This document shows positions 1 to 64,000 of a stretch of DNA of 64,000 bases, one piece after another. The stretch is taken from assembly GCA_965279035.1 (NCBI GenBank), contig OZ257142.1:1760001-1824000 (forward strand), in the 5' to 3' direction. Position numbers and translations under genes: made by a program. The notes under the pieces are model-generated. The model saw nothing but the letters and a program-made list of their open reading frames with translations, ran no database searches and was not told where the DNA came from. Origin of the DNA: Bacteroidia bacterium (GTDB lineage Bacteria; Bacteroidota; Bacteroidia; M30B66). The first letter of the stretch is position 1. Each line of letters starts with the position of its first letter.

Positions 1-240
1 CCCGGATTACGCAATATTGCTGTTACCGCTCCTTATATGCACGATGGGCGTTTCACTACTTTAGAAGAAGTAATCAACCACTATAACAACGGAATTCAAC
101 CACATCCGAATCTCGATCCTCGTTTGGTTGGTGTTCAGAATGGACGCATGAGCGATCAAGATGTAGAAGACATCATAGCCTTTTTACATACGCTTACCGA
201 CGAGGAATTTTTAACCAATCCAGCATTTCAAAAACCATGA
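1..240 (+). CDS. Di-heme cytochrome c peroxidase (MauG/MbnH-like), C-terminal part; 5' end outside window
   Basis: Frame is open from base 1: PGLRNIAVTAPYMHDGRFTTLEEVINHY...DIIAFLHTLTD, the conserved C-terminal motif of the CCP/MauG family. Confidence 0.88.
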   Translation, partial: PGLRNIAVTAPYMHDGRFTTLEEVINHYNNGIQPHPNLDPRLVGVQNGRMSDQDVEDIIAFLHTLTDEEFLTNPAFQKP

Positions 241-581
241 AGACGAAACGATTCTTTTCTTGTATATCACTCTTGATTTTTGTAGCGTGTAATGGTGTTT
301 CAACGCCACCATCAGCTAAAACAGCCGAGTTTAAAGTATGGGGAAATTGCGGTATGTGTAAAAAGACCATCGAAACGTCTTTGAAAGACAAACCGGGCGT
401 CCTCAAAGCCGATTGGAATGTAAAAACCAAACAAATGTCGGTTCAGTTCGATACACTCCGAATTTCCTTGAAAGACATTCAACAAACCATTGCAATGGCA
501 GGTTACGATAACGATGCATTTAAAGGCGATTCGGCTGCGTATGCAGGTTTGCATGAATGCTGTCAATACACCCGAAAATAA
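237..581 (+). CDS. Heavy-metal-associated (HMA) domain lipoprotein, copper/mercury chaperone-like
   Basis: Lipobox-like FVAC; GNCGMCK metal-binding loop; C-terminal YAGLHECCQY; ATGA overlap with upstream stop. Confidence 0.85.
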   Translation: MKTKRFFSCISLLIFVACNGVSTPPSAKTAEFKVWGNCGMCKKTIETSLKDKPGVLKADWNVKTKQMSVQFDTLRISLKDIQQTIAMAGYDNDAFKGDSAAYAGLHECCQYTRK

Positions 582-635
582 TTTTTGAATGCTGTAATAG
601 TTTTTTCCCTTGAGCTACTAAATAGAAAAAAGCTC

Positions 636-896
636 ATGGAAGAGACAATCAAAACCCAAAATGCATCGCCCATTTTTAACCGAATGGCTTATGGTTTATT
701 TATTTTATTAGGAATTTACTTCGCATTATTCTCGAAAGATTATCCTTCGGCATTAAGTAATTTCGGTATTGCACTCGTATTCGATCCATTCGACCAAACA
801 ATAAAATTTCCCGATCGACCGCTATATCAAAAGGTCTGGCTCATTACCCACGCAAGCTTAGCATTGGTAGGTTTTATCTTGATGTTGGTACTTTAG
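636..896 (+). CDS. Small integral membrane hypothetical protein
   Basis: Three hydrophobic segments, conserved-looking FDPFDQ motif; ATG at 636 preferred to TTG at 585. Confidence 0.7.
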   Translation: MEETIKTQNASPIFNRMAYGLFILLGIYFALFSKDYPSALSNFGIALVFDPFDQTIKFPDRPLYQKVWLITHASLALVGFILMLVL

Positions 897-1005
897 GGCC
901 TGCCCTTGTTTGCCTTCGCAATTGCCTCGCACACAAGGTCGCGTCTTCGCCTCATAGTCCTCGTCCTTCGTCCTGCGGGCTAGTTCCGGCTCAACCGCTC
1001 AGGCT
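896..1005 (+). ncRNA. Flavo-1-like structured RNA / intergenic repeat (candidate)
   Basis: GC-rich island between convergent genes; nested stems gcctg(898-902)/caggc(1000-1004), ccttgt(904-909)/acaagg(933-938), tagtcc(955-960)/gggcta(977-982); family name from recollected resemblance only. Confidence 0.45.
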
Positions 1006-2651
1006 TCAGCCCAATTGCTGGTAAATCGAAATGTGCTTCCATCAAATAAACCTTTGTCACTCAGTTTTAATTGTGGAATTACTAGCAATGCCATAAACGA
1101 TAAGGTCATGTAGGGTGCACGAAGCTTACTTTCTAGTTTTTCTTTCACAAACGTATCCAAATGAATGTAGCGTTTGGCTACTTCCCAACCATCATCATTA
1201 CTCATCAATCCTGCAACAGGCAAGGCAAGTAGATGATCTTCCTCTTTGTCAACAGCACATAATCCACCTTTGCTAATCATAAGTAGATTAATTGCTCGTA
1301 AAATTTCTTCGTCGCTGCATCCTGTAGCAATAATGTTGTGACTATCATGCGCCACCGTCGAAGCAATTGCTCCTTTCTTCAATCCAAAATTTCGAATAAA
1401 CGAAATTGCTGGCGGAGCATCCTGATAGCGATTTACTACCACGAGTTTCAACACATCCTGATCGGGCTGACTCAAGCAATTTCCTTGTTCATTTACCCGA
1501 GCAGGTATATGAAGTTCGCGGGTAATCAATTGTCCTTCGAGTGCTTCTATTACACGCAAATTTCCATCTTGAACTGGAAGATACAGTTCTTCCAATGTCA
1601 CTTCTCGACTATGAAACCGATTTTCGGGACGTTCTTCCTGATGATGAATGTTTGTTTTTCCATTCTCCGCAACTTTTTCACCTCGAATCCAAGTACCTCG
1701 AATATTAAAATGTTCGAGATTATCAATCTCAATAAAATCGGCCGAATCGCCCACTTGGAGCATACCAACAGGTAAATTATAATGCAGTTTCACATTGTAC
1801 GAAGCTGCACTCAATACATCAAATAGATTGTAACCCAATGCCAGCGCACGTTTCACTTGAACATTGATATGACCTTCGAGCAAATTATCCGGGTGTTTAT
1901 CATCGCTACACAACATCACTTTTTGCGGATGAGAAGCGAGTAGGGGATGCAAAGCCTCAAAATTCCGAGCAGCACTGCCTTCCCGAATTTGAATAAACAT
2001 TCCCGCTTTGATTTTATCCAATGCTTCTTCCAATGTGAAACATTCATGATCTGTTGTAATACCTGCTGATGCATACCGAATGGCTTCCTCACCGCGCAAT
2101 CCGGGAGCATGTCCATCAATGGGTTTATTATGCCGTTTGGCTGCTTCTATTTTGGCAATCATATCAGGATCACCTGCGAGAACACCAGGGTAATTCATCA
2201 CTTCCGCCAGGTACCAAATATCTTTTTTCCCTAATAAATAATCTACACCTTGAGGATCTATCGCATCTCCAGCCGTTTCGAAAACCGTTGCTGGAACACA
2301 AGAGGGCGCCCCAAAAAAGAAATGAAAAGGAACTTTAGCAGCATTGCGCAGCATGTATTCTACTCCAAAAACACCTAATACATTGGCTATCTCATGCGGA
2401 TCCGAAATCGTTCCTACCATGCCATGCACAACGGCCATCCGTGCAAATTCCGAAGGAATCAACAAACTACTTTCAACATGAACATGCGCATCAATAAATC
2501 CGGGAAGTATGAACGTCGTGCATTCAACTTCATTTGCTGGTTCAATGGATTGAATGATTCCATTTTCAACAACAAGGGTAGATGCCGAAATACTTCGACT
2601 GAGCAAATCAATTCGGCGAGCTGTAATGCGAAAGCTATGGGTGTTTTGCAT
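999..2651 (-). CDS. ade: Adenine deaminase
   Basis: PGFIDAHVHVESS, SDPHEIANV, DGHAPG, TDHEC, IREGSAA, HDSHN motifs; 550 aa. Confidence 0.95.
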   Translation of the reverse strand: MQNTHSFRITARRIDLLSRSISASTLVVENGIIQSIEPANEVECTTFILPGFIDAHVHVESSLLIPSEFARMAVVHGMVGTISDPHEIANVLGVFGVEYMLRNAAKVPFHFFFGAPSCVPATVFETAGDAIDPQGVDYLLGKKDIWYLAEVMNYPGVLAGDPDMIAKIEAAKRHNKPIDGHAPGLRGEEAIRYASAGITTDHECFTLEEALDKIKAGMFIQIREGSAARNFEALHPLLASHPQKVMLCSDDKHPDNLLEGHINVQVKRALALGYNLFDVLSAASYNVKLHYNLPVGMLQVGDSADFIEIDNLEHFNIRGTWIRGEKVAENGKTNIHHQEERPENRFHSREVTLEELYLPVQDGNLRVIEALEGQLITRELHIPARVNEQGNCLSQPDQDVLKLVVVNRYQDAPPAISFIRNFGLKKGAIASTVAHDSHNIIATGCSDEEILRAINLLMISKGGLCAVDKEEDHLLALPVAGLMSNDDGWEVAKRYIHLDTFVKEKLESKLRAPYMTLSFMALLVIPQLKLSDKGLFDGSTFRFTSNWAEA

Positions 2652-2655
2652 GATC

Positions 2656-2663
2656 CAAACCTA
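2656..2663 (-). promoter_or_regulatory. Bacteroidota sigma-A -7 element (TAGGTTTG) of ade
   Basis: Matches TAnnTTTG; only 4 nt separate it from the ATG. Confidence 0.6.
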
Positions 2664-2904
2664 ACACCTTCAACGCAGATTTATTTCATCTTTTAATGAA
2701 TCTTTTCATTTAGATAACATTAAAATTTTCGGTTTCATTTTACGCTTAATACGTTTGAATTTTAGGGATGAAATTCAAGCCAGTGAACGAATCCAAGATT
2801 CAATACTCGAATTAGTACGTAAGATGATCTATAGATTAACTTAAACAGGAGTAGTTCATTCAAAAAGAAGAAGTAATTTCCCCCTAAATTTCTAACTATC
2901 TCTC

Positions 2905-5589
2905 ATGAAGTACTTTACTTTCCTTAACAAAGGTCTTCTCACCTTAGCTGCTTTCCTAACCGGCGCTATGGCTTTGCAGGCACAAACCGGTTTAACGGTC
3001 AATGTTGTTGACTCTAACTTGGTATCTTGTCAGGATGATGCTTTTGCATCTATTACTATTAGTGGTGGAGTTGGTCCATACACTGCCTATTGGTTAAGAT
3101 ATACAGATGGTGTAAATCCACCTTCTGGTGGTGGTTTGCAAATAGATACAGTTGCTATTGGTACTAGTGCCGATAGTCTTGCTCCCGGCTATTACCAAAT
3201 TCATACATACGACTCATCTACACCAACCCAATTGATTGGTTATACAGGTGTTTATATCCAAGGCTCATTTCAAATCAATCAAACCATTACTCCTGCAACG
3301 TGTACCAATGCCGATGGGAAAATTAAAATAACCATTGTCAACACAGTTGGTCCATACGATTTTGAATGGAGTACAGGTGTTCAACATTACGGATTAACAA
3401 ATAATTCCGATTCTGTGATGAACGTCGCTGCTGGAAATTATTCCTGCATTGTTACTGATGGTAATGGATGTTTTGTAAATGGTGGTGGCGGTGCTGGAAC
3501 TGCACCTCAATCAGGATTTTATGTGTATTCTAATTCACCTATTGTCGCTACAGGAACTGCAACTCCTTCGAATTGCTTCGATGGAACGGCTACTGTAACA
3601 GCAGCAAGTGGAACTGCACCTTATTCTTATGTTTGGAATACTGTTCCTGCTCAGTTTGGCGCAACGGCTACTGGATTATCTCCCGGTTATGTGATTTGTA
3701 CAGTTACTGATGCTGTTGGTTGTACTCGTCAGCAATACGTAACAGTTCCTGCTGGTCCAAATTATCTTCAAGCAACTAGCAATATTACTCAATCAGTTTG
3801 TGGTGGTTCGCCAGGATCAATCGACTTGACTGTAACAGGCGGTGTTGCTCCATACACATATATTTGGTCAAATGGAAGCACAGCACAAGATCAAACAGGC
3901 TTAGCTTCAGGAAGTTATTCTGTGATGATTGAAGATGCTCAAGGTTGTGCTCTTACTGCATACAAGTATGTTGCTGAGTATTCACCGGTGCATGCCAATA
4001 TTTCTTCTTCATATCCCGATTGCACTCCCAATAACGGTTCTGCAAGTGTGAATGTAACTGGTGGAACTGGTCCTTATACGTATGTATGGTCTCCTGGAGG
4101 AGCTTCTACTTCAACAATTAATGGCTTGAGCTCTGGGTACTATTACGTATTAGCTACTGACGCAAATGGTTGTAGCGATTATGATTATGCAAATTTGCAA
4201 TTACCACAATCGTGTAGAGTTCATATCCGTGGTCGCATTTTTAATGATCTCAATGGGAATTGTACTCAAGATCCGAATGAGGGAGTATTATCGAATGTAA
4301 TTGTCAATGCAACTCCAGGTTATCATTATGGAAGTACCGACAATAATGGGTATTACGATATAGAAACCGATCCAGGTGTTTATGATTTAACTGCTTATGC
4401 ACCTAATAACTGGACTCAAGTATGTCCATCGGCTCCCATGACCATCAATGTAGATGCTTCTACTGCAGGATCTATATACGGAAGCAACAATTTCTACATG
4501 CAGCCAGATTCAATTTTCAACGATTTGCAAGTGTATTTGTATTCAGGTCCAGCTCGTCCGGGATTTCCTTTAGCTTGGTATGCAAATGTGCGTAATGCAG
4601 GAACAACAACACTTACAACTGGTTTAGATGTTCAACACGATGCACTTGCTACTTATAGTAGTGCTTCTCCTGCAGTAGGAGGATATAATGCAGCAACACA
4701 TACTGCTTCTTGGAGTTTATCGCCTTTAAGTCCTCAAACCAATGTAAATTATTACCTCTACACAACACTTTCAACAGCAGCTGTTATTGGTGATTCAATT
4801 CATGGAACTGCTTCTTTAACCTATGCTGGCTCGGATGTGAATCCTGCAAACAATACCAGCCAATTCGCACGTTTGATTACTGGTTCATACGATCCAAACG
4901 ACAAATCAGTTGAGCCACGTGGATTAGGAGAAGAAGGCAAAATCTTTTTCCAAGACAGCATTCTTCATTATTCAATTCGTTTCCAAAATACAGGAAACGA
5001 CACAGCATTTACTGTAATTGTTCGCGACACATTAGATGCTGCGCTTGATGTACCTAGTTTCCGTTTCGAAGGAAGCAGCCATCCAATGACCTATTCGGTT
5101 AGTGGTGAAGGGGTTGTTACTTTTACGTTTAATCACATTATGTTGCCCGATAGTTTTGTGAATGAAGCAGCAAGTCATGGTGTTTTGAGTTATTCTATCA
5201 AACGTAAAATGGATATCGCTTTCGGCACCGAAATCAACAATACAGGATATATCTATTTCGATTTCAATCCTCCTGTTATGACCAATACAACACGTAATAC
5301 CTTGTTTGATCCAACGGTTGGTATCGAAAATTTAAGTGGTTTAAATTTCTCTTTAAGTCCAAATCCTGCTATCGAACGAAGTCGTGTTTTACTTCAATTG
5401 GATCGCCCAGCTGATGTTCAATATTCTATCCTTGATTTGTCAGGACGTATGATACAAAATCGCAAAATGGGTAAATTAGGAGCAGGTGATCATCAATGGC
5501 AAGTGGAATCATTACCATCGGGTGCTTACTTAATTCGCATTCAAGCGGGCAATGTAATGCAAACTAAACGCTTGGTTATTACACGATAA
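2905..5589 (+). CDS. T9SS type A sorting domain protein with SprB repeats, SdrD-B-like domain and GSYDPNDK (DUF7619-like) domain
   Basis: Signal peptide; GGxxPYTYxWS...GxYxVxxTDANGC repeats; GRIFNDLNGNC; GSYDPNDK...YSIRFQNTG...IYFDFN; CTD SPNP...LPSGAYLIRI...KRLVI. Confidence 0.9.
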   Translation: MKYFTFLNKGLLTLAAFLTGAMALQAQTGLTVNVVDSNLVSCQDDAFASITISGGVGPYTAYWLRYTDGVNPPSGGGLQIDTVAIGTSADSLAPGYYQIHTYDSSTPTQLIGYTGVYIQGSFQINQTITPATCTNADGKIKITIVNTVGPYDFEWSTGVQHYGLTNNSDSVMNVAAGNYSCIVTDGNGCFVNGGGGAGTAPQSGFYVYSNSPIVATGTATPSNCFDGTATVTAASGTAPYSYVWNTVPAQFGATATGLSPGYVICTVTDAVGCTRQQYVTVPAGPNYLQATSNITQSVCGGSPGSIDLTVTGGVAPYTYIWSNGSTAQDQTGLASGSYSVMIEDAQGCALTAYKYVAEYSPVHANISSSYPDCTPNNGSASVNVTGGTGPYTYVWSPGGASTSTINGLSSGYYYVLATDANGCSDYDYANLQLPQSCRVHIRGRIFNDLNGNCTQDPNEGVLSNVIVNATPGYHYGSTDNNGYYDIETDPGVYDLTAYAPNNWTQVCPSAPMTINVDASTAGSIYGSNNFYMQPDSIFNDLQVYLYSGPARPGFPLAWYANVRNAGTTTLTTGLDVQHDALATYSSASPAVGGYNAATHTASWSLSPLSPQTNVNYYLYTTLSTAAVIGDSIHGTASLTYAGSDVNPANNTSQFARLITGSYDPNDKSVEPRGLGEEGKIFFQDSILHYSIRFQNTGNDTAFTVIVRDTLDAALDVPSFRFEGSSHPMTYSVSGEGVVTFTFNHIMLPDSFVNEAASHGVLSYSIKRKMDIAFGTEINNTGYIYFDFNPPVMTNTTRNTLFDPTVGIENLSGLNFSLSPNPAIERSRVLLQLDRPADVQYSILDLSGRMIQNRKMGKLGAGDHQWQVESLPSGAYLIRIQAGNVMQTKRLVITR

Positions 5590-5607
5590 GAAATTTTCTA
5601 TACATTG

Positions 5608-5645
5608 AAAGCGCCCATCTAAGTGTTAGGTGGGCGCTTTTTTTT
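5608..5645 (+). terminator. Rho-independent terminator
   Basis: aaagcgcccatct / aggtgggcgcttt stem followed by T tract. Confidence 0.85.
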
Positions 5646-5719
5646 CAACAATTCAATCGATTTTTCGTTAAGAAATCTGAATTTTGATTTCCTCTTAAAG
5701 GCTTAATGTATCTTGCGCT

Positions 5720-6919
5720 GTGTTTTGTTCACCTTCCGATCGCATCGAAACTGCTACTGAACTTCAGATAGACTGGCTCGATTCCCCTTTAAATTTCGAT
5801 AAAGTAAGCTGGAATTGCGGATTTTATTTTCGCGAGGGATATATCCGTGCACTCATCGATGGTTCAGGAAACAGAGGACACTTTTTATTTTCTCGCATCT
5901 ACCAAAAGGGTGAATTGATAGCCATTGCCTGTTTTCAAGAATTGGTTTTATATCGTGATGAACTCGATGAATTGGGACGACTTTTCTCATCCGACAGTAA
6001 ACTTGCGCTCAAAGCAGAATCATTTGTTAAATCGGTTGTCAATCTTGGAAGAGGAAAGAAAGGCATTCGAATCCTTATTGCTGGCAATTGTCAAGTCACG
6101 GGACCTTATGGAATCTGCTTTTCTCCAAAATTGGAAGATGCCGAAAAGTCAGATTGCATAACAGCGCTTCTTCGTTCTGCCGAAAGCACATACGGACCTT
6201 TTTCAATCACCTTAGTCAAAGATTTTCTTCCCGAACACGAATCAATTATTGAATCAATTCGTCCTGAAGGTTTTAGACGAATTCCAACTTTACCTGTGAT
6301 GCGGTTTTACCTCGACAAGAAATGGAAAACCTACGATGATTATTTGAATGCTATGGCTTCTAAATATCGCATTAGAGCTAAAGCGGCACGAAAAAAAGGA
6401 GTTCTACTTGAACGACAAAATTGGGATATTGATCAAATTCAAAATCATTTAGCTGAAATCGATGTGCTCTATCGAAATGTGTTTGAGAAAGCACGTTTTC
6501 GCTTGTTTCGTGTTGAACCCAATTATTTCATTTCACTCAAATCTTCCTTCAAAGAAAAATTCATATTCAAAGCGTATTTGCTAGATGGAAAATTGGTCGG
6601 TTTTAGTACATTTTTAATCGACGAAAAGCAAAGTGATGCTCATTTGATTGGACTTGATTATTCAGCTAATAAGCATTATTCGCTTTATCAAAATATGCTT
6701 TATAATTATGTCGAATCTGGAATTGATGCTCAAGCAAATTGCATTGATTTTGGTAGGACAGCTATGGAAATAAAAAGTACAATAGGAGCAATTCCTGAGT
6801 CAAGTCCTGTGGTTGTAAAAATGCGAAATCACTTTTTAAATGGTATTGCTTGCATGTTAGTAGAGAATTCGGCACCAACACCTTGGATTCAACGTCACCC
6901 ATTTCGGGAGGAAGAATAG
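5720..6919 (+). CDS. GNAT/FemAB-like N-acetyltransferase family protein
   Basis: WKTYDDYLNAMASKYR, HLIGLDY, LYQNML, DFGRTAMEIKSTIGA motifs; GTG start uncertain. Confidence 0.75.
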   Translation: MFCSPSDRIETATELQIDWLDSPLNFDKVSWNCGFYFREGYIRALIDGSGNRGHFLFSRIYQKGELIAIACFQELVLYRDELDELGRLFSSDSKLALKAESFVKSVVNLGRGKKGIRILIAGNCQVTGPYGICFSPKLEDAEKSDCITALLRSAESTYGPFSITLVKDFLPEHESIIESIRPEGFRRIPTLPVMRFYLDKKWKTYDDYLNAMASKYRIRAKAARKKGVLLERQNWDIDQIQNHLAEIDVLYRNVFEKARFRLFRVEPNYFISLKSSFKEKFIFKAYLLDGKLVGFSTFLIDEKQSDAHLIGLDYSANKHYSLYQNMLYNYVESGIDAQANCIDFGRTAMEIKSTIGAIPESSPVVVKMRNHFLNGIACMLVENSAPTPWIQRHPFREEE

Positions 6920-6938
6920 AGAATTATTAATTACGAAT

Positions 6939-8333
6939 CAGTACTGTCCGGTTAAAATTGAGATTGCATGATTTACCTTCTGTAGTTGCAGTAAATGCGG
7001 GTGTTGATGGTATTTATTTAAAATAAAGCCCCCTATGGAGGGAACAATGGCAGTTGAAAGGATTTAATTTGATTTCTAATTAGCGATTTTTCAGGATTGA
7101 TGAGGAATTCAAAAAGGTTGATATAGGTCATCAAATGTAGCCTGACCATGGCTGCAAGATTTGAAAACGACCAGTTTTTACCAGCTCTTGCTTTGACAAT
7201 TTTTAAGACAAGGTCAGCGATCAGGGCACACCAGATTTGGATTTTGATCGCATTTTCGCTCTCTCCAAGGAAGCTTTGCATCGGATAGTTCTGTTTGATA
7301 CGCTTAAATAGCGATTCGATCTGCCAACGATTTTTATAAAACAGTGCGATTGAGGAGGGTTTGAATTGATTGTTATTGGTTATGAATTCAAATATCCTCT
7401 TCGATTTTTTGTCCTCATATTTTATAAGACGTGCCTTCACTCGTGTATTGTTATTGTGCTTGGTGTGGCCCATTTCTATAATCTGGTCGAGCAAAATTCC
7501 GTTCTGCTTTTCCTTGTCTGAAATTTTCTTTTCCCGCAGGACTTTGATCACGGTGTTGTTTCGTAATCGGGTCACCCATGTGACATTTTCTTCCGAGAAA
7601 CGGTTGTATTGCTTGTAATCATTATAACCACGATCAAACACCACAATGGACCCACGTTGCAGGTGTATGTTCTGCAGAAATGGGCTGTCGGCTCCAGCTC
7701 CAGCAGAGAACCTTATCAAGCAAGGCACGTCTTGATCACTCCTCATTAAAGTATGCACCTTAATACCGCCTTTGCGCTTACCATCGGCGGGATTACGACC
7801 GGCATTTTTCAAAACTTCCTGAAACAACTGAATCGTTGTCGAGTCAACAATATAAAGCCGGGATGCGATTTTACTTCGGCTGTCCGGTAAAAAATGCTTG
7901 TATCGGTCATAAAGCCAGTAGTAAATATCTTCAAAGACATCGGCTGGTCGACTGGTATTTGCATCTGAAATCGTGCTCCTTCTGGGAAAGTAGTTGATTC
8001 CTAAATGCTGTATCCTGCCTTCCCAGGCAAGTAGGCCTGAGGTCACTTCTCGGATACCTGTACACCGATTAAAGATTGCGTAAAGCATCGTTACTAGGTG
8101 CGTATAAGTCCTGAAGTTCTTATAATACCTATCAGCGTTATGCTCATCAGCTATGTCCTTTACTTTCGTCTGAGGCAGATAAGAAAGGAGTTGACTGTAA
8201 ATCGGCTGTCCGGTAAAATATTTACTTTTACTCATGATTATTTTGGTGTGTCGTAACTCAAAAATAATCACAAAAGGAGTGATCGAAATGGTCGCTCCTT
8301 TTTTCTGATTTAAACTTTAACCGGACAGTACTG
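6939..8333 (-). mobile_element. IS4-family element A, copy 1 (1395 bp)
   Basis: Terminal IRs cagtactgtccggttaaa; 9-bp direct target duplication attacgaat at 6930-6938 and 8334-8342. Confidence 0.95.
7033..8235 (-). CDS. IS4-family DDE transposase (DUF4372-type N-terminus)
   Basis: VDSTTI, GIKVH, FDRGY, YKNRWQIESLFK (YREK) motifs; ATG at 8235 preferred. Confidence 0.95.
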   Translation of the reverse strand: MSKSKYFTGQPIYSQLLSYLPQTKVKDIADEHNADRYYKNFRTYTHLVTMLYAIFNRCTGIREVTSGLLAWEGRIQHLGINYFPRRSTISDANTSRPADVFEDIYYWLYDRYKHFLPDSRSKIASRLYIVDSTTIQLFQEVLKNAGRNPADGKRKGGIKVHTLMRSDQDVPCLIRFSAGAGADSPFLQNIHLQRGSIVVFDRGYNDYKQYNRFSEENVTWVTRLRNNTVIKVLREKKISDKEKQNGILLDQIIEMGHTKHNNNTRVKARLIKYEDKKSKRIFEFITNNNQFKPSSIALFYKNRWQIESLFKRIKQNYPMQSFLGESENAIKIQIWCALIADLVLKIVKARAGKNWSFSNLAAMVRLHLMTYINLFEFLINPEKSLIRNQIKSFQLPLFPP

Positions 8334-8410
8334 ATTACGAATTATCAATTACGAGTTACGGATTACCATATACGATTAACCATATACGATTAACGATTTG
8401 CGAATTGACC
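8334..8410. repeat. Degenerate heptamer tandem repeat (ATTACGA-type, 11 units; about 2 more at 6923-6938)
   Basis: attacga attatca attacga gttacgg attacca tatacga ttaacca tatacga ttaacga tttgcga attgacc. Confidence 0.85.
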
Positions 8411-8603
8411 ATGCTTTATAAATCAAAATATTTCTTTTATTGAGAAATAGTTATTGTTTTCTTACATAAATACTATATTGATGTTTAGGCTTTTATTTGA
8501 TGCGAATGATAATGCATTTGCAGTAAACTAAAGGCAGTTTTATAGGATATGTCAATTTAGTTTGGCATTTAAGCGAGTATATAGAATTGAAATAGGTTTT
8601 TGT

Positions 8604-9269
8604 ATGACCAATTCAAAAAAATTGGGTGAAATAACCCTGTTATTGGCCGATAGAATTCCGCTTTTTAGTAGCGGTCTGCAACAGATATTAATGTCTGGTA
8701 ATGGATTTTCACGTGTCGATGTTGCCGAAGGTAGAAAGGAAGTCATGCAATATTTGCAGGCTTTTAAATACGATATCCTTATCATGGATACTCGACTAAA
8801 TGATTCAGAAAGCTTAGAAGTTTTACAGCATATTCGAAGACTTTATCCAAATCAGAAAGTAATTTTTTTAGGTCGAATGCGAGATCAACATTTCCTAAAA
8901 GAATGTATACAATACGGACTAAAAGGATATATACTTCGAAATTCAAGTCTTGATAAATTGCTCCTTGCTATTCAAACTGTTCATAAGGACAGCGAATATT
9001 TTTCACCCGAAGTTGCCAAAGCATTTTATCGTTTAATAGCCAATCCAATTGCTGCCGATTCGCGACAACCTTTGGAATTATTATCAAGAGAATTGGAAAT
9101 ATTGCGTCGAATTTGTGATGAAAAATGCAACGAAGAAATTGCATCTGATCTCAATATTAGCCTTTCCATGGTAAAGAAATACCGAAGCAGTTTATTATTA
9201 AAAACAGGATCTAAAAATACTGCTGGATTAATCAAATTCGCATTTCGGCAGGGAATCATGCGTCTTTAA
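8604..9269 (+). CDS. NarL/LuxR-family response regulator (receiver + HTH), orphan
   Basis: YDILIMD, GLKGYIL, LSRELEILRRI...EEIASDLNIS...KTGSKNTAGLIKFA; ATG at 8604. Confidence 0.88.
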   Translation: MTNSKKLGEITLLLADRIPLFSSGLQQILMSGNGFSRVDVAEGRKEVMQYLQAFKYDILIMDTRLNDSESLEVLQHIRRLYPNQKVIFLGRMRDQHFLKECIQYGLKGYILRNSSLDKLLLAIQTVHKDSEYFSPEVAKAFYRLIANPIAADSRQPLELLSRELEILRRICDEKCNEEIASDLNISLSMVKKYRSSLLLKTGSKNTAGLIKFAFRQGIMRL

Positions 9270-9494
9270 TTTGATTGGGAATTAGTTTTCAAGTAAAGGA
9301 ATTCATTTAGGCTTTTTATTCTACTAAATAATTCAATTCTTCTGTACTAAAGTCACTGCACTTTTGAACCATTTAGCCACTTGACAGCCCCTGATTAATA
9401 ATTCATCTTTGGAAAACAAATAATTAAGATTGCCCTTTAGTTTTATGTATTAGTCGTATTTATTAGTCAATTAGACGTGGAAGGATGGCCCACG

Positions 9495-9541
9495 AAAAGA
9501 GTTTCCCGTTCAGGCTTTCGTTTGATCGGGAAACTCATTTT
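9495..9541 (-). terminator. Terminator hairpin after folE, possibly bidirectional
   Basis: gagtttcccg / cgggaaactc stem with short A/T runs on both sides. Confidence 0.65.
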
Positions 9542-10160
9542 AATGAAGTCGGTGACTTATTAAACTTATAAATTCGGAGCGCGTTTTTTCAACTAGAAAT
9601 TCACCTGTAAAGGCAGATGTAGTAGTGACCGAGTTTTGTTTTTGTACACCACGCATTTGCATACACAAATGTTGAGCTTCAATCACAACAGCTACTCCGA
9701 GTGGATTAAGCGTATCCTGAATACAATCACGAATTTGAGTTGTTAAACGTTCCTGAACTTGCAAGCGACGAGCAAAGGCATCTACAATTCGAGGTATTTT
9801 ACTTAATCCAACAATATGTCCGTTTGGTATATAGGCTATATGTGCTTTCCCGAAAAATGGCAGCATGTGGTGCTCGCATAGTGAATACAATTCAATATCC
9901 TTTACAAGAACCATTTGTCTGTAATCCTCAGCGAACATGGCTGATTTCAATATTTCGGCAGGATCAAGATCATATCCGTGAGTTAAAAACTGCATGGCTT
10001 TCGCGACACGCTCGGGCGTTTTTTTTAAGCCTTCGCGTTCTGGATCTTCACCAATATTGGATATAATAGTCGAATAATGATTCGTTAATTCTTCTATTTT
10101 TTCGCTGTTATATCGATCAATTTTGCGATATCCTTCGGGTTGAAATTCTGTGTCTTCCAT
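9540..10160 (-). CDS. folE: GTP cyclohydrolase I
   Basis: [44 protein letters not shown]. Confidence 0.98.
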
Positions 10161-10579
10161 TATATTTCTTTTCCTAAATATTCGACATAATTATTTTCAG
10201 TCTCAAACAATTTAATACTGTGCAACACGCAGCCATTGGCTCGAATTACTTCTTCTAATTGCTCCCAAATTTTCATTGCCAAGTTTTCGGTTGATGGCAT
10301 AATTCCTTTCATGAAATCAACATCCAAGTTCAGGTTTTTATGATCCAATTTTTCAGTTACTCGTTCTTGAATGAGTGCACTTAAGATTTTAAGATCAATA
10401 ACAAATCCTGTTACCTCGCTTGGAATTCCTTTAACTGTTACATGCAAATTGAAATTATGCCCATGCCAGTTTGTATTAGCGCATTTGCCAAATACTTCCC
10501 GGTTCTTTTCTTCCGACCACTCTGGACGCGCTAATTTATGAGCAGCATTAAAGTGTTCCTTCCGTGTAATGTAAATCAT
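10160..10579 (-). CDS. queD: 6-carboxy-5,6,7,8-tetrahydropterin synthase (PTPS family)
   Basis: FNAAHKL, GKCAN..WHGHN, LDHKNLN, STENLA, ETENN; overlaps folE start; TATCTTTG promoter element at 10596-10603. Confidence 0.9.
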
Positions 10580-10889
10580 TCGAGTTGAGTTGCCGCAAAG
10601 ATAAGGAGGTTCTCTTTGGAAACTATTGATTGGGAAAATATGTCATTTAAGCTTAATGCTTTGTTTTATAAATATCGCTAATAGACATCTTAATTGTATT
10701 GTATCTAAAAGTAGATTTCAATGAATAAACTTTATACGATGCAAAAGAAAATTAGAATTATCAAAATGAAAAGGATGCTTCTATTTTATTTAATTAATCT
10801 ATTAATTGATTGAATCCAATTCAACTATTTTTATTTCTGAAATCTAACTTTCATTATTGTGATTAAAAAGAAATCGATTTTATTAAAAC

Positions 10890-10916
10890 AAAAAAGTCGG
10901 AGATTTCTCCCCGACT
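10890..10916 (-). terminator. Rho-independent terminator
   Basis: agtcgg / ccgact stem with T tract on minus strand. Confidence 0.7.
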
Positions 10917-10940
10917 AATTGTTCAAATTATGCTATCGAA

Positions 10941-11975
10941 TTACATGACAATAAATCTTCTCATACCTGAAGAATTCTTGTCTGAAAGACGCAATACATA
11001 AGATCCTGATTCAATTCCATCTAAGTGGAAATTAATTAGCATTGATTGTTGATTACTAATATTAATCTTTCTAATTAGTTGTCCTGTAATGGAGAAAATT
11101 TCAGCACTTAAATTTTCTGTTGTAGAAGCTGGAAGTTGAATAAATAATTGATCTTTTGCTGGGTTTGGGTAAACATTAAAATCCAATTGATCACTTATAT
11201 TCTCAATTCCTACAGTAGGTACTGAACTCACTGTTCCAGAAACTGTTTCATTGCCATCAACTGAAAAAGTTGTTTGTGATAAAAGCGAAGCACCTTTGCT
11301 TTGAGCAGAAACCCAATTGTAAATAGTAGATTCATATTCATACACTTGTGGTGTACCTCCGAAATTAATGCTGTCAGAATAAATTTGAATCGTTTTAATT
11401 CGAAGAACATTAGTGAAAGTTCCTAATGGAGTAGTTAATGTTCCATATCCATCGCAAATTACTGTTTGACTACCTTCTCGAAAGTATGTATAAGATGTAC
11501 CTCCAACTGATGTAGTTGTTGTTCCTCCAATTGGTTGAGTGAAACTTGAATTGAATGTAAATGGGAAACGGAAAAGATCCATGTCAGGAGTAAACTGTGA
11601 TACAGTTTCGCTTCCTGCTTGCGATATATAAACACCATCAATTGCAAAAGAATTAGATGTTGCCTTCAAATACGTATAACCAGTAGTACCTCCCATGGAA
11701 GTAACTGATTGACATAAATTTGCTTGTGGGAAGTTTGACATACCTGGTTTACCAGCTGGATTCATGAATGTATTATTCGTTTCATTTTCAACGATAATAT
11801 TAGCAAAGTTCCAAGTCGAATTAGCTCCAGTAGAAGTGATATCAATCGAACTTGGATTTGTTACATCTTTTGTTAGAAAGGTATAACTGACATTATACAT
11901 ATCAGTACTGTTAAAAGTTGGCTGAGCCGATAGTACTGAACTCAATAGTACAAATAGGAGTAGAGGGTTTTTCAT
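10941..11975 (-). CDS. T9SS type A sorting domain protein
   Basis: Signal peptide; GANSTWNF, DGYGTLTTPLGTF; CTD VYPNPAKD...GSYVLRL...RRFIV; TATATTTG at 11993-12000. Confidence 0.88.
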   Translation of the reverse strand: MKNPLLLFVLLSSVLSAQPTFNSTDMYNVSYTFLTKDVTNPSSIDITSTGANSTWNFANIIVENETNNTFMNPAGKPGMSNFPQANLCQSVTSMGGTTGYTYLKATSNSFAIDGVYISQAGSETVSQFTPDMDLFRFPFTFNSSFTQPIGGTTTTSVGGTSYTYFREGSQTVICDGYGTLTTPLGTFTNVLRIKTIQIYSDSINFGGTPQVYEYESTIYNWVSAQSKGASLLSQTTFSVDGNETVSGTVSSVPTVGIENISDQLDFNVYPNPAKDQLFIQLPASTTENLSAEIFSITGQLIRKINISNQQSMLINFHLDGIESGSYVLRLSDKNSSGMRRFIVM

Positions 11976-12391
11976 ATTAGTTTAAGTTTAAACAAATATA
12001 ACAATTGAAAAAGGTTAACAAAACGTATAGTAATTTATATAGCCAACTGAATAAAAGTAATATGAACAGAGGATATTGCTATGAATGGTTTTAAAATTAT
12101 GTTTGATTTACTCATTATTGAATTATTTTCATTAATGAATGATTTAATAAACAAATCGTGAATATTGACTAGTATTATTATTTATCAAATACTATTCACT
12201 TGTTATAAATGGCTATAAAACTCAGCATTTTAACAATTATTTTAATAGATAAATCATTCAGATTTCCATTAAATCAATATCATTCTTCTTATTAAATCAA
12301 CTTGTTCTTTTACATTACATAAGTATTCAGATTTTATTGTGACGGATAAATTCTTTCTTAATAAGTAGTATTCAAATTATTTTCATTTTCT

Positions 12392-12421
12392 TCCTAACGT
12401 TTTCAAATTGCTCCGTCATTA
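12392..12421 (+). promoter_or_regulatory. Candidate ECF-sigma promoter (AAC-N15-CGTC)
   Basis: cctAACgttttcaaattgctcCGTCatta ending about 30 nt before the first gene of an ECF-containing operon. Confidence 0.45.
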
Positions 12422-12446
12422 GGGTGTACACAAACTCAACTGCGTT

Positions 12447-13259
12447 ATGAAAATCTTTAATACGCTCTTCTTAATCCTGATTGCTGGCGGATTTCTGCCT
12501 ACACATGCTCAATCTAAAGTGACTGAAACTTCACCTTGGACAATTCGACTGAATGCAGGAATACAATCGTTCTCCACTTCGGGAATTGCTAAAAGTCGAA
12601 ATCAAGTGAATTTTGAATCTTCATCATTTGCAGCGAATGCTCCAACCTACACGCAGGAAAGTGGAATAGTGGGGCTTGCGCTTGAAGCAGCTGTTTTATA
12701 CCGTATAAAGCCAGCTATGCGTCTTGGAATGATGATGAATGCCTTTCGGGATGATGACGAATATATAGGTCAGACGGATAAAGCAATGAGTATTTCTCAA
12801 ATTCTTACCGATTCTTTGCATTCACTTAGCATTCGAAATATGCAATCGTATATCAACCTAGGACTGAATTATGAATATGATTTTATACTTCCATCTCACG
12901 ATCGACATAAGATTACGCTTGGACTTGCTAGCGGTTTAACAATCAATCGAACTCCCGATCGAACAGAATATGATGTGTTTAATGATCGACATTATGTGAA
13001 GTTTCCAGTGAATGGATCTAGCGATGATTGGTATATCACGCATACGCATTTTTATTCTGGATGGTTTGTAATGCCATCGATTGCTTATGGATTTAAGGTA
13101 TGGAAAAATAACTGGATTCAATTTTCAATTGCTACATCCATGCATCGATTATCAAGTGCCGGACAAGTAGAAATTCTTGATAAAGTATCCTCGGGAAGTC
13201 TTGATAAGACGCCCTATTCACTCCGTTCAATACAGTACAAAATTGGATATTCATTTTAA
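12447..13259 (+). CDS. Outer-membrane beta-barrel protein (hypothetical)
   Basis: Signal peptide; amphipathic strands; C-terminal beta-signal YKIGYSF. Confidence 0.7.
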   Translation: MKIFNTLFLILIAGGFLPTHAQSKVTETSPWTIRLNAGIQSFSTSGIAKSRNQVNFESSSFAANAPTYTQESGIVGLALEAAVLYRIKPAMRLGMMMNAFRDDDEYIGQTDKAMSISQILTDSLHSLSIRNMQSYINLGLNYEYDFILPSHDRHKITLGLASGLTINRTPDRTEYDVFNDRHYVKFPVNGSSDDWYITHTHFYSGWFVMPSIAYGFKVWKNNWIQFSIATSMHRLSSAGQVEILDKVSSGSLDKTPYSLRSIQYKIGYSF

Positions 13260-13277
13260 TTAAAAGAATACGAAATC

Positions 13278-14141
13278 ATGAGAAATTATAGTATTTATTG
13301 TGTTCTTTTTTTGATGATGACGAGCACGTGTTTGAAAGCTCAAGTGCAACGCGATCAGGATTTGGTGACTTTGAAAAACGGATATCAATTGTTGGGGTAT
13401 GTGATAGAACAACGCCCGGGTAAGTTGATTAAGGTGTATCGCCCAGTTGAAAACGATACGGTAGAAGTGGCTCTCACGGATGTGGCGAAACTGACGAAAA
13501 TTTGGGTTCAACCTTTTTCAGAAAAGAAAATGGAAGCTCGCGATTCGATAATTCCAGGAAGATTTAATAACAAGAAGAATGTCTTTACTGTAACTTATGT
13601 TTGGCAGGTGTTGGATATTGAGCAGAAGGCGCGTAGAGGACTTGGTTTTTCTTGGAACAGAAGTATTTCGAGAAATTATCAAGCTGGATTGGGTACAATC
13701 GTGTTTGGTCGACAAAATCCCATGCCGCAACGAAGCGAATGGTTTACTTCTTTTGTGAATCATTCTTTTATGCAGGTTCATGTTTTATTCTCAAATCAAA
13801 TTAGGTTAGGGAAAAAGGTTCAGAACCATCGATTTTCAACGCTCTTAAGTGTAAATCCAGGTTGGGTGATTGATAGAACGAAAACCACATTTAATTCAGG
13901 TGATGGTGATCTTAAATTGGGGTATGAGCAATCTCGTGGTGGTTTTACATTTCAAACGGGAATTGTTTTTCGGATAAATCCAGATAATCAATCAGGATTT
14001 GCTTTGGAACCTGGTTATTCATTTTATGGTCATCAGGTAAAGCAATTTGCTAGTGAGCCAGGCACGGCGGGCTCGACCTATCTCGGTTTTCGACGTGAAA
14101 TGAACCACCTTTTTACGCTCAAGCTTTCGTATTTCTTTTAA
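13278..14141 (+). CDS. Outer-membrane protein with small N-terminal beta domain (hypothetical)
   Basis: Signal peptide; DLVTLKNG..LLGYVIEQ N-domain; C-terminal LKLSYFF. Confidence 0.7.
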   Translation: MRNYSIYCVLFLMMTSTCLKAQVQRDQDLVTLKNGYQLLGYVIEQRPGKLIKVYRPVENDTVEVALTDVAKLTKIWVQPFSEKKMEARDSIIPGRFNNKKNVFTVTYVWQVLDIEQKARRGLGFSWNRSISRNYQAGLGTIVFGRQNPMPQRSEWFTSFVNHSFMQVHVLFSNQIRLGKKVQNHRFSTLLSVNPGWVIDRTKTTFNSGDGDLKLGYEQSRGGFTFQTGIVFRINPDNQSGFALEPGYSFYGHQVKQFASEPGTAGSTYLGFRREMNHLFTLKLSYFF

Positions 14142-14153
14142 CGATTTTCGAGC

Positions 14154-14699
14154 GTGAAGGAGATTTCCATCGAGGAAGACCTTGTTGAAGGCTGCAAGCA
14201 ACGCAAGGCGGATGCTCAGGAAGCGGTTTACAGGAAGGCGTATGCTCCTTTTATGCAGATATGTTTGCGCTATACAGGTAATTACGAGGACGCTGTAAAT
14301 GTATTACAAGATTCATTTCTGAAAATATTTACCCGTGTGGATGCCTATACTGGAAAGGGTGCTTTTGTTGGATGGATGAAACGGATTGTAGTCAATTCTG
14401 CGATTGATTTTGTTAGGAAGCAAAAGCAGGAAAGTATCGTCTCGCTCGAAAAAGCAGGTGAGTTAGCCGAAGAGGTGGATTCAGAAAAAGAATGGCTTGT
14501 GGATGAGAAACAGCTTATTCAAACGATTTCGGAATTACCTGCAATGCATAAACTGGTTTTTAACCTGTTCGTAATGGACGATTGTTCGCATAAGGAAATT
14601 GCCGAACGTTTGTCAATATCAGTGTCTACGTCGAAGTGGTATCTATTTGATGCCCGAAAAATATTGCAAAAAAAATTAGCTATTTATCTCTATGACTAA
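14154..14699 (+). CDS. ECF (sigma-70 group 4) RNA polymerase sigma factor
   Basis: ICLRY...LQDSFLKIF...GWMKRIVVNSAID; LP...VFNLF...SHKEIAERL...TSK. Confidence 0.95.
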   Translation: MKEISIEEDLVEGCKQRKADAQEAVYRKAYAPFMQICLRYTGNYEDAVNVLQDSFLKIFTRVDAYTGKGAFVGWMKRIVVNSAIDFVRKQKQESIVSLEKAGELAEEVDSEKEWLVDEKQLIQTISELPAMHKLVFNLFVMDDCSHKEIAERLSISVSTSKWYLFDARKILQKKLAIYLYD

Positions 14700-15180
14700 C
14701 CTTCATTCAGAACCGGTAGATCAGTTGTTCCGAAGCGAGTTTGATCGCATCGAGGTTCGTTATAATCCAGTGCATTGGGAACAAATGCAAACACTTCTTG
14801 CTCAAGTGCCAGCGGTGGAGATTAAACAGGATTCATCTGATTCAAACTTGATTAAATCTGTGTTGAAGGCGAAATTGTTTTGGCTTGTTATAGCAGTTTT
14901 GGGGCTTGGCTTAATACTTTTGTTATTCAACAGAATTAATAAACCAGAATCAATTAAGGAAAACAAACTGAAACCAGAATTACCCACTTCTAAACAAGAA
15001 GTTTCTCCACAATTGAATACTTCAAAAACCTGGACTTCAACCCCTGTTGAAACTGAACAAGGAATTAATCAAATAATAACACAAGACACCATTCTTAAAC
15101 GAAAAGCTGTGTTGGATTCTCTGGGCAAAGGAATAAAAGATACAACCAATGGAACGCTAGATAATTTTATTTTTTGGTAA
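14692..15180 (+). CDS. Putative membrane-anchored anti-sigma factor
   Basis: Overlaps sigma stop; VDQLFR...HWEQM N-terminus; one TM helix; low-complexity tail. Confidence 0.6.
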   Translation: MTNLHSEPVDQLFRSEFDRIEVRYNPVHWEQMQTLLAQVPAVEIKQDSSDSNLIKSVLKAKLFWLVIAVLGLGLILLLFNRINKPESIKENKLKPELPTSKQEVSPQLNTSKTWTSTPVETEQGINQIITQDTILKRKAVLDSLGKGIKDTTNGTLDNFIFW

Positions 15181-15373
15181 AAAAATGACTGAATTTATTG
15201 GAAGAAAAAATAGTGCATTTAAATATTTTAAATTGGTAATTAATTTTGTTTGTTAATCTCATACTAGGTGAATTAATTTGAATTAACCGTTCTTATAAAA
15301 CACAGCATAATAGCTTAACTTCCTTTGAACATAGGCTACATTGATTAACTCGTTGCTTTGCTATTTTAAAAAG

Positions 15374-15785
15374 TTTAACGTGTTGTGCGGTTGAATTATC
15401 AATATATTTTTTTTCAAACCAATCAATGAAATAAGGCTGTTAATGCTTCTTGTCTGTATATCATTCATGTTTGTCTACGACGTATTACTTTCTTGTCTTA
15501 ACACACGCTTCGACAAGCTCAGCGTGCATGCAAAGAAGGTCAAGTCTGGACGATGCTGAATACGCTCAAGGCCTTTTTTCGACCATTTTGCTCGGATAAG
15601 CTTTTTTCTCATCTATGTCGAAACACACCCTCGCCGCCCAGACAAAGCCATCGCACTGATCCGTTTTAAACCTAATTTTACATTAAAATAATTTTATTTA
15701 AAAGCCTTTCTCAAGTGTTGAAAATTAACATATGCGATTAACATTATTGAAGATTATATTTAATTTTTAACCGCACAACGGGTAA
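15374..15785 (+). repeat. Modular intergenic repeat (MITE/REPIN-like), copy bounded by 11-bp inverted repeats
   Basis: Core 15461-15677 homologous to 30637-30840 and to minus-strand copies at 49545-50660; IR gttgtgcggtt at 15382-15392 / 15769-15779. Confidence 0.8.
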
Positions 15786-15929
15786 GGTTTAATTAATAAA
15801 AAGCATTATTTAATGAGTATTGCACGATGCTTCATTGAACCTATTTCCTTTCTACTTTGGACTATAAAATGAGTTTTCCAATTATTAAATTTCTTTATAT
15901 GTTTGAAGAAAATTATACACAATGCTATT

Positions 15930-17900
15930 ATGAAAAAGTTCTACAGTTTCTTGTTCGCATTACTAACAACCGCTACTGTTTCACATGCTCAATGGACAAA
16001 TGATCCAAGTAATCCTCAGGTGGTTTGTAATGCAGCCAATGTGCAAAACAAAGTCACTACGATTTCCGATGGTGCTGGTGGTGTGTTTGTGTTTTGGCTT
16101 GATGGCAGAGACAATAATAACCACGATGTATATGGACAACACTACGATAGCATGGGCACTATATTGTGGGATGTAAACGGCAGAGAGGTGATGAATTATG
16201 TTCCAGATATTGTTGCTTATAAATTAATTGCTGATCCTTCAGATAACTCATTCATAATTGCTTCTATTACGCATCAGGCAAATTTTATTGATTCAGCTCG
16301 AGTATCTAAAATAGATTCTGATGGTGCTCCAGTTTGGACTAATGATATTATTGCAGGAGTGTCTTCTGGTTGCTCAGGAACTTCGATTATTTATCTCGAT
16401 AATATTGCTTTGTTAAAAGACAATGCAGCATATACTGTTATGATGACAGTTACATATTGTGGAGGTTCTAATGGAAACAGAATTGGACATTTTACTTCGA
16501 ATGGAACATATACAAGTAGTTTGAGTGGAGATCCCGAAGGTGATCAGAATTATAACGGAAGTCAGGCAATTGCAGCCACTGAAGATGGTACTAATGACGT
16601 GTATTTGTATTATTCGAACGGAAATGGTTCAGGTGCTCATGGTTCTTGTTTAAGAGTATCTGCAGCAGGCGCCACAATCTGGGGACCTGTAGATGTATTA
16701 AATGGTACAAATGGATTGAATTATGAATATCGAGCAGTAAGTGATGCTAGCGGAATTGCATTTGCTTTTGTTTCGACCGGTACTGGTGGAAACCGTGATA
16801 TTTTTCTACGTAAAATTGATTCAGCCGGAAATTGGGCATGGAGCAATTCTATAACTACAGTGTGTAGTGCAGTGAATGACCAAGATAATTTCTACCTTAC
16901 ACAGGATGCTAATTATTATTATTTAATATGGGATGATGCTCGATCAACTGCATGTGGAAATTATTATATCTATTCACAAAAAATAAATAAATCAACAGGT
17001 GCAGTTGAATGGGCTAGCGATGGAATGCTTGTTTTTAACCAATGTACGTATATACCGTATCCCAAAATGTTGCCTCTTCAAAATGGAAAAATCATGATTG
17101 CCAATGAAAGTACCGATGCAACAAATACTTTTTTGGTAAACAAAATCAATGAAGACGGAACTACTGCTTGGACTACTCCAATTACTATTTCCAATTCGAG
17201 TCATGCACCTTTTTATGAAGATTATACTATGGTTGAATCAACTGCAAATAAAATAGTTGCTTGGAGTGATAACAACGAAGTTTATATCTGTAGAATAATT
17301 CAACCTACTATTAATGTTGATTATACTGTATCAGCTTGTTCTGAACTACTTGCATTTGGTCAAACATTCACTCAGAGCGGAACATACACCATCAATTTAA
17401 ATGAAGATACTACTATTACTTTGAACGCTACAATTGATCATCTTGATATTACTGTAACTCAAGATGGATTTAACTTAACGGCCAATCAAGCGGGTGCTCA
17501 GTACGATTGGATTAATTGTAACGGAAATAGTTCAACTGGAATTACGACACAGAATTTCACTGCACCTGATACTGGATATTATGCTGTAGTTCTTAATTAT
17601 GGTACTTGTGGAGCTACTTCCGATTGTATTCATGTATTACCTGATTTTGTTTCTCCACTAAATACTTCTTATGCTATAACTGCATTTCCAAATCCTTTTT
17701 CAAATTCATTTATGATAACGAATGCCAAAGGATATCACATTTCGGTTTATGATGTTTCAGGAAGAATTGTGTTGGAAAAAAACATAGTTGCTGATAGCGA
17801 AAATATTTTAGCTTCTGATATCAAGAATGGTAACTATTTCTGTCGTTTTACCAATAGATCAACCTCCTTTGTGAAAATGATTACTAAAATATCTGAGTAA
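15930..17900 (+). CDS. T9SS type A sorting domain protein with beta-propeller-like N-terminus
   Basis: SDGAGGVFVFWLDGR, DVYGQH repeats; AQYDWINC module; CTD AFPNPF; ATG at 15930. Confidence 0.88.
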   Translation: MKKFYSFLFALLTTATVSHAQWTNDPSNPQVVCNAANVQNKVTTISDGAGGVFVFWLDGRDNNNHDVYGQHYDSMGTILWDVNGREVMNYVPDIVAYKLIADPSDNSFIIASITHQANFIDSARVSKIDSDGAPVWTNDIIAGVSSGCSGTSIIYLDNIALLKDNAAYTVMMTVTYCGGSNGNRIGHFTSNGTYTSSLSGDPEGDQNYNGSQAIAATEDGTNDVYLYYSNGNGSGAHGSCLRVSAAGATIWGPVDVLNGTNGLNYEYRAVSDASGIAFAFVSTGTGGNRDIFLRKIDSAGNWAWSNSITTVCSAVNDQDNFYLTQDANYYYLIWDDARSTACGNYYIYSQKINKSTGAVEWASDGMLVFNQCTYIPYPKMLPLQNGKIMIANESTDATNTFLVNKINEDGTTAWTTPITISNSSHAPFYEDYTMVESTANKIVAWSDNNEVYICRIIQPTINVDYTVSACSELLAFGQTFTQSGTYTINLNEDTTITLNATIDHLDITVTQDGFNLTANQAGAQYDWINCNGNSSTGITTQNFTAPDTGYYAVVLNYGTCGATSDCIHVLPDFVSPLNTSYAITAFPNPFSNSFMITNAKGYHISVYDVSGRIVLEKNIVADSENILASDIKNGNYFCRFTNRSTSFVKMITKISE

Positions 17901-17916
17901 ATTATAATCCGAATTT

Positions 17917-17954
17917 TAAACGCTCCTTCTGTTAATGGTTGGGGCGTTTTTTTT
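17917..17954 (+). terminator. Rho-independent terminator
   Basis: aaacgctcc / ggggcgttt stem followed by T tract. Confidence 0.8.
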
Positions 17955-18319
17955 GCTTGAATAATTTATCTTTAAAAAGCGATGATGAAAAGGAATTTAA
18001 GCTTTTGCTTTTTTTATTTCAAGTTATTCAATTCAAATTCCCCAACATGAAGCCGATGCGAAATAAATGGCAAAAGATCCATTAAGAGGAAAAGCAATTG
18101 AAAATAAAATATTTTAGGGGAATAATCTGGCTTAGAATCGGATGATTTGCTATATTGTCATTCATTGCATTATGATACGAAGGTGATGTATAAGGATTTT
18201 AAGCTGGTATTTGTAAGTAAAAATGAGACGATGTAGGTGGCAAGGTTTTGAGGTAGAAGGAGGTTGAATAAGACAGTGGATTGTATTAAAGACAGGGCAA
18301 TAGAAGAATTATAATGAAC

Positions 18320-19690
18320 CACACCCGTCCAAGACGTTTGTATAACGAAAATACAATCCTGATTTGATGCGAGATTACTCATCAAAGAACGCTCTTTTGA
18401 AAATTAAACCCTCTATAATTTAAAAAAGGGACATTTGTAATTCCAGTTTATCAATTTCGTCATCATCTAAAAAGGGTTTATCAAGCCATTTTTTGAGGTC
18501 AATTTTCACAAAGAGATTTAATCGAATAAAGGACACCAAATTTGAGAGGTGCCAAGAGTGTTTTGCTTCCTTTTGAAGTGTCTTTAAAAGCAGTATGGTG
18601 ATTAGTGCTGTCCAAATCTGTATCAGAACAGCATTCATGCTGGTTCCTATGAAAGACTTGATTTTCAGGTGTGTTTTGATCTCCTTGAAGAACGATTCGA
18701 TGCTCCATCTACGTTTATATAGTTCTGAAATGGTCGATGCTGTCCAAGAAAAATTGTTTGTAAGAAGTTCAAGATATATCTGTTGTTCTTCATCCCAGAT
18801 CTGAACCATTCGGAGCTTTTGCGGGTATTTTTCTTTTGATTGAGGTAAACTCAAAAAGCCTTTCCAGTCGTATTGCAAGTCTGGATTTGCTTCATCGGTT
18901 GGGCTCTTAGTTCGCTCATAAAGTTCAAACTGAATGTTTTCTTTTCCTCGAATAACAAAGAATACTCCTTGTTCATCTAATTTTCTCATCCAGTTAAAAT
19001 CGACATATCCTCTATCAGCTACAACAATGCTTCCTGTGGGAAATTCAATATCATGTGCTGCATTTACATCGTGCTTTTTGCCATCACTCAAATCAGCAAA
19101 AACGGGCATACAGCCGTCAAAGTCAAGGACTGTGTGAAGTTTTATAGCTCCCTTCTTCTTTCGAAATAGTGCCCAGTCGAACACTTTAAGACAAAGGTCA
19201 ATCGTGGTTGAATCGAGCAGATAGATTTTACGTTTGGGAAGCAGCTTTCGGCTTGTTTTTAAGGTTGATTCAAACTGCTCATACAAGTTAAAATACATCG
19301 CTTGAAACAGCTCCCAGTTGCGATGTTGGTTATTATATGCCAACGATGATCGCCTCATGGCTTTTGACACTCCCAGATGATTTAAATCGCCTGTTGCTGA
19401 TCGCATTCCATTGCAAACGTCATTTAAGCTATTAGACTTGGAAAACTGGCAAAAAACCATTGTCACAAAGTGAGACCAAGCATCATTGCCTTTACAATGT
19501 TTATTGGACTCAAACTTTTCTACTAGTTTATTGAAAGAATCTCGCTTAATTTTTTGGAATATCTGAGCAAATAATGTGATCTTCATGCCGGAGTTGGTTT
19601 ATGTTTTTGTGTCGTAACTCAAACATACCGGATTTAATCCGGACCAACTCTATTTTTTTACCCTATTTTAAAACGTCTTGGACGGGTGTG
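18320..19690 (-). mobile_element. IS4-family element B (1371 bp)
   Basis: 20-bp perfect IRs cacacccgtccaagacgttt; 9-bp target duplication ataatgaac at 18311-18319 and 19691-19699. Confidence 0.95.
18420..19586 (-). CDS. IS4-family DDE transposase
   Basis: LDSTTI, AIKLH, ADRGY, YKRRWSIESFFK. Confidence 0.95.
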   Translation of the reverse strand: MKITLFAQIFQKIKRDSFNKLVEKFESNKHCKGNDAWSHFVTMVFCQFSKSNSLNDVCNGMRSATGDLNHLGVSKAMRRSSLAYNNQHRNWELFQAMYFNLYEQFESTLKTSRKLLPKRKIYLLDSTTIDLCLKVFDWALFRKKKGAIKLHTVLDFDGCMPVFADLSDGKKHDVNAAHDIEFPTGSIVVADRGYVDFNWMRKLDEQGVFFVIRGKENIQFELYERTKSPTDEANPDLQYDWKGFLSLPQSKEKYPQKLRMVQIWDEEQQIYLELLTNNFSWTASTISELYKRRWSIESFFKEIKTHLKIKSFIGTSMNAVLIQIWTALITILLLKTLQKEAKHSWHLSNLVSFIRLNLFVKIDLKKWLDKPFLDDDEIDKLELQMSLF

Positions 19691-19720
19691 ATAATGAACA
19701 TTTAAAGCAACATTGCAATT

Positions 19721-20125
19721 ATGAAGACAATAGAACAATACATATCATCCCAAGAAATTGAACGACAAACTATATTGTCTAAAATTCATTATGCAATTTT
19801 AGATGCTGATATAACTGTTCGTGCTCAAATTGGAAAAATGATGGGAAAGGAAATGATACTTTATAATGCACCTGGAACATTTAAATATGGACTTTCTAGT
19901 CTAAAAAATCACATGTCTCTTCACTTAATGCCCATTTATTGCGTTTCAACTTTGCATTCAAAATACAAAGAGTTGTTACCTAATGCTAGTTTCCAAAAAG
20001 GTTGTATCAATTTCACGAATGAGAATGAAGTACCAATTGAAATTTTGAAATTACTATTAGTTGACTGTTCGAAAATTGATCTATTTAAAATCAGAGAAAA
20101 TTATTTAAAATCGAAAAAAAAATAA
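19721..20125 (+). CDS. DUF1801 (YdhG-like) domain protein
   Basis: MKTIEQYI...FKYGLSSLKNHMSLH...KGCINF pattern. Confidence 0.7.
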   Translation: MKTIEQYISSQEIERQTILSKIHYAILDADITVRAQIGKMMGKEMILYNAPGTFKYGLSSLKNHMSLHLMPIYCVSTLHSKYKELLPNASFQKGCINFTNENEVPIEILKLLLVDCSKIDLFKIRENYLKSKKK

Positions 20126-20172
20126 AAAATGCTTGCTTATAATTTTGGCTTTGCTATAAGCAGGCATTTTTT
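20126..20172 (+). terminator. Hairpin/terminator after the DUF1801 gene
   Basis: aaatgcttgcttata / tataagcaggcattt followed by T run. Confidence 0.6.
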
Positions 20173-20370
20173 CTAATTTGAATCATCGTTCAATCTTGGA
20201 ATATTCGACAAATCTTTAGAATTATGTTAACTAATTCTGCTTATCTTAAAGTCACGAAGCCTTACCTACTATTACATCAAAGCAAAATATCAAATGCAAA
20301 AGTTATCAGAAAACTGAGTAGAAAAATCAATAAATGTGGCGATCACTCAAAACAAAAAATGAAAAATAAA

Positions 20371-22041
20371 ATGAAAACAATTTTGCTTTTTGCGGGAATA
20401 TTAATCATTAATTCTGCTATTGCTCAAACACCTTCATTTCAATGGGCAAAAACATTTAGTGGTGATTATTATGAACTATGTAATGATGTTGCAGTAGATG
20501 ATTCTGGCAATGTTTACACCACAGGTTATTTTAATCATTCAGTTGATTTTGACCCCGGACCTGGAACTTTTAGTATGACTAATTATTTTGCCAATAATGC
20601 TTTTGTAAGTAAGTTAGACCCAAACGGAAATTTTGTTTGGGCTGTACAACTCGATGCAAGTAGCGGTGCGGAAGGAAATAAAATTTCCATCGATAATAAC
20701 GGAGACATAATAATAGCAGGCATTTTTCACTACACTGTAGATTTTGACCCGAGTTCAAATAATTTTGATTTAACATCAACCGGAGGTTCTGAAATTTTTA
20801 TTTGGAAATTATCACCCCAAGGAAATTTGATATATGCCAAGCAGTTTGCGGGTGGTGGCAACCAGTTTGTTCAATCATTTGAATTAGACGAATACGATAA
20901 TATGTATTTAGCAGGATTGATGGATGTAGATTCAGTTGATTTTGATCCTGATTCAGGTACACACTTCATACATGGTGTTACAGCAGCTTCTGGTTTTATT
21001 TGCAAGCTGAACCCGCAATGCCAGCTAAATTGGGTAAAACAATTAAATGGAACAGCTACATCGCTGCATATTTCAAATACACATGTCAACATAAATAACC
21101 AATTTGTGGTAACTGGTTATTTTAATCATTCTGTCGATTTTGATATGGGCTCAGGAAATTATACACTTACTGCAGCAGGTAGTTTTGGAGATGAAGACGT
21201 TTTCATTGCAAGCTATGATACTGCTGGAAATTTTAATTGGGTAAAAGAAATAGGTTACTGGTATAAAGACATGGCAACTGATATAACTTGCGATTATACC
21301 GGAAATATATATACATCCGGCACTTACAGCAGTACAGTTGATTTTGACCCGAGCAATGGCACATCTTCATTAGTTGGTCCCGGTAATTTTACAGTAAAGT
21401 TTGATTCATTGGGTAATTTTATTTGGGTGATACCTTATGGTGGAGGCCAACTAAAAATGGATGATATCGGTAATTTAATTATCTCCGGCATTTTTCAAAA
21501 CACCAGAGATTTTGACCCAGGGACTGGAGTATATAATTTACATTCTGCAGGCAATGACGATGATTTTATACTTAACATAAGTACCGACCATAATTTTAAT
21601 TGGGTAGTAAGCGTTGCAGGTTATGGTACTGATTTAATTCAAGGGGTTGAGGCAAAAAATAATGCAGTATTTGCTGTTGGTGCATACCAATACTCTGCTG
21701 ATTTTAATCCAGACACTGCTCAAACTTATTTTATACCCGTAGTAGGTGATTTTGATGCTTATATTGTAAAACTTGGAATTCCCAATATTATAACAGAAAC
21801 TATTAACATTCCTGTCGAAAATAGCTTCCAATTATTTCCCAATCCTGCAAGCAACATGTTATTTATTCAATCAACAGAAAATATAAAATCAATCAAATGC
21901 ATAAATTATTTAGGGCAAAATGTTGAAATGAAAATATCTTCTAATTCAATTGATATATCAGCACTTTCAAACGGTCTTTATTTTTTATTAATTACAAATG
22001 AAAAAGAAACAATAACACGCAAACTAGTTGTAAAGCAATGA
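20371..22041 (+). CDS. SBBP/beta-propeller repeat protein with T9SS type A sorting domain
   Basis: Repeated GNVYTTGYF..SVDFDP and GNFxW motifs; CTD LFPNPAS...RKLVV; start at 20359 or 20371. Confidence 0.88.
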   Translation: MKTILLFAGILIINSAIAQTPSFQWAKTFSGDYYELCNDVAVDDSGNVYTTGYFNHSVDFDPGPGTFSMTNYFANNAFVSKLDPNGNFVWAVQLDASSGAEGNKISIDNNGDIIIAGIFHYTVDFDPSSNNFDLTSTGGSEIFIWKLSPQGNLIYAKQFAGGGNQFVQSFELDEYDNMYLAGLMDVDSVDFDPDSGTHFIHGVTAASGFICKLNPQCQLNWVKQLNGTATSLHISNTHVNINNQFVVTGYFNHSVDFDMGSGNYTLTAAGSFGDEDVFIASYDTAGNFNWVKEIGYWYKDMATDITCDYTGNIYTSGTYSSTVDFDPSNGTSSLVGPGNFTVKFDSLGNFIWVIPYGGGQLKMDDIGNLIISGIFQNTRDFDPGTGVYNLHSAGNDDDFILNISTDHNFNWVVSVAGYGTDLIQGVEAKNNAVFAVGAYQYSADFNPDTAQTYFIPVVGDFDAYIVKLGIPNIITETINIPVENSFQLFPNPASNMLFIQSTENIKSIKCINYLGQNVEMKISSNSIDISALSNGLYFLLITNEKETITRKLVVKQ

Positions 22042-22258
22042 CAGATTAATTGGATGAGCATTTAGTAGATTGCACTTGAAAAGTTAAGCATTTCGGCTGT
22101 TTGAAGCATCCATTTCTATTGAAAAATTCTTTTTATTCTAAAACATTTTGTTTTCCAAATTTTATTCTTCTAGTATGTTTTTAATATAGGCATTAATTTT
22201 AGAATTGCTATCTTAAATCGGAAAATTAGTTTTGAGAATCATTCGACCTATTCAATTT

Positions 22259-22792
22259 ATGAATACAAAAACAATTTTTTCAGCATTGACAGGGGTTTTA
22301 TTTATATTAATCTGTTGTTCACTTAAAACTGAAAAAACCAAAACCTTCAAAGGGACTATTGACAATCATTTTAACTTAAGCACTACTAATGCAATAAAAC
22401 TTGAAGACAGACAAGAACTTGAAAAAGATATTGATACTTATTTAAGTAAAATAGACTTACTTAATTCTTATTATGAAAAAATTAATGAAGGAGACATTCA
22501 ATTAGCTAACAAAATCTTGCAAACTGACACCTTGTTGTCAAAACAAGACGACTATACTCTTGCTTATATGTTTACACTTACCAAATTAAAAGAGCTCGAT
22601 TTATTGTATAAACCGAGCTTTCAAGTCAACGACAATTCAGCCGAATCGAAATTAATTTTTTGCAACGAAAAACAAATAAAAGAGTTAACCGAAAACCGAG
22701 ATAGAATATTTGAGTTAAACTGTAAGTATATTGGTAATATAATTATTGACAAGACACAAGTTTATCAACTCGAAAAATATAAAAAGAACTAA
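22259..22792 (+). CDS. Hypothetical exported protein (possible lipoprotein)
   Basis: N-terminal hydrophobic segment ending ICCS; no family recognised. Confidence 0.55.
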   Translation: MNTKTIFSALTGVLFILICCSLKTEKTKTFKGTIDNHFNLSTTNAIKLEDRQELEKDIDTYLSKIDLLNSYYEKINEGDIQLANKILQTDTLLSKQDDYTLAYMFTLTKLKELDLLYKPSFQVNDNSAESKLIFCNEKQIKELTENRDRIFELNCKYIGNIIIDKTQVYQLEKYKKN

Positions 22793-23033
22793 TCAAATTG
22801 CAAACAATAAATACATAGCATTTAATTAGTTAGAGTGCTTCGTTTATTTAGTAAATTAGTCTAACGAAAGCATTGATTATCCCCAATTCGGCTCGTTAAG
22901 TGCATGCTCAACCTTAGCGGTTATACAATACAACTGTTTCATAAATAAATTTGTAAATCGTCAGCATAAAGTGGACTAAATATAGTCAAAACTAAGAGAG
23001 TGTTTCTAAGTTATATTTTTAATTTTAACAACC

Positions 23034-23387
23034 ATGGAAACAAAGAAAAAACAAACGACCGAGAATTACATTAAAGAAATCCGCAGAAAGACAAGAAGAA
23101 TTTTCAGTTCAGAACAGAAGATCCAGATAGTTATGGAGGCATTGCGTGCTGAATTGTCAGTAGCAGAATTGTGTAGGAAGTATTCTATACAGGAGAGTCA
23201 ATTTTATAAATGGAATAAGGAGTTTTTGGAAGCAGGTAAGAAGCGTCTCTCCGGTGATGTAACCCGCGAAGCTACGAGTGATGAAGTGTCAGAGCTTCGC
23301 AAAGAAAATCAGCGCTTAAAGGAAATGGTCGCTGATTTGGTTTTGCGCTATGACATTGTAAAAAAAAGCTTGTCCATGCTGGATTAA
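23034..23387 (+). CDS. IS3-family OrfA (HTH + coiled coil)
   Basis: RRIFSSEQKIQIV...SVAELCRKY...FYKW; coiled-coil tail. Confidence 0.92.
   Translation: METKKKQTTENYIKEIRRKTRRIFSSEQKIQIVMEALRAELSVAELCRKYSIQESQFYKWNKEFLEAGKKRLSGDVTREATSDEVSELRKENQRLKEMVADLVLRYDIVKKSLSMLD
23360..23368 (+). other. Programmed -1 ribosomal frameshift site (A8G) fusing OrfA and OrfB; same site in copy 2 at 27254-27262
   Basis: A AAA AAA in OrfA frame; the -1 frame is open from here to the OrfB ATG. Confidence 0.75.
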
Positions 23388-23407
23388 CTGTAAAACTGAA
23401 AAAATAT

Positions 23408-24424
23408 ATGCGTTTTACAGCATCCGAAAAGCAGGAACTCATCGATCTCGTTGTTCAATCTGAAATTGGTGTCAATCGCACCTTACGTGAAATAGGGCTT
23501 AATAAGAGCACATTTTACAAATGGTATAAATCATATGCTGACAACGGCGTTGATGGCTTAAATCCAAGCAAGCGGGTTTTAAAAAGGCAATGGAATAGTA
23601 TTCCACAACAGCAAAAGAATCTTGTAGTAGATCTTGCTTTGAATTATCCTGAATTATCATCTCGTGAACTTGCTTTTAAGCTAACTGATGAGCAACAGAT
23701 TTTCATTTCAGAATCGAGCGTTTATCGCATTTTGAAATCGAGAGGCTTAATCAATTCACCAGCCCATATTTTCATTTCAGCAGCCGATGAATTTTCTAAG
23801 AAAACAGGATTTGTTCATCAAATGTGGCAAACAGACTTTACTTACTTTAAAATCATTGGTTGGGGCTGGTATTATTTAAGTACCATCTTAGATGATTACA
23901 GCCGATATATTGTGCATTGGGAACTCTGTTCTGGGATGAAAGTTGAAGATGTAAAAAGAACCGTTGATAGAGCCATTAAAAAGGCCAAATTACTGTCAAA
24001 GCCTCGTCCCAAACTATTATCGGATAATGGTTCATGTTATATTGCTGCGGAACTCAGTGCTTACCTTAAGCAAAACCATGAGATAGATCAAATACACGGT
24101 AGGCCTTTTCATCCTCAAACACAAGGTAAAATAGAACGTTATCATCGTACAATGAAAAACGTGGTTAAGCTAAATCACTATTATTGTCCGGAAGAACTTG
24201 AAGATGCCCTGGGAAAATTTGTTGATAATTACAATAACCAACGTTATCATGAATCATTGCAAAACCTAACTCCTGCTGATATATACTATGGAAGAGGTGA
24301 TCAAATCCTTAAAGAAAGAAAACGCTTAAAACACGAAGCATTAAACTCAAGAAGAATGGAATATGAGATGATAAAATCTAAACTCAAATCACAAAATCAA
24401 AATTTAAATCTAATTTTGATTTGA
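23408..24424 (+). CDS. IS3-family OrfB (rve DDE core)
   Basis: WQTDFTY, LDDYSR, SDNGSCY, HPQTQGKIERYHRT, YNNQRYHESL. Confidence 0.95.
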   Translation: MRFTASEKQELIDLVVQSEIGVNRTLREIGLNKSTFYKWYKSYADNGVDGLNPSKRVLKRQWNSIPQQQKNLVVDLALNYPELSSRELAFKLTDEQQIFISESSVYRILKSRGLINSPAHIFISAADEFSKKTGFVHQMWQTDFTYFKIIGWGWYYLSTILDDYSRYIVHWELCSGMKVEDVKRTVDRAIKKAKLLSKPRPKLLSDNGSCYIAAELSAYLKQNHEIDQIHGRPFHPQTQGKIERYHRTMKNVVKLNHYYCPEELEDALGKFVDNYNNQRYHESLQNLTPADIYYGRGDQILKERKRLKHEALNSRRMEYEMIKSKLKSQNQNLNLILI

Positions 24425-24591
24425 TAATGAAATAATCTCTAAGTAAAAGTCCACTTTTGTTTGAAGACATACACCATTAATTCATTTGAATTTTATCAGT
24501 TAATTCAACGCCGAAAGCTTTTCTTTGATGAATGTTTTTGTTGCTTTAATTTTTATATTTTCGTTTAAATTTATCATTCAATTATATCGAA

Positions 24592-26610
24592 ATGTTGAAA
24601 AATCTATTCCTTACTACATTCTTAAGCTGTATTGCTATTGTTTTAAATGCTCAATATTGCGTTCCTACATACACCAATCAAAATGGAGATGATTTCATTA
24701 ATGGGTTTGAATTAAACAACGTCACTAATAACAATACCGGTAACAGCGGTGGTGACGGGTATATAGATTACAGCCAATCTTTGCCTGCTATTCAGTTAGT
24801 AATGGGCACTCAATATGATTTATTCTACCAAGGGGGGATATATAATTCTGATAAGTATAGAGTATGGATTGATTTCAATCATGACAATGATTTTAATGAT
24901 GCGAATGAAGCAATTGCTAACGGAACCACTTCGTTATTGTATCAATCTATTATGTTGCAATTCACGATGCCTACAGGAATTCAATCGGGGCTTACCAAAT
25001 TGAGAATTCGTTGTGCATATTCACTCACTAATTTAATTGATCCCTGTACCAATTACACCTGGGGAGAAACGGAAGACTATGCAGTTAATATTTCTCCACC
25101 ATCAGGTATTTATTGCATACCCGAAGATCTTGGTATGAATGGAATGTCTGGCTCATTAGTTACTTCATTTACTTTAGATAATATTTATTCTGATTTTTAT
25201 TTTCCAGCTCCTCCCTATTATCATAATTACACTTCTTCCATTTCAACTACCGCGAGTTTAGGTCAAGAAATCTTTGGAAATTTTGTTTTTGGTACTGTTA
25301 CGTTTGCGACCTGTATGGTATGGATTGATTGGAATCAAGATGCCTTGTTTAGTACATCCGAGATGGTGGTATCGTTCACAAATACTACAGCCAACCAAAT
25401 GTTTGTTTATAATGTTATTGTGCCAAATAATGCACTTACAGGAAGCACGCGTGTACGAATACGGATTCAAGCCGATGGTCTAGGAATGGATCCCTGTTAC
25501 TCACCTGGTAAAGGTTTCGCCGAAGATTATACGATTAACATAACTGGTGCTTCAGGTTCTGCTCCTGTTGCATCATTTTCTGCTTCTCCATTGACTATTA
25601 CAACAGGAGGCTCGGTCAATTTTACAGATCTTAGTACGGGTAGTCCTACCTCATGGGCATGGACTTTTACGGGAAGTTCAACTAGTTCGTCCTCCTTGCA
25701 AAATCCAACCAATATTATTTATAATACACCGGGATGTTATACAGTTAGCCTTGTAAGCTCGAATAATAACGGCTCCGATACAGAAACACAGCTATGTTAC
25801 ATCAATGTGATAGATCAACCAATAGGCTGCAACGAATTGTTTTTCTCTGAATATATTGAAGGATCAGGCAATGATAAAGCACTAGAAATATACAATCCGA
25901 ATACGGTTGATGTTGATCTCACCGGATATTCTATTAAATTATATGCTAATGGTGCGGCAACACCTAATAACTCACTTGATTTGGTTGGCATTTTAGGCGC
26001 TCAAAGCACAACAGTAATTGCTTCTCCTAATGCATCAGCATCTATTTTGGGAGTAGCAGATCAAACAAGTTCGGTATGCAGTTTTAATGGTGATGATGCA
26101 GTCGTATTGACTAAAAATGACTTGCCTATTGACGTCATAGGACAAGTTGGTACAGACCCGGGTACTTATTGGCCTGTTGGGACGGGCTCAACGCTTGATC
26201 ATACCCTTGTTCGGAATGCTACTGTAAATGGTCCATCTTCCGACTGGAATACAGCACAAAATCAGTGGACATCCTATGCTTTAGGAACCTTGACCTATTT
26301 AGGAAATCACGATTCGAATTGCGAAACCATTCCATTGGATGTATACAGTTTGAAAAATGAAATCCCTCAACCTTTGTTTTGGAATAGTGCTCAAAGTACT
26401 TTGTTATACTGGAAAAATATCCCATCGGAATTATTAAATAACACTGCTTTTATATATGATTTAAAAGGAGCAATGGTTTATCAATTTAACGTGAATTCTG
26501 AATCGTTTTCAATTGACTTACCTGAACTTCCTGTTGGTGTTTATCTTTTGAGAATAGCCTCTGGATCTTCATCTGTAACGCAGAAATTGTTTGTGAATAG
26601 TCAGAAATAA
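24592..26610 (+). CDS. Secreted protein: 2x GEVED, PKD, lamin-tail domain, atypical T9SS CTD
   Basis: VWIDFN...RIR...GETEDY and GFAEDY; APVASF...FTDLS..PTSWAW; LFFSEYIEG..NDKALEIYN; CTD lacks YPNP but has LPVGVYLLRI...QKLFV. Confidence 0.88.
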   Translation: MLKNLFLTTFLSCIAIVLNAQYCVPTYTNQNGDDFINGFELNNVTNNNTGNSGGDGYIDYSQSLPAIQLVMGTQYDLFYQGGIYNSDKYRVWIDFNHDNDFNDANEAIANGTTSLLYQSIMLQFTMPTGIQSGLTKLRIRCAYSLTNLIDPCTNYTWGETEDYAVNISPPSGIYCIPEDLGMNGMSGSLVTSFTLDNIYSDFYFPAPPYYHNYTSSISTTASLGQEIFGNFVFGTVTFATCMVWIDWNQDALFSTSEMVVSFTNTTANQMFVYNVIVPNNALTGSTRVRIRIQADGLGMDPCYSPGKGFAEDYTINITGASGSAPVASFSASPLTITTGGSVNFTDLSTGSPTSWAWTFTGSSTSSSSLQNPTNIIYNTPGCYTVSLVSSNNNGSDTETQLCYINVIDQPIGCNELFFSEYIEGSGNDKALEIYNPNTVDVDLTGYSIKLYANGAATPNNSLDLVGILGAQSTTVIASPNASASILGVADQTSSVCSFNGDDAVVLTKNDLPIDVIGQVGTDPGTYWPVGTGSTLDHTLVRNATVNGPSSDWNTAQNQWTSYALGTLTYLGNHDSNCETIPLDVYSLKNEIPQPLFWNSAQSTLLYWKNIPSELLNNTAFIYDLKGAMVYQFNVNSESFSIDLPELPVGVYLLRIASGSSSVTQKLFVNSQK

Positions 26611-26691
26611 TAATGGGTTTTAATGTAGGTAATTGAGATAATTCTGCATTTATGAAGGCTATATTTGCGAAATATTTTTAAATTAATTCCA

Positions 26692-26845
26692 TACCCGTTG
26701 TACGGTTAAAAATTAGAATTATCCTTCAACAAAATTTATCGCTCACCCCAATAATCAATACTTATGTAATGCTTTTTAATTAAATTATTTAAATTAAAAT
26801 TAGATTTAGTACGGATCTTGCGATGGCTATGTCAGGGCGGCGAGG
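26692..26845 (-). repeat. Truncated copy of the modular intergenic repeat, cut by IS3 copy 2
   Basis: Aligns with reverse complement of about 15630-15784 (tacccgttgt.cggttaaaaatt ... gcgatggct.tgtc.gggcggcgagg) and stops at the IS left end. Confidence 0.8.
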
Positions 26846-26927
26846 TGTAAATCGTCAGCATAAAGTGGACTAAATATAGTCAAAACTAAGAGAGTGTTTC
26901 TAAGTTATATTTTTAATTTTAACAACC

Positions 26928-27281
26928 ATGGAAACAAAGAAAAAACAAACGACCGAGAATTACATTAAAGAAATCCGCAGAAAGACAAGAAGAATTTTCA
27001 GTTCAGAACAGAAGATCCAGATAGTTATGGAGGCATTGCGTGCTGAATTGTCAGTAGCAGAATTGTGTAGGAAGTATTCTATACAGGAGAGTCAATTTTA
27101 TAAATGGAATAAGGAGTTTTTGGAAGCAGGTAAGAAGCGTCTCTCCGGTGATGTAACCCGCGAAGCTACGAGTGATGAAGTGTCAGAGCTTCGCAAAGAA
27201 AATCAGCGCTTAAAGGAAATGGTCGCTGATTTGGTTTTGCGCTATGACATTGTAAAAAAAAGCTTGTCCATGCTGGATTAA
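26928..27281 (+). CDS. IS3-family OrfA
   Basis: Protein identical to 23034-23387. Confidence 0.92.
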   Translation: METKKKQTTENYIKEIRRKTRRIFSSEQKIQIVMEALRAELSVAELCRKYSIQESQFYKWNKEFLEAGKKRLSGDVTREATSDEVSELRKENQRLKEMVADLVLRYDIVKKSLSMLD

Positions 27282-27301
27282 CTGTAAAACTGAAAAAATA
27301 T

Positions 27302-28318
27302 ATGCGTTTTACAGCATCCGAAAAGCAGGAACTCATCGATCTCGTTGTTCAATCTGAAATTGGTGTCAATCGCACCTTACGTGAAATAGGGCTTAATAAG
27401 AGCACATTTTACAAATGGTATAAATCATATGCTGACAACGGCGTTGATGGCTTAAATCCAAGCAAGCGGGTTTTAAAAAGGCAATGGAATAGTATTCCAC
27501 AACAGCAAAAGAATCTTGTAGTAGATCTTGCTTTGAATTATCCTGAATTATCATCTCGTGAACTTGCTTTTAAGCTAACTGATGAGCAACAGATTTTCAT
27601 TTCAGAATCGAGCGTTTATCGCATTTTGAAATCGAGAGGCTTAATCAATTCACCAGCCCATATTTTCATTTCAGCAGCCGATGAATTTTCTAAGAAAACA
27701 GGATTTGTTCATCAAATGTGGCAAACAGACTTTACTTACTTTAAAATCATTGGTTGGGGCTGGTATTATTTAAGTACCATCTTAGATGATTACAGCCGAT
27801 ATATTGTGCATTGGGAACTCTGTTCTGGGATGAAAGTTGAAGATGTAAAAAGAACCGTTGATAGAGCCATTAAAAAGGCCAAATTACTGTCAAAGCCTCG
27901 TCCCAAACTATTATCGGATAATGGTTCATGTTATATTGCTGCGGAACTCAGTGCTTACCTTAAGCAAAACCATGAGATAGATCAAATACACGGTAGGCCT
28001 TTTCATCCTCAAACACAAGGTAAAATAGAACGTTATCATCGTACAATGAAAAACGTGGTTAAGCTAAATCACTATTATTGTCCGGAAGAACTTGAAGATG
28101 CCCTGGGAAAATTTGTTGATAATTACAATAACCAACGTTATCATGAATCATTGCAAAACCTAACTCCTGCTGATATATACTATGGAAGAGGTGATCAAAT
28201 CCTTAAAGAAAGAAAACGCTTAAAACACGAAGCATTAAACTCAAGAAGAATGGAATATGAGATGATAAAATCTAAACTCAAATCACAAAATCAAAATTTA
28301 AATCTAATTTTGATTTGA
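27302..28318 (+). CDS. IS3-family OrfB
   Basis: Protein identical to 23408-24424. Confidence 0.95.
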   Translation: MRFTASEKQELIDLVVQSEIGVNRTLREIGLNKSTFYKWYKSYADNGVDGLNPSKRVLKRQWNSIPQQQKNLVVDLALNYPELSSRELAFKLTDEQQIFISESSVYRILKSRGLINSPAHIFISAADEFSKKTGFVHQMWQTDFTYFKIIGWGWYYLSTILDDYSRYIVHWELCSGMKVEDVKRTVDRAIKKAKLLSKPRPKLLSDNGSCYIAAELSAYLKQNHEIDQIHGRPFHPQTQGKIERYHRTMKNVVKLNHYYCPEELEDALGKFVDNYNNQRYHESLQNLTPADIYYGRGDQILKERKRLKHEALNSRRMEYEMIKSKLKSQNQNLNLILI

Positions 28319-28367
28319 TAATGAAATACTCTCTAAGTAAAAGTCCACTTTTGTTTGAAGACATACA

Positions 28368-29004
28368 AATCTTGATTTTCAGTGGCTTTCAATTTGTTGT
28401 CTATTTGTGCAACAAAACCAAATTTTGGCTCTATCTGAGAGTGTTTTTCAATCCACTTATTTATTCTCTCTATAAGTCGGTCGCTGAATAGATCTGGGTA
28501 TTGTTTTATGCATATATCTATAAGTTCAATGAATTCTTCCGAATTATTTTTGTAATTTTTTCTAAGCTGGAAATCTAGGAAATTAGATGTATTTATTAGA
28601 GCGAGATCATACTGTCTGAGTTTGAGTGAAAGCCAGAAAAGGTATTCTGGGTGTTTTCTATAAATTGTAATGTCGTTGTTGAATGGATAGTATCTTTCTA
28701 GAGCAAAGAAAAAGTCTAACGCGAATCGCTCTTTAATATCATTTAAACTGGCTGAGTATCTTTGTAGCTTATTGATGTGGCTTATTGATAAAGGGGCGAT
28801 TTCAGAGCCGTGATTATCATTCTCAAAAATAACCCTTTCAATCTTATTAAGAAGTTGATCGGCAAAGTCCCAATCATATGCAATAATTTCAAATGCTTGA
28901 GATCTTTCAAATTCCCAAATATCATAAATCTTGATATTGTACTCTTCAGGATAATCTTTTCCAGTCTCAACTAAAGGGAGAAGTTTTCTATGGCTAATCA
29001 TCAT
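28368..29004 (-). pseudogene. Hypothetical gene truncated at its 3' end by IS3 copy 2; probable island cargo
   Basis: ORF runs into the IS right end, which supplies its last residues (YVFKQKWTFT) and stop; lies downstream of tRNA-Arg. Confidence 0.7.
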
Positions 29005-29234
29005 TTATCCTAATAGATTGGAGCAGAAGTCAAAATTCCTTCTGGCGATCTAAAAATAGGACAAATGTGCTTTAGTCGATCAAAGGAAATTGAACCCCAA
29101 ATCTCAATGTTCCAAAGTAGATTTTGAGCCTTTGGGCTCCAATCGAGTTTTCTTCAAGCAATAGGTCAAAAACCTCTGAAAGGCTTGATTTTTCTCGATT
29201 TTCTAAAATTTCGTATGCAAATTTTATGCAAATG

Positions 29235-29271
29235 AAAAAAGCGACTACAAAGTTGACCTTCGTAATCGCTT
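29235..29271 (-). terminator. Terminator after tRNA-Arg
   Basis: Minus strand agcgattacgaag / ctttgtagtcgct followed by T tract. Confidence 0.7.
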
Positions 29272-29282
29272 GATATTCAGTG

Positions 29283-29356
29283 TGGTCCTGCAGGGAGTCG
29301 AACCCCGAACCTCCTGATCCGTAGTCAGGTGCTCTATCCAATTAAGCTACAGAACC
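29283..29356 (-). tRNA. tRNA-Arg(ACG), CCA not encoded
   Basis: GGTTCTG/CAGGACC acceptor stem, CCTGA-CTACGGA-TCAGG anticodon arm, GGTTCGACTCC T arm; TATATTTG promoter element at 29370-29377. Confidence 0.97.
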
Positions 29357-29448
29357 GATAATGAGGGCGCAAATATACGGTCTTTCGTAATGTTTGCAAG
29401 TAAAATTTGAAAATAATTAAAGGCTTGAGATTCAGGGTGAAAAAGCCC

Positions 29449-29730
29449 TTACATGATTTCTACCGATAAACCTCGGTCGAGTAGGGCGACTGCGCGGGGT
29501 TGTAAATCTTCCCAAGTACCGGTCTTAACGGAACATTTACCCGCATAGTGAACGATGTATGCACATTGCTCGGCTTGAATGGTTTCGTGGTTGCAGACTT
29601 CTACCAGCCAGCGAATCACATCGTCGAAGGAGTTCACTTCATCGTTAAAAAGCACTAACTGACGTTGGTCTACTTCTAAAAGTAAAGTGTCGAACTCTTC
29701 ATTCTCATCGTACTGTGTAGCGTTGAGCAT
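29449..29730 (-). CDS. clpS: ATP-dependent Clp protease adaptor ClpS
   Basis: LVLFNDEVNSFDDVI...QAEQCAYIVHYAGKC. Confidence 0.92.
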   Translation of the reverse strand: MLNATQYDENEEFDTLLLEVDQRQLVLFNDEVNSFDDVIRWLVEVCNHETIQAEQCAYIVHYAGKCSVKTGTWEDLQPRAVALLDRGLSVEIM

Positions 29731-29782
29731 AGCTTTTCTGTTTTGAACAGCAAAAATAAAGGAAAAAAAGCGAAAAAAAGAA

Positions 29783-30421
29783 CTACTGAATTCGCTTTCT
29801 CTGATTCAAATAAGTTCGGCTCTCGTTGCCCTCCAGTAAGCGGCGAATGTTTTTGGTATGAGTGATAATGACCAAAAGTGGTATCATCACCGCGAAAATG
29901 ATGGTGGCATCGTGATGAACGCGGTCGATAACCAAGAGAAAAATCCCGTAAAACAAAGAAGCGAGTATAGATCCTAAAGAAACATACTTGGTTAGTACAA
30001 GCACCAATAAGAACAATCCAATACAGCACAATGCCGCAATAGGCTGCATCCCAATAGCAACTCCAAGCAAGGTAGCGACTCCTTTACCACCACGAAATCC
30101 TGCGAAGATTGGAAACACATGTCCAACCACTGCTGCCGAACCACATAATACTCGGAAGTTTTCAAACAAAACCGGCGAATCACCAGCACTTAAAAACCAA
30201 ACGGGCAACATCACCGCAATCCAACCTTTGAATGCATCAATCAATAAAACTGGAATACCAGCTCGTTTCCCTAACACCCGAAAGGTATTGGTAGCACCGG
30301 CATTTCCACTGCCATGTTCCCGCACATCTAAGCCATAAAACCACTGCCCAATCCATACCGCCGAAGGGATCGACCCCAACAGATAAGAAATAAGCAATAA
30401 AAGGGTTCCGATTAGAATCAT
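29783..30421 (-). CDS. plsY: Glycerol-3-phosphate acyltransferase PlsY
   Basis: YLLGSIP, GSGNAGATN, DAFKG, GHVFP...FRGGKGVAT, HTKNIRRL; TATATTTG at 30427-30434. Confidence 0.97.
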   Translation of the reverse strand: MILIGTLLLLISYLLGSIPSAVWIGQWFYGLDVREHGSGNAGATNTFRVLGKRAGIPVLLIDAFKGWIAVMLPVWFLSAGDSPVLFENFRVLCGSAAVVGHVFPIFAGFRGGKGVATLLGVAIGMQPIAALCCIGLFLLVLVLTKYVSLGSILASLFYGIFLLVIDRVHHDATIIFAVMIPLLVIITHTKNIRRLLEGNESRTYLNQRKRIQ

Positions 30422-30636
30422 GAATGCAAATATAACAATGTTAAAGAAATGTTATGTTAAGGTTATTTCAGGTTACCAACAGTTCATTTTTAAAATATTC
30501 AAACTGCTTGTGTTTTCAATGGTATAAACAATCATTACGTTTTTAAAACAATGTATATCTTCAATCCATCATTTGGTTAACTAACTATGATAAATTCTTC
30601 ATTCACGTATGGCTGTATGAGCATCTTGACTATTAA

Positions 30637-31545
30637 TCATTCATGTTTGTCTGCGACGCCATACTTTCTTGTCTTGAAACACGCTTCGACAAGCTCAGCG
30701 TGCATGCAAAGAAATTCAAGTCTGGACGATGCTTCAACGCGCAATGCCATTTTTCGCCCTTTGTGCTAGTAGCTATATTTTTCTAAGGAATGGCGATACG
30801 CTGCCTCGCCGCCCAGACAGGCCATCGCACTAGATTCGTGTTTGCATCCTATTACTTGAGCTAGATTCTATTAACTGTATATCATTCAACTGTATTAGAA
30901 GCTGAATTTTCTATAATGTAAAAACGCTGTCTCACCGCTCAGACAAACTAGCACAAGTTCCGTAATAATCTCCCCTCTCCCCGAGGAGAGGGGCCGGGGG
31001 TGAGGTCTCCGCCCAGACAGGCCATCGCACTAGATTCGTGTTTGCATCCTATTACTTGAGCTAGATTCTATTAACTGTATATCATTCAACTGTATTAGAA
31101 GCTGAATTTTCTATAATGTGAAAACGCTGTCTCACCGCTCAGACAAACTAGCACAAGTTCCGTAATAATCTCCCCTCTCCCCGAGGAGATGGGCTGGGGG
31201 TGAGGTTGCCGCCCAGACAGGCCAACGCACTAGATCCGTGTTGGCATCCTAATACTTGAGCTAGATTCTATTAACTGTATATCATTCAACTGTATTAGAA
31301 GCTGAATTTTCTATAATATGAAAACGCTGTCTCACCGCTCAGACAAACTAGCACAAGTTCCGTAATAATCTCCCCTCTCTCGGAGGAGAGGGGCCGGGGG
31401 TGAGGTCACCGCTCGCTAGATTCGTGCTTTGCATTTAGGTTCTTTAGTGAAAAGGATTCAATTCAACTAAAATAAAACTCCCCTCTCCCCGAGGAGAGGG
31501 GCTGGGGGTGAGGTCACAACAAAGTTCCATTTCTAAACCTAATTT
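30637..31545 (+). repeat. Composite repeat locus: core modular repeat, 3 x 200-bp tandem units and a partial fourth unit
   Basis: Core with cttcgacaagctcag insert; gcccagacaggcca at 30811, 31011 and 31211; ccctctccc..ggagaggg-type REP hairpin in each unit and near 31480. Confidence 0.92.
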
Positions 31546-31564
31546 TAATAGATCAACAAACAGC

Positions 31565-31602
31565 AAAAAAAAAGCGCCCATTTCCTTCGAAATGGGCGCT
31601 TT
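31565..31602 (-). terminator. Rho-independent terminator of the giant T9SS gene
   Basis: aaagcgcccatttc / gaaatgggcgcttt with A9 tract (T tract on minus strand). Confidence 0.9.
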
Positions 31603-31619
31603 GATGAGCATATCTAAAT

Positions 31620-34600
31620 TTATTGTTTAAAGAACTTCAAAGCTTCCGCTTTTCCTTCGGCTTCGAAATTTACTTGGTAAATACCAGTAGGAAGTAAAGA
31701 TAAACTTAGCTTGAAATTACTTGCTTCCGGATGATCTGTTGCGTTCAATGGATAGCTTGCAATCAATTGTCCAACCGTGTTGAATACACGTAACTGCGCT
31801 TTTCCTTTGTATGCTGGTAATGTCACATTCACATTACCATCGTTCGGATTTGGGAACAGTTTCATGCTCGATCCACGTTCTTGACTCAATTCCTGTGGTT
31901 CTTCTTCGTTTGAAAGTCGCGCAAATACGGCAGAACCATTCAAGCAAATAACACCATCCACATCAAAACCATCCGCATCGGCTGCGGGGAAATCGCTGCG
32001 TAAACTGATGTCAGTAATTTTCACATACTGCGCCCAGCCCATGTTTGCTGCATCGAAATTGAAATCCGTATCGAGACAACCTTCACCCAAAATGCTATAA
32101 TTAGTGCCATCCTGAGAAATCGAAACGCGAATTCGTTCTTTGTAATTTCCACAACTTGGATTTCCGAAAGAGGTTTCCACGATTCGTAAATCATTGCCAG
32201 CTCCATTTGCAATTGGACCAGGGAATTTCACAATCAATTCACCTCCAAAACCAAGTGATAAGAAATTGATTGGCGCATTTTGACTGTCGTTATACTGCGG
32301 ATTTCCAAGGCAATTACTTTGTACCGAACGTGCAGCTAGTACATTACTCATATCCTTGCGTTTTCCTTGTGTGAACGAAACAATTTCCTGTACAGTACAT
32401 GATCCTGTTGGTTCTACAAAGATGGTTTTTTGTACACATGATGTGATTCCACAAGGACCTTCGGCTCTTACAAAATACGTGGTGTTTTGAGTTGGACTAA
32501 CAATTAAACTTGGTCCTGATCCCATGTAAACTCCCGTTCCACAAGCACCTTTATACCATTTCCATACAGCATCAGTTCCTAACATTCCTCCACTAACACT
32601 CAAGGCTACCGAAGCTCCAGAAGGAACCGAAGGCGATGAAGTATTAATTCCAGATGCGGCGATTGATGGAGTACGAACCGTTAGGATCAATTTAGCCAGT
32701 AAATTACATCCTTGTTCATTGGTGGTCAGTTTTGTATAGGTTCCCGGTTGAGAATACGACTGTCCATAGAATGTGTACGAGCTACCAGCACAAATGCTTT
32801 GGTTTACCGTTGATTGCATTGGATTCACCGTAATCACTTGGGTACGAATTCCAGATGAATTTCCACATGCATCTACTGCTTTCCATTTACGGGTGATGGT
32901 ATAAATTCCAGTAACAATACTTGGAGCACAGGTTACTGTCGAAATAACCACCATGCTTGGTGTTCCACAATTATCGGTCGCTGTAGGTGCATCAAATTGA
33001 GCAACGGTTGGACAGGTAATCGTTTTGTTAGGACCCGCATTGGAGATGATCGGATTACTGTAATCGTAAATCGTGATGACTTGAGTAAACACCGCACTCA
33101 CATTGTTGCAGGCATCTTTCGCCGTCCATGTATTGGTATAGATTCCACCGCAAACCGCACCACTAAATGCTCCAGTAGTTTTGGTGATGGTTACACTACC
33201 GTTGTTATCCGTTGCAATTGGTGCTAATGCTTGTGCAGCATTCAAATCGGCAGTATTACCACATTCAACCATACGGTTTAATGATCCAGCTGCACTTACC
33301 CAAATTGGAGCGCTTTGCTCAGTAAGGGTAATGACTTGCGTGAAGGTCGTACTTGAATTATTGCAAGCATCCTTCGCAACCCAGGTGTTGGTGTATGTTC
33401 CACCACAAGATGTTGGTGCAAATGTTCCAGCTGTTTTGGTGTACGTTACTTGACTGCAAAGATCACTTGCCTCAGGTGCTAAAGATTGAGCTAAAATAAG
33501 CGCCTGTTCGTTCGATACAGCCATTGTTCTGTTTAATGAACCAGCTGCACTAACCCATGTTGGAGCTGTATTATCGGTGATGGTAATCACTTGAGTGTAA
33601 ACCGTGCTGGCGTTATTGCAAGCATCACGAGCAATCCATGTATTGGTGTATGTTCCACCGCAGGCGGCAGCAACAAATTCACCTGGATATTTCGTTAAGA
33701 TAATTGAACCACAATTATCGGTAGCAATTGGCTGTAACACTTGAGCTGCATTGAGTGCGCTCGTATTACTGCAACTTACACTACGGTTTAGCGCGTTTGC
33801 CGCAGAAGTCCACGTTGGTGCAGCATCATCTGTTACTGTAATCACTTGCGTGAACACATCGCTTTGATTTCCGCAGGCATCGGACGTTGTGAAAGTATTG
33901 GTATACGTTCCACCACAGCTTGATGCGATGAATGATCCAGCGAATTTGTGAATTTCAAAATCCACCGCATCTACATTATCGCGCACATCTGGACGCATGG
34001 CTTGAACTGTAATTAATGCTTGCGCATTGCTGCACGAAACCGTTACATTGAGCGATCCTGCTTCACTTATCCATGTTGGATTTACATCATCCGTAATGGT
34101 AATTACTTGAACGAATTCAGTGGCGCTGCTGTTGTTGCAATCGTCTTTGGCTGTCCAACGGTTGGTATAGGTTCCACCGCAAGAAGCAAATTCAAATACA
34201 CCCGATGTTTTTACGTAGCTAACTGTTTCATCACAGTTATCGCTAGCACTTGGTGCCATTGCTTGAGCAGCAATTAAACCGCTAGTATCGCCGTAGGCAA
34301 TGCTGATATTTAAACTACCTGCGGCACTTGTCCATACAGGAGCTTCTTCATCCACAATGCTGATTACTTGAGTAAAGGCAAGGCTTTCGTTTCCACAAGC
34401 ATCTTTCGCGATAAAGGTATTGGTGTACGAACCACCGCAAGCAGCTGGAGCAAATACTCCTTCTGTTTTCGTAATAGTTACATCTCCACCACAATCATCG
34501 CCAGCAATAGGCTCTAGCGCTTGTGCTCCAGTTAAGCCAGCATGATCAGTACACGAAATAGTTCTATTCAATGAATTTGCAGCACTAGTCCATTCAGGAG

Positions 34601-37600
34601 CTTGAGTATCAGCAATGGTAATGACTTGCGTGAATGTTGAACTTGTATTTCCACAATCGTCCGAAACATACCAGGTGTTGGTATAGCTTCCGCTCAATCC
34701 ACAAGAACCAGCGACAAACGAACCCGATGTTTTATGATAGCTTAGATTTTCACATAAATCGAATGCAACTGGAGCAGTATTTTGGGCATTGGCCAAACCT
34801 TGTAAATCGGTGCAAGCCAAAGTAACATTCAAGGCATCTTCGGCAGTTGACCAAACTGGTTCTGCTCCATCAATATGTGTTTCGTAGCTGACAATGCCGC
34901 TATTGCCACAATTATCAGCCACCGTTACTGTAATAACAGCAGTGCATGTTCCTTCGGTTGATGCAGTTTTCGTTACATCACCAGCACAATTTCCTGCTGC
35001 AACTGTTGTAGCTTCGATGGCAGCCGCTTCTGCAGCCGCTCTGTTTGGATAACAACTTTCGATAGAACCTTTTGTTGCCACCGGTGCTTCGGCCGAAACA
35101 GGAATGCTTACCGATGCTTCATCACAATTGGAAGGGTTGAGGATTTCACAAATACGATAGGTCAAGGAATAGGTTCCTGAAGTCGTATTCGGAGCAACAA
35201 TCACATTCAATCCGCTTAAACTTACCGCAGGAATGCTCGAACTAACAAAGCTCAAAGTGACTTCAGATGGATTTACATCAGTTCCATTGAGACGGTCGTT
35301 CGAAAGCACATTGACGAATGCAGTTCCACCTGCAAATCCATTCACTGTTGAGCCAGCATCATCGTTTGCCACAATAGGGGCAGAGGTAATAGTACCGCTC
35401 ACTTGAGCTTCGTCGCAGTTTGTAGGATTGAGAATTTCACAGATTCTGTAAGTCAAAGAATACTGTCCAGCTGGAGTTCCTGGAGCTATTACCACGTTAT
35501 TTCCGCTCAGCGTAATTCCTGCATTGCTTGAACTAACAAAACTTAGCGTAATTTCGGATGGATTGACATTATTTCCATTCAATTGATCGTTCGATAACAC
35601 ATTGCTGAAAGCAGTTCCACCTTCATATCCATTGATAGAAGCTCCAGCATCATCGTTTGCTACGATGGCTGTATGGTTTACTGTGATGCTCACATCTGCA
35701 TCATCACAATTGCTTGGATTCATCACTTCGCAAATACGGTAGCTAAGCGTGTAATTTCCAGCAGGAGTTCCTGCAGCAACATTCACTGATGAACCTGAAA
35801 GTGTTATTCCAGCATGGCTTGCATTGAGGAACGTAAGTACCACATCACCTGCATTGACAGTAGATCCATTCAATTGATCATTCACCAAGACATTGCTCAC
35901 AGCTGTTCCACCAGTGTATCCATTTACTGGAATTCCTGAATCATCATTGGCTACAATGCTTGCTGCACTTACACTTACGCTCACACTTGCTTCGTCGCAT
36001 ACTGTAGGATTAGAAACTTCACAGATTCGGTAAACCAAACTGTAATCACCAGCCGGTGTTCCCGGAGAAACAACCACAGAAGTTCCGCTTAAGCCAATGT
36101 TGGAATTCGTAGAACTAACAAAACTGATCGTCACATCACCCGATTCAACCAAGGCACAATTCAATTGATCATTCAGTAGCACGTTTGCTAAGGAAGTTCC
36201 GCCAATAAAACCATTGACTGAATTTCCAGCATCATCGTTTGCAGCAATGACGCTATTCACAACCAAGCTCGTATGGCAGATACTTGGGTTTCCACAAGCA
36301 TCGGTAACCGTGATTGTAATTGTATGAGTTCCCGGTCCAACTGGAGTTCCAGCCGAAGGGTTTTGGATGATGTTGAGGTTCGATGATTCTGAACCATTGT
36401 CGTTGGCAACAATTCCAGATGTAAAATCAGGAACGAGTGCTTGACAACCAGCATTGGCATTGATTGTTTGCGTTGGGCTGCACTCAGTAATCGAAGGGCC
36501 CGTTTGATCACCAACAAGAATGACTTGAGTGAAGACAGCACTTTCGTTATTACATGCGTCTTTCGCAATCCATGTATTAGTATACGATCCAGAACCGCTG
36601 CATTCGCCTGCTGTAAAAGCACCTGGAGTTTTCACATAGGTTACATCAGTACAAACATCACTTGCAATTGGCGCCTGTGATTGTGCTGTTGCTAATGCTT
36701 GTGCATTTCCTGCTTCAACCGTTGTATTTAATGCGGTTGCAGAAGTAGTCCATGTTGGCGCTTGCTCATCGATGATTTGAATGACTTGTGTAAATACCAG
36801 ACTTTCATTTGAGCAATTGTCTTTAGCAATCCAGGTATTGGTATATGATCCAGTTGAACCACAAGAACCAGCTACAAATTCACCTGAAGTTTTGGTGTAG
36901 GTTACAGTTCCGCAATTATCGGTAGCTGTTGGTGCTAAACTTTGAGCTTGAGTTAATGCTGCTGTATTGCCACATTGAACTTGCGCGTTTAAAGAACCCG
37001 CCTGACTGAACCAGATTGGTGCAATATCGTCGGTGAGTGTGATGGTTTGTGTGAATGTGATGCTGCTATTATTGCATTCATCTTTCGCCACAAAGGTATT
37101 GGTGTATGTTCCGCCACAGGCTAGAGCTACATAGCTTCCTGTTGTTTTAGTCACATTCACTGTTCCGCCACAATTATCTGTAGCCGATGGCATCAATGCT
37201 TGAGCGGCAGTAATTCCATCGTCGTTGCTGCATGAAACAGAACGATCGAGAGAACCTGCAGTGCTTGTCCATGTTGGAGCTGATTCATCAATGATTTGTA
37301 TCACTTGAACAAATGAGCTGCTCACATTTCCACAGGCATCAGAGGCAGTCCAGCTATTGGTGTATGTTCCAGTAGAACCACAAGCGCCTGATATAAATAA
37401 TCCAGCAGTTCGTGTATAAGAAATTGTTCCTTCACAATTATCGTTAGCAACAGGTGATAAAGCCTGAGCGGCTGATAATCCAGCTGTATCGTTACACGCT
37501 ACTGATCTGTTTAAAGAATTAGCGGCTGAAGTCCATGTTGGTGCAGCATTATCGATGCGAGTTGAATACACGACCGATCCAGTATTTCCACATTCGTCAT

Positions 37601-40600
37601 TCACCGTTACCGTTACTTCGGCAGAGCAGGTTCCTACAACGCTAGCTGATTTAGAAATTTCTCCTGAGCAATTGGTTGCAGTAACTTGTGTAGCAGCAAT
37701 CGCGGCATTTTTAGCATCATTCACCGAAGAATAACAAGCTGCAATTTCGCCTTTACTTGCCACTGGTGGCGCTGCAATAACTGGAACACTTACGCTTGCT
37801 TCATCGCAATTGCTTGGATTAAGCAGTTCACAAATTCGGTAGTTTAAGGTGTAGTTTCCTGCGGTTGTTCCTGCAGCTACAATCACATTAGAACCACTGA
37901 GTGAAATACCCGGATTGCTTGCGTTTACCAAAGTAATCACAACATTTTCAGGTAGTACAGATGAGCCGTTAAGTTGGTCGTTTGATAAAATATTCACGAA
38001 CGAAGTTCCACCTAAGAAACCATTCACAGCCGAACCAGCATCGTTATTAGCAGCAATCGAAGCCGCCGAAACCGATACACTCACCGTTGCTTCATCACAA
38101 TTTGTTGGATTAAGCACTTCGCAAATACGATAGACGAGAGAGTAGGAGCCAGCAGGTGTTCCCGGAGCAACTTCAACAGCCGAACCACTAAGTGTAATTC
38201 CAGCATGACTAGCACTTACAAAAGAAGTAATGACTTCGGCAGGAATGACTGTAATGCCATTGAGTTTATCGTTCGAAAGAACATTTGAATTCGCCGTTCC
38301 ACCCGTGAAACCATTCACCGAAATTCCGGAATCGTCGTTTGCTTGAATAGGTGCAGCCGAAACCGGAACACTCACTGTAGCTTCGTCACAATTGCTTGGA
38401 TGTTGAACATCACAGATGCTATACGTCAGCGAATAAGTTCCAGCCAGTGTACCCGCAAGGACAGAAACACTTGAACCATTCAGAGTAATTCCAGCATGAG
38501 TAGAACTAACAAAACTTAAGGTAACATGCGCAGGATTTACCAACGAGCAATTGAGTGAATCGTTCGCTAAAACATCCGACAGAGAAACTCCGCCAGCATA
38601 ACCATTCACAGAATTTCCTGCATCATTTACTGCTGCAATTGGTCCTGAAACTATAAGATTACTTGTGCAGGTTTTGGTGTTTCCACAGGCATCTTTAACC
38701 GTGATGGTTATCGTATGCGTTCCCGGTGAAACAAGCGTTCCCGCTAAAGGTGATTGAGAAATACTGAGTGAATTTGTTGCAGTACAATTATCACTTGCTA
38801 CAATACCTGTTGTAAAATCTGGTACGATGCCTTTGCATGATGCATTGGAAGCTATGGTTTGATTAGGTGAACAAGTCGTTATTGTTGGAACAACATCGTC
38901 CGTTACCGTAATCACTTGCGTAAATGTAGCACTTTCATTGTTACAAGCATCTTTCGCAATCCAAGTTGTTGTGTATGTTCCACCACATGCTCCAGCAAGG
39001 AATTCTCCTCCGGATTTTACATAGCTTACTGTTCCACATAAATCGCTAGCCACAGGGCTAAGCAATTGTGCTGCAGCGATCGCTTGTGTATTACTGCATG
39101 AGATAGTTTGGTTTAAAGCTCCTGCAACCGTAGTCCATGTTGGAGCTAAGGCATCAATAACCGAAATAACCTGTGTGAAAGCAGTGCTCGTATTATTACA
39201 TGCATCTTTCGCAACCCATGAATTGGTGTAGGTTCCACTTAAACCGCATTGTCCGACTACAAAACTGCCTGATGTTTTGGTATACGTTACCGAACCACAA
39301 TTATCAGTAGCCGATGGTGCTAATCCTTGAGCCGCAGCTAATGCAGCAGCATCGTTGCAATCGACTGTACGATTTAAACTTTCAGCAATGCTTGTCCATG
39401 TTGGAGCTATTGCATCGGTAACAGTAATGACCTGAGTAAATATTCCACTGGCATTTAATGCTGCATCTTTCGCAATCCAAGTATTGGTATAGGTTCCGGT
39501 TGATCCACACGATCCAGCTACAAATACACCGGAAGTTTTGGTATAGGTTACGTTTCCACAATCGTCTGTTGCTACTGGTGCTAAGGCTTGAGCCGTTGCT
39601 AGTGCCGATGCATTACTACACGAAACTGAAGTATTTAAACTACCTGCGACACTCGTCCATGTAGGTGCATTATTGTCGGAATTTGTAATGCTTAAGTTGA
39701 CAGTAACAGCTGGACAAAGCGCTGCATCTCGAACTTGAACCTGATAATTTCCAGGAGTAAGTGAGGATGCCGTTGCTAATGTTCCACCCGAAGGTGACCA
39801 AGCATAGGTATAAGGACTTGTTCCTCCAACAGCCGTAACGGTTGCGCTACCTAAAGTTCCGCAGGTTACATTTGTTTGAGAGGTGATGGAAGCACTTAAA
39901 GCCGCCGAAGGTTGATTGATTTGAACGATTGCCGTTGCAATACATCCCGTTCCATCTTTCACCGAAACAGTGTATGTGCCGGTTGCTAAATTTGAAAATG
40001 CATGCGTTGATCCGTATGCTCCACTGTTAAAGCTGTATTCATAAGGAAGTGTTCCATTTGCACCAAGCGCAGAAAATGCTCCGGTTGATTGTCCAAAACA
40101 GCTCACATGCGTGACTCCACTTGTGCTAATGCTCAAATTGGAGGTATTACTAACAATTGCATTCGCCGAAAACGTACAACCATTTGCATCGGTTACTACT
40201 ACCGAGTAAGGACCAGCAGACAATCCGCTCGCACTTGCCGTTGTAGCACCCGAAGACCATAAATAGGTATAAGGTGATGTTCCGCCAGAAGCTGTTACCG
40301 TGGCTATTCCGTTACTTCCTCCGCAGGTTGCATTGGTAGAACCCGTTGTTGCTGATAATGCAGCCGATGGTTGTGTAACTGTATGAGTAGCACTTGCCGA
40401 ACATCCACTTGCATCCGTACATGTGATGACATACGAACCGGGTTGTAAGTTCGAAATGGTTGCTACAGTAGAAATAACAGTGTTGTTCCCTTGTCGTTTC
40501 CAACTGTAAGTGTATGGTGCTGTTCCATCGGGCGTAGCCGTAATAGAACCGTTGTTCAAGCCATAACAACTAACATTGGTAATGTTAGCGGGAACACTCA

Positions 40601-43355
40601 ATACCTTCACTTTTACCGATTGATCAGCAGCTCCTGCAATCACGCAGGCATCGCCACCAATAATGCGTCGGTAATAGGTTTTTTGATACAATGCACCCAT
40701 CAGCGCAGCGGAAAGATTTTGAGTAGTTCCTCCACTGATGTTGGTCCAATTGGTACTATCGGTACTCGATTGCCATAAATAAGTGGAAGCAGCTGTTAAT
40801 CCTGAAGGATACGAGCTCGTGGTTCCATTACGGCTAATGGTTGCTAAGGAATAACTTGGAGCAGAACCGCTCAAGCCTGTTACCTGCGCTCCGGCACATA
40901 CGGTTTGACTTCCAGAAATAGTATTGTTCAACAAATCGGGTGGATTTGCCCACACAACCAATCCAGGTTCGTAAATCGAAGTTGAACTTGTTTTCGTTGT
41001 GTTGAGTGCACCTTGTGTGAGTGGAATATTGTTCGACTGCGCAGTCACAATGGTGTAAATACGACAATTCGAAAATTTAATTCCGCGTTCACCTACTGGA
41101 TCGTAATCATCTGCTGATCCACCGTAATATGTACTATAAAGTGGCGAAGCAACTAGGTTTGCTGGTAGTTTGAAAAAGACTTTATCATTTTTAGGTGTAC
41201 CTGAATTACTGCTCGTATTATTCAAATTCGATTGCAAAGCATCCGAAGTGAGTGGAAAGTCGGTACTGTTTGTATATCCGAAAATATAGACATCGTTGTT
41301 GAGGTCCACATTCAATCCCATCATGTTTACTTCATTCAAACTTCCTCCGATATAGGTCGAATTCACGAATGTTTGATTGGTATCCATGCTGGCAACAAAG
41401 AAGTCATTATCGCCGCTATTGTATGAGTTATCGTAATTTCCAGATGCTGGAATATTGCTTGGAGAATCGAGTCCATTGGTTGTTCCTCCAAAATACAAAC
41501 GATTTTTGAGTGTATTAAATTCCATACACAAAATGGAAGTGGATTTACTCGAAGCCGATTTAAAATACGAAGACCAAACAGTAGTTCCGTTCGATTTAAT
41601 TTTTTGAATGAATCCACTTTTCGTTCCGCCCAATGCATTTTGTCGTGCATTGCTTGTCACAGGAAAATCGCTTGAAGTAGTGTATCCTCCTAAGAAAATA
41701 TCTCCATTTGTGGGATTCATTGCCATGATGGTAGCTTGATCCAAGGAAACGTCTTTGGATGCACCTGTTCCACCAAAATTTTTCATCCAGACAATGGAAG
41801 AAAGCGCTTGATTGATTTTGAATAAATGAACATCTGTATTTCCAGTATAACCTGAAGTCCGATTGGTTGCACCGCTCGAAGAATACAGTGTTGCTAAGTT
41901 TTTACTACTCGTATTTCCACAAACAACTACATCACCTGAAGTAGTTAATCGTAAATCGAACGATCCATCATCTCCATCACCACCAATTACAGCAGCTTTA
42001 ATAGCAGTTCCTGCTTGGTTGATTTTTAAGATGAAGGTATTATCTGTTTTTTGCGAACGTTGATCTAAACCTCCTGAATTCCCAAATGCAGATCCTCCAA
42101 TGAGTGGAAAATCAGAACTTCCAGTATAACCAGTAATGTAAAGATTACCATCTGGTCCCATTTCCATCGCGTATGGATTATCGTCGCCCGAACCTCCAAT
42201 ATAGGTTTGCCAAACGCGAGTTCCGCTTCCTCCGATGCTTGATGGTTCCAAGTACTTTCCAACAACTAAATCAATTCCTCCATTCGAAGAATTATCTAAT
42301 GCTCCAACCGAAATTTCGTTGGTTTGTCCATCCACACGGGCAACTACGTAAATAGCACCATCAGTAGGATCAACCCAAATTCCGTGACCATGATTATCGC
42401 CACTTGTTGCATTTTTCCCTGAACCAACTACTTGCGAATTCGAATTCACCCATGTAGCCCAACGCAATGCAATGGGATCGATCACCAAAGGCAAACGTTT
42501 GTTGTATTCTCCTAAATCAAATTGTAGGATTCCTTTTTCATCGAGTTTGTATTTCGATGGAATGTCGATTTGTTTCCCATCTACTTTTTGATACACGATC
42601 GGTTGAGGTAAACGCATCTCACCCACGCTGGTAGAAATGATGAGTTCACCTTTATCCGAAAGTTTCAAACCTGAAACACCTTCCAACTGAATGGCAATGG
42701 CATCTTGCTTAAAACCAGGTTTACAAATGATGTCGTATTCGAGCATCCCATCAGCCGAAGGATAATAACGAACGTCCACTTGATCGTACACGTTGTTATA
42801 CCAAACTTCTTGGAAGCTACTCACCGAAGAAGCTTGACCACTTCCTGAGAAATAACTCATTTGATCGCCATGTTTCTGACGAGCATCAATGCTCATTTTT
42901 TCAGAACCATGAAGGAATTTCATCATCCAAGCATGCGACCGCACTTTGGCGATATCCTCTGTAAAAGGAACACCATCGCGATGCGCTTCTTCTTCGCGCA
43001 TACTTTGTTCGCTATGTCGAGCAAGATCATCTTCACTAAACCAACGCATCACAACACCATCGCGTGTTACGAGCGCTTTTCCTTGTGGGAATTCGGCTTT
43101 ATAAAGGATTTCCTTTTCCCACTGACCTTTGTTTTCGGTAAAGTGAATTTGCTTTTCAAAATAATGAAGCAAGCTTTCCACATCCGGATCCTTTTGAGTT
43201 CCGGTTTGCAAAGGCAAATTCCGACTCGGATTGTTTTGTGAAAATCCAAATACTGGTTGGATGAAAAGGCTTGAAAACAACAATAAGCGCTTAAGCCAGT
43301 TTGACTGACTAGCACATTTGATTGTTTTATTTCTGTAGGTAGGGCTTATAATCAT
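31620..43355 (-). CDS. Giant (3911 aa) T9SS-secreted adhesin-like protein: FxENKGQW N-domain, SBBP propeller, SprB repeats, HYR-like and ANDD Ig/cadherin-like repeats, T9SS CTD
   Basis: FTENKGQW...PLVIDP; TYIGGSGDD propeller repeats; GGTSPYTY; many APTWTS..GSLN...ATDNCG...YTNTWxAKDACNN units; ANDDAG...NDQLNG...GxYxLxYRICE units; LFPNP...LPTGIY. Confidence 0.92.
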   Translation of the reverse strand: MIISPTYRNKTIKCASQSNWLKRLLLFSSLFIQPVFGFSQNNPSRNLPLQTGTQKDPDVESLLHYFEKQIHFTENKGQWEKEILYKAEFPQGKALVTRDGVVMRWFSEDDLARHSEQSMREEEAHRDGVPFTEDIAKVRSHAWMMKFLHGSEKMSIDARQKHGDQMSYFSGSGQASSVSSFQEVWYNNVYDQVDVRYYPSADGMLEYDIICKPGFKQDAIAIQLEGVSGLKLSDKGELIISTSVGEMRLPQPIVYQKVDGKQIDIPSKYKLDEKGILQFDLGEYNKRLPLVIDPIALRWATWVNSNSQVVGSGKNATSGDNHGHGIWVDPTDGAIYVVARVDGQTNEISVGALDNSSNGGIDLVVGKYLEPSSIGGSGTRVWQTYIGGSGDDNPYAMEMGPDGNLYITGYTGSSDFPLIGGSAFGNSGGLDQRSQKTDNTFILKINQAGTAIKAAVIGGDGDDGSFDLRLTTSGDVVVCGNTSSKNLATLYSSSGATNRTSGYTGNTDVHLFKINQALSSIVWMKNFGGTGASKDVSLDQATIMAMNPTNGDIFLGGYTTSSDFPVTSNARQNALGGTKSGFIQKIKSNGTTVWSSYFKSASSKSTSILCMEFNTLKNRLYFGGTTNGLDSPSNIPASGNYDNSYNSGDNDFFVASMDTNQTFVNSTYIGGSLNEVNMMGLNVDLNNDVYIFGYTNSTDFPLTSDALQSNLNNTSSNSGTPKNDKVFFKLPANLVASPLYSTYYGGSADDYDPVGERGIKFSNCRIYTIVTAQSNNIPLTQGALNTTKTSSTSIYEPGLVVWANPPDLLNNTISGSQTVCAGAQVTGLSGSAPSYSLATISRNGTTSSYPSGLTAASTYLWQSSTDSTNWTNISGGTTQNLSAALMGALYQKTYYRRIIGGDACVIAGAADQSVKVKVLSVPANITNVSCYGLNNGSITATPDGTAPYTYSWKRQGNNTVISTVATISNLQPGSYVITCTDASGCSASATHTVTQPSAALSATTGSTNATCGGSNGIATVTASGGTSPYTYLWSSGATTASASGLSAGPYSVVVTDANGCTFSANAIVSNTSNLSISTSGVTHVSCFGQSTGAFSALGANGTLPYEYSFNSGAYGSTHAFSNLATGTYTVSVKDGTGCIATAIVQINQPSAALSASITSQTNVTCGTLGSATVTAVGGTSPYTYAWSPSGGTLATASSLTPGNYQVQVRDAALCPAVTVNLSITNSDNNAPTWTSVAGSLNTSVSCSNASALATAQALAPVATDDCGNVTYTKTSGVFVAGSCGSTGTYTNTWIAKDAALNASGIFTQVITVTDAIAPTWTSIAESLNRTVDCNDAAALAAAQGLAPSATDNCGSVTYTKTSGSFVVGQCGLSGTYTNSWVAKDACNNTSTAFTQVISVIDALAPTWTTVAGALNQTISCSNTQAIAAAQLLSPVASDLCGTVSYVKSGGEFLAGACGGTYTTTWIAKDACNNESATFTQVITVTDDVVPTITTCSPNQTIASNASCKGIVPDFTTGIVASDNCTATNSLSISQSPLAGTLVSPGTHTITITVKDACGNTKTCTSNLIVSGPIAAVNDAGNSVNGYAGGVSLSDVLANDSLNCSLVNPAHVTLSFVSSTHAGITLNGSSVSVLAGTLAGTYSLTYSICDVQHPSNCDEATVSVPVSAAPIQANDDSGISVNGFTGGTANSNVLSNDKLNGITVIPAEVITSFVSASHAGITLSGSAVEVAPGTPAGSYSLVYRICEVLNPTNCDEATVSVSVSAASIAANNDAGSAVNGFLGGTSFVNILSNDQLNGSSVLPENVVITLVNASNPGISLSGSNVIVAAGTTAGNYTLNYRICELLNPSNCDEASVSVPVIAAPPVASKGEIAACYSSVNDAKNAAIAATQVTATNCSGEISKSASVVGTCSAEVTVTVNDECGNTGSVVYSTRIDNAAPTWTSAANSLNRSVACNDTAGLSAAQALSPVANDNCEGTISYTRTAGLFISGACGSTGTYTNSWTASDACGNVSSSFVQVIQIIDESAPTWTSTAGSLDRSVSCSNDDGITAAQALMPSATDNCGGTVNVTKTTGSYVALACGGTYTNTFVAKDECNNSSITFTQTITLTDDIAPIWFSQAGSLNAQVQCGNTAALTQAQSLAPTATDNCGTVTYTKTSGEFVAGSCGSTGSYTNTWIAKDNCSNESLVFTQVIQIIDEQAPTWTTSATALNTTVEAGNAQALATAQSQAPIASDVCTDVTYVKTPGAFTAGECSGSGSYTNTWIAKDACNNESAVFTQVILVGDQTGPSITECSPTQTINANAGCQALVPDFTSGIVANDNGSESSNLNIIQNPSAGTPVGPGTHTITITVTDACGNPSICHTSLVVNSVIAANDDAGNSVNGFIGGTSLANVLLNDQLNCALVESGDVTISFVSSTNSNIGLSGTSVVVSPGTPAGDYSLVYRICEVSNPTVCDEASVSVSVSAASIVANDDSGIPVNGYTGGTAVSNVLVNDQLNGSTVNAGDVVLTFLNASHAGITLSGSSVNVAAGTPAGNYTLSYRICEVMNPSNCDDADVSITVNHTAIVANDDAGASINGYEGGTAFSNVLSNDQLNGNNVNPSEITLSFVSSSNAGITLSGNNVVIAPGTPAGQYSLTYRICEILNPTNCDEAQVSGTITSAPIVANDDAGSTVNGFAGGTAFVNVLSNDRLNGTDVNPSEVTLSFVSSSIPAVSLSGLNVIVAPNTTSGTYSLTYRICEILNPSNCDEASVSIPVSAEAPVATKGSIESCYPNRAAAEAAAIEATTVAAGNCAGDVTKTASTEGTCTAVITVTVADNCGNSGIVSYETHIDGAEPVWSTAEDALNVTLACTDLQGLANAQNTAPVAFDLCENLSYHKTSGSFVAGSCGLSGSYTNTWYVSDDCGNTSSTFTQVITIADTQAPEWTSAANSLNRTISCTDHAGLTGAQALEPIAGDDCGGDVTITKTEGVFAPAACGGSYTNTFIAKDACGNESLAFTQVISIVDEEAPVWTSAAGSLNISIAYGDTSGLIAAQAMAPSASDNCDETVSYVKTSGVFEFASCGGTYTNRWTAKDDCNNSSATEFVQVITITDDVNPTWISEAGSLNVTVSCSNAQALITVQAMRPDVRDNVDAVDFEIHKFAGSFIASSCGGTYTNTFTTSDACGNQSDVFTQVITVTDDAAPTWTSAANALNRSVSCSNTSALNAAQVLQPIATDNCGSIILTKYPGEFVAAACGGTYTNTWIARDACNNASTVYTQVITITDNTAPTWVSAAGSLNRTMAVSNEQALILAQSLAPEASDLCSQVTYTKTAGTFAPTSCGGTYTNTWVAKDACNNSSTTFTQVITLTEQSAPIWVSAAGSLNRMVECGNTADLNAAQALAPIATDNNGSVTITKTTGAFSGAVCGGIYTNTWTAKDACNNVSAVFTQVITIYDYSNPIISNAGPNKTITCPTVAQFDAPTATDNCGTPSMVVISTVTCAPSIVTGIYTITRKWKAVDACGNSSGIRTQVITVNPMQSTVNQSICAGSSYTFYGQSYSQPGTYTKLTTNEQGCNLLAKLILTVRTPSIAASGINTSSPSVPSGASVALSVSGGMLGTDAVWKWYKGACGTGVYMGSGPSLIVSPTQNTTYFVRAEGPCGITSCVQKTIFVEPTGSCTVQEIVSFTQGKRKDMSNVLAARSVQSNCLGNPQYNDSQNAPINFLSLGFGGELIVKFPGPIANGAGNDLRIVETSFGNPSCGNYKERIRVSISQDGTNYSILGEGCLDTDFNFDAANMGWAQYVKITDISLRSDFPAADADGFDVDGVICLNGSAVFARLSNEEEPQELSQERGSSMKLFPNPNDGNVNVTLPAYKGKAQLRVFNTVGQLIASYPLNATDHPEASNFKLSLSLLPTGIYQVNFEAEGKAEALKFFKQ

Positions 43356-43802
43356 AAGCGATAAATTGGTTGGGTTTTGATGGATAAAACTCTTTACTGA
43401 TGAGGAGTGTGAGCCTTTTTTAGGTTTCGAATTTTAATCCGGTTTTGTTGCGTTTTTGTTTGAAATAGGTTGACATTTCTTTGTTTTATTACTCAGCTTT
43501 ATACCTAAATCTCGTGTGGGGGTTTCCCTTCAGACACCCTAGAATTCATCAAGTCTTCAAAATGGGTGATAGGAAAATCGGACATCTTGTTTTTATTTTT
43601 CAATTCAAACTTTCATTTAAAGCAGCCGATTAACTCGTATTGTTTGATCACAACACGTATTAACCTGAATTCTATTTTGAGATACAATTCAGATTTGTGT
43701 GTAAGTTTTTATTGCATTCTTTTTAAAAAAATGCTGCCTTAAAGGAATTAGGATGGTTTGTGTTTGAATGAATAACTAGTGTTAGTTGATTCAATCATTC
43801 CT

Positions 43803-43810
43803 TAGCTTTG
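43803..43810 (+). promoter_or_regulatory. Sigma-A -7 element (TAGCTTTG) of the uORF-TonB operon
   Basis: Matches TAnnTTTG directly before GTG 43815 / ATG 43821. Confidence 0.65.
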
Positions 43811-43820
43811 CTTTGTGAAA

Positions 43821-44204
43821 ATGAAATCGCTTTCGGGTTATTTGTTGCTGATGGTTTTCTGTCTGCGCTTCCTGCCATCGCTGGAAATGCACGACCATCG
43901 TACCTCCCATGAGCGATGCATTCAGGAGCATTTAGAACATCGCAATCAATATAGTTCTTGCGAATTGACTGAGGTCTTAGGATGGGATTTCGGAGGACAT
44001 TGTTCCGATAAAAATCACTTGAAAGAAACCCAAAAAGAATGCGCTTCTTGCGGTTTCGACTTTATTAAGAATTTCGATGCGGCTGTATTTTCAGTTCAAG
44101 AAGTAAGCACATTTCATTTAGCCAACATCGATTTTCCAATCGAAAATTGCTACTCCGGATTTACCTTATTGTTATGCAATAAAGGGCCGCCTGCCTTTGC
44201 CTGA
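43821..44204 (+). CDS. His/Cys-rich DUF2946-like upstream ORF, putative arrest-peptide regulator
   Basis: Hydrophobic N-terminus; HDH..H...EHLEH, HC...H, CASC; C-terminal NKGPPAFA; 49 nt before a TonB receptor; alternative GTG at 43815. Confidence 0.65.
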   Translation: MKSLSGYLLLMVFCLRFLPSLEMHDHRTSHERCIQEHLEHRNQYSSCELTEVLGWDFGGHCSDKNHLKETQKECASCGFDFIKNFDAAVFSVQEVSTFHLANIDFPIENCYSGFTLLLCNKGPPAFA

Positions 44205-44253
44205 TATCAAATAGTACTATTCATTTCCTAATCAGGTCCAACAATTTTAAAGC

Positions 44254-46602
44254 ATGTCAATTCCATTTTCCTTTGGTAGGAAAGTGCTGACACTATTCCT
44301 GTTTCTATATATTCCTATGCATTATTGTAGTGCACAGGATTGTGACAGTCGTTTGTTTTTGCATTTCTCCAATCCTTCTGCAAAGCCCGTTGCAGTAAAA
44401 CTATTTTTCAAGAATTCAGAACGAACACTTTCGTTTAATTCATCCATAATGCTTTCTACATTATGTCCCGGACAATACCGCATTGTTTTGCTCCAAGCAG
44501 GATATCTTCCCTTGGATACGAGTTTCACACTGGCTAAATCTCTCGATTTAATTCTTCCACTTATTCCACGTGTGAAAGAATTGAAAGAACTTGAAATTCA
44601 TGAGGATCATCTCGATCAACAAGGGCGATTAACGCTGCAATCATCTCAACTGAATGCATCACAATGGCAAGCAAATGCAGGCAAACCATTGGGCGAAATG
44701 TTGAAGGAGGCGAGTGGAGTGAGTAGTTTGCAATCGGGTCCAACCATTTCGAAACCGGTCATTCATGGTTTACATAGCAATCGGGTAGTATTGATTAACA
44801 ATGGCATTCGGCTGGAAAGTCAGCAATGGGGCGCCGAACACGCTCCGGAGATTGATCCATTTAATGTTGTGAGTGCAACAGTTTTAAAAGGAGCTGCCAG
44901 TTTACGCTATGGTTCAGATGCGATAGCAGGCGTTGTATTACTTCAACCTAAAACGATGGATTTTGAGAAAGGCACACGAGGCGAAGTAGTTCTCAATGGA
45001 ATGAGCAATGGTAGAATGGGCGCTGCATCTGCACGAATTGAACATGCGTTTGGAGGGAAATTCAAAGGCATGGGAATTCGAATTCAAGGAACACTAAAAG
45101 ATGCAGGAAATATAAAAACACCTACCTATTATTTGAAAAATACAGGCATGTGTGAAAACGATGTTTCAGCGACTTGGATGTATACGAATAAACGTGTAGC
45201 AATGGAAATTTCTGGGTCGATTTTCAAAACTCAAATCGGGATTTTTACAGGTTCACATGTGGGGAATCTCAAAGACTTGGAAGCTGCTCTTCAAAGCGTT
45301 TTTCCTAAAGATTCTTCCGGATTCTCTCGCAAAATTGAACGTGGTTTTCAAGAAGTAAAACACGAAACATTCAAAGCACGTTTTTGCTATCATTTAAATG
45401 AATACAAACAGCTAGAAATTGTATACGGACTTCAACGCAATCACCGTCAAGAATACGATAGCGGCTTGCCTTTAAGTACCAATCCTGCGATATTAAATGC
45501 TGCTCAAGCCGACTTTTTAATTAGCACCAATACACTCGATGTTTTGTATTCTGAGAAGCTCAATGGGTTGTATTCATTGTCGATAGGAGCAAGTTTGCTG
45601 AGTCAAGGAAATGTGTTTAAAGGATTAGAATACCGTGCATTAATTCCCAATTTTCGAAACAATGGCGCAGGTAGTTTTATCGCGCTTTCGCGAAAGAAAA
45701 AAAGGTTGATTATCGAAGCTGGTTTACGTTACGATTATCGCTGGTTGGAGTGTTATCGATTGGATTATACAACACTCGAAACCTTTGCAACATTGCATCA
45801 ATTCCAAAATGGTTCCTTTTCACTTGGAGGCTTGTATCAATTCAACGAAAAGTTCAGCATACAGACAAATGTAGGTTCAGCATGGCGTGCACCCAACGTG
45901 AATGAATTATACGGAAACGGAGTTCATCAAAGTGCTGCTTCATTCGAAATTGGAGATAGTACTTTACTTAGCGAACGTGCTTATAATGCTATCATTTCAG
46001 GCCTTTGGGAAAGTAGTAAATCACGTTTCGAAATTGGAATTTATCGAAATCAACTAGATCATTTCATTTTCTTAAAACCACTTCTTGTCCCAGTAATTAC
46101 CATTGCCGGAGCTTATCCAGCCTTTCAACAAACTCAGGTAAATGCAGTATTCACTGGACTCGATTTCGATTTTAAAACCATCCTCTGGAGAAGTCTTAAA
46201 ATAGGAGGGAAGTTGGCTCTGATTCAAGGGTATAATCGAACAATTCATGATTATTTAGTCTACACTCCTTCGAACCGAGGAGACATGTTTTTGATGATCG
46301 AAGGCAATGCGAATGAACGTGGGAAAAAGTCCTATGTCAAGTTGAGTGCTCAGTATGTAGCTCGACAAAATCATGTACCATCGAATAGCGATTATGTAGC
46401 TCCCCCGGCAGACTATTTTCTGATGAATTTCGATGCTGGATTATCAGTAGGGAAGAAGCATCCAATCGATTTGGGATTTTCAATTTACAATGTATTCAAT
46501 ACACAATACCGAGAGTATTTAAATCGCTTTCGGTATTTTGCAAATGAGCAGGGACGATCGTTTGTTCTAAGAATTTCTGTCCCCTTTACTCTAAAAAAAT
46601 AA
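44254..46602 (+). CDS. TonB-dependent receptor, probably metal-ion uptake
   Basis: Plug motifs KPVIHGLHSNRV, QQWGAEHAPEID, KGAASLRYGSDAIAGV; RAPNVNELYGNGVH; C-terminal YLNRFRYF...GR. Confidence 0.92.
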   Translation: MSIPFSFGRKVLTLFLFLYIPMHYCSAQDCDSRLFLHFSNPSAKPVAVKLFFKNSERTLSFNSSIMLSTLCPGQYRIVLLQAGYLPLDTSFTLAKSLDLILPLIPRVKELKELEIHEDHLDQQGRLTLQSSQLNASQWQANAGKPLGEMLKEASGVSSLQSGPTISKPVIHGLHSNRVVLINNGIRLESQQWGAEHAPEIDPFNVVSATVLKGAASLRYGSDAIAGVVLLQPKTMDFEKGTRGEVVLNGMSNGRMGAASARIEHAFGGKFKGMGIRIQGTLKDAGNIKTPTYYLKNTGMCENDVSATWMYTNKRVAMEISGSIFKTQIGIFTGSHVGNLKDLEAALQSVFPKDSSGFSRKIERGFQEVKHETFKARFCYHLNEYKQLEIVYGLQRNHRQEYDSGLPLSTNPAILNAAQADFLISTNTLDVLYSEKLNGLYSLSIGASLLSQGNVFKGLEYRALIPNFRNNGAGSFIALSRKKKRLIIEAGLRYDYRWLECYRLDYTTLETFATLHQFQNGSFSLGGLYQFNEKFSIQTNVGSAWRAPNVNELYGNGVHQSAASFEIGDSTLLSERAYNAIISGLWESSKSRFEIGIYRNQLDHFIFLKPLLVPVITIAGAYPAFQQTQVNAVFTGLDFDFKTILWRSLKIGGKLALIQGYNRTIHDYLVYTPSNRGDMFLMIEGNANERGKKSYVKLSAQYVARQNHVPSNSDYVAPPADYFLMNFDAGLSVGKKHPIDLGFSIYNVFNTQYREYLNRFRYFANEQGRSFVLRISVPFTLKK

Positions 46603-46605
46603 ACC

Positions 46606-47184
46606 ATGAAAAATCATAAACGCTTTTGGAATATCATTTTTTCAATTTCCATTCTATTTGGAATGAATGGGTGTAAAAAGGACGAACAAGTTGTTTCTCC
46701 ACCTTTACCCGGAAATGAATTAATCACAACGGTGAAACTACAATTTATCAGTAGTGATCAGGCTGATACAATTCAAGCTGTGTGGCGCGATTTAACTCCA
46801 AACGACATCAATCCTCCGGATACGAGTGCCGCTGTAATTTCACTGCGTGCGAATAAATCCTATCAAGCAGAAATTGCTTTTTGGGATGAAACAAAATCTC
46901 CAGCAGTCGACTTAACTCCTGAGATTAAACAACGCGGTAATTATCACCGAATCTTTTATTTTTCTTCTAGCCTTTTGGGAAATAATCTCGTATTCATCAT
47001 CAACGATTTTGACACGAATTCTCCACCTTTGGCATTAGGAATTTCATCTACATGTACAACGCATGATGTATCTTCGGGCTTCCTAAATGTTATTTTAAAA
47101 CATCAACCTAACGTAAAAGATGGCACATTTGCACCCGGTTCAATTGATCTCGATGTGAATTTTCAAGTGTCTATTCAACCTTAA
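46606..47184 (+). CDS. Lipoprotein associated with the TonB receptor
   Basis: Lipobox MNGC; ELITTV..F, W.D, EI....YH..FY, ILKHQP..K, DLDV.F motifs. Confidence 0.75.
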   Translation: MKNHKRFWNIIFSISILFGMNGCKKDEQVVSPPLPGNELITTVKLQFISSDQADTIQAVWRDLTPNDINPPDTSAAVISLRANKSYQAEIAFWDETKSPAVDLTPEIKQRGNYHRIFYFSSSLLGNNLVFIINDFDTNSPPLALGISSTCTTHDVSSGFLNVILKHQPNVKDGTFAPGSIDLDVNFQVSIQP

Positions 47185-47193
47185 TTCTCCGCA

Positions 47194-47904
47194 ATGAAAA
47201 AAATATTCTTAACAAGCTTTCTTTTTTGCTCTCTTATTTCATGGGCGCAAACCGACAAAGGAACCTACTTTATAGACCTTACAGCAGGTGTAGCTTTTGC
47301 TTCTGGCAATTTCATCAAAACCGATTATGCCGATTCCACTTCTGGATTTGCGCAATCGACCGGTTTGGCTATTCAGTGGAAATCGGGTGTTTTTATTCGA
47401 AAGAATTTTTCGATCAATATGGTCATTGGTTCAAACCAATTTGGAATTGCTGAATTGCAGAAAATGGCCGATGGATTTTTGAGCGATTTTAATGTGGATA
47501 GCACCACCGTTACTGTGAAAGGAAAATATGCAAGTGCGAATTATTTGTTAGGTCCTTCTTATTCATATCCTCTAGGGAAATTGATTCTCGATGCACATGT
47601 TTTAGCTGGAATTTCCACCTTGCAAATACCTCAAATGAAGGTTGATTTGGAAGATAATACCAGTGCAACGTTTTATCAGAAGAAATCAAGCGGGATAGGA
47701 TTTGGATTGCAATCCGGTATTGGAATAAAATACTTCTTAGGAGAACATTTCGCTTTAAGTTTTAACGGTGATTATTTACTAGCTAAACCCAAAGTCAGCA
47801 TCGAAAACGAAAACAGAACCAATACTGCGGGCAGGTATTTAAGAACCTATCAGCAATCGATTGGTGGCATTTCAGCTAAACTGGGATTGACGTATGTTTT
47901 TTAA
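47194..47904 (+). CDS. Outer-membrane beta-barrel protein
   Basis: Signal peptide; amphipathic strands; C-terminal LGLTYVF. Confidence 0.8.
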   Translation: MKKIFLTSFLFCSLISWAQTDKGTYFIDLTAGVAFASGNFIKTDYADSTSGFAQSTGLAIQWKSGVFIRKNFSINMVIGSNQFGIAELQKMADGFLSDFNVDSTTVTVKGKYASANYLLGPSYSYPLGKLILDAHVLAGISTLQIPQMKVDLEDNTSATFYQKKSSGIGFGLQSGIGIKYFLGEHFALSFNGDYLLAKPKVSIENENRTNTAGRYLRTYQQSIGGISAKLGLTYVF

Positions 47905-47977
47905 TTGATAATCGCTGTTGATTCATGCGCGATGGTATATTTTCTATGAGGATGTTTGTGCTGCATAAGTTGAATCA

Positions 47978-49447
47978 ATGAGAGAAATAGTTCAATCGAA
48001 GTATCGTAAACTATTGCTGTTAGGATTGCTTGTGTATATTCTAACAGCGGTTTTTAGTATTGGATATTTTCATCCAGATGAGCATTTTCAAATTCTGGAA
48101 TTTTGTCAGTATAAATTAGGGAAATCTCCCCTGAGCGATTTACCTTGGGAATACAACGAACACATGCGTCCCGCTTTGCAGCCAAGCATGGTTTTTATTC
48201 TTATTAAATTCCTACAACTCTTCCAGCTTCAAAATCCATTTTACATAGCTAGTATTTTACGATTATTAAGTGGGATTTTAACTTGGTTTGTCACTTCTAT
48301 TTTAGCAATACAGCTCCTATCTAATTTTAAAACAGAAAAGGGAAAACGAAAATTTCTTTTAGCTACTTATTTCCTGTGGTTTATTCCTTTTTTAAGTGTT
48401 CGATTTTCTTCCGAAAATTTTGCAGCCATTTTCCTGCTTGCTTCCTTGATTGTTTTTTTTAGAATTTCCCCCAATAGTAAATCGTATGTCAACTATGTAT
48501 GGGTAGGAATTTTATTGGGACTTTCTTTTTTCTTTCGATTTCAAATGGGCTTCGCCCTTCTTGGAATTGCCGCCTGGTTGCTATTCATACGACAATTAGC
48601 ATTTCGAAGTATACTTATCATTGCCATCGGTGGAGTATTATCCATAGCCTTTGGAACACTCGTCGATCGTTGGTTTTATGGCGAATGGGTGTGCACTCCT
48701 TATCAGTATTTCTTTGCCAATATCATTCAAAATAAAGCAGCCAAATTTGGGACAGAACCAATCTGGTATTATTTCAATTCCTTTTTTATTTCAGCCATTC
48801 CACCCATTAGCATTTTGCTTTTTATATTCTTATGCATTGGTTCTAAAAACAATAAAAAGGATATATTTTTATGGATACTCATTCCATTTGTCCTTGCGCA
48901 TTCGCTTGTTGCTCATAAAGAAATGCGTTTTTTATTTCCTCTCATTTTTGGATTTATTTATTTAAGTGCATTGGGTTTAGATTCTATTTATCACCAATCG
49001 AAACATCTCAAATGGTGGAAATTATTTTTGCGCTTAGTGCTGATAATTAATATTCCAATTCTCTGCATTCGTTGCCTGATGCCCGCTAACGAATCCGTTG
49101 CGTATTATCGCTATATGTACAATCAGTATAACGAAAAACCAATAACCATTTTGAGTAGAGAAAAGGAACTCTATTTCTTGAAAACGAATTTCTATAAAAC
49201 TCCCGGTGTACACTCTCTCCAACTCGAAAATGATACTGCTATACGAGCCTTTTTATTGGAGAAAAATCCCAAATCAATCCTCCTGTTTGAATCCGAATTG
49301 AAAAATGGAACAATTCAATATCCCGGCTATAAACGCGAATTAAACTTTTGCTTATTTCCGCAATGGATTCTCGATAATAATCTAAATAATTGGCAAAGCA
49401 GATCGCGCATTTGGAGCATTTGGGAATTGAAAAGAATAGAGGATTGA
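47978..49447 (+). CDS. Alg9/PIG-B-like (GT22, GT-C fold) membrane glycosyltransferase
   Basis: HPDEHFQILE, PWEY...R, and HKEMRFLFP motifs; polytopic membrane protein. Confidence 0.8.
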   Translation: MREIVQSKYRKLLLLGLLVYILTAVFSIGYFHPDEHFQILEFCQYKLGKSPLSDLPWEYNEHMRPALQPSMVFILIKFLQLFQLQNPFYIASILRLLSGILTWFVTSILAIQLLSNFKTEKGKRKFLLATYFLWFIPFLSVRFSSENFAAIFLLASLIVFFRISPNSKSYVNYVWVGILLGLSFFFRFQMGFALLGIAAWLLFIRQLAFRSILIIAIGGVLSIAFGTLVDRWFYGEWVCTPYQYFFANIIQNKAAKFGTEPIWYYFNSFFISAIPPISILLFIFLCIGSKNNKKDIFLWILIPFVLAHSLVAHKEMRFLFPLIFGFIYLSALGLDSIYHQSKHLKWWKLFLRLVLIINIPILCIRCLMPANESVAYYRYMYNQYNEKPITILSREKELYFLKTNFYKTPGVHSLQLENDTAIRAFLLEKNPKSILLFESELKNGTIQYPGYKRELNFCLFPQWILDNNLNNWQSRSRIWSIWELKRIED

Positions 49448-49544
49448 ACACGTGAAGGGTTAAAATTATCCTCACATAATAATTATAATTAAACCCAATA
49501 TTCAATGATAGTGTTAAGCTTTATTATTAGAAGATTAAATTATT

Positions 49545-50660
49545 AATTAGGTTTAGAATTGAAACGGATCTTGCGATATTAGCATCTAGGCTGAAACCTC
49601 ACCCCCGGCCTCTCTCCACCGGGAGAGGGGAGTTTATTAAGGTACTTTTGCTGGTCTGCTTCTAAGTGTTTCGCATTTGAAAATTCAATTTCTATTACAG
49701 TTGAATGATTTACAGTAAATTGAATCTAGCTCAAAAAGTAGGATGTAAACACGGATTTAGTGCGCTAGCCTGTCTGGGCGGCGAGGCAGCGTTTCGCCAT
49801 TCCTTAGAAAAATATAGCTCTTAGCACATAGGGCGAAAAAAGGCTTTGCGCGCTGAAGCATCGTCCAGACTTGAATTTCTTTGCATGCACGCTGAGCTTG
49901 TCGAAGCGTGTTTCAAGACAAGAAAGTACCACGTCGTAGACATTCATGTACAGCCCAAAAGAAAACTGAATCTCGAATTTCCCAGAATGATTATTAATAT
50001 TTAAATGTAAACACGGATCTAATTCGATAGGAGACCTCACCCCCAGCCCCTCTCCTTCCCGTAGGGACCACTAAGTGGCAGGAGAGGGGAGTTTGTTACG
50101 TTACTTGTGCTGTTCAGAATGAGCGGTCAGACTGCACTTCTCATTTTTAGAAAAATTCAATTCTAATACAGTTAAATGATTTTATTAAATAGAATCTAGC
50201 TCAAATTGTAGGATGCAAACACGTATCAAGTGCGCTGGCCTGTCTGGGCGGCGAGGCAGCGTTTCGCCATTCCTTAGAAAAATATAGCTCTTAGCACAAT
50301 GGGCGAAAGAAGGCATTGTGCGCAAGCAGCATCGTCCAGACTTGAACTTCTTTATTCGTAAGTGTTTATTTTATAAAGGAACTCATGAGGGCTTCGCCGT
50401 TGCTTCCTTTCTTGTATCAAGACAAGAAAGGAAGACGTCGTAGACATTCATGTAATGACTCAAAAGAAAACTAAATTTCGAATTTCAATGAATGTTTATT
50501 GATACTAAAATGCAAAATCGAATCTTTGCAATTGCCCGTCATGCCGGTGAGGAAGTATCTTCAAGACTTGTGAATGTAAGTTGAAATTTTTCGAAGAGTT
50601 TATAAAAGCATATTTCAAGACAAGAAAGGAATACGTCTTAGACAAACATGAATGATTAAT
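49545..50660 (-). repeat. Tandem array of three modular repeat units (about 49545-49950, 50010-50455 and degenerate 50520-50660)
   Basis: Reverse-complement homologues of 30637-31010 with similar linkers (gaaattcga.att.agttttcttttg) between units. Confidence 0.88.
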
Positions 50661-50722
50661 TGAAATAAAGCTGCCAAAGGTTTATTTTATCAATATCATA
50701 TAGAATTTCAAAAGCAAACAGT

Positions 50723-51265
50723 TTAATTAACCTCAATTAATTTCATTAACTCTGATTCCTGTCTTTTAAGCATTTCTAACTCATGTTTCCACTTGAAATA
50801 CAGTTTTGAAGCATTGGGCATTTCATATTTCTTCACTTCTTTTTTCTTTAATCTTAAAACGAGATTTCTCGCTTCTATTGGTTCTATTGTATTTCGACTT
50901 AATACTTCAATGGCTGTTTCTAATCGATATTTATAATCCCAGGTTTTTTCTAGTTTCTCAATCTTTTTTTCAATGGAATAAATAGTATGTTTTATTCTTC
51001 CTAATAATTTCTTTATTTCTAATTCATTTAAATCAGGTAGTGCTTTCTTTTCTAAATGCCATGCAGGATTTTCTTTCTCATGTTTTTGATACAAATCTAT
51101 TATTGAATAATATTTATGCTTCGCTGAATCACTTAAAGTATATTTATTCCGATCGTTTCTCGCAATTACACTTCGAGCTACTTCAATTAACATAGCTAAT
51201 TCATGTTGTTTTAGCCCCAGTGTTTCACGTTGAACTTTTCTTTCATAAGGTATACGGTCTTTCAT
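50723..51265 (-). CDS. XRE-like helix-turn-helix protein with coiled-coil C-terminus
   Basis: RETLGLKQHELAMLIEVARSVIAR HTH pattern; K/E-rich helices. Confidence 0.65.
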   Translation of the reverse strand: MKDRIPYERKVQRETLGLKQHELAMLIEVARSVIARNDRNKYTLSDSAKHKYYSIIDLYQKHEKENPAWHLEKKALPDLNELEIKKLLGRIKHTIYSIEKKIEKLEKTWDYKYRLETAIEVLSRNTIEPIEARNLVLRLKKKEVKKYEMPNASKLYFKWKHELEMLKRQESELMKLIEVN

Positions 51266-51297
51266 AATCTATTTTTAAATGAAATTAAGGAATGCTT

Positions 51298-51413
51298 GGA
51301 ACATTTCAAAAGAATGGATTCAAGATGTTCTAATGAAAGAACATTTATTAATGATATCGTTCAGAATGTTCTGAATTTGGAACATTTTATATTTGTAATT
51401 ACTGGAATGTTCT
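51298..51413. promoter_or_regulatory. Phased array of three GAACAT-N20/21-ATGTTC inverted repeats (candidate operators)
   Basis: GAACAT at 51299, 51339, 51380; ATGTTC at 51325, 51366, 51407; between divergent HTH and TonB genes. Confidence 0.6.
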
Positions 51414-51511
51414 AATTGTAATCGTTATTGATAGTGTATCTTATAAAAATCATTGTTTCGAAAACATTTTTCGAAGCCGTATGTTTGAAGCGGCAAATCT
51501 TTCTTCAATAT

Positions 51512-53962
51512 ATGTTAATACGTGCTACACTTCTTTTACTTTTTCTAATTTCAACCACCACATTTGCCCAAAACACCGGCTCTATTCAAGGAACCGTGAA
51601 AGATAAAAACACTCAGGAAACTCTCGTTGGAGCTACGATCCAATTAGAAAATACCACCTTGGGTGTGAATACCGATATTGATGGAAACTTCAAACTCAGC
51701 AACATTCCGGTGGGTAGTTATGCCGTTAAAGCAACGCTTGTTGGATATAAACCACTTACCAAATTCAACATCAATATCACTTCTGGAAACGCCATCGTGC
51801 TCAGCTTTGAACTCGAATCTTCATCAACCGATCTCAAAGAAGTTGAAATAACTTTCGATAAAAATCGCTCTGCTGCAGCTGTCGATATGGTTACTCCTTT
51901 ATCTGTTCAAACGCTCACTACCGAAGAAATTCGTAGCAATCCGGGTGGGAATTTTGATATATCTAAAGTAGTGCAAGTATTACCCGGCGTAGCTGGTGCT
52001 GCAGGTGCCTCGTTTCGTAACGACATTATCATTCGTGGTGGCGCTCCTAACGAAAATGTATATTATCTCGATGGCATCGAAATTCCAGTCCTAAACCACT
52101 TTCAAACACAAGGGAGTTCTGGTGGTCCTGCAGGTATGTTAAATGTGTCGTTCATTGAAGATGTAAAACTCAGCTCCTCTGCATTCGACGCGCGTTTTGA
52201 TAATGCAATGGCTTCTGTTTTTCAATTCAAACAACGTCAAGGAAACCAAGACCGCATCTCCGGAAACGTGCGAACCAGCTCAACCGAAGTGGCAACTACA
52301 CTCGAAGGTCCCATTAATAAGAAAACCAATTTCCTCGTTTCAGGGCGACGTTCGTATTTGCAGCTTTTATTCAAAGCCATCGACTTACCCATTCGTCCCA
52401 ATTACTGGGATTTTCAATACAAAGTCACGCATAAAATCAACGATAAAACTACACTCACGGCTTTGGGAATTGGTGCAATAGACCAGTTTTCATTGGCTGT
52501 TCCGCGCAAATCGACACCCGATAATACCTATATTTTAAATGCTACACCAACCATCAATCAATGGAATTACACGGTTGGTTTTGGTGTAAAACGATTGATA
52601 AAACATGGATTTATCAATATAACGGCAAGTCGGAATATGTTTAATAATAACATCGACCGATTTGAGAATAAACAAGATGGCGATGAGAGCAAACGCATTT
52701 TAAAAATTCGTTCTCAGGAAATTGAAAATAAATTCCGATTCGATGTCAATACCTTTAAAAACGGATGGAAGATATCTTATGGTGTGATGTTGCAGTACGT
52801 GAAATTCAATAATGAATTATACAATCGTTTAGTTAAACAGCAACAAATAATCAATCCGCAATCGGGCGATACGATTACAGTTCCACAAGTTTTATTGCAG
52901 TATAATTCGAATATTGAATTCTTTAAATACGGTGCATTTGGACAAATTTCTAAACGCTTTTTTAAAGAGAAATTCTTGGTCAGCGCCGGATTAAGAACCG
53001 ACATGAATTCCTTTACCAGCACTGGAAATAATCCTGGAAAAACACTTTCGCCGCGTGTGTCAATCTCATGGAATTTCCTTCCTAAATGGAATTTAAATGC
53101 ATCAGTTGGGACCTATTATAAAATTCCAACTTACACCGTTTTAGGATTCCGCGATTCGTTGAATGTTACGGTAAATGCAGGTTCTAGCTATATTCGATCA
53201 ACGCATTATGTTACAGGATTTGAGTATTTACCGAAGGAAGATTTACGTTTTACACTCGAAGGATTTTATAAGAAATATTCGAACTATCCGGTGTCGTTGC
53301 GTGATGGTATTTCGTTGGCTAATCAAGGTGGTGGTTTCGATGTACTCGGAAATGAGCCTGTTACCAGCATTGGCGGTGGCGAAACCTATGGATTAGAATT
53401 TTATGTGCAACAAAAATTGACCAAGAAAACCTTTGCTGTATTAAGCTACACGCTAGTACGTTCGCGCTTTTCAGGGACCAATGGGAAATTAATTTCTTCG
53501 GCTTGGGATTATCGCAATTTATTTTCGGCATTAGTAGGTCGCAAATTCAAACGTGGTTGGGAAGTGGGAATTAAATATCGTTTCGCGGGTGGAGCGCCTT
53601 ACACGCCTTTCGATATGCCTGCATCGCAATTAAATTTCGCTACTACGGGTACTGGAATTTTAAATTACTCTCAACTCAATACTTTACGATTAATCAACTT
53701 TAATCAGTTCGATATCCGTATCGATAAGAAGATTTATTTCAAGCGCGCCACACTCGATTTATACATGGATGTGACCAATGCTGCCGGTTTTGCGAATCCT
53801 TCTTTGCCTAATTATTCTTTCAAACGTAACGCTGATAATTCGGGCTTCGAAACCACCGATGGTCAAGCATTGAAGCAAGATGGCTCGAATGGAATTCCAG
53901 TTTTATTGCAAGATCAATCGGCTTTAGTAACTCCTTCGATCGGCTTTATTTTCGAATTTTAA
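51512..53962 (+). CDS. TonB-dependent receptor with N-terminal carboxypeptidase-regulatory-like domain
   Basis: GSIQGTVKD..TQETLVGA, LPGV, RNDIIIRGG..ENVYYLDG; C-terminal GFIFEF; ATG at 51512. Confidence 0.93.
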   Translation: MLIRATLLLLFLISTTTFAQNTGSIQGTVKDKNTQETLVGATIQLENTTLGVNTDIDGNFKLSNIPVGSYAVKATLVGYKPLTKFNINITSGNAIVLSFELESSSTDLKEVEITFDKNRSAAAVDMVTPLSVQTLTTEEIRSNPGGNFDISKVVQVLPGVAGAAGASFRNDIIIRGGAPNENVYYLDGIEIPVLNHFQTQGSSGGPAGMLNVSFIEDVKLSSSAFDARFDNAMASVFQFKQRQGNQDRISGNVRTSSTEVATTLEGPINKKTNFLVSGRRSYLQLLFKAIDLPIRPNYWDFQYKVTHKINDKTTLTALGIGAIDQFSLAVPRKSTPDNTYILNATPTINQWNYTVGFGVKRLIKHGFINITASRNMFNNNIDRFENKQDGDESKRILKIRSQEIENKFRFDVNTFKNGWKISYGVMLQYVKFNNELYNRLVKQQQIINPQSGDTITVPQVLLQYNSNIEFFKYGAFGQISKRFFKEKFLVSAGLRTDMNSFTSTGNNPGKTLSPRVSISWNFLPKWNLNASVGTYYKIPTYTVLGFRDSLNVTVNAGSSYIRSTHYVTGFEYLPKEDLRFTLEGFYKKYSNYPVSLRDGISLANQGGGFDVLGNEPVTSIGGGETYGLEFYVQQKLTKKTFAVLSYTLVRSRFSGTNGKLISSAWDYRNLFSALVGRKFKRGWEVGIKYRFAGGAPYTPFDMPASQLNFATTGTGILNYSQLNTLRLINFNQFDIRIDKKIYFKRATLDLYMDVTNAAGFANPSLPNYSFKRNADNSGFETTDGQALKQDGSNGIPVLLQDQSALVTPSIGFIFEF

Positions 53963-53994
53963 ATTCATAAACGCATTTTCTATCTTACCAAAAA

Positions 53995-54103
53995 GCGGCA
54001 GGGGTTGCCCATAGGGACAGGCATGGAAAGCCCGATTGCGCCATTAGTGTGTGTGCCGGTACCGAAAGCTTTCGGTATGGTAGGAAAGCCGTTTGTCCGC
54101 CCA
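53995..54103 (-). ncRNA. Second Flavo-1-like structured RNA / intergenic repeat (candidate) containing a palindromic insert
   Basis: Minus strand tgggcgg...tcgggctttcc...gcaacccctgccgc; palindrome taccgaaagctttcggta at 54060-54077; between convergent genes. Confidence 0.45.
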
Positions 54104-54109
54104 AATAAA

Positions 54110-54150
54110 TCGACATCGTATATCGTATATCGTATTCCGTATATCGTAGT
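54110..54150. repeat. Heptamer tandem repeat (TCGTATA-type, about 6 units)
   Basis: tcgaca tcgtata tcgtata tcgtatt ccgtata tcgtagt. Confidence 0.85.
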
Positions 54151-54156
54151 TCTATA

Positions 54157-55104
54157 TTAAAACAAGTCTTCAGTCCAACGCATCGACGGGCGTTTTTCAT
54201 TGAGTTTTCCTAGAATAAAACCAAGCGTGAATTCATGTGCACCGCCAGTTCTATTAGTTAAATGAGAAATTGTGTAATCGTATGAATAAGCTGCGGAAAA
54301 GTGTTTTCCGGTATAGCCAAGCATTCCAATGACTGCATCTCCTTTTCGAATGGCACAACCAGCTTTCCATTTTCCATAGCGATACGAAATGCTTGGTAAC
54401 AGCTGGTGAAATTTTTGTTCTTTTATATAAAGCATGTTAATATAAAGCCCGCTAATACGTTTACCTTCATGTTGAAAAATGCGCAATGAAGCATGAGCAG
54501 TATGGCGAATGGGAAGGCGCGAATCTGAAGTGAAACTGATATTCGGTTGATTTATGTTTGCTGCTGAATAACCAATTAAATATCGTTTTGCATGTATCAC
54601 AAGTCCAGCATTTAGCAAAGCATAATGTACAATTGGATTTGAAATAGTTTCAGTTGAACTGTAGATAAAACCAGTGTGCGAGTCAATTTGATCACCAAAT
54701 ATGAGTTTTGAGAAATCAATCTTTTTTGTTGCAATGGATGCCGATACTCCAAACCGAATACTTAAGCTTTTGTAAATCTTAAATGAGCGGGCGAGACCAA
54801 TTCCAATGTTATTCGAAATGAGTGATCCACTTCCAGCATTATCATACGTACAAAATGTCCCTAAATCAATGGGTAATTTCGCAAAACTGAAATCAGCTGC
54901 AATGTTGGTTGTATAAAACGAACCCGGTATAGAAGGCCATTGAATGCGCTGAGCTGCTTGAATACGAATAGCTCCGCTGCTTCCTGTAAAAGCTGGATTG
55001 GTATATGTCGCAGTTCCATTATACTGTGTAAATGCTGGGTCTTGCGCATGTAGAATGGGTGTTATTAAAAGAAATATACCCAATAATTTAAACGATGTTC
55101 TCAT
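54157..55104 (-). CDS. PorP/SprF-family type IX secretion membrane protein
   Basis: AQDPAFTQY...NPAFTG, R.QW, FGDQID, YSYDYTIS.L....GGAHE. Confidence 0.92.
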   Translation of the reverse strand: MRTSFKLLGIFLLITPILHAQDPAFTQYNGTATYTNPAFTGSSGAIRIQAAQRIQWPSIPGSFYTTNIAADFSFAKLPIDLGTFCTYDNAGSGSLISNNIGIGLARSFKIYKSLSIRFGVSASIATKKIDFSKLIFGDQIDSHTGFIYSSTETISNPIVHYALLNAGLVIHAKRYLIGYSAANINQPNISFTSDSRLPIRHTAHASLRIFQHEGKRISGLYINMLYIKEQKFHQLLPSISYRYGKWKAGCAIRKGDAVIGMLGYTGKHFSAAYSYDYTISHLTNRTGGAHEFTLGFILGKLNEKRPSMRWTEDLF

Positions 55105-55179
55105 AGATATTTTAGTAAAACTGTTTTCTAATTTGAATTCAATAAAAGAAATATTTTCGAATGAATGAATTATTTTCTC

Positions 55180-55209
55180 AATCCTAATTCCTAATTGTCA
55201 ATTCGTAAT
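55180..55209. repeat. Degenerate heptamer repeat at the IS4-A insertion site
   Basis: aatccta attccta attgtca attcgta at; further units attacaa attcgta at 56605-56618. Confidence 0.7.
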
Positions 55210-56604
55210 CAGTACTGTCCGGTTAAAGTTTAAATCAGAAAAAAGGAGCGACCATTTCGATCACTCCTTTTGTGATTATTTTTGAGTTACGACACACCAA
55301 AATAATCATGAGTAAAAGTAAATATTTTACCGGACAGCCGATTTACAGTCAACTCCTTTCTTATCTGCCTCAGACGAAAGTAAAGAACATAGCTGATGAG
55401 CATAACGCTGATAGGTATTATAAGAACTTCAGGACTTATACGCACCTAGTAACGATGCTTTACGCAATCTTTAATCGGTGTACAGGTATCCGAGAAGTGA
55501 CCTCAGGCCTACTTGCCTGGGAAGGCAGGATACAGCATTTAGGAATCAACTACTTTCCCAGAAGGAGCACGATTTCAGATGCAAATACCAGTCGACCAGC
55601 CGATGTCTTTGAAGATATTTACTACTGGCTTTATGACCGATACAAGCATTTTTTACCGGACAGCCGAAGTAAAATCGCATCCCGGCTTTATATTGTTGAC
55701 TCGACAACGATTCAGTTGTTTCAGGAAGTTTTGAAAAATGCCGGTCGTAATCCCGCCGATGGTAAGCGCAAAGGCGGTATTAAGGTGCATACTTTAATGA
55801 GGAGTGATCAAGACGTGCCTTGCTTGATAAGGTTCTCTGCTGGAGCTGGAGCCGACAGCCCATTTCTGCAGAACATACACCTGCAACGTGGGTCCATTGT
55901 GGTGTTTGATCGTGGTTATAATGATTACAAGCAATACAACCGTTTCTCGGAAGAAAATGTCACATGGGTGACCCGATTACGAAACAACACCGTGATCAAA
56001 GTCCTGCGGGAAAAGAAAATTTCAGACAAGGAAAAGCAGAACGGAATTTTGCTCGACCAGATTATAGAAATGGGCCACACCAAGCACAATAACAATACAC
56101 GAGTGAAGGCACGTCTTATAAAATATGAGGACAAAAAATCGAAGAGGATATTTGAATTCATAACCAATAACAATCAATTCAAACCCTCCTCAATCGCACT
56201 GTTTTATAAAAATCGTTGGCAGATCGAATCGCTATTTAAGCGTATCAAACAGAACTATCCGATGCAAAGCTTCCTTGGAGAGAGCGAAAATGCGATCAAA
56301 ATCCAAATCTGGTGTGCCCTGATCGCTGACCTTGTCTTAAAAATTGTCAAAGCAAGAGCTGGTAAAAACTGGTCGTTTTCAAATCTTGCAGCCATGGTCA
56401 GGCTACATTTGATGACCTATATCAACCTTTTTGAATTCCTCATCAATCCTGAAAAATCGCTAATTAGAAATCAAATTAAATCCTTTCAACTGCCATTGTT
56501 CCCTCCATAGGGGGCTTTATTTTAAATAAATACCATCAACACCCGCATTTACTGCAACTACAGAAGGTAAATCATGCAATCTCAATTTTAACCGGACAGT
56601 ACTG
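55210..56604 (+). mobile_element. IS4-family element A, copy 2 (1395 bp), inverted relative to copy 1
   Basis: Same IRs as copy 1; flanks attcgtaat / attacaaat do not form a direct repeat. Confidence 0.95.
55308..56510 (+). CDS. IS4-family DDE transposase
   Basis: Same protein as copy 1 apart from a D/N change (KVKD/NIAD). Confidence 0.95.
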   Translation: MSKSKYFTGQPIYSQLLSYLPQTKVKNIADEHNADRYYKNFRTYTHLVTMLYAIFNRCTGIREVTSGLLAWEGRIQHLGINYFPRRSTISDANTSRPADVFEDIYYWLYDRYKHFLPDSRSKIASRLYIVDSTTIQLFQEVLKNAGRNPADGKRKGGIKVHTLMRSDQDVPCLIRFSAGAGADSPFLQNIHLQRGSIVVFDRGYNDYKQYNRFSEENVTWVTRLRNNTVIKVLREKKISDKEKQNGILLDQIIEMGHTKHNNNTRVKARLIKYEDKKSKRIFEFITNNNQFKPSSIALFYKNRWQIESLFKRIKQNYPMQSFLGESENAIKIQIWCALIADLVLKIVKARAGKNWSFSNLAAMVRLHLMTYINLFEFLINPEKSLIRNQIKSFQLPLFPP

Positions 56605-56605
56605 A

Positions 56606-58039
56606 TTACAAATTCGTAATTCTTTTTCTCCTCCTAAAACCAATCGTCAAAAAAATCAATTGCAATAAAATTCCAGGTAAATAATATCGGTTATGAATCA
56701 CTTCTAAGGAACACGCTGCCAGCGACATTGCCAAGGGAACACTCATCAATAAAACCAGAATTGGATCAATGCTACGATATAAATACATGCGTAGAATTTC
56801 TAAGCCAATTAACAGGATATAAATTCCATAAAAAAGCATGTATAAATAGTGATTATTCATTTTTAAAAAAGCAGTATTCCAATAACTATACATCCAAATC
56901 ATACGATTTGAATAGCTATTTAATCCAATAGATTGCTCATTGATTTTATCTAACAAGGGTTGATGATGTTGAGATTGATACTGTTTAATAAATTCGCGAT
57001 ACTCTTGTGCGCTGCTATAAATACACAGACTTTCTTGTTGTTCGGTCGGTAAAGTCCACAATCCGCGTTGGAGTGAAATGGATAGGTAATTTACCGGATC
57101 GGCTTTAATTCCATCCCAACAAACATGCATGCAATACTCTTGAATTTCTTTGGGTTTTAATCCTTTGTGCGAAAGCTGTGAGGTAATGTCCCACCAATGT
57201 CCACTTTGGGCAACAAAGGTTGCATCGTGTAGCTGTCTTTTCATATTAAAAGTAGCTGCAGAACGATTTGGATCGTAGCCATCTTCATGCACTACACGGT
57301 TCCATAAATTCCAGGAAAACCCTTCACGTAAGGACCATGTATTATATACTACATGATTAAATCCCGATTGAATGAAAGGGAAAATTAAAAAGCAAGCAGC
57401 AGCCAATGTTAAACGAATGCGATGTAGTTTGAAATACGGATGAAACAATAAAACAAGGAAGACAATAGGTAGCATTACACCCGCAACTGGTCGCACCAAA
57501 AAGGTATATCCGCTTAAGCAAAATGCAAGAATAATCCAGGTGTTCTTATGTTTCAACACTCCACATTGGAAGCAATATAGGCTAGCCAATAAACAGGTGA
57601 TGAACCATGTTTCGGACATCAGCAAATGCGCATAATTGAAAAAAGGGATGTAGCACAAATAAGCTATCACGGTAAAGTTACATGCGGTTGTAGATGTATA
57701 ATTTCGACAAATCAACCAAATAAAACGAGCTGAAGCGAGGTAAGCAATAAATTGAATTTGCAGCACCGACTGAGCAAACGAACACTGGAAAATGGTACTA
57801 ACTAATTCTGCGATGTATAATAAAAACGGATAACCTAGAGGACAGTAATATAATATGGGTTCTTGAAACGACGGATAAAGTTCTTCCTGAATCCAAATTC
57901 CTTCGAATAAAAAATGTTTGTACATATAATACCAAGCCGGATCGTTCAAGAAATGTGGCATAAGAGGAATTCCACCATGCAAAACACATTGAACTAAAAT
58001 GGTACTAACTAATAAATAGGAACTTACCTTTTTCAACAT
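56606..58039 (-). CDS. Polytopic membrane protein, probable GT-C (ArnT/GT39-like) glycosyltransferase
   Basis: ND..WY, PLGYPFL, LMSET, LVRP, RYYLP motifs; multiple TM helices. Confidence 0.65.
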   Translation of the reverse strand: MLKKVSSYLLVSTILVQCVLHGGIPLMPHFLNDPAWYYMYKHFLFEGIWIQEELYPSFQEPILYYCPLGYPFLLYIAELVSTIFQCSFAQSVLQIQFIAYLASARFIWLICRNYTSTTACNFTVIAYLCYIPFFNYAHLLMSETWFITCLLASLYCFQCGVLKHKNTWIILAFCLSGYTFLVRPVAGVMLPIVFLVLLFHPYFKLHRIRLTLAAACFLIFPFIQSGFNHVVYNTWSLREGFSWNLWNRVVHEDGYDPNRSAATFNMKRQLHDATFVAQSGHWWDITSQLSHKGLKPKEIQEYCMHVCWDGIKADPVNYLSISLQRGLWTLPTEQQESLCIYSSAQEYREFIKQYQSQHHQPLLDKINEQSIGLNSYSNRMIWMYSYWNTAFLKMNNHYLYMLFYGIYILLIGLEILRMYLYRSIDPILVLLMSVPLAMSLAACSLEVIHNRYYLPGILLQLIFLTIGFRRRKRITNL

Positions 58040-58106
58040 CAAGTTTCGAAAATACGATTTCTATTTTGGCATAGTCATTGAAAACGCAAAATCAAATTCA
58101 ATGGTT

Positions 58107-58889
58107 ATGAAAACACAACTCCTCTCCCTCTCAGCGCTTATTGCAAGTAGTCTTGTAGCTCAAGCGCAAGTAGTAGTTCAACAACAAACTACCACCTACA
58201 CCAATACACCGGGCGTTCAGTTGCAAGTAAATGCTTGGAATCCCTTAATTCAACAACCTCAATATTATTCAGTATGGGATGCAATCACTAATCAATATAT
58301 TTTAGTTCCAGTTACTCAACAACAACAAATTGTTTATACCGATCAATACGGAAATCCCATTCAATCTCAAGTTACTTATTACACCGACCAATATGGGAAC
58401 CAAATTCAACAACAAACCACTTCAAGCGTAAATTATTATCCTCAACCCAATCAACCAATCGTTTATGTGGATCAGTTTGGAAATCCAATTCAACAACAAC
58501 AGCAAGTTATTTATACCGATCCATATTCAAACCCAGTTCGTCCAAGCGTAATTTCTGCTCAACCAATACAAGCCAATACCTGTGCTCCAGTTAACACCGC
58601 GTATCCAATGAGTCAGGCCGATTTTAATAATGCATTAGCTAATATTCACAATCAAAGTTTTGAGTCAACTCGTATCACCGTTGCTAAACAAATGTTAGCA
58701 GGAAATTGGGTTACTTCTGATCAGGTTCGACAAATGATGCGACAAATGAATTTCGAAGACAGTCGCATTGAAATTGCCCGTTTCGCTTACAATCGAGTGG
58801 TTGATCCACAAAATTATTACCTCGTGAATAATGGATTCACATTTAGTTCTAGTGTAGATCAACTCAATCAATACCTTTTCGGTCGCTGA
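58107..58889 (+). CDS. Exported DUF4476-domain protein with Gln-rich repetitive N-terminal region
   Basis: Signal peptide; C-terminal MSQADF...SFESTR...FEDSRIEIARFAY..VVDPQNY; start at 58101 or 58107. Confidence 0.85.
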   Translation: MKTQLLSLSALIASSLVAQAQVVVQQQTTTYTNTPGVQLQVNAWNPLIQQPQYYSVWDAITNQYILVPVTQQQQIVYTDQYGNPIQSQVTYYTDQYGNQIQQQTTSSVNYYPQPNQPIVYVDQFGNPIQQQQQVIYTDPYSNPVRPSVISAQPIQANTCAPVNTAYPMSQADFNNALANIHNQSFESTRITVAKQMLAGNWVTSDQVRQMMRQMNFEDSRIEIARFAYNRVVDPQNYYLVNNGFTFSSSVDQLNQYLFGR

Positions 58890-58915
58890 CCGTCGCTATA
58901 TATCCATCCACGTTT

Positions 58916-58942
58916 AAAAGCTGCTTTCGGGCGGCTTTTTTT
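58916..58942 (+). terminator. Rho-independent terminator
   Basis: aaaagctgct-ttcg-ggcggctttt followed by T tract. Confidence 0.85.
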
Positions 58943-58982
58943 ATGTTTGTCAACTTTTACATTAATAAATGGTTTATCCTGA

Positions 58983-59813
58983 ATGAAAAATAATACATGG
59001 TTTATTACGGGTGTTTCTGGTGGATTTGGAAAAGCGCTAGCCGAAGAATTAATTCACCAAGGAAAGCAAGTCGTTGCTACGTTTCGTAAACAAGAGCAAG
59101 CTCAAGCTTTTGAATTAAAATATGGTTCTCAAGTTCGTGCTATCATACTTGATGTAAATAATTCAAATACAATTCATGAAGCTGTTTCAGCATCTTGGAA
59201 TTATTTCTCGGGTATTGATGTGGTTGTGAATAATGCCGGATATGGTTTGACTGGAGCGATTGAAGAAGCATCTGAAAAAGAAGTTCGTGCCCAAATGGAA
59301 ACGAATTTTTTCGGAGCACTTTTCATTACTCAGGCATTTCTTCCCTTTTTTAGAATTCAAGGACATGGAACGTTTGTACAAATTTCTTCGCAGGCAGGAA
59401 TTAGCAGTACTGCCGGACTCGGGATATATAATTCCAGTAAATTTGCGCTTGAAGGTTTTTCCGAAGCATTATCCAAAGAAGCTTCTCATTTAGGAATTCG
59501 TGTTTTGATTGTTGAGCCAGGACCTTTTAGAACCGACTGGGCAGGTAATTCGATGGTTTTTGCAAACAATGAAATTGCTGCATACGATTCAACTTCAGGT
59601 GTAATGCGTCGCCGTTTAAATCAGCTTTCTGGTAATCAACCTGGTGATCCAATCAAAGGAGCTCAAGCAATTATTTCGGTTGTAGATGCAGATGCGATCC
59701 CTTTGAGACTTACTTTAGGGAAAATTGCCGTTGATATTGTTCGTGCTAAAATCAAGCAAGTTGAAAAAGACATTGAGCATTTTGAAAACATCAGTCGCTC
59801 TGCTGATTTTTAA
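58983..59813 (+). CDS. Short-chain dehydrogenase/reductase (SDR)
   Basis: ITGVSGGFG, NNAG, YNSSK, VEPGPFRT. Confidence 0.95.
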   Translation: MKNNTWFITGVSGGFGKALAEELIHQGKQVVATFRKQEQAQAFELKYGSQVRAIILDVNNSNTIHEAVSASWNYFSGIDVVVNNAGYGLTGAIEEASEKEVRAQMETNFFGALFITQAFLPFFRIQGHGTFVQISSQAGISSTAGLGIYNSSKFALEGFSEALSKEASHLGIRVLIVEPGPFRTDWAGNSMVFANNEIAAYDSTSGVMRRRLNQLSGNQPGDPIKGAQAIISVVDADAIPLRLTLGKIAVDIVRAKIKQVEKDIEHFENISRSADF

Positions 59814-59830
59814 TTTTATTTTGAATTGAT

Positions 59831-60052
59831 ATGAATCATCAGATAAATAATCCGCTTCACGGTATTACTTTAGAGAATATCATTGTAGCTCTTGAAAAAG
59901 AATACGGATGGGAAACTCTATCAAACAAAATTCGGATTAATTGTTTTTATGAAAATCCCAGCGTTTCGTCTAGCTTAAAATTTTTGCGCAAAACACCTTG
60001 GGCAAGAAGCAAAGTGGAAGAATTGTATATCCAAATGATTCAAGAAAAATAA
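59831..60052 (+). CDS. VF530-family (DUF2132) small protein
   Basis: NPLHGITLE...YGW...[25 protein letters not shown]. Confidence 0.9.
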
Positions 60053-60089
60053 GGTTGAGTTTGATTCTAGATAAGATCATTTAATAAAT

Positions 60090-60129
60090 AAAAAATCCCC
60101 GGCTTTAGAAATAAAACCGGGGATTTTTA
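60090..60129. terminator. Bidirectional rho-independent terminator
   Basis: aaaaatccccgg / ccggggattttt between convergent genes. Confidence 0.88.
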
Positions 60130-60143
60130 TTCGTGATGATTTC

Positions 60144-63100
60144 TTATCGAATGATCAATTTACCACTGGCTTCTGATTTCTTAGAAGTCACTTTGTAGTA
60201 GTACATTCCAGCAGCATATCCATGAGCATCAAACACCGTTGCTTTTCCAGATTCTGCATTTAATTCGGCAACAATTTCTCCCAATACATTGTAAATCTGA
60301 ATCCGTGAATTTCCATTATCTGGAGTATTCACAAAGAACTGAGTGCTACCATTAAATGGATTCGGATATACACTCACCATCGTTCCATTTTGAACATTTT
60401 CTAGTCCTGCAGAACGATCAATAGTATGAACCGTTGTATTTGTTCTCACAGGAACATTAAAATCGAAATAGATATCAGCAAAATTATTTAAGACTGTTCC
60501 ATCCAACTGATTCTGAACAGGATCAATACTAAACGATACAAAGCCAATGCTACCAATTGGATCGGAAGTGCTATCGGGTAACATGATGTTATTAAATGTC
60601 CAACGAATGACACGCGTTGCTTGATCAATTTGAACGCTATAATTATCTGAAGCGGCAACCATGCTAAATGTTTCAATTAAGAAATCATCGCTAAGTGTAT
60701 CAACCAATACTACATTCACCGCAGGAGCCATTCCCGTATTTTGGAAACGAATAGTATACGATAAACGAGTATTTGGAAGAATACTTCCTTCTTCTCCTAT
60801 ACCAGCTGGTACTCCTTGTTTATCGTTTGGATCCCAAGAACCAACAACCACTTGATGTAATGTATCAATGTTGTTCGAGGGATAACTATCATTCAAAGGT
60901 GTAACTACGACTGTATTATTTACAGGCGTACCCAATACAAGTGAAGTAGGAGCAGGGGTGTTTTGATAGATATAAGTACATTGTCCAGGAGCAAGGTTAG
61001 TAAACGTCCAACTAGCTGTATTTCCAGCTGCATTAAACGTTGTTGGTGCTGGACTAAATACACCCGCACTGCTGATTGCTAATTGTGGATCCCAATAGTA
61101 ATTAAACGTTCCCGATTGTGCTGTTACTCCATTGTTGCAATAACTTAAATACGTCATAACCGGAAAACCTGGAGTGACAGTAGATATATGCGTAATAGAG
61201 GCCGATAGATCTTGTAAATTAGGATCAGCCCACAATCCGAAGTTATAACCACTGTATGTTTGACCAATGGTGTTTGCAATAACATTGTATGTATAAGGTG
61301 AAGCTGGAACTGAATACGAATATCCATTTCCAGGATACATGAGGCTGATCATATACGTTCCGGGGATGATGTTCAACATATAATGTCCATTGTAATCAGT
61401 ATAGGTCCAGTAATTACCAATTTGAATGGCTTTGTAAGGTGCACCGGTTTCTCCTGTATCTTGAACTCCATTGTTATTGGCATCGTAAAATACATTTCCA
61501 CTAATAACTACTGCCTGATTCTGATAACCGAAATCAAATCCTGTTTGATCAGCAGTTCCAGTTGTACTGAAAGTATATCCACCACCTATCGAAGGAAGTG
61601 TTGGAACATATAAGTTTTGCCATATATACGATGTAATTGAATAATTTCCTGCAAATACATCAAATGAATAATGACCACTTGAATCGGTTGTCGTCCAAAT
61701 ACATGAAGTAGAATCTTGGATTGATCCCGTATTCAAACACAATTGTACATACGAATTGATAAACGGATTTTCATTCGGTTCGAATAATCCATTTCCATTT
61801 GCATCATCCCAAACATAACCTGAAACATTATCCGAATTCAATGTTCCCAAATCAATATTCACACAGGCGCTGTCCATACAAACTCCATCTGCATACACAC
61901 ATATTTGATGAACTCCAGCTGTGAGATAAGTTATTTCAGCTTGTCCATTTACTATTTGTTGCCATGATTGATCACTCGACAATGAATAATAAAGTTGTGG
62001 ATCAAGATTGTTTACTATAACACTAACCGTATTTCCAGTTATCTGAGTTGTTAAATCAATTTGATAGGTACAAGGAACATCAACATATAAACAAGTTTGT
62101 TCGCTACAACCTAAAGAATTTACTGCCGTTAAACACAGTTGGTGATTTCCTTCTGGCATTGGGTAATTAAAACTTGCAGTTGTATTAGAAAGTGGAGCGC
62201 CATCCAAAGACCAACTGTAAGAAGTCCATGATTGGGCACTTGTTGAGCTAATTTGCCAGCTACCATTGTTTTGATTTACTGCAGCAATAGATAAATCGGT
62301 ACAAGAAATTTGAGCATTCCAGCCATTACTTACTACAGTGAAATCAGATGTAAAATGAAATGTTAATGATCCATCATTTGCTGTGGAAGTATAACTAATC
62401 GGACCCGTGATTGCTCCATTTAAGTTTGCTAAAATTTGACTTGAAGTAGATTGCCCATTATGAATAGCTAAATAATCATAATTGGTTTCTAAATCATACG
62501 AATTAAATGTAACGCGCAATTTTGAGCCAGGTGTTGAAGGATAAAGTGTCAACGTATAGTTTTCATTATTCAAATACGCCGCAGATAAATTACCGGAATC
62601 AAAAAATTGAGCATTGCAAGTAGTTTGATTTCCAGTATGCATCAGTAATTGTGGGCCTCCTGTTTGTGTGCATCCTACATATACAACACCCGTTACCACT
62701 TGGTTACATCCACAATTATCGCTTACAGTTAATATAACTGAATAGCTTCCAGGTTGAGTATAAGTAGCCGTAAAGGATGGTCCAGCTCCTGTTTGATTTT
62801 GGGTTTGCCATAAATACGTGTAAATTCCACATCCACCATTTATTAGTGGGGTAAACGTTGCAGTAAGTCCATTGGTTGTGGATATAATTTGAGGGAAGAA
62901 ATTAACACATGGATTAATGGTAATCTGTTGGCAATATTGTCCCGAACAACCATTTACATCAGTCACAGTTAAACAAGCTGTATATGTACCTGGGAAAGGA
63001 TAATTATATATTGATCCTCCGGTATCGGCTGTAACAACAGTACCATCTCCATAATTCCAAGTATAGGTATAGGGTGCTTGTCCACCAGAAACACTTGGGT

Positions 63101-64000
63101 AGAATTCAAAAACATTACCACCAAAGCCATACGATTGAAAGGAAACAGGAAGGGATAAACACGAAGTAGTAACAACGGGTTGACAAAGTGTATCGGTGCA
63201 ACCATTGGCATCAGTTGCAGTTAAACATAAAAGGTATGTTTGATTCACGTTGTTATAGTGGTGAGTTGCAGTAAATGCAGATGTTAAAATTGCATCTTGG
63301 ATTGCTCCATCGCCATAATCAATATGCAAAAGAACCGGCAAAGCAGATGTATTACTAAATACGACTAATGCTAAATCTTGTTGATTAATTTGTGGTTGAG
63401 CAGTAATGAAATTGTTTGCACATGGACCATTCGTTATGTTAAATGAATTACAAGTAGTATCAGTGCAACCGTTAGCGTCAGTTACAGTAAGGCAAACCGA
63501 ATAATATCCAGTAGGAAATGTTTGTTCAACCATTGGTGCAGTAGAAATGAAGCCGTTACTGAAAACCCATTCGTATGTAATGGGTAATACAGCATTGCTT
63601 ACTTCAACACTATCTAATATGACTAAGCCATTCGGAAGTGCTGTGGTTAAATAAGTTGTATTGATGTTACAGTTAACACCGCTATTCACTTGGATGGTAT
63701 AAATTCCATAGGCACACCAACTCGTTTGAAGAGAATCGTAAATTGTTAGTTCAACAATATAAACTCCATTGTTCGGATAAAAGTGAGTAGGGAATTGGCC
63801 GTAACTTGAAGAACCATCGCCAAAATTCCATACATAAATTGAATTACCAGAAGGAGCTTGGATTGTAGTTCCTACACTAATCGTATTGCCGTTTTGTTGG
63901 AGCAAATCGATAGGGGCGGAGGTCTGACATTGAGAAAACGCAGGAGCTGCGAAAGCCATCAGAGCAAGAATGACCGAAAATACGTAGCGATTGAATTGCA
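60144..64000 (-). CDS. T9SS type A protein with PKD repeats, CUB domain, SdrD-B-like domains and GSWDPNDK (DUF7619-like) domain; start codon probably straddles the window edge
   Basis: Frame open to the edge (xTG Q F N R Y V F S V I L A L M); WNFGDG PKD motifs; FDSG...LETNYDYL...GWNA CUB; GYVWDDANGNG; VYPNPF...GKLII. Confidence 0.9.
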   Translation of the reverse strand, partial: QFNRYVFSVILALMAFAAPAFSQCQTSAPIDLLQQNGNTISVGTTIQAPSGNSIYVWNFGDGSSSYGQFPTHFYPNNGVYIVELTIYDSLQTSWCAYGIYTIQVNSGVNCNINTTYLTTALPNGLVILDSVEVSNAVLPITYEWVFSNGFISTAPMVEQTFPTGYYSVCLTVTDANGCTDTTCNSFNITNGPCANNFITAQPQINQQDLALVVFSNTSALPVLLHIDYGDGAIQDAILTSAFTATHHYNNVNQTYLLCLTATDANGCTDTLCQPVVTTSCLSLPVSFQSYGFGGNVFEFYPSVSGGQAPYTYTWNYGDGTVVTADTGGSIYNYPFPGTYTACLTVTDVNGCSGQYCQQITINPCVNFFPQIISTTNGLTATFTPLINGGCGIYTYLWQTQNQTGAGPSFTATYTQPGSYSVILTVSDNCGCNQVVTGVVYVGCTQTGGPQLLMHTGNQTTCNAQFFDSGNLSAAYLNNENYTLTLYPSTPGSKLRVTFNSYDLETNYDYLAIHNGQSTSSQILANLNGAITGPISYTSTANDGSLTFHFTSDFTVVSNGWNAQISCTDLSIAAVNQNNGSWQISSTSAQSWTSYSWSLDGAPLSNTTASFNYPMPEGNHQLCLTAVNSLGCSEQTCLYVDVPCTYQIDLTTQITGNTVSVIVNNLDPQLYYSLSSDQSWQQIVNGQAEITYLTAGVHQICVYADGVCMDSACVNIDLGTLNSDNVSGYVWDDANGNGLFEPNENPFINSYVQLCLNTGSIQDSTSCIWTTTDSSGHYSFDVFAGNYSITSYIWQNLYVPTLPSIGGGYTFSTTGTADQTGFDFGYQNQAVVISGNVFYDANNNGVQDTGETGAPYKAIQIGNYWTYTDYNGHYMLNIIPGTYMISLMYPGNGYSYSVPASPYTYNVIANTIGQTYSGYNFGLWADPNLQDLSASITHISTVTPGFPVMTYLSYCNNGVTAQSGTFNYYWDPQLAISSAGVFSPAPTTFNAAGNTASWTFTNLAPGQCTYIYQNTPAPTSLVLGTPVNNTVVVTPLNDSYPSNNIDTLHQVVVGSWDPNDKQGVPAGIGEEGSILPNTRLSYTIRFQNTGMAPAVNVVLVDTLSDDFLIETFSMVAASDNYSVQIDQATRVIRWTFNNIMLPDSTSDPIGSIGFVSFSIDPVQNQLDGTVLNNFADIYFDFNVPVRTNTTVHTIDRSAGLENVQNGTMVSVYPNPFNGSTQFFVNTPDNGNSRIQIYNVLGEIVAELNAESGKATVFDAHGYAAGMYYYKVTSKKSEASGKLIIR

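Follow-up and report, generated by a model that had tools for sequence, protein, structure and literature searches.

Previous work on Bordetella pertussis described CruR (Bp2923; Pfam DUF2946/PF11162), in which a CXXC motif is followed by 45 residues, a distance conserved to within 1-2, and by a motif three residues from the C-terminus (Roy et al., 2022, PMC9426467), and translation arrest by CruR has been demonstrated in vitro (Fujiwara et al., 2025, PMC12992588). The preliminary description of the locus studied here had summarised DUF2946 proteins such as CruR as having a signal, a CxxC and RAPP and as controlling a downstream TonB transporter post-transcriptionally in response to copper, an account that agrees with PMC9426467. 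CutF of Rhodobacter capsulatus and the "CutF-like" proteins (Ozturk et al., mBio 2023, PMC9973294; bioRxiv 10.1101/2025.02.05.636593) are reported to be small exported Cys-motif proteins with a C-terminal Pro-Pro stall motif, as predicted for our leader, and to act in cis through an mRNA stem-loop ahead of the next gene, as proposed for it. The CutF-like list was filtered for "PP within 15 residues of the C-terminus", and Bacteroidota are a major phylum in it and TonB-like proteins common neighbours (Ozturk et al.); no entry for the KGPP proteins described below was found in the part of that study's supplements that was consulted. Unlike our leader, CutF is reported to have CxxxC and a poly-proline end and to turn on a detoxifying oxidase at high copper. 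ApdA, ApdP, ApcA, SecM and the uORFs of Fujiwara et al. (PMC12992588) are described as carrying x-G/A-P-P near the C-terminus, as here, and as small proteins with a localisation signal encoded upstream of a regulated gene. RAPP/RGPP uORFs ahead of TonB receptors were catalogued in the same study and, since that catalogue is described as having taken only RGPP/RAPP proteins, the 57 KGPP members of the present family fall outside it.

Within the window (the whole 64-kb stretch of DNA that was analysed), we examined an ORF that, judging from its sequence and surroundings, is probably a cis-acting, metal-responsive translation-arrest leader resembling CruR and controlling a TonB-dependent receptor, a lipoprotein and an outer-membrane beta-barrel; all features described lie on the forward strand. 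The ORF runs from a GTG at 43815 (129 aa) or an ATG at 43821 (127 aa) to 44204 and reads MKSLSGYLLLMVFCLRFLPSLEMHDHRTSHERCIQEHLEH...HCSDKNH...CASC...NKGPPAFA. The GTG is invariant in five close loci, and the ATG is absent from the others. Four nucleotides ahead of the GTG lies TAGCTTTG (43803..43810), which we take to be a Bacteroidota -7 box by the TAnnTTTG consensus. An exact TAnnTTTG also occurs 4 nt before a conserved in-frame GTG at L001, L002, L004 and L038, with near-matches at L003 and L037, and the arrangement was found in 10 of 40 family loci. Considering that the box lies so close to the GTG, the leader mRNA would be leaderless or nearly so. Comparison of the leader with orthologues gave dN of 0.19-0.61 and, in the two pairs for which it was computable, saturated dS of ~1.8-2.0 (three pairs were not computable). 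Since saturated dS is combined with low dN, and 89 distinct relatives keep the same motifs and spacing, the reading frame is clearly more than a chance ORF. The box, the ORF, its His cluster, CxxC and NKGPPAFA, the stem at its stop codon and the downstream genes all lie where the preliminary description had placed them.

The leader begins with a hydrophobic segment (43839..43883, residues 7-21 in ATG numbering), proposed to be a signal peptide or signal anchor. AlphaFold2 was confident only for a helix at residues 2-22 (block pLDDT 81-89), beyond which no reliable fold was obtained (mean pLDDT 64, pTM 0.27). The first 25 residues are strongly conserved, which is unusual for a mere signal peptide and could hint at a role of the mature protein. 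A putative Cys/His sensor region follows (43890..44051; H24, H26, C47, C61, H66 and C74-x-x-C77), ending in the CxxC (CASC, C74-C77, 44040-44051). Among 33 aligned members, C47, C61, H66 and C74 were always present and H24, H26 and C77 almost always; the mean top-residue frequency of the region was 0.49. A 43-residue spacer (residues 78-120, 44052..44180), with a variable core at residues 86-117, then leads to NKGPP (44178..44192), the proposed arrest motif, of which KGPP (residues 121-124, 44181-44192) sits three residues ahead of the TGA (44202-44204). A six-frame translation of the 64-kb window contains [KR][GA]PP once, as the KGPP of this leader.

We collected 89 distinct members of the family, all from Bacteroidota; it matches no entry in Pfam or NCBIfam, and distant members are about 21-31% identical to the leader protein of the window. 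Conservation of GPP and of its distance to the stop codon, proposed as a test in the preliminary description, was borne out in every one: [K/R][G/A]PP terminates 89 of 89, with 1-8 residues left before the stop. In the alignment of 33, P123 and P124 never varied and G122 hardly did. A CxxC is present in 85 members; 70 of these have 43 residues between it and the motif and the other 15 have 44-46. Entropy was 3.45 bits in the linker versus 2.1 in the sensor and 1.0 in the motif, and dN of the linker was 3-5 times that of the sensor; the length of the linker is nearly fixed and its sequence almost free. The predicted anatomy of an arrest peptide thus persists over deep divergence.

The new point is the motif itself, in which Lys, always after Asn, dominates the family: 57 of the 89 members have KGPP (all NKGPP), 29 RGPP and three RAPP. 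[quoted passage not shown] On that evidence, KGPP would be expected not to arrest, and the 57 Lys members differ in this respect from the RAPP/RGPP peptides described, since Lys can only partly take over what is described for the Arg. In the source data for Fig. EV3 of the same paper, the 50 most under-represented bacterial tetrapeptides include KGPP, whose mean frequency bias in Bacteroidota is 0.068, versus 0.173 for RGPP and 0.137 for RAPP (PMC12992588). KGPP is therefore strongly avoided in Bacteroidota proteomes, which we count in favour of arrest. K and R alternate at a single position in the family, and the best tree requires six changes; that tree is poorly supported and its well-supported branches force only one. 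All 57 K-type members have kept NKGPP unchanged across branch lengths exceeding one change per site.

Kinship with DUF2946 was detectable remotely only. The direct PF11162 HMM search proposed in the preliminary description gave no hit at E<=10 for any of the 33 members searched, and the genome of the closest relative gave no candidates. A remote link did stand: hhalign of the family against seven ORFs from the Bacteroidota phylum that scored 21-25 bits on PF11162 (cut-off 23.7) gave 95.5% (E 1.3e-8), versus 0.7% for a control against an unrelated alignment, and five of the 30 nearest ESM Atlas clusters carry the DUF2946 name. These comparisons show that the family is remotely akin to DUF2946-like sequences.

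Downstream, 49 nt separate the leader from the ATG (44254) of the receptor (44254..46602, 782 aa; Plug and barrel domains), which belongs to a heme/ZnuD-like clade. Its NCBIfam matches, all below cut-off, were TonB-hemlactrns (1.7e-34) and ZnuD (1.3e-21), and its sole PDB sequence match was ZnuD (5.5e-13). It is followed by a 192-aa lipoprotein (46606..47184) of an uncatalogued family, without a match in Pfam, NCBIfam or PDB, that is co-inherited with leader and receptor, and by a 236-aa outer-membrane beta-barrel (47194..47904; PF13505, 1.6e-7), which closes the presumed operon. Lipoprotein homologues occur at L004, L018, L019 and L024, and between leader and receptor at L063 and L066-L068; L004 also has a counterpart of the barrel. 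The link to a TonB receptor held well beyond the window, as a homologous receptor directly follows the leader in 35 of 41 loci and stands behind the lipoprotein in four more (39/41). These loci comprise a first set of 14, with the receptor directly next in all, and a class-level set of 27, with 21 direct and four via the lipoprotein. Full-length homologues of this receptor stand behind the leader in other loci (27-65% identity), and the receptors of the different loci are homologous to one another from end to end. At L039, in one genome, a truncated leader has no receptor behind it. A promoter of the receptor's own had been named beforehand as speaking against control by the leader; the 12 leader-receptor gaps inspected contained no TAnnTTTG box.

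The stop codon of the leader lies in the 5' arm of a predicted hairpin (44199..44237; arms 44199-44205 and 44231-44237), in which CCTGAT (44200-44205) pairs with ATCAGG (44231-44236) and G44199-U44237 forms an outer, seventh pair. The 3' arm stops 16 nt short of the receptor ATG, leaving the start codon outside. Taken alone, the stem of the window (-6.5 kcal/mol, z -1.43) is weak and not beyond chance, as 17 of 200 shuffles fold equally well. Support for it comes from relatives only: the close loci retain both arms, and at L037 TGA/TCAGG has become TAA/TTAGG, one compensatory change; this covariation is a single pair in four sequences and indistinguishable from shuffles. The stop codon lies within a 5' arm in the window and at L001/L004, L002, L003, L037, L018, L019 and L020. 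Over 29 loci, predicted pairing of the stop codon with downstream bases had a mean probability of 0.61 versus 0.40 in shuffled sequences (Wilcoxon p 4e-4, kinship not corrected), with values <=0.5 in 10. Neither direct pairing of the stall region with the receptor start (z +0.8) nor a canonical terminator was found in the window. Genes of Bacteroidota largely lack Shine-Dalgarno sequences. The stem-loop of CutF, by contrast, is reported to hide one.

Compared with CruR, the leader likewise heads a TonB-receptor operon, has an N-terminal hydrophobic segment and a CxxC, a spacer free in sequence and nearly fixed in length (43 residues versus 45) and x-[G/A]-P-P three residues from the stop, and both are predicted to be poorly structured. 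It differs in its Lys for the Arg of CruR, preceded by an obligatory Asn, in being missed, with its family, by the PF11162 HMM, in carrying further invariant ligands (an HxH, two Cys and a His), in a gap of 49 nt with a stop-codon hairpin versus 162 nt, in its apparently leaderless mRNA with a GTG start, and in its phylum, Bacteroidota. Rho-dependent termination has been shown for CruR and would be one possibility here, and the receptor is heme/ZnuD-like whereas OprC-type receptors are frequent in DUF2946 operons.

Conservation of the hydrophobic segment and adjoining HxH in close homologues, together with the seven invariant or nearly invariant Cys/His positions, would also suit an exported or membrane-anchored metal-binding protein that works in trans alongside the receptor, for instance as a periplasmic chaperone, as its partner or as a metallophore-like peptide, with NKGPP serving folding, sorting or protein contact; Lys in place of an "irreplaceable" Arg also speaks against a classical RAPP arrest. 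We consider this unlikely, since a 32-residue, near-random stretch of nearly fixed length suits a tunnel spacer and not a folded domain, AlphaFold2 gave no confident fold past the N-terminal helix, the motif keeps its place near the stop throughout the 89 members, Bacteroidota proteomes are otherwise purged of KGPP, and no gene for a peptide-modifying enzyme lies between 43356 and 49447. CruR and CutF, which share the layout, are moreover reported to work in cis and to be barely detectable as proteins. The same residue that troubles an arrest, Arg-to-Lys having abolished it in all three peptides tested (PMC12992588), could mean that the Pro-Pro end causes an ordinary pause relieved by EF-P, or none, and that ORF and receptor merely share a transcript, with which the weak hairpin of the window would agree. 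The invariance of NKGPP among K-type members, the nearly fixed spacing from CxxC to motif, the joint inheritance of ORF and receptor and the persistence of a leader remnant where the receptor has been lost (L039) make this very improbable.

An arrest leader might instead take its input in the manner of CutF, with the pull of Sec releasing the stall and periplasmic metal prolonging it to turn the genes on, or might monitor export capacity. CutF-like proteins (Sec signal, Cys motif, C-terminal PP) are reported to act in this way, with a stem-loop before the next gene (10.1101/2022.11.11.516240; 10.1101/2025.02.05.636593); the leader has a predicted N-terminal hydrophobic helix, and H24 to C61 would stand 62-99 residues from the peptidyl-transferase centre, hence outside the cytoplasm if exported. 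We regard such an input as unlikely, because an importer switched on at abundant metal makes little physiological sense, CruR, the precedent with a TonB receptor, is reported to work oppositely and without need of its signal peptide, and the stretch that follows the hydrophobic segment (LPSLEMH in this leader, IPFNALH in others) looks by eye unlike a signal-peptidase site.

The CruR-like, cis-acting arrest leader is argued for by its anatomy and CruR layout, the synteny, the gaps free of a promoter box, the kinship with DUF2946, the stop-codon hairpin, the rarity of KGPP and the alternation of K and R; the arrest interpretation of the preliminary description is supported, with two qualifications, namely that the DUF2946 link is a distant one and that Zn or Ni would be a tentative assignment. 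We infer stalling, metal binding, the direction of control and the role of the hairpin as follows. By analogy with the reported toeprint of CruR (PMC12992588), a ribosome on the leader would stall at N-K-G-P-P with Pro123 (44187-44189) in the P site and Pro124 (44190-44192) in the A site. The CxxC, 46 residues from the P-site proline, would then be just out of the exit tunnel and the other His/Cys ligands farther outside, while the leading edge of the ribosome would cover the stop codon together with the hairpin's 5' arm, so that the downstream RNA would stay open, or shielded from termination, and the receptor operon on. With metal plentiful, the Cys/His module would bind it, fold, tug the chain and free the arrest; the ribosome would terminate three codons on, the hairpin would form or a terminator or Rho would act, and expression would drop. 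The earlier suggestion of Zn or Ni finds support solely in the ligand set and the receptor's ZnuD match in the PDB; our guess is zinc first and copper second. The expected logic, in which metal relieves arrest and turns the importer off, would be that of CruR, and by this analogy metal-off control suits an importer.

The leader ORF, which runs from GTG 43815 or ATG 43821 to the TGA at 44202-44204 on the forward strand, is a real, conserved gene of a family that has no name in Pfam or NCBIfam. The preliminary description had listed a promoter box, the ORF itself, a His cluster, a CxxC, an NKGPPAFA terminus, a stem and a receptor operon in this part of the window, and comparison with the window sequence and Pfam showed all of these to be present, with every detail correct. 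The -7 promoter box, TAGCTTTG (43803-43810, +; matched to the consensus of the Bacteroides promoter literature), is followed 4 nt further on by the GTG. Numbered from the ATG, the leader has a hydrophobic stretch at residues 7-21, His and Cys residues at H24, H26, H30, C33, H37, H40, C47, H60, C61 and H66, the CxxC (CASC) at residues 74-77, and K121-G-P-P124 followed by A-F-A and the stop codon. The GTG at 43815 is kept in close loci, the ATG is absent from them, and an exact or near -7 box is found there 4-5 nt 5' of an in-frame GTG or TTG, a distance that suggests that the leader mRNA is leaderless. Since this arrangement of box and start codon is present in 10/40 loci, it is a feature of a clade and not of the family. 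A search by eye 5' of the leader for the operator of a metal regulator (Fur/Zur box) was negative, the palindromes at 43667-43694 and 43786-43796 not being kept in locus L001, and a search of 43300-44400 against Rfam returned nothing near threshold.

Searches with the leader ORF and its relatives against Pfam and NCBIfam matched no family, the NCBIfam name 'HYC_CC_PP' was not among the matches of the leader family, and the family profile had no PDB sequence match at E<=1. Close homologues share 57-67% identity with the leader, and a profile built from them, run against 1.84 billion cluster representatives, detected 33 proteins (E<=0.001), 30 of which were similar in length and aligned end to end. 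In the resulting 33-row family alignment (A3), C47, C61, H66, C74, P123 and P124 are invariant and H24, H26, C77 and G122 nearly so. When A3 was used in a word-index search, the 30 proteins recovered were all named hypothetical, and none had a precomputed Pfam domain. In whole genomes, A3 matches were found in 9/401 sampled across the phylum, in 53/400 of the class of the closest relative and in 8/24 of its order. Between the leader and its orthologues, synonymous sites are saturated and dN is 0.19-0.61.

To describe the anatomy of the family, we tallied 89 distinct members after removal of duplicates, including P0005, which is absent from A3 but counted here. Left out were three long proteins, each matching in many short pieces (P0011, P0015 and P0023), the truncated leader of L039, the RAPP ORF of L040 with its 45-residue spacing, and L041, which is cut at a contig end. 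The end motif [KR][GA]PP, whose conservation and distance from the stop codon were at issue in the preliminary description, was kept in all 89, as KGPP in 57, RGPP in 29 and RAPP in three, with 1-8 residues between it and the stop (mode, 3). CxxC was found in 85/89 members, and among these the spacing from it to the K/R was 43 residues in 70, 44 in eight, 45 in four and 46 in three; the remaining four lack the second Cys, and in L019, the one counted by hand, the register is unchanged. The linker within this spacer (residues 86-117) is almost free of sequence constraint, with a mean top-residue frequency of 0.21 (entropy, 3.45 bits) compared with about 0.50 in the sensor region and 0.77 in the arrest motif, and its dN is 3-5-fold higher than in the sensor. 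Judged from these sequence patterns, a conserved sensor, a free spacer constrained in length and an x-G-P-P at the C-terminus together give the leader the layout of an arrest peptide, unlike that of a folded domain. The AlphaFold2 model of the leader (mean pLDDT 64, pTM 0.27) agrees with such a non-folded layout, being confident in the N-terminal helix alone; this predicted hydrophobic helix, residues 2-22 with block pLDDT of 81-89, is the part that might serve as an export signal.

Variants of the layout were also seen. L063, L066, L067 and L068, and probably L061, form a subfamily with [P/L/Q]RGPP and a spacing of 44 residues. Two small ORFs ending in GRAPP occur in the same order as the closest relative, one at L040:1471-1866 (+) with CELC, a spacing of 45 and a receptor downstream, and the other at L039:1889-2206 (-) without CxxC, upstream of a DUF4625 lipoprotein. 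Several leader types seem to coexist in that order.

Behind the leader in the window, after a gap of 49 nt, lies a TonB-dependent receptor (44254-46602, +) with Plug and barrel domains by Pfam, followed by a 192-aa lipoprotein of an uncatalogued family (46606-47184, +) and a 236-aa OM barrel (47194-47904, +; PF13505). In the first set of loci (the window, L001, L003, L004, L017-L024, L037 and L038), the leader was directly followed on its own strand, after 35-116 nt, by a TonB-dependent receptor in 14/14, as assigned by BLASTP to the window receptor (L001 and L003), by Pfam (L004, L017-L024 and L038) or by eye (L037). A class-level search added 27 loci, in which a receptor homologue was directly downstream in 21 and a lipoprotein and then the receptor in four; L061 and L064 are the two without a receptor assignment. 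Over all loci, the receptor is therefore directly downstream in 35/41 and after the lipoprotein in 4/41. The receptors are homologous over their full length (27-65% identity), and the lipoprotein is inherited together with leader and receptor. The order leader, lipoprotein, receptor was seen in L063 and L066-L068, compared with leader, receptor, lipoprotein in the window. A TAnnTTTG box was found in none of the 12 leader-receptor gaps examined. At L039:681-908 (+), a K-type leader, that is, one of the KGPP form, is truncated: it is highly similar by eye as far as residue ~75 and stops just before the CxxC, a GC-rich hairpin is next, and no receptor lies behind it, so that it looks like the remnant of a lost operon. 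The lipoprotein matched nothing in Pfam or NCBIfam, and a PDB search with its profile gave E 0.6 as the best match; E38, D62, Y86, E106, H114, D136, H166 and D181 are invariant in the window, L004, L018, L019 and L024. It is a candidate for a metal-binding protein that partners the receptor at the cell surface.

Around the operon, a giant ORF of 3911 aa (31620-43355, -) with many tandem domain repeats is divergent from the leader; by eye its end is typical of secreted Bacteroidota surface proteins, and a similar large divergent ORF lies beside the L004 leader. Directly 3' of the operon is a 489-aa membrane protein (47978-49447, +), an Alg9-like mannosyltransferase (GT22, PF03901, E 5e-38). An 844-aa ORF at 51428-53962 (+) resembles, by eye, a second TonB-dependent receptor; no leader ending in [KR][GA]PP precedes it, the motif occurring once only in the six frames of the window.

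Arrest leaders that sense metal and precede TonB receptors were discovered recently and are represented by one worked example, the copper-responsive CruR of Bordetella pertussis, and by a motif-based catalogue. CruR belongs to DUF2946 (PF11162), which is defined by CXXC and RAPP, the latter three residues from the C-terminus in CruR; copper sensing via the CXXC relieves CruR arrest, leading to Rho-dependent termination before the receptor gene (PMC9426467). The window leader shares the CXXC (as CASC), the first position in an operon with a TonB-dependent transporter next, and an end motif three residues before the stop, in which K-G replaces the R-A of CruR and the P-P is invariant in the family. 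Its CXXC-motif spacing of 43 residues is within two of the 45 (within 1-2) of CruR (PMC9426467). However, the search with the DUF2946 HMM that the preliminary description had suggested did not place the family there: the window ORF was unmatched by PF11162 at E<=1, none of 33 family members matched DUF2946 or any common Pfam or NCBIfam family at E<=10, PF11162 did not match L037 or L038 either, and one distant member, L018, reached 13.2 bits (E 0.16) against a gathering score of 23.7. Over 201 genomes of the phylum, PF11162 gave 15 weak matches, two of them above the 23.7-bit cut-off. Seven of these Bacteroidota ORFs, all ending in R[A/G]PP and straddling the Pfam cut-off at 21.0-25.4 bits, were aligned (A4), and hhalign of A3 with this set of borderline-scoring ORFs gave 95.5% (E 1.3e-8) for a match of 63 columns, which spans C61 to the end motif, compared with 0.7% for an unrelated control. 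In the ESM Atlas, 5/30 nearest clusters are named DUF2946, which we take as a lead only. Since the layout is the same, the Pfam HMM is blind to the family, and hhalign links it to ORFs at the DUF2946 threshold, the leader family would be a remote relative that works like CruR and lies outside PF11162 as defined. The kind of system is already known and was anticipated for Bacteroidota, and the leader family would be a variant of it. New here are the family, so far uncatalogued, its ruler of exactly 43 residues, its extended set of ligands and the invariance of NKGPP.

The variant contains a contradiction, in that Lys, in the commonest form of the motif (57/89), occupies the position at which Arg proved indispensable in three series of saturation mutagenesis. 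[quoted passage not shown] This Arg sits in a pocket of the 23S rRNA, where it stacks on pseudouridine 2504 and could form five direct hydrogen bonds with rRNA (Morici et al., 2024; PMC10951233). The window leader has Lys121 instead, followed by G122-P123-P124, the Ala/Gly and Pro-Pro that such small peptides carry near the C-terminus before the regulated gene, here 49 nt before the receptor. CruR itself stalls in vitro with one of its two Pro codons in the P site and the other in the A site, and uORFs with RAPP or RGPP are found 5' of TonB receptors throughout Gram-negative bacteria (PMC12992588). Since that extraction covered RGPP and RAPP only, K-type leaders are outside the catalogue. In our family, Asn precedes the K in 57/57 K-type members compared with 6/32 R-type members, those with R[G/A]PP (Fisher p 4e-17, with kinship ignored), and the K and R forms are interspersed on the tree of the family, with six changes on the best tree, of which well-supported branches force one only. 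In the Fig. EV3 source data of PMC12992588, KGPP is among the 50 most under-represented tetrapeptides, with a mean frequency bias in Bacteroidota of 0.068, lower than those of RAPP (0.137) and RGPP (0.173); it is among the most avoided across bacterial phyla (Bacillota, 0.06; Bacteroidota, 0.07; Gammaproteobacteria, 0.23). KGPP goes unmentioned in the main text of that paper, and the N-K combination falls outside the contexts that it describes as mutated. A literature search turned up no paper on KGPP as a bacterial arrest motif and, among the papers listed, none on a Lys variant of a Bacteroidota arrest peptide, and the part of the PMC9973294 supplements examined has no KGPP entry; the list of proteins resembling CutF, the Rhodobacter capsulatus relative in layout, compiled by the authors of that study may already hold members of the leader family. 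We consider it probable that the leader works by metal-responsive arrest. The further idea, that in Bacteroidota the ribosome is arrested by NKGPP itself in the way that RAPP acts elsewhere, is plausible but somewhat doubtful, and we advance with the same reserve the fuller proposal that in this phylum the Lys, aided by an obligatory Asn before it, stands in for Arg, a zinc-type Cys/His sensor in the nascent chain releasing the arrest by folding.

On this proposal, the ribosome would stall with Pro123 in the P site (44187-44189), and the stop codon starts 15 nt downstream, which is the position of the leading edge of the ribosome footprint. The 5' arm of the hairpin would then be covered by the stalled ribosome, and the arrest would be released by metal-dependent folding of the sensor where the tunnel ends, 46 residues away from the proline in the P site. 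The stem has seven pairs, 44199-44205, which holds the stop codon, with 44231-44237 (+, by folding). Its predicted stability is low in the window (-6.5 kcal/mol, z -1.43) and higher in L001 (z -3.9), L018 (-3.4) and L019 (-2.6). In close loci the arms are conserved islands, the 3' arm ending 16-18 nt short of the ATG of the receptor (the window, L001, L003 and L037; loop, 25-42 nt), and in L037 TGA/TCAGG is changed to TAA/TTAGG; covariation over four sequences was indistinguishable from shuffles. Over 29 loci, the predicted probability that the stop codon pairs with sequence 3' of it was 0.61 compared with 0.40 in shuffled sequences, exceeding 0.5 in 19 loci and not in 10. The stall/stop region pairs directly with the receptor start region in L017, L022 and L023, a flavobacterial-type subgroup, and in L038 (z -8.2 to -2.8), but not in the window (z +0.8) or most loci. 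In L017, L022 and L023, bases at the leader stop (TAATTTTTTCA-like) are complementary to the first codons of the receptor (ATGAAAAAATTA), with duplex z of -8.2, -3.0 and -3.6, respectively; since these loci are close relatives, they amount to roughly one observation. A sigma-70/terminator scan, which does not model Bacteroidota promoters, found neither a canonical terminator nor a terminator-like site in the leader-receptor gap. The stall could act via translational unmasking, attenuation or Rho-dependent termination, three alternatives that we do not rank.

As to the metal, zinc would fit the ligands (HxH, C, C-x4-H-x7-C-x2-C), as would copper or iron. The best NCBIfam matches of the receptor, all far below cut-off, were to hemoglobin/transferrin/lactoferrin and hemin subfamilies and ZnuD, with TonB-copper weaker, and its only PDB sequence match was ZnuD (5.5e-13 over 96 residues).

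The leader family widens the metal-sensing arrest leaders to a branch that is absent from Pfam and NCBIfam. Zinc-finger force experiments have been performed in the laboratory, and the sensor, if the proposal is true, would be their counterpart in vivo, with the exact 43-residue spacer as a natural ruler of the distance from the peptidyl-transferase centre at which a metal-binding module acts on a stall. Searches confined to RAPP and RGPP would then under-count such regulators, missing the majority form, and the avoidance of KGPP across proteomes, as published, would be explained. Should NKGPP not stall, the family would show that conservation of a CruR-like layout can have a different cause, a result of equal value. 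If it does stall Bacteroidota ribosomes, the arrest pocket is either more tolerant than thought or dependent on phylum, and the sequence grammar of this class of arrest peptides would be wider, and more a matter of lineage.
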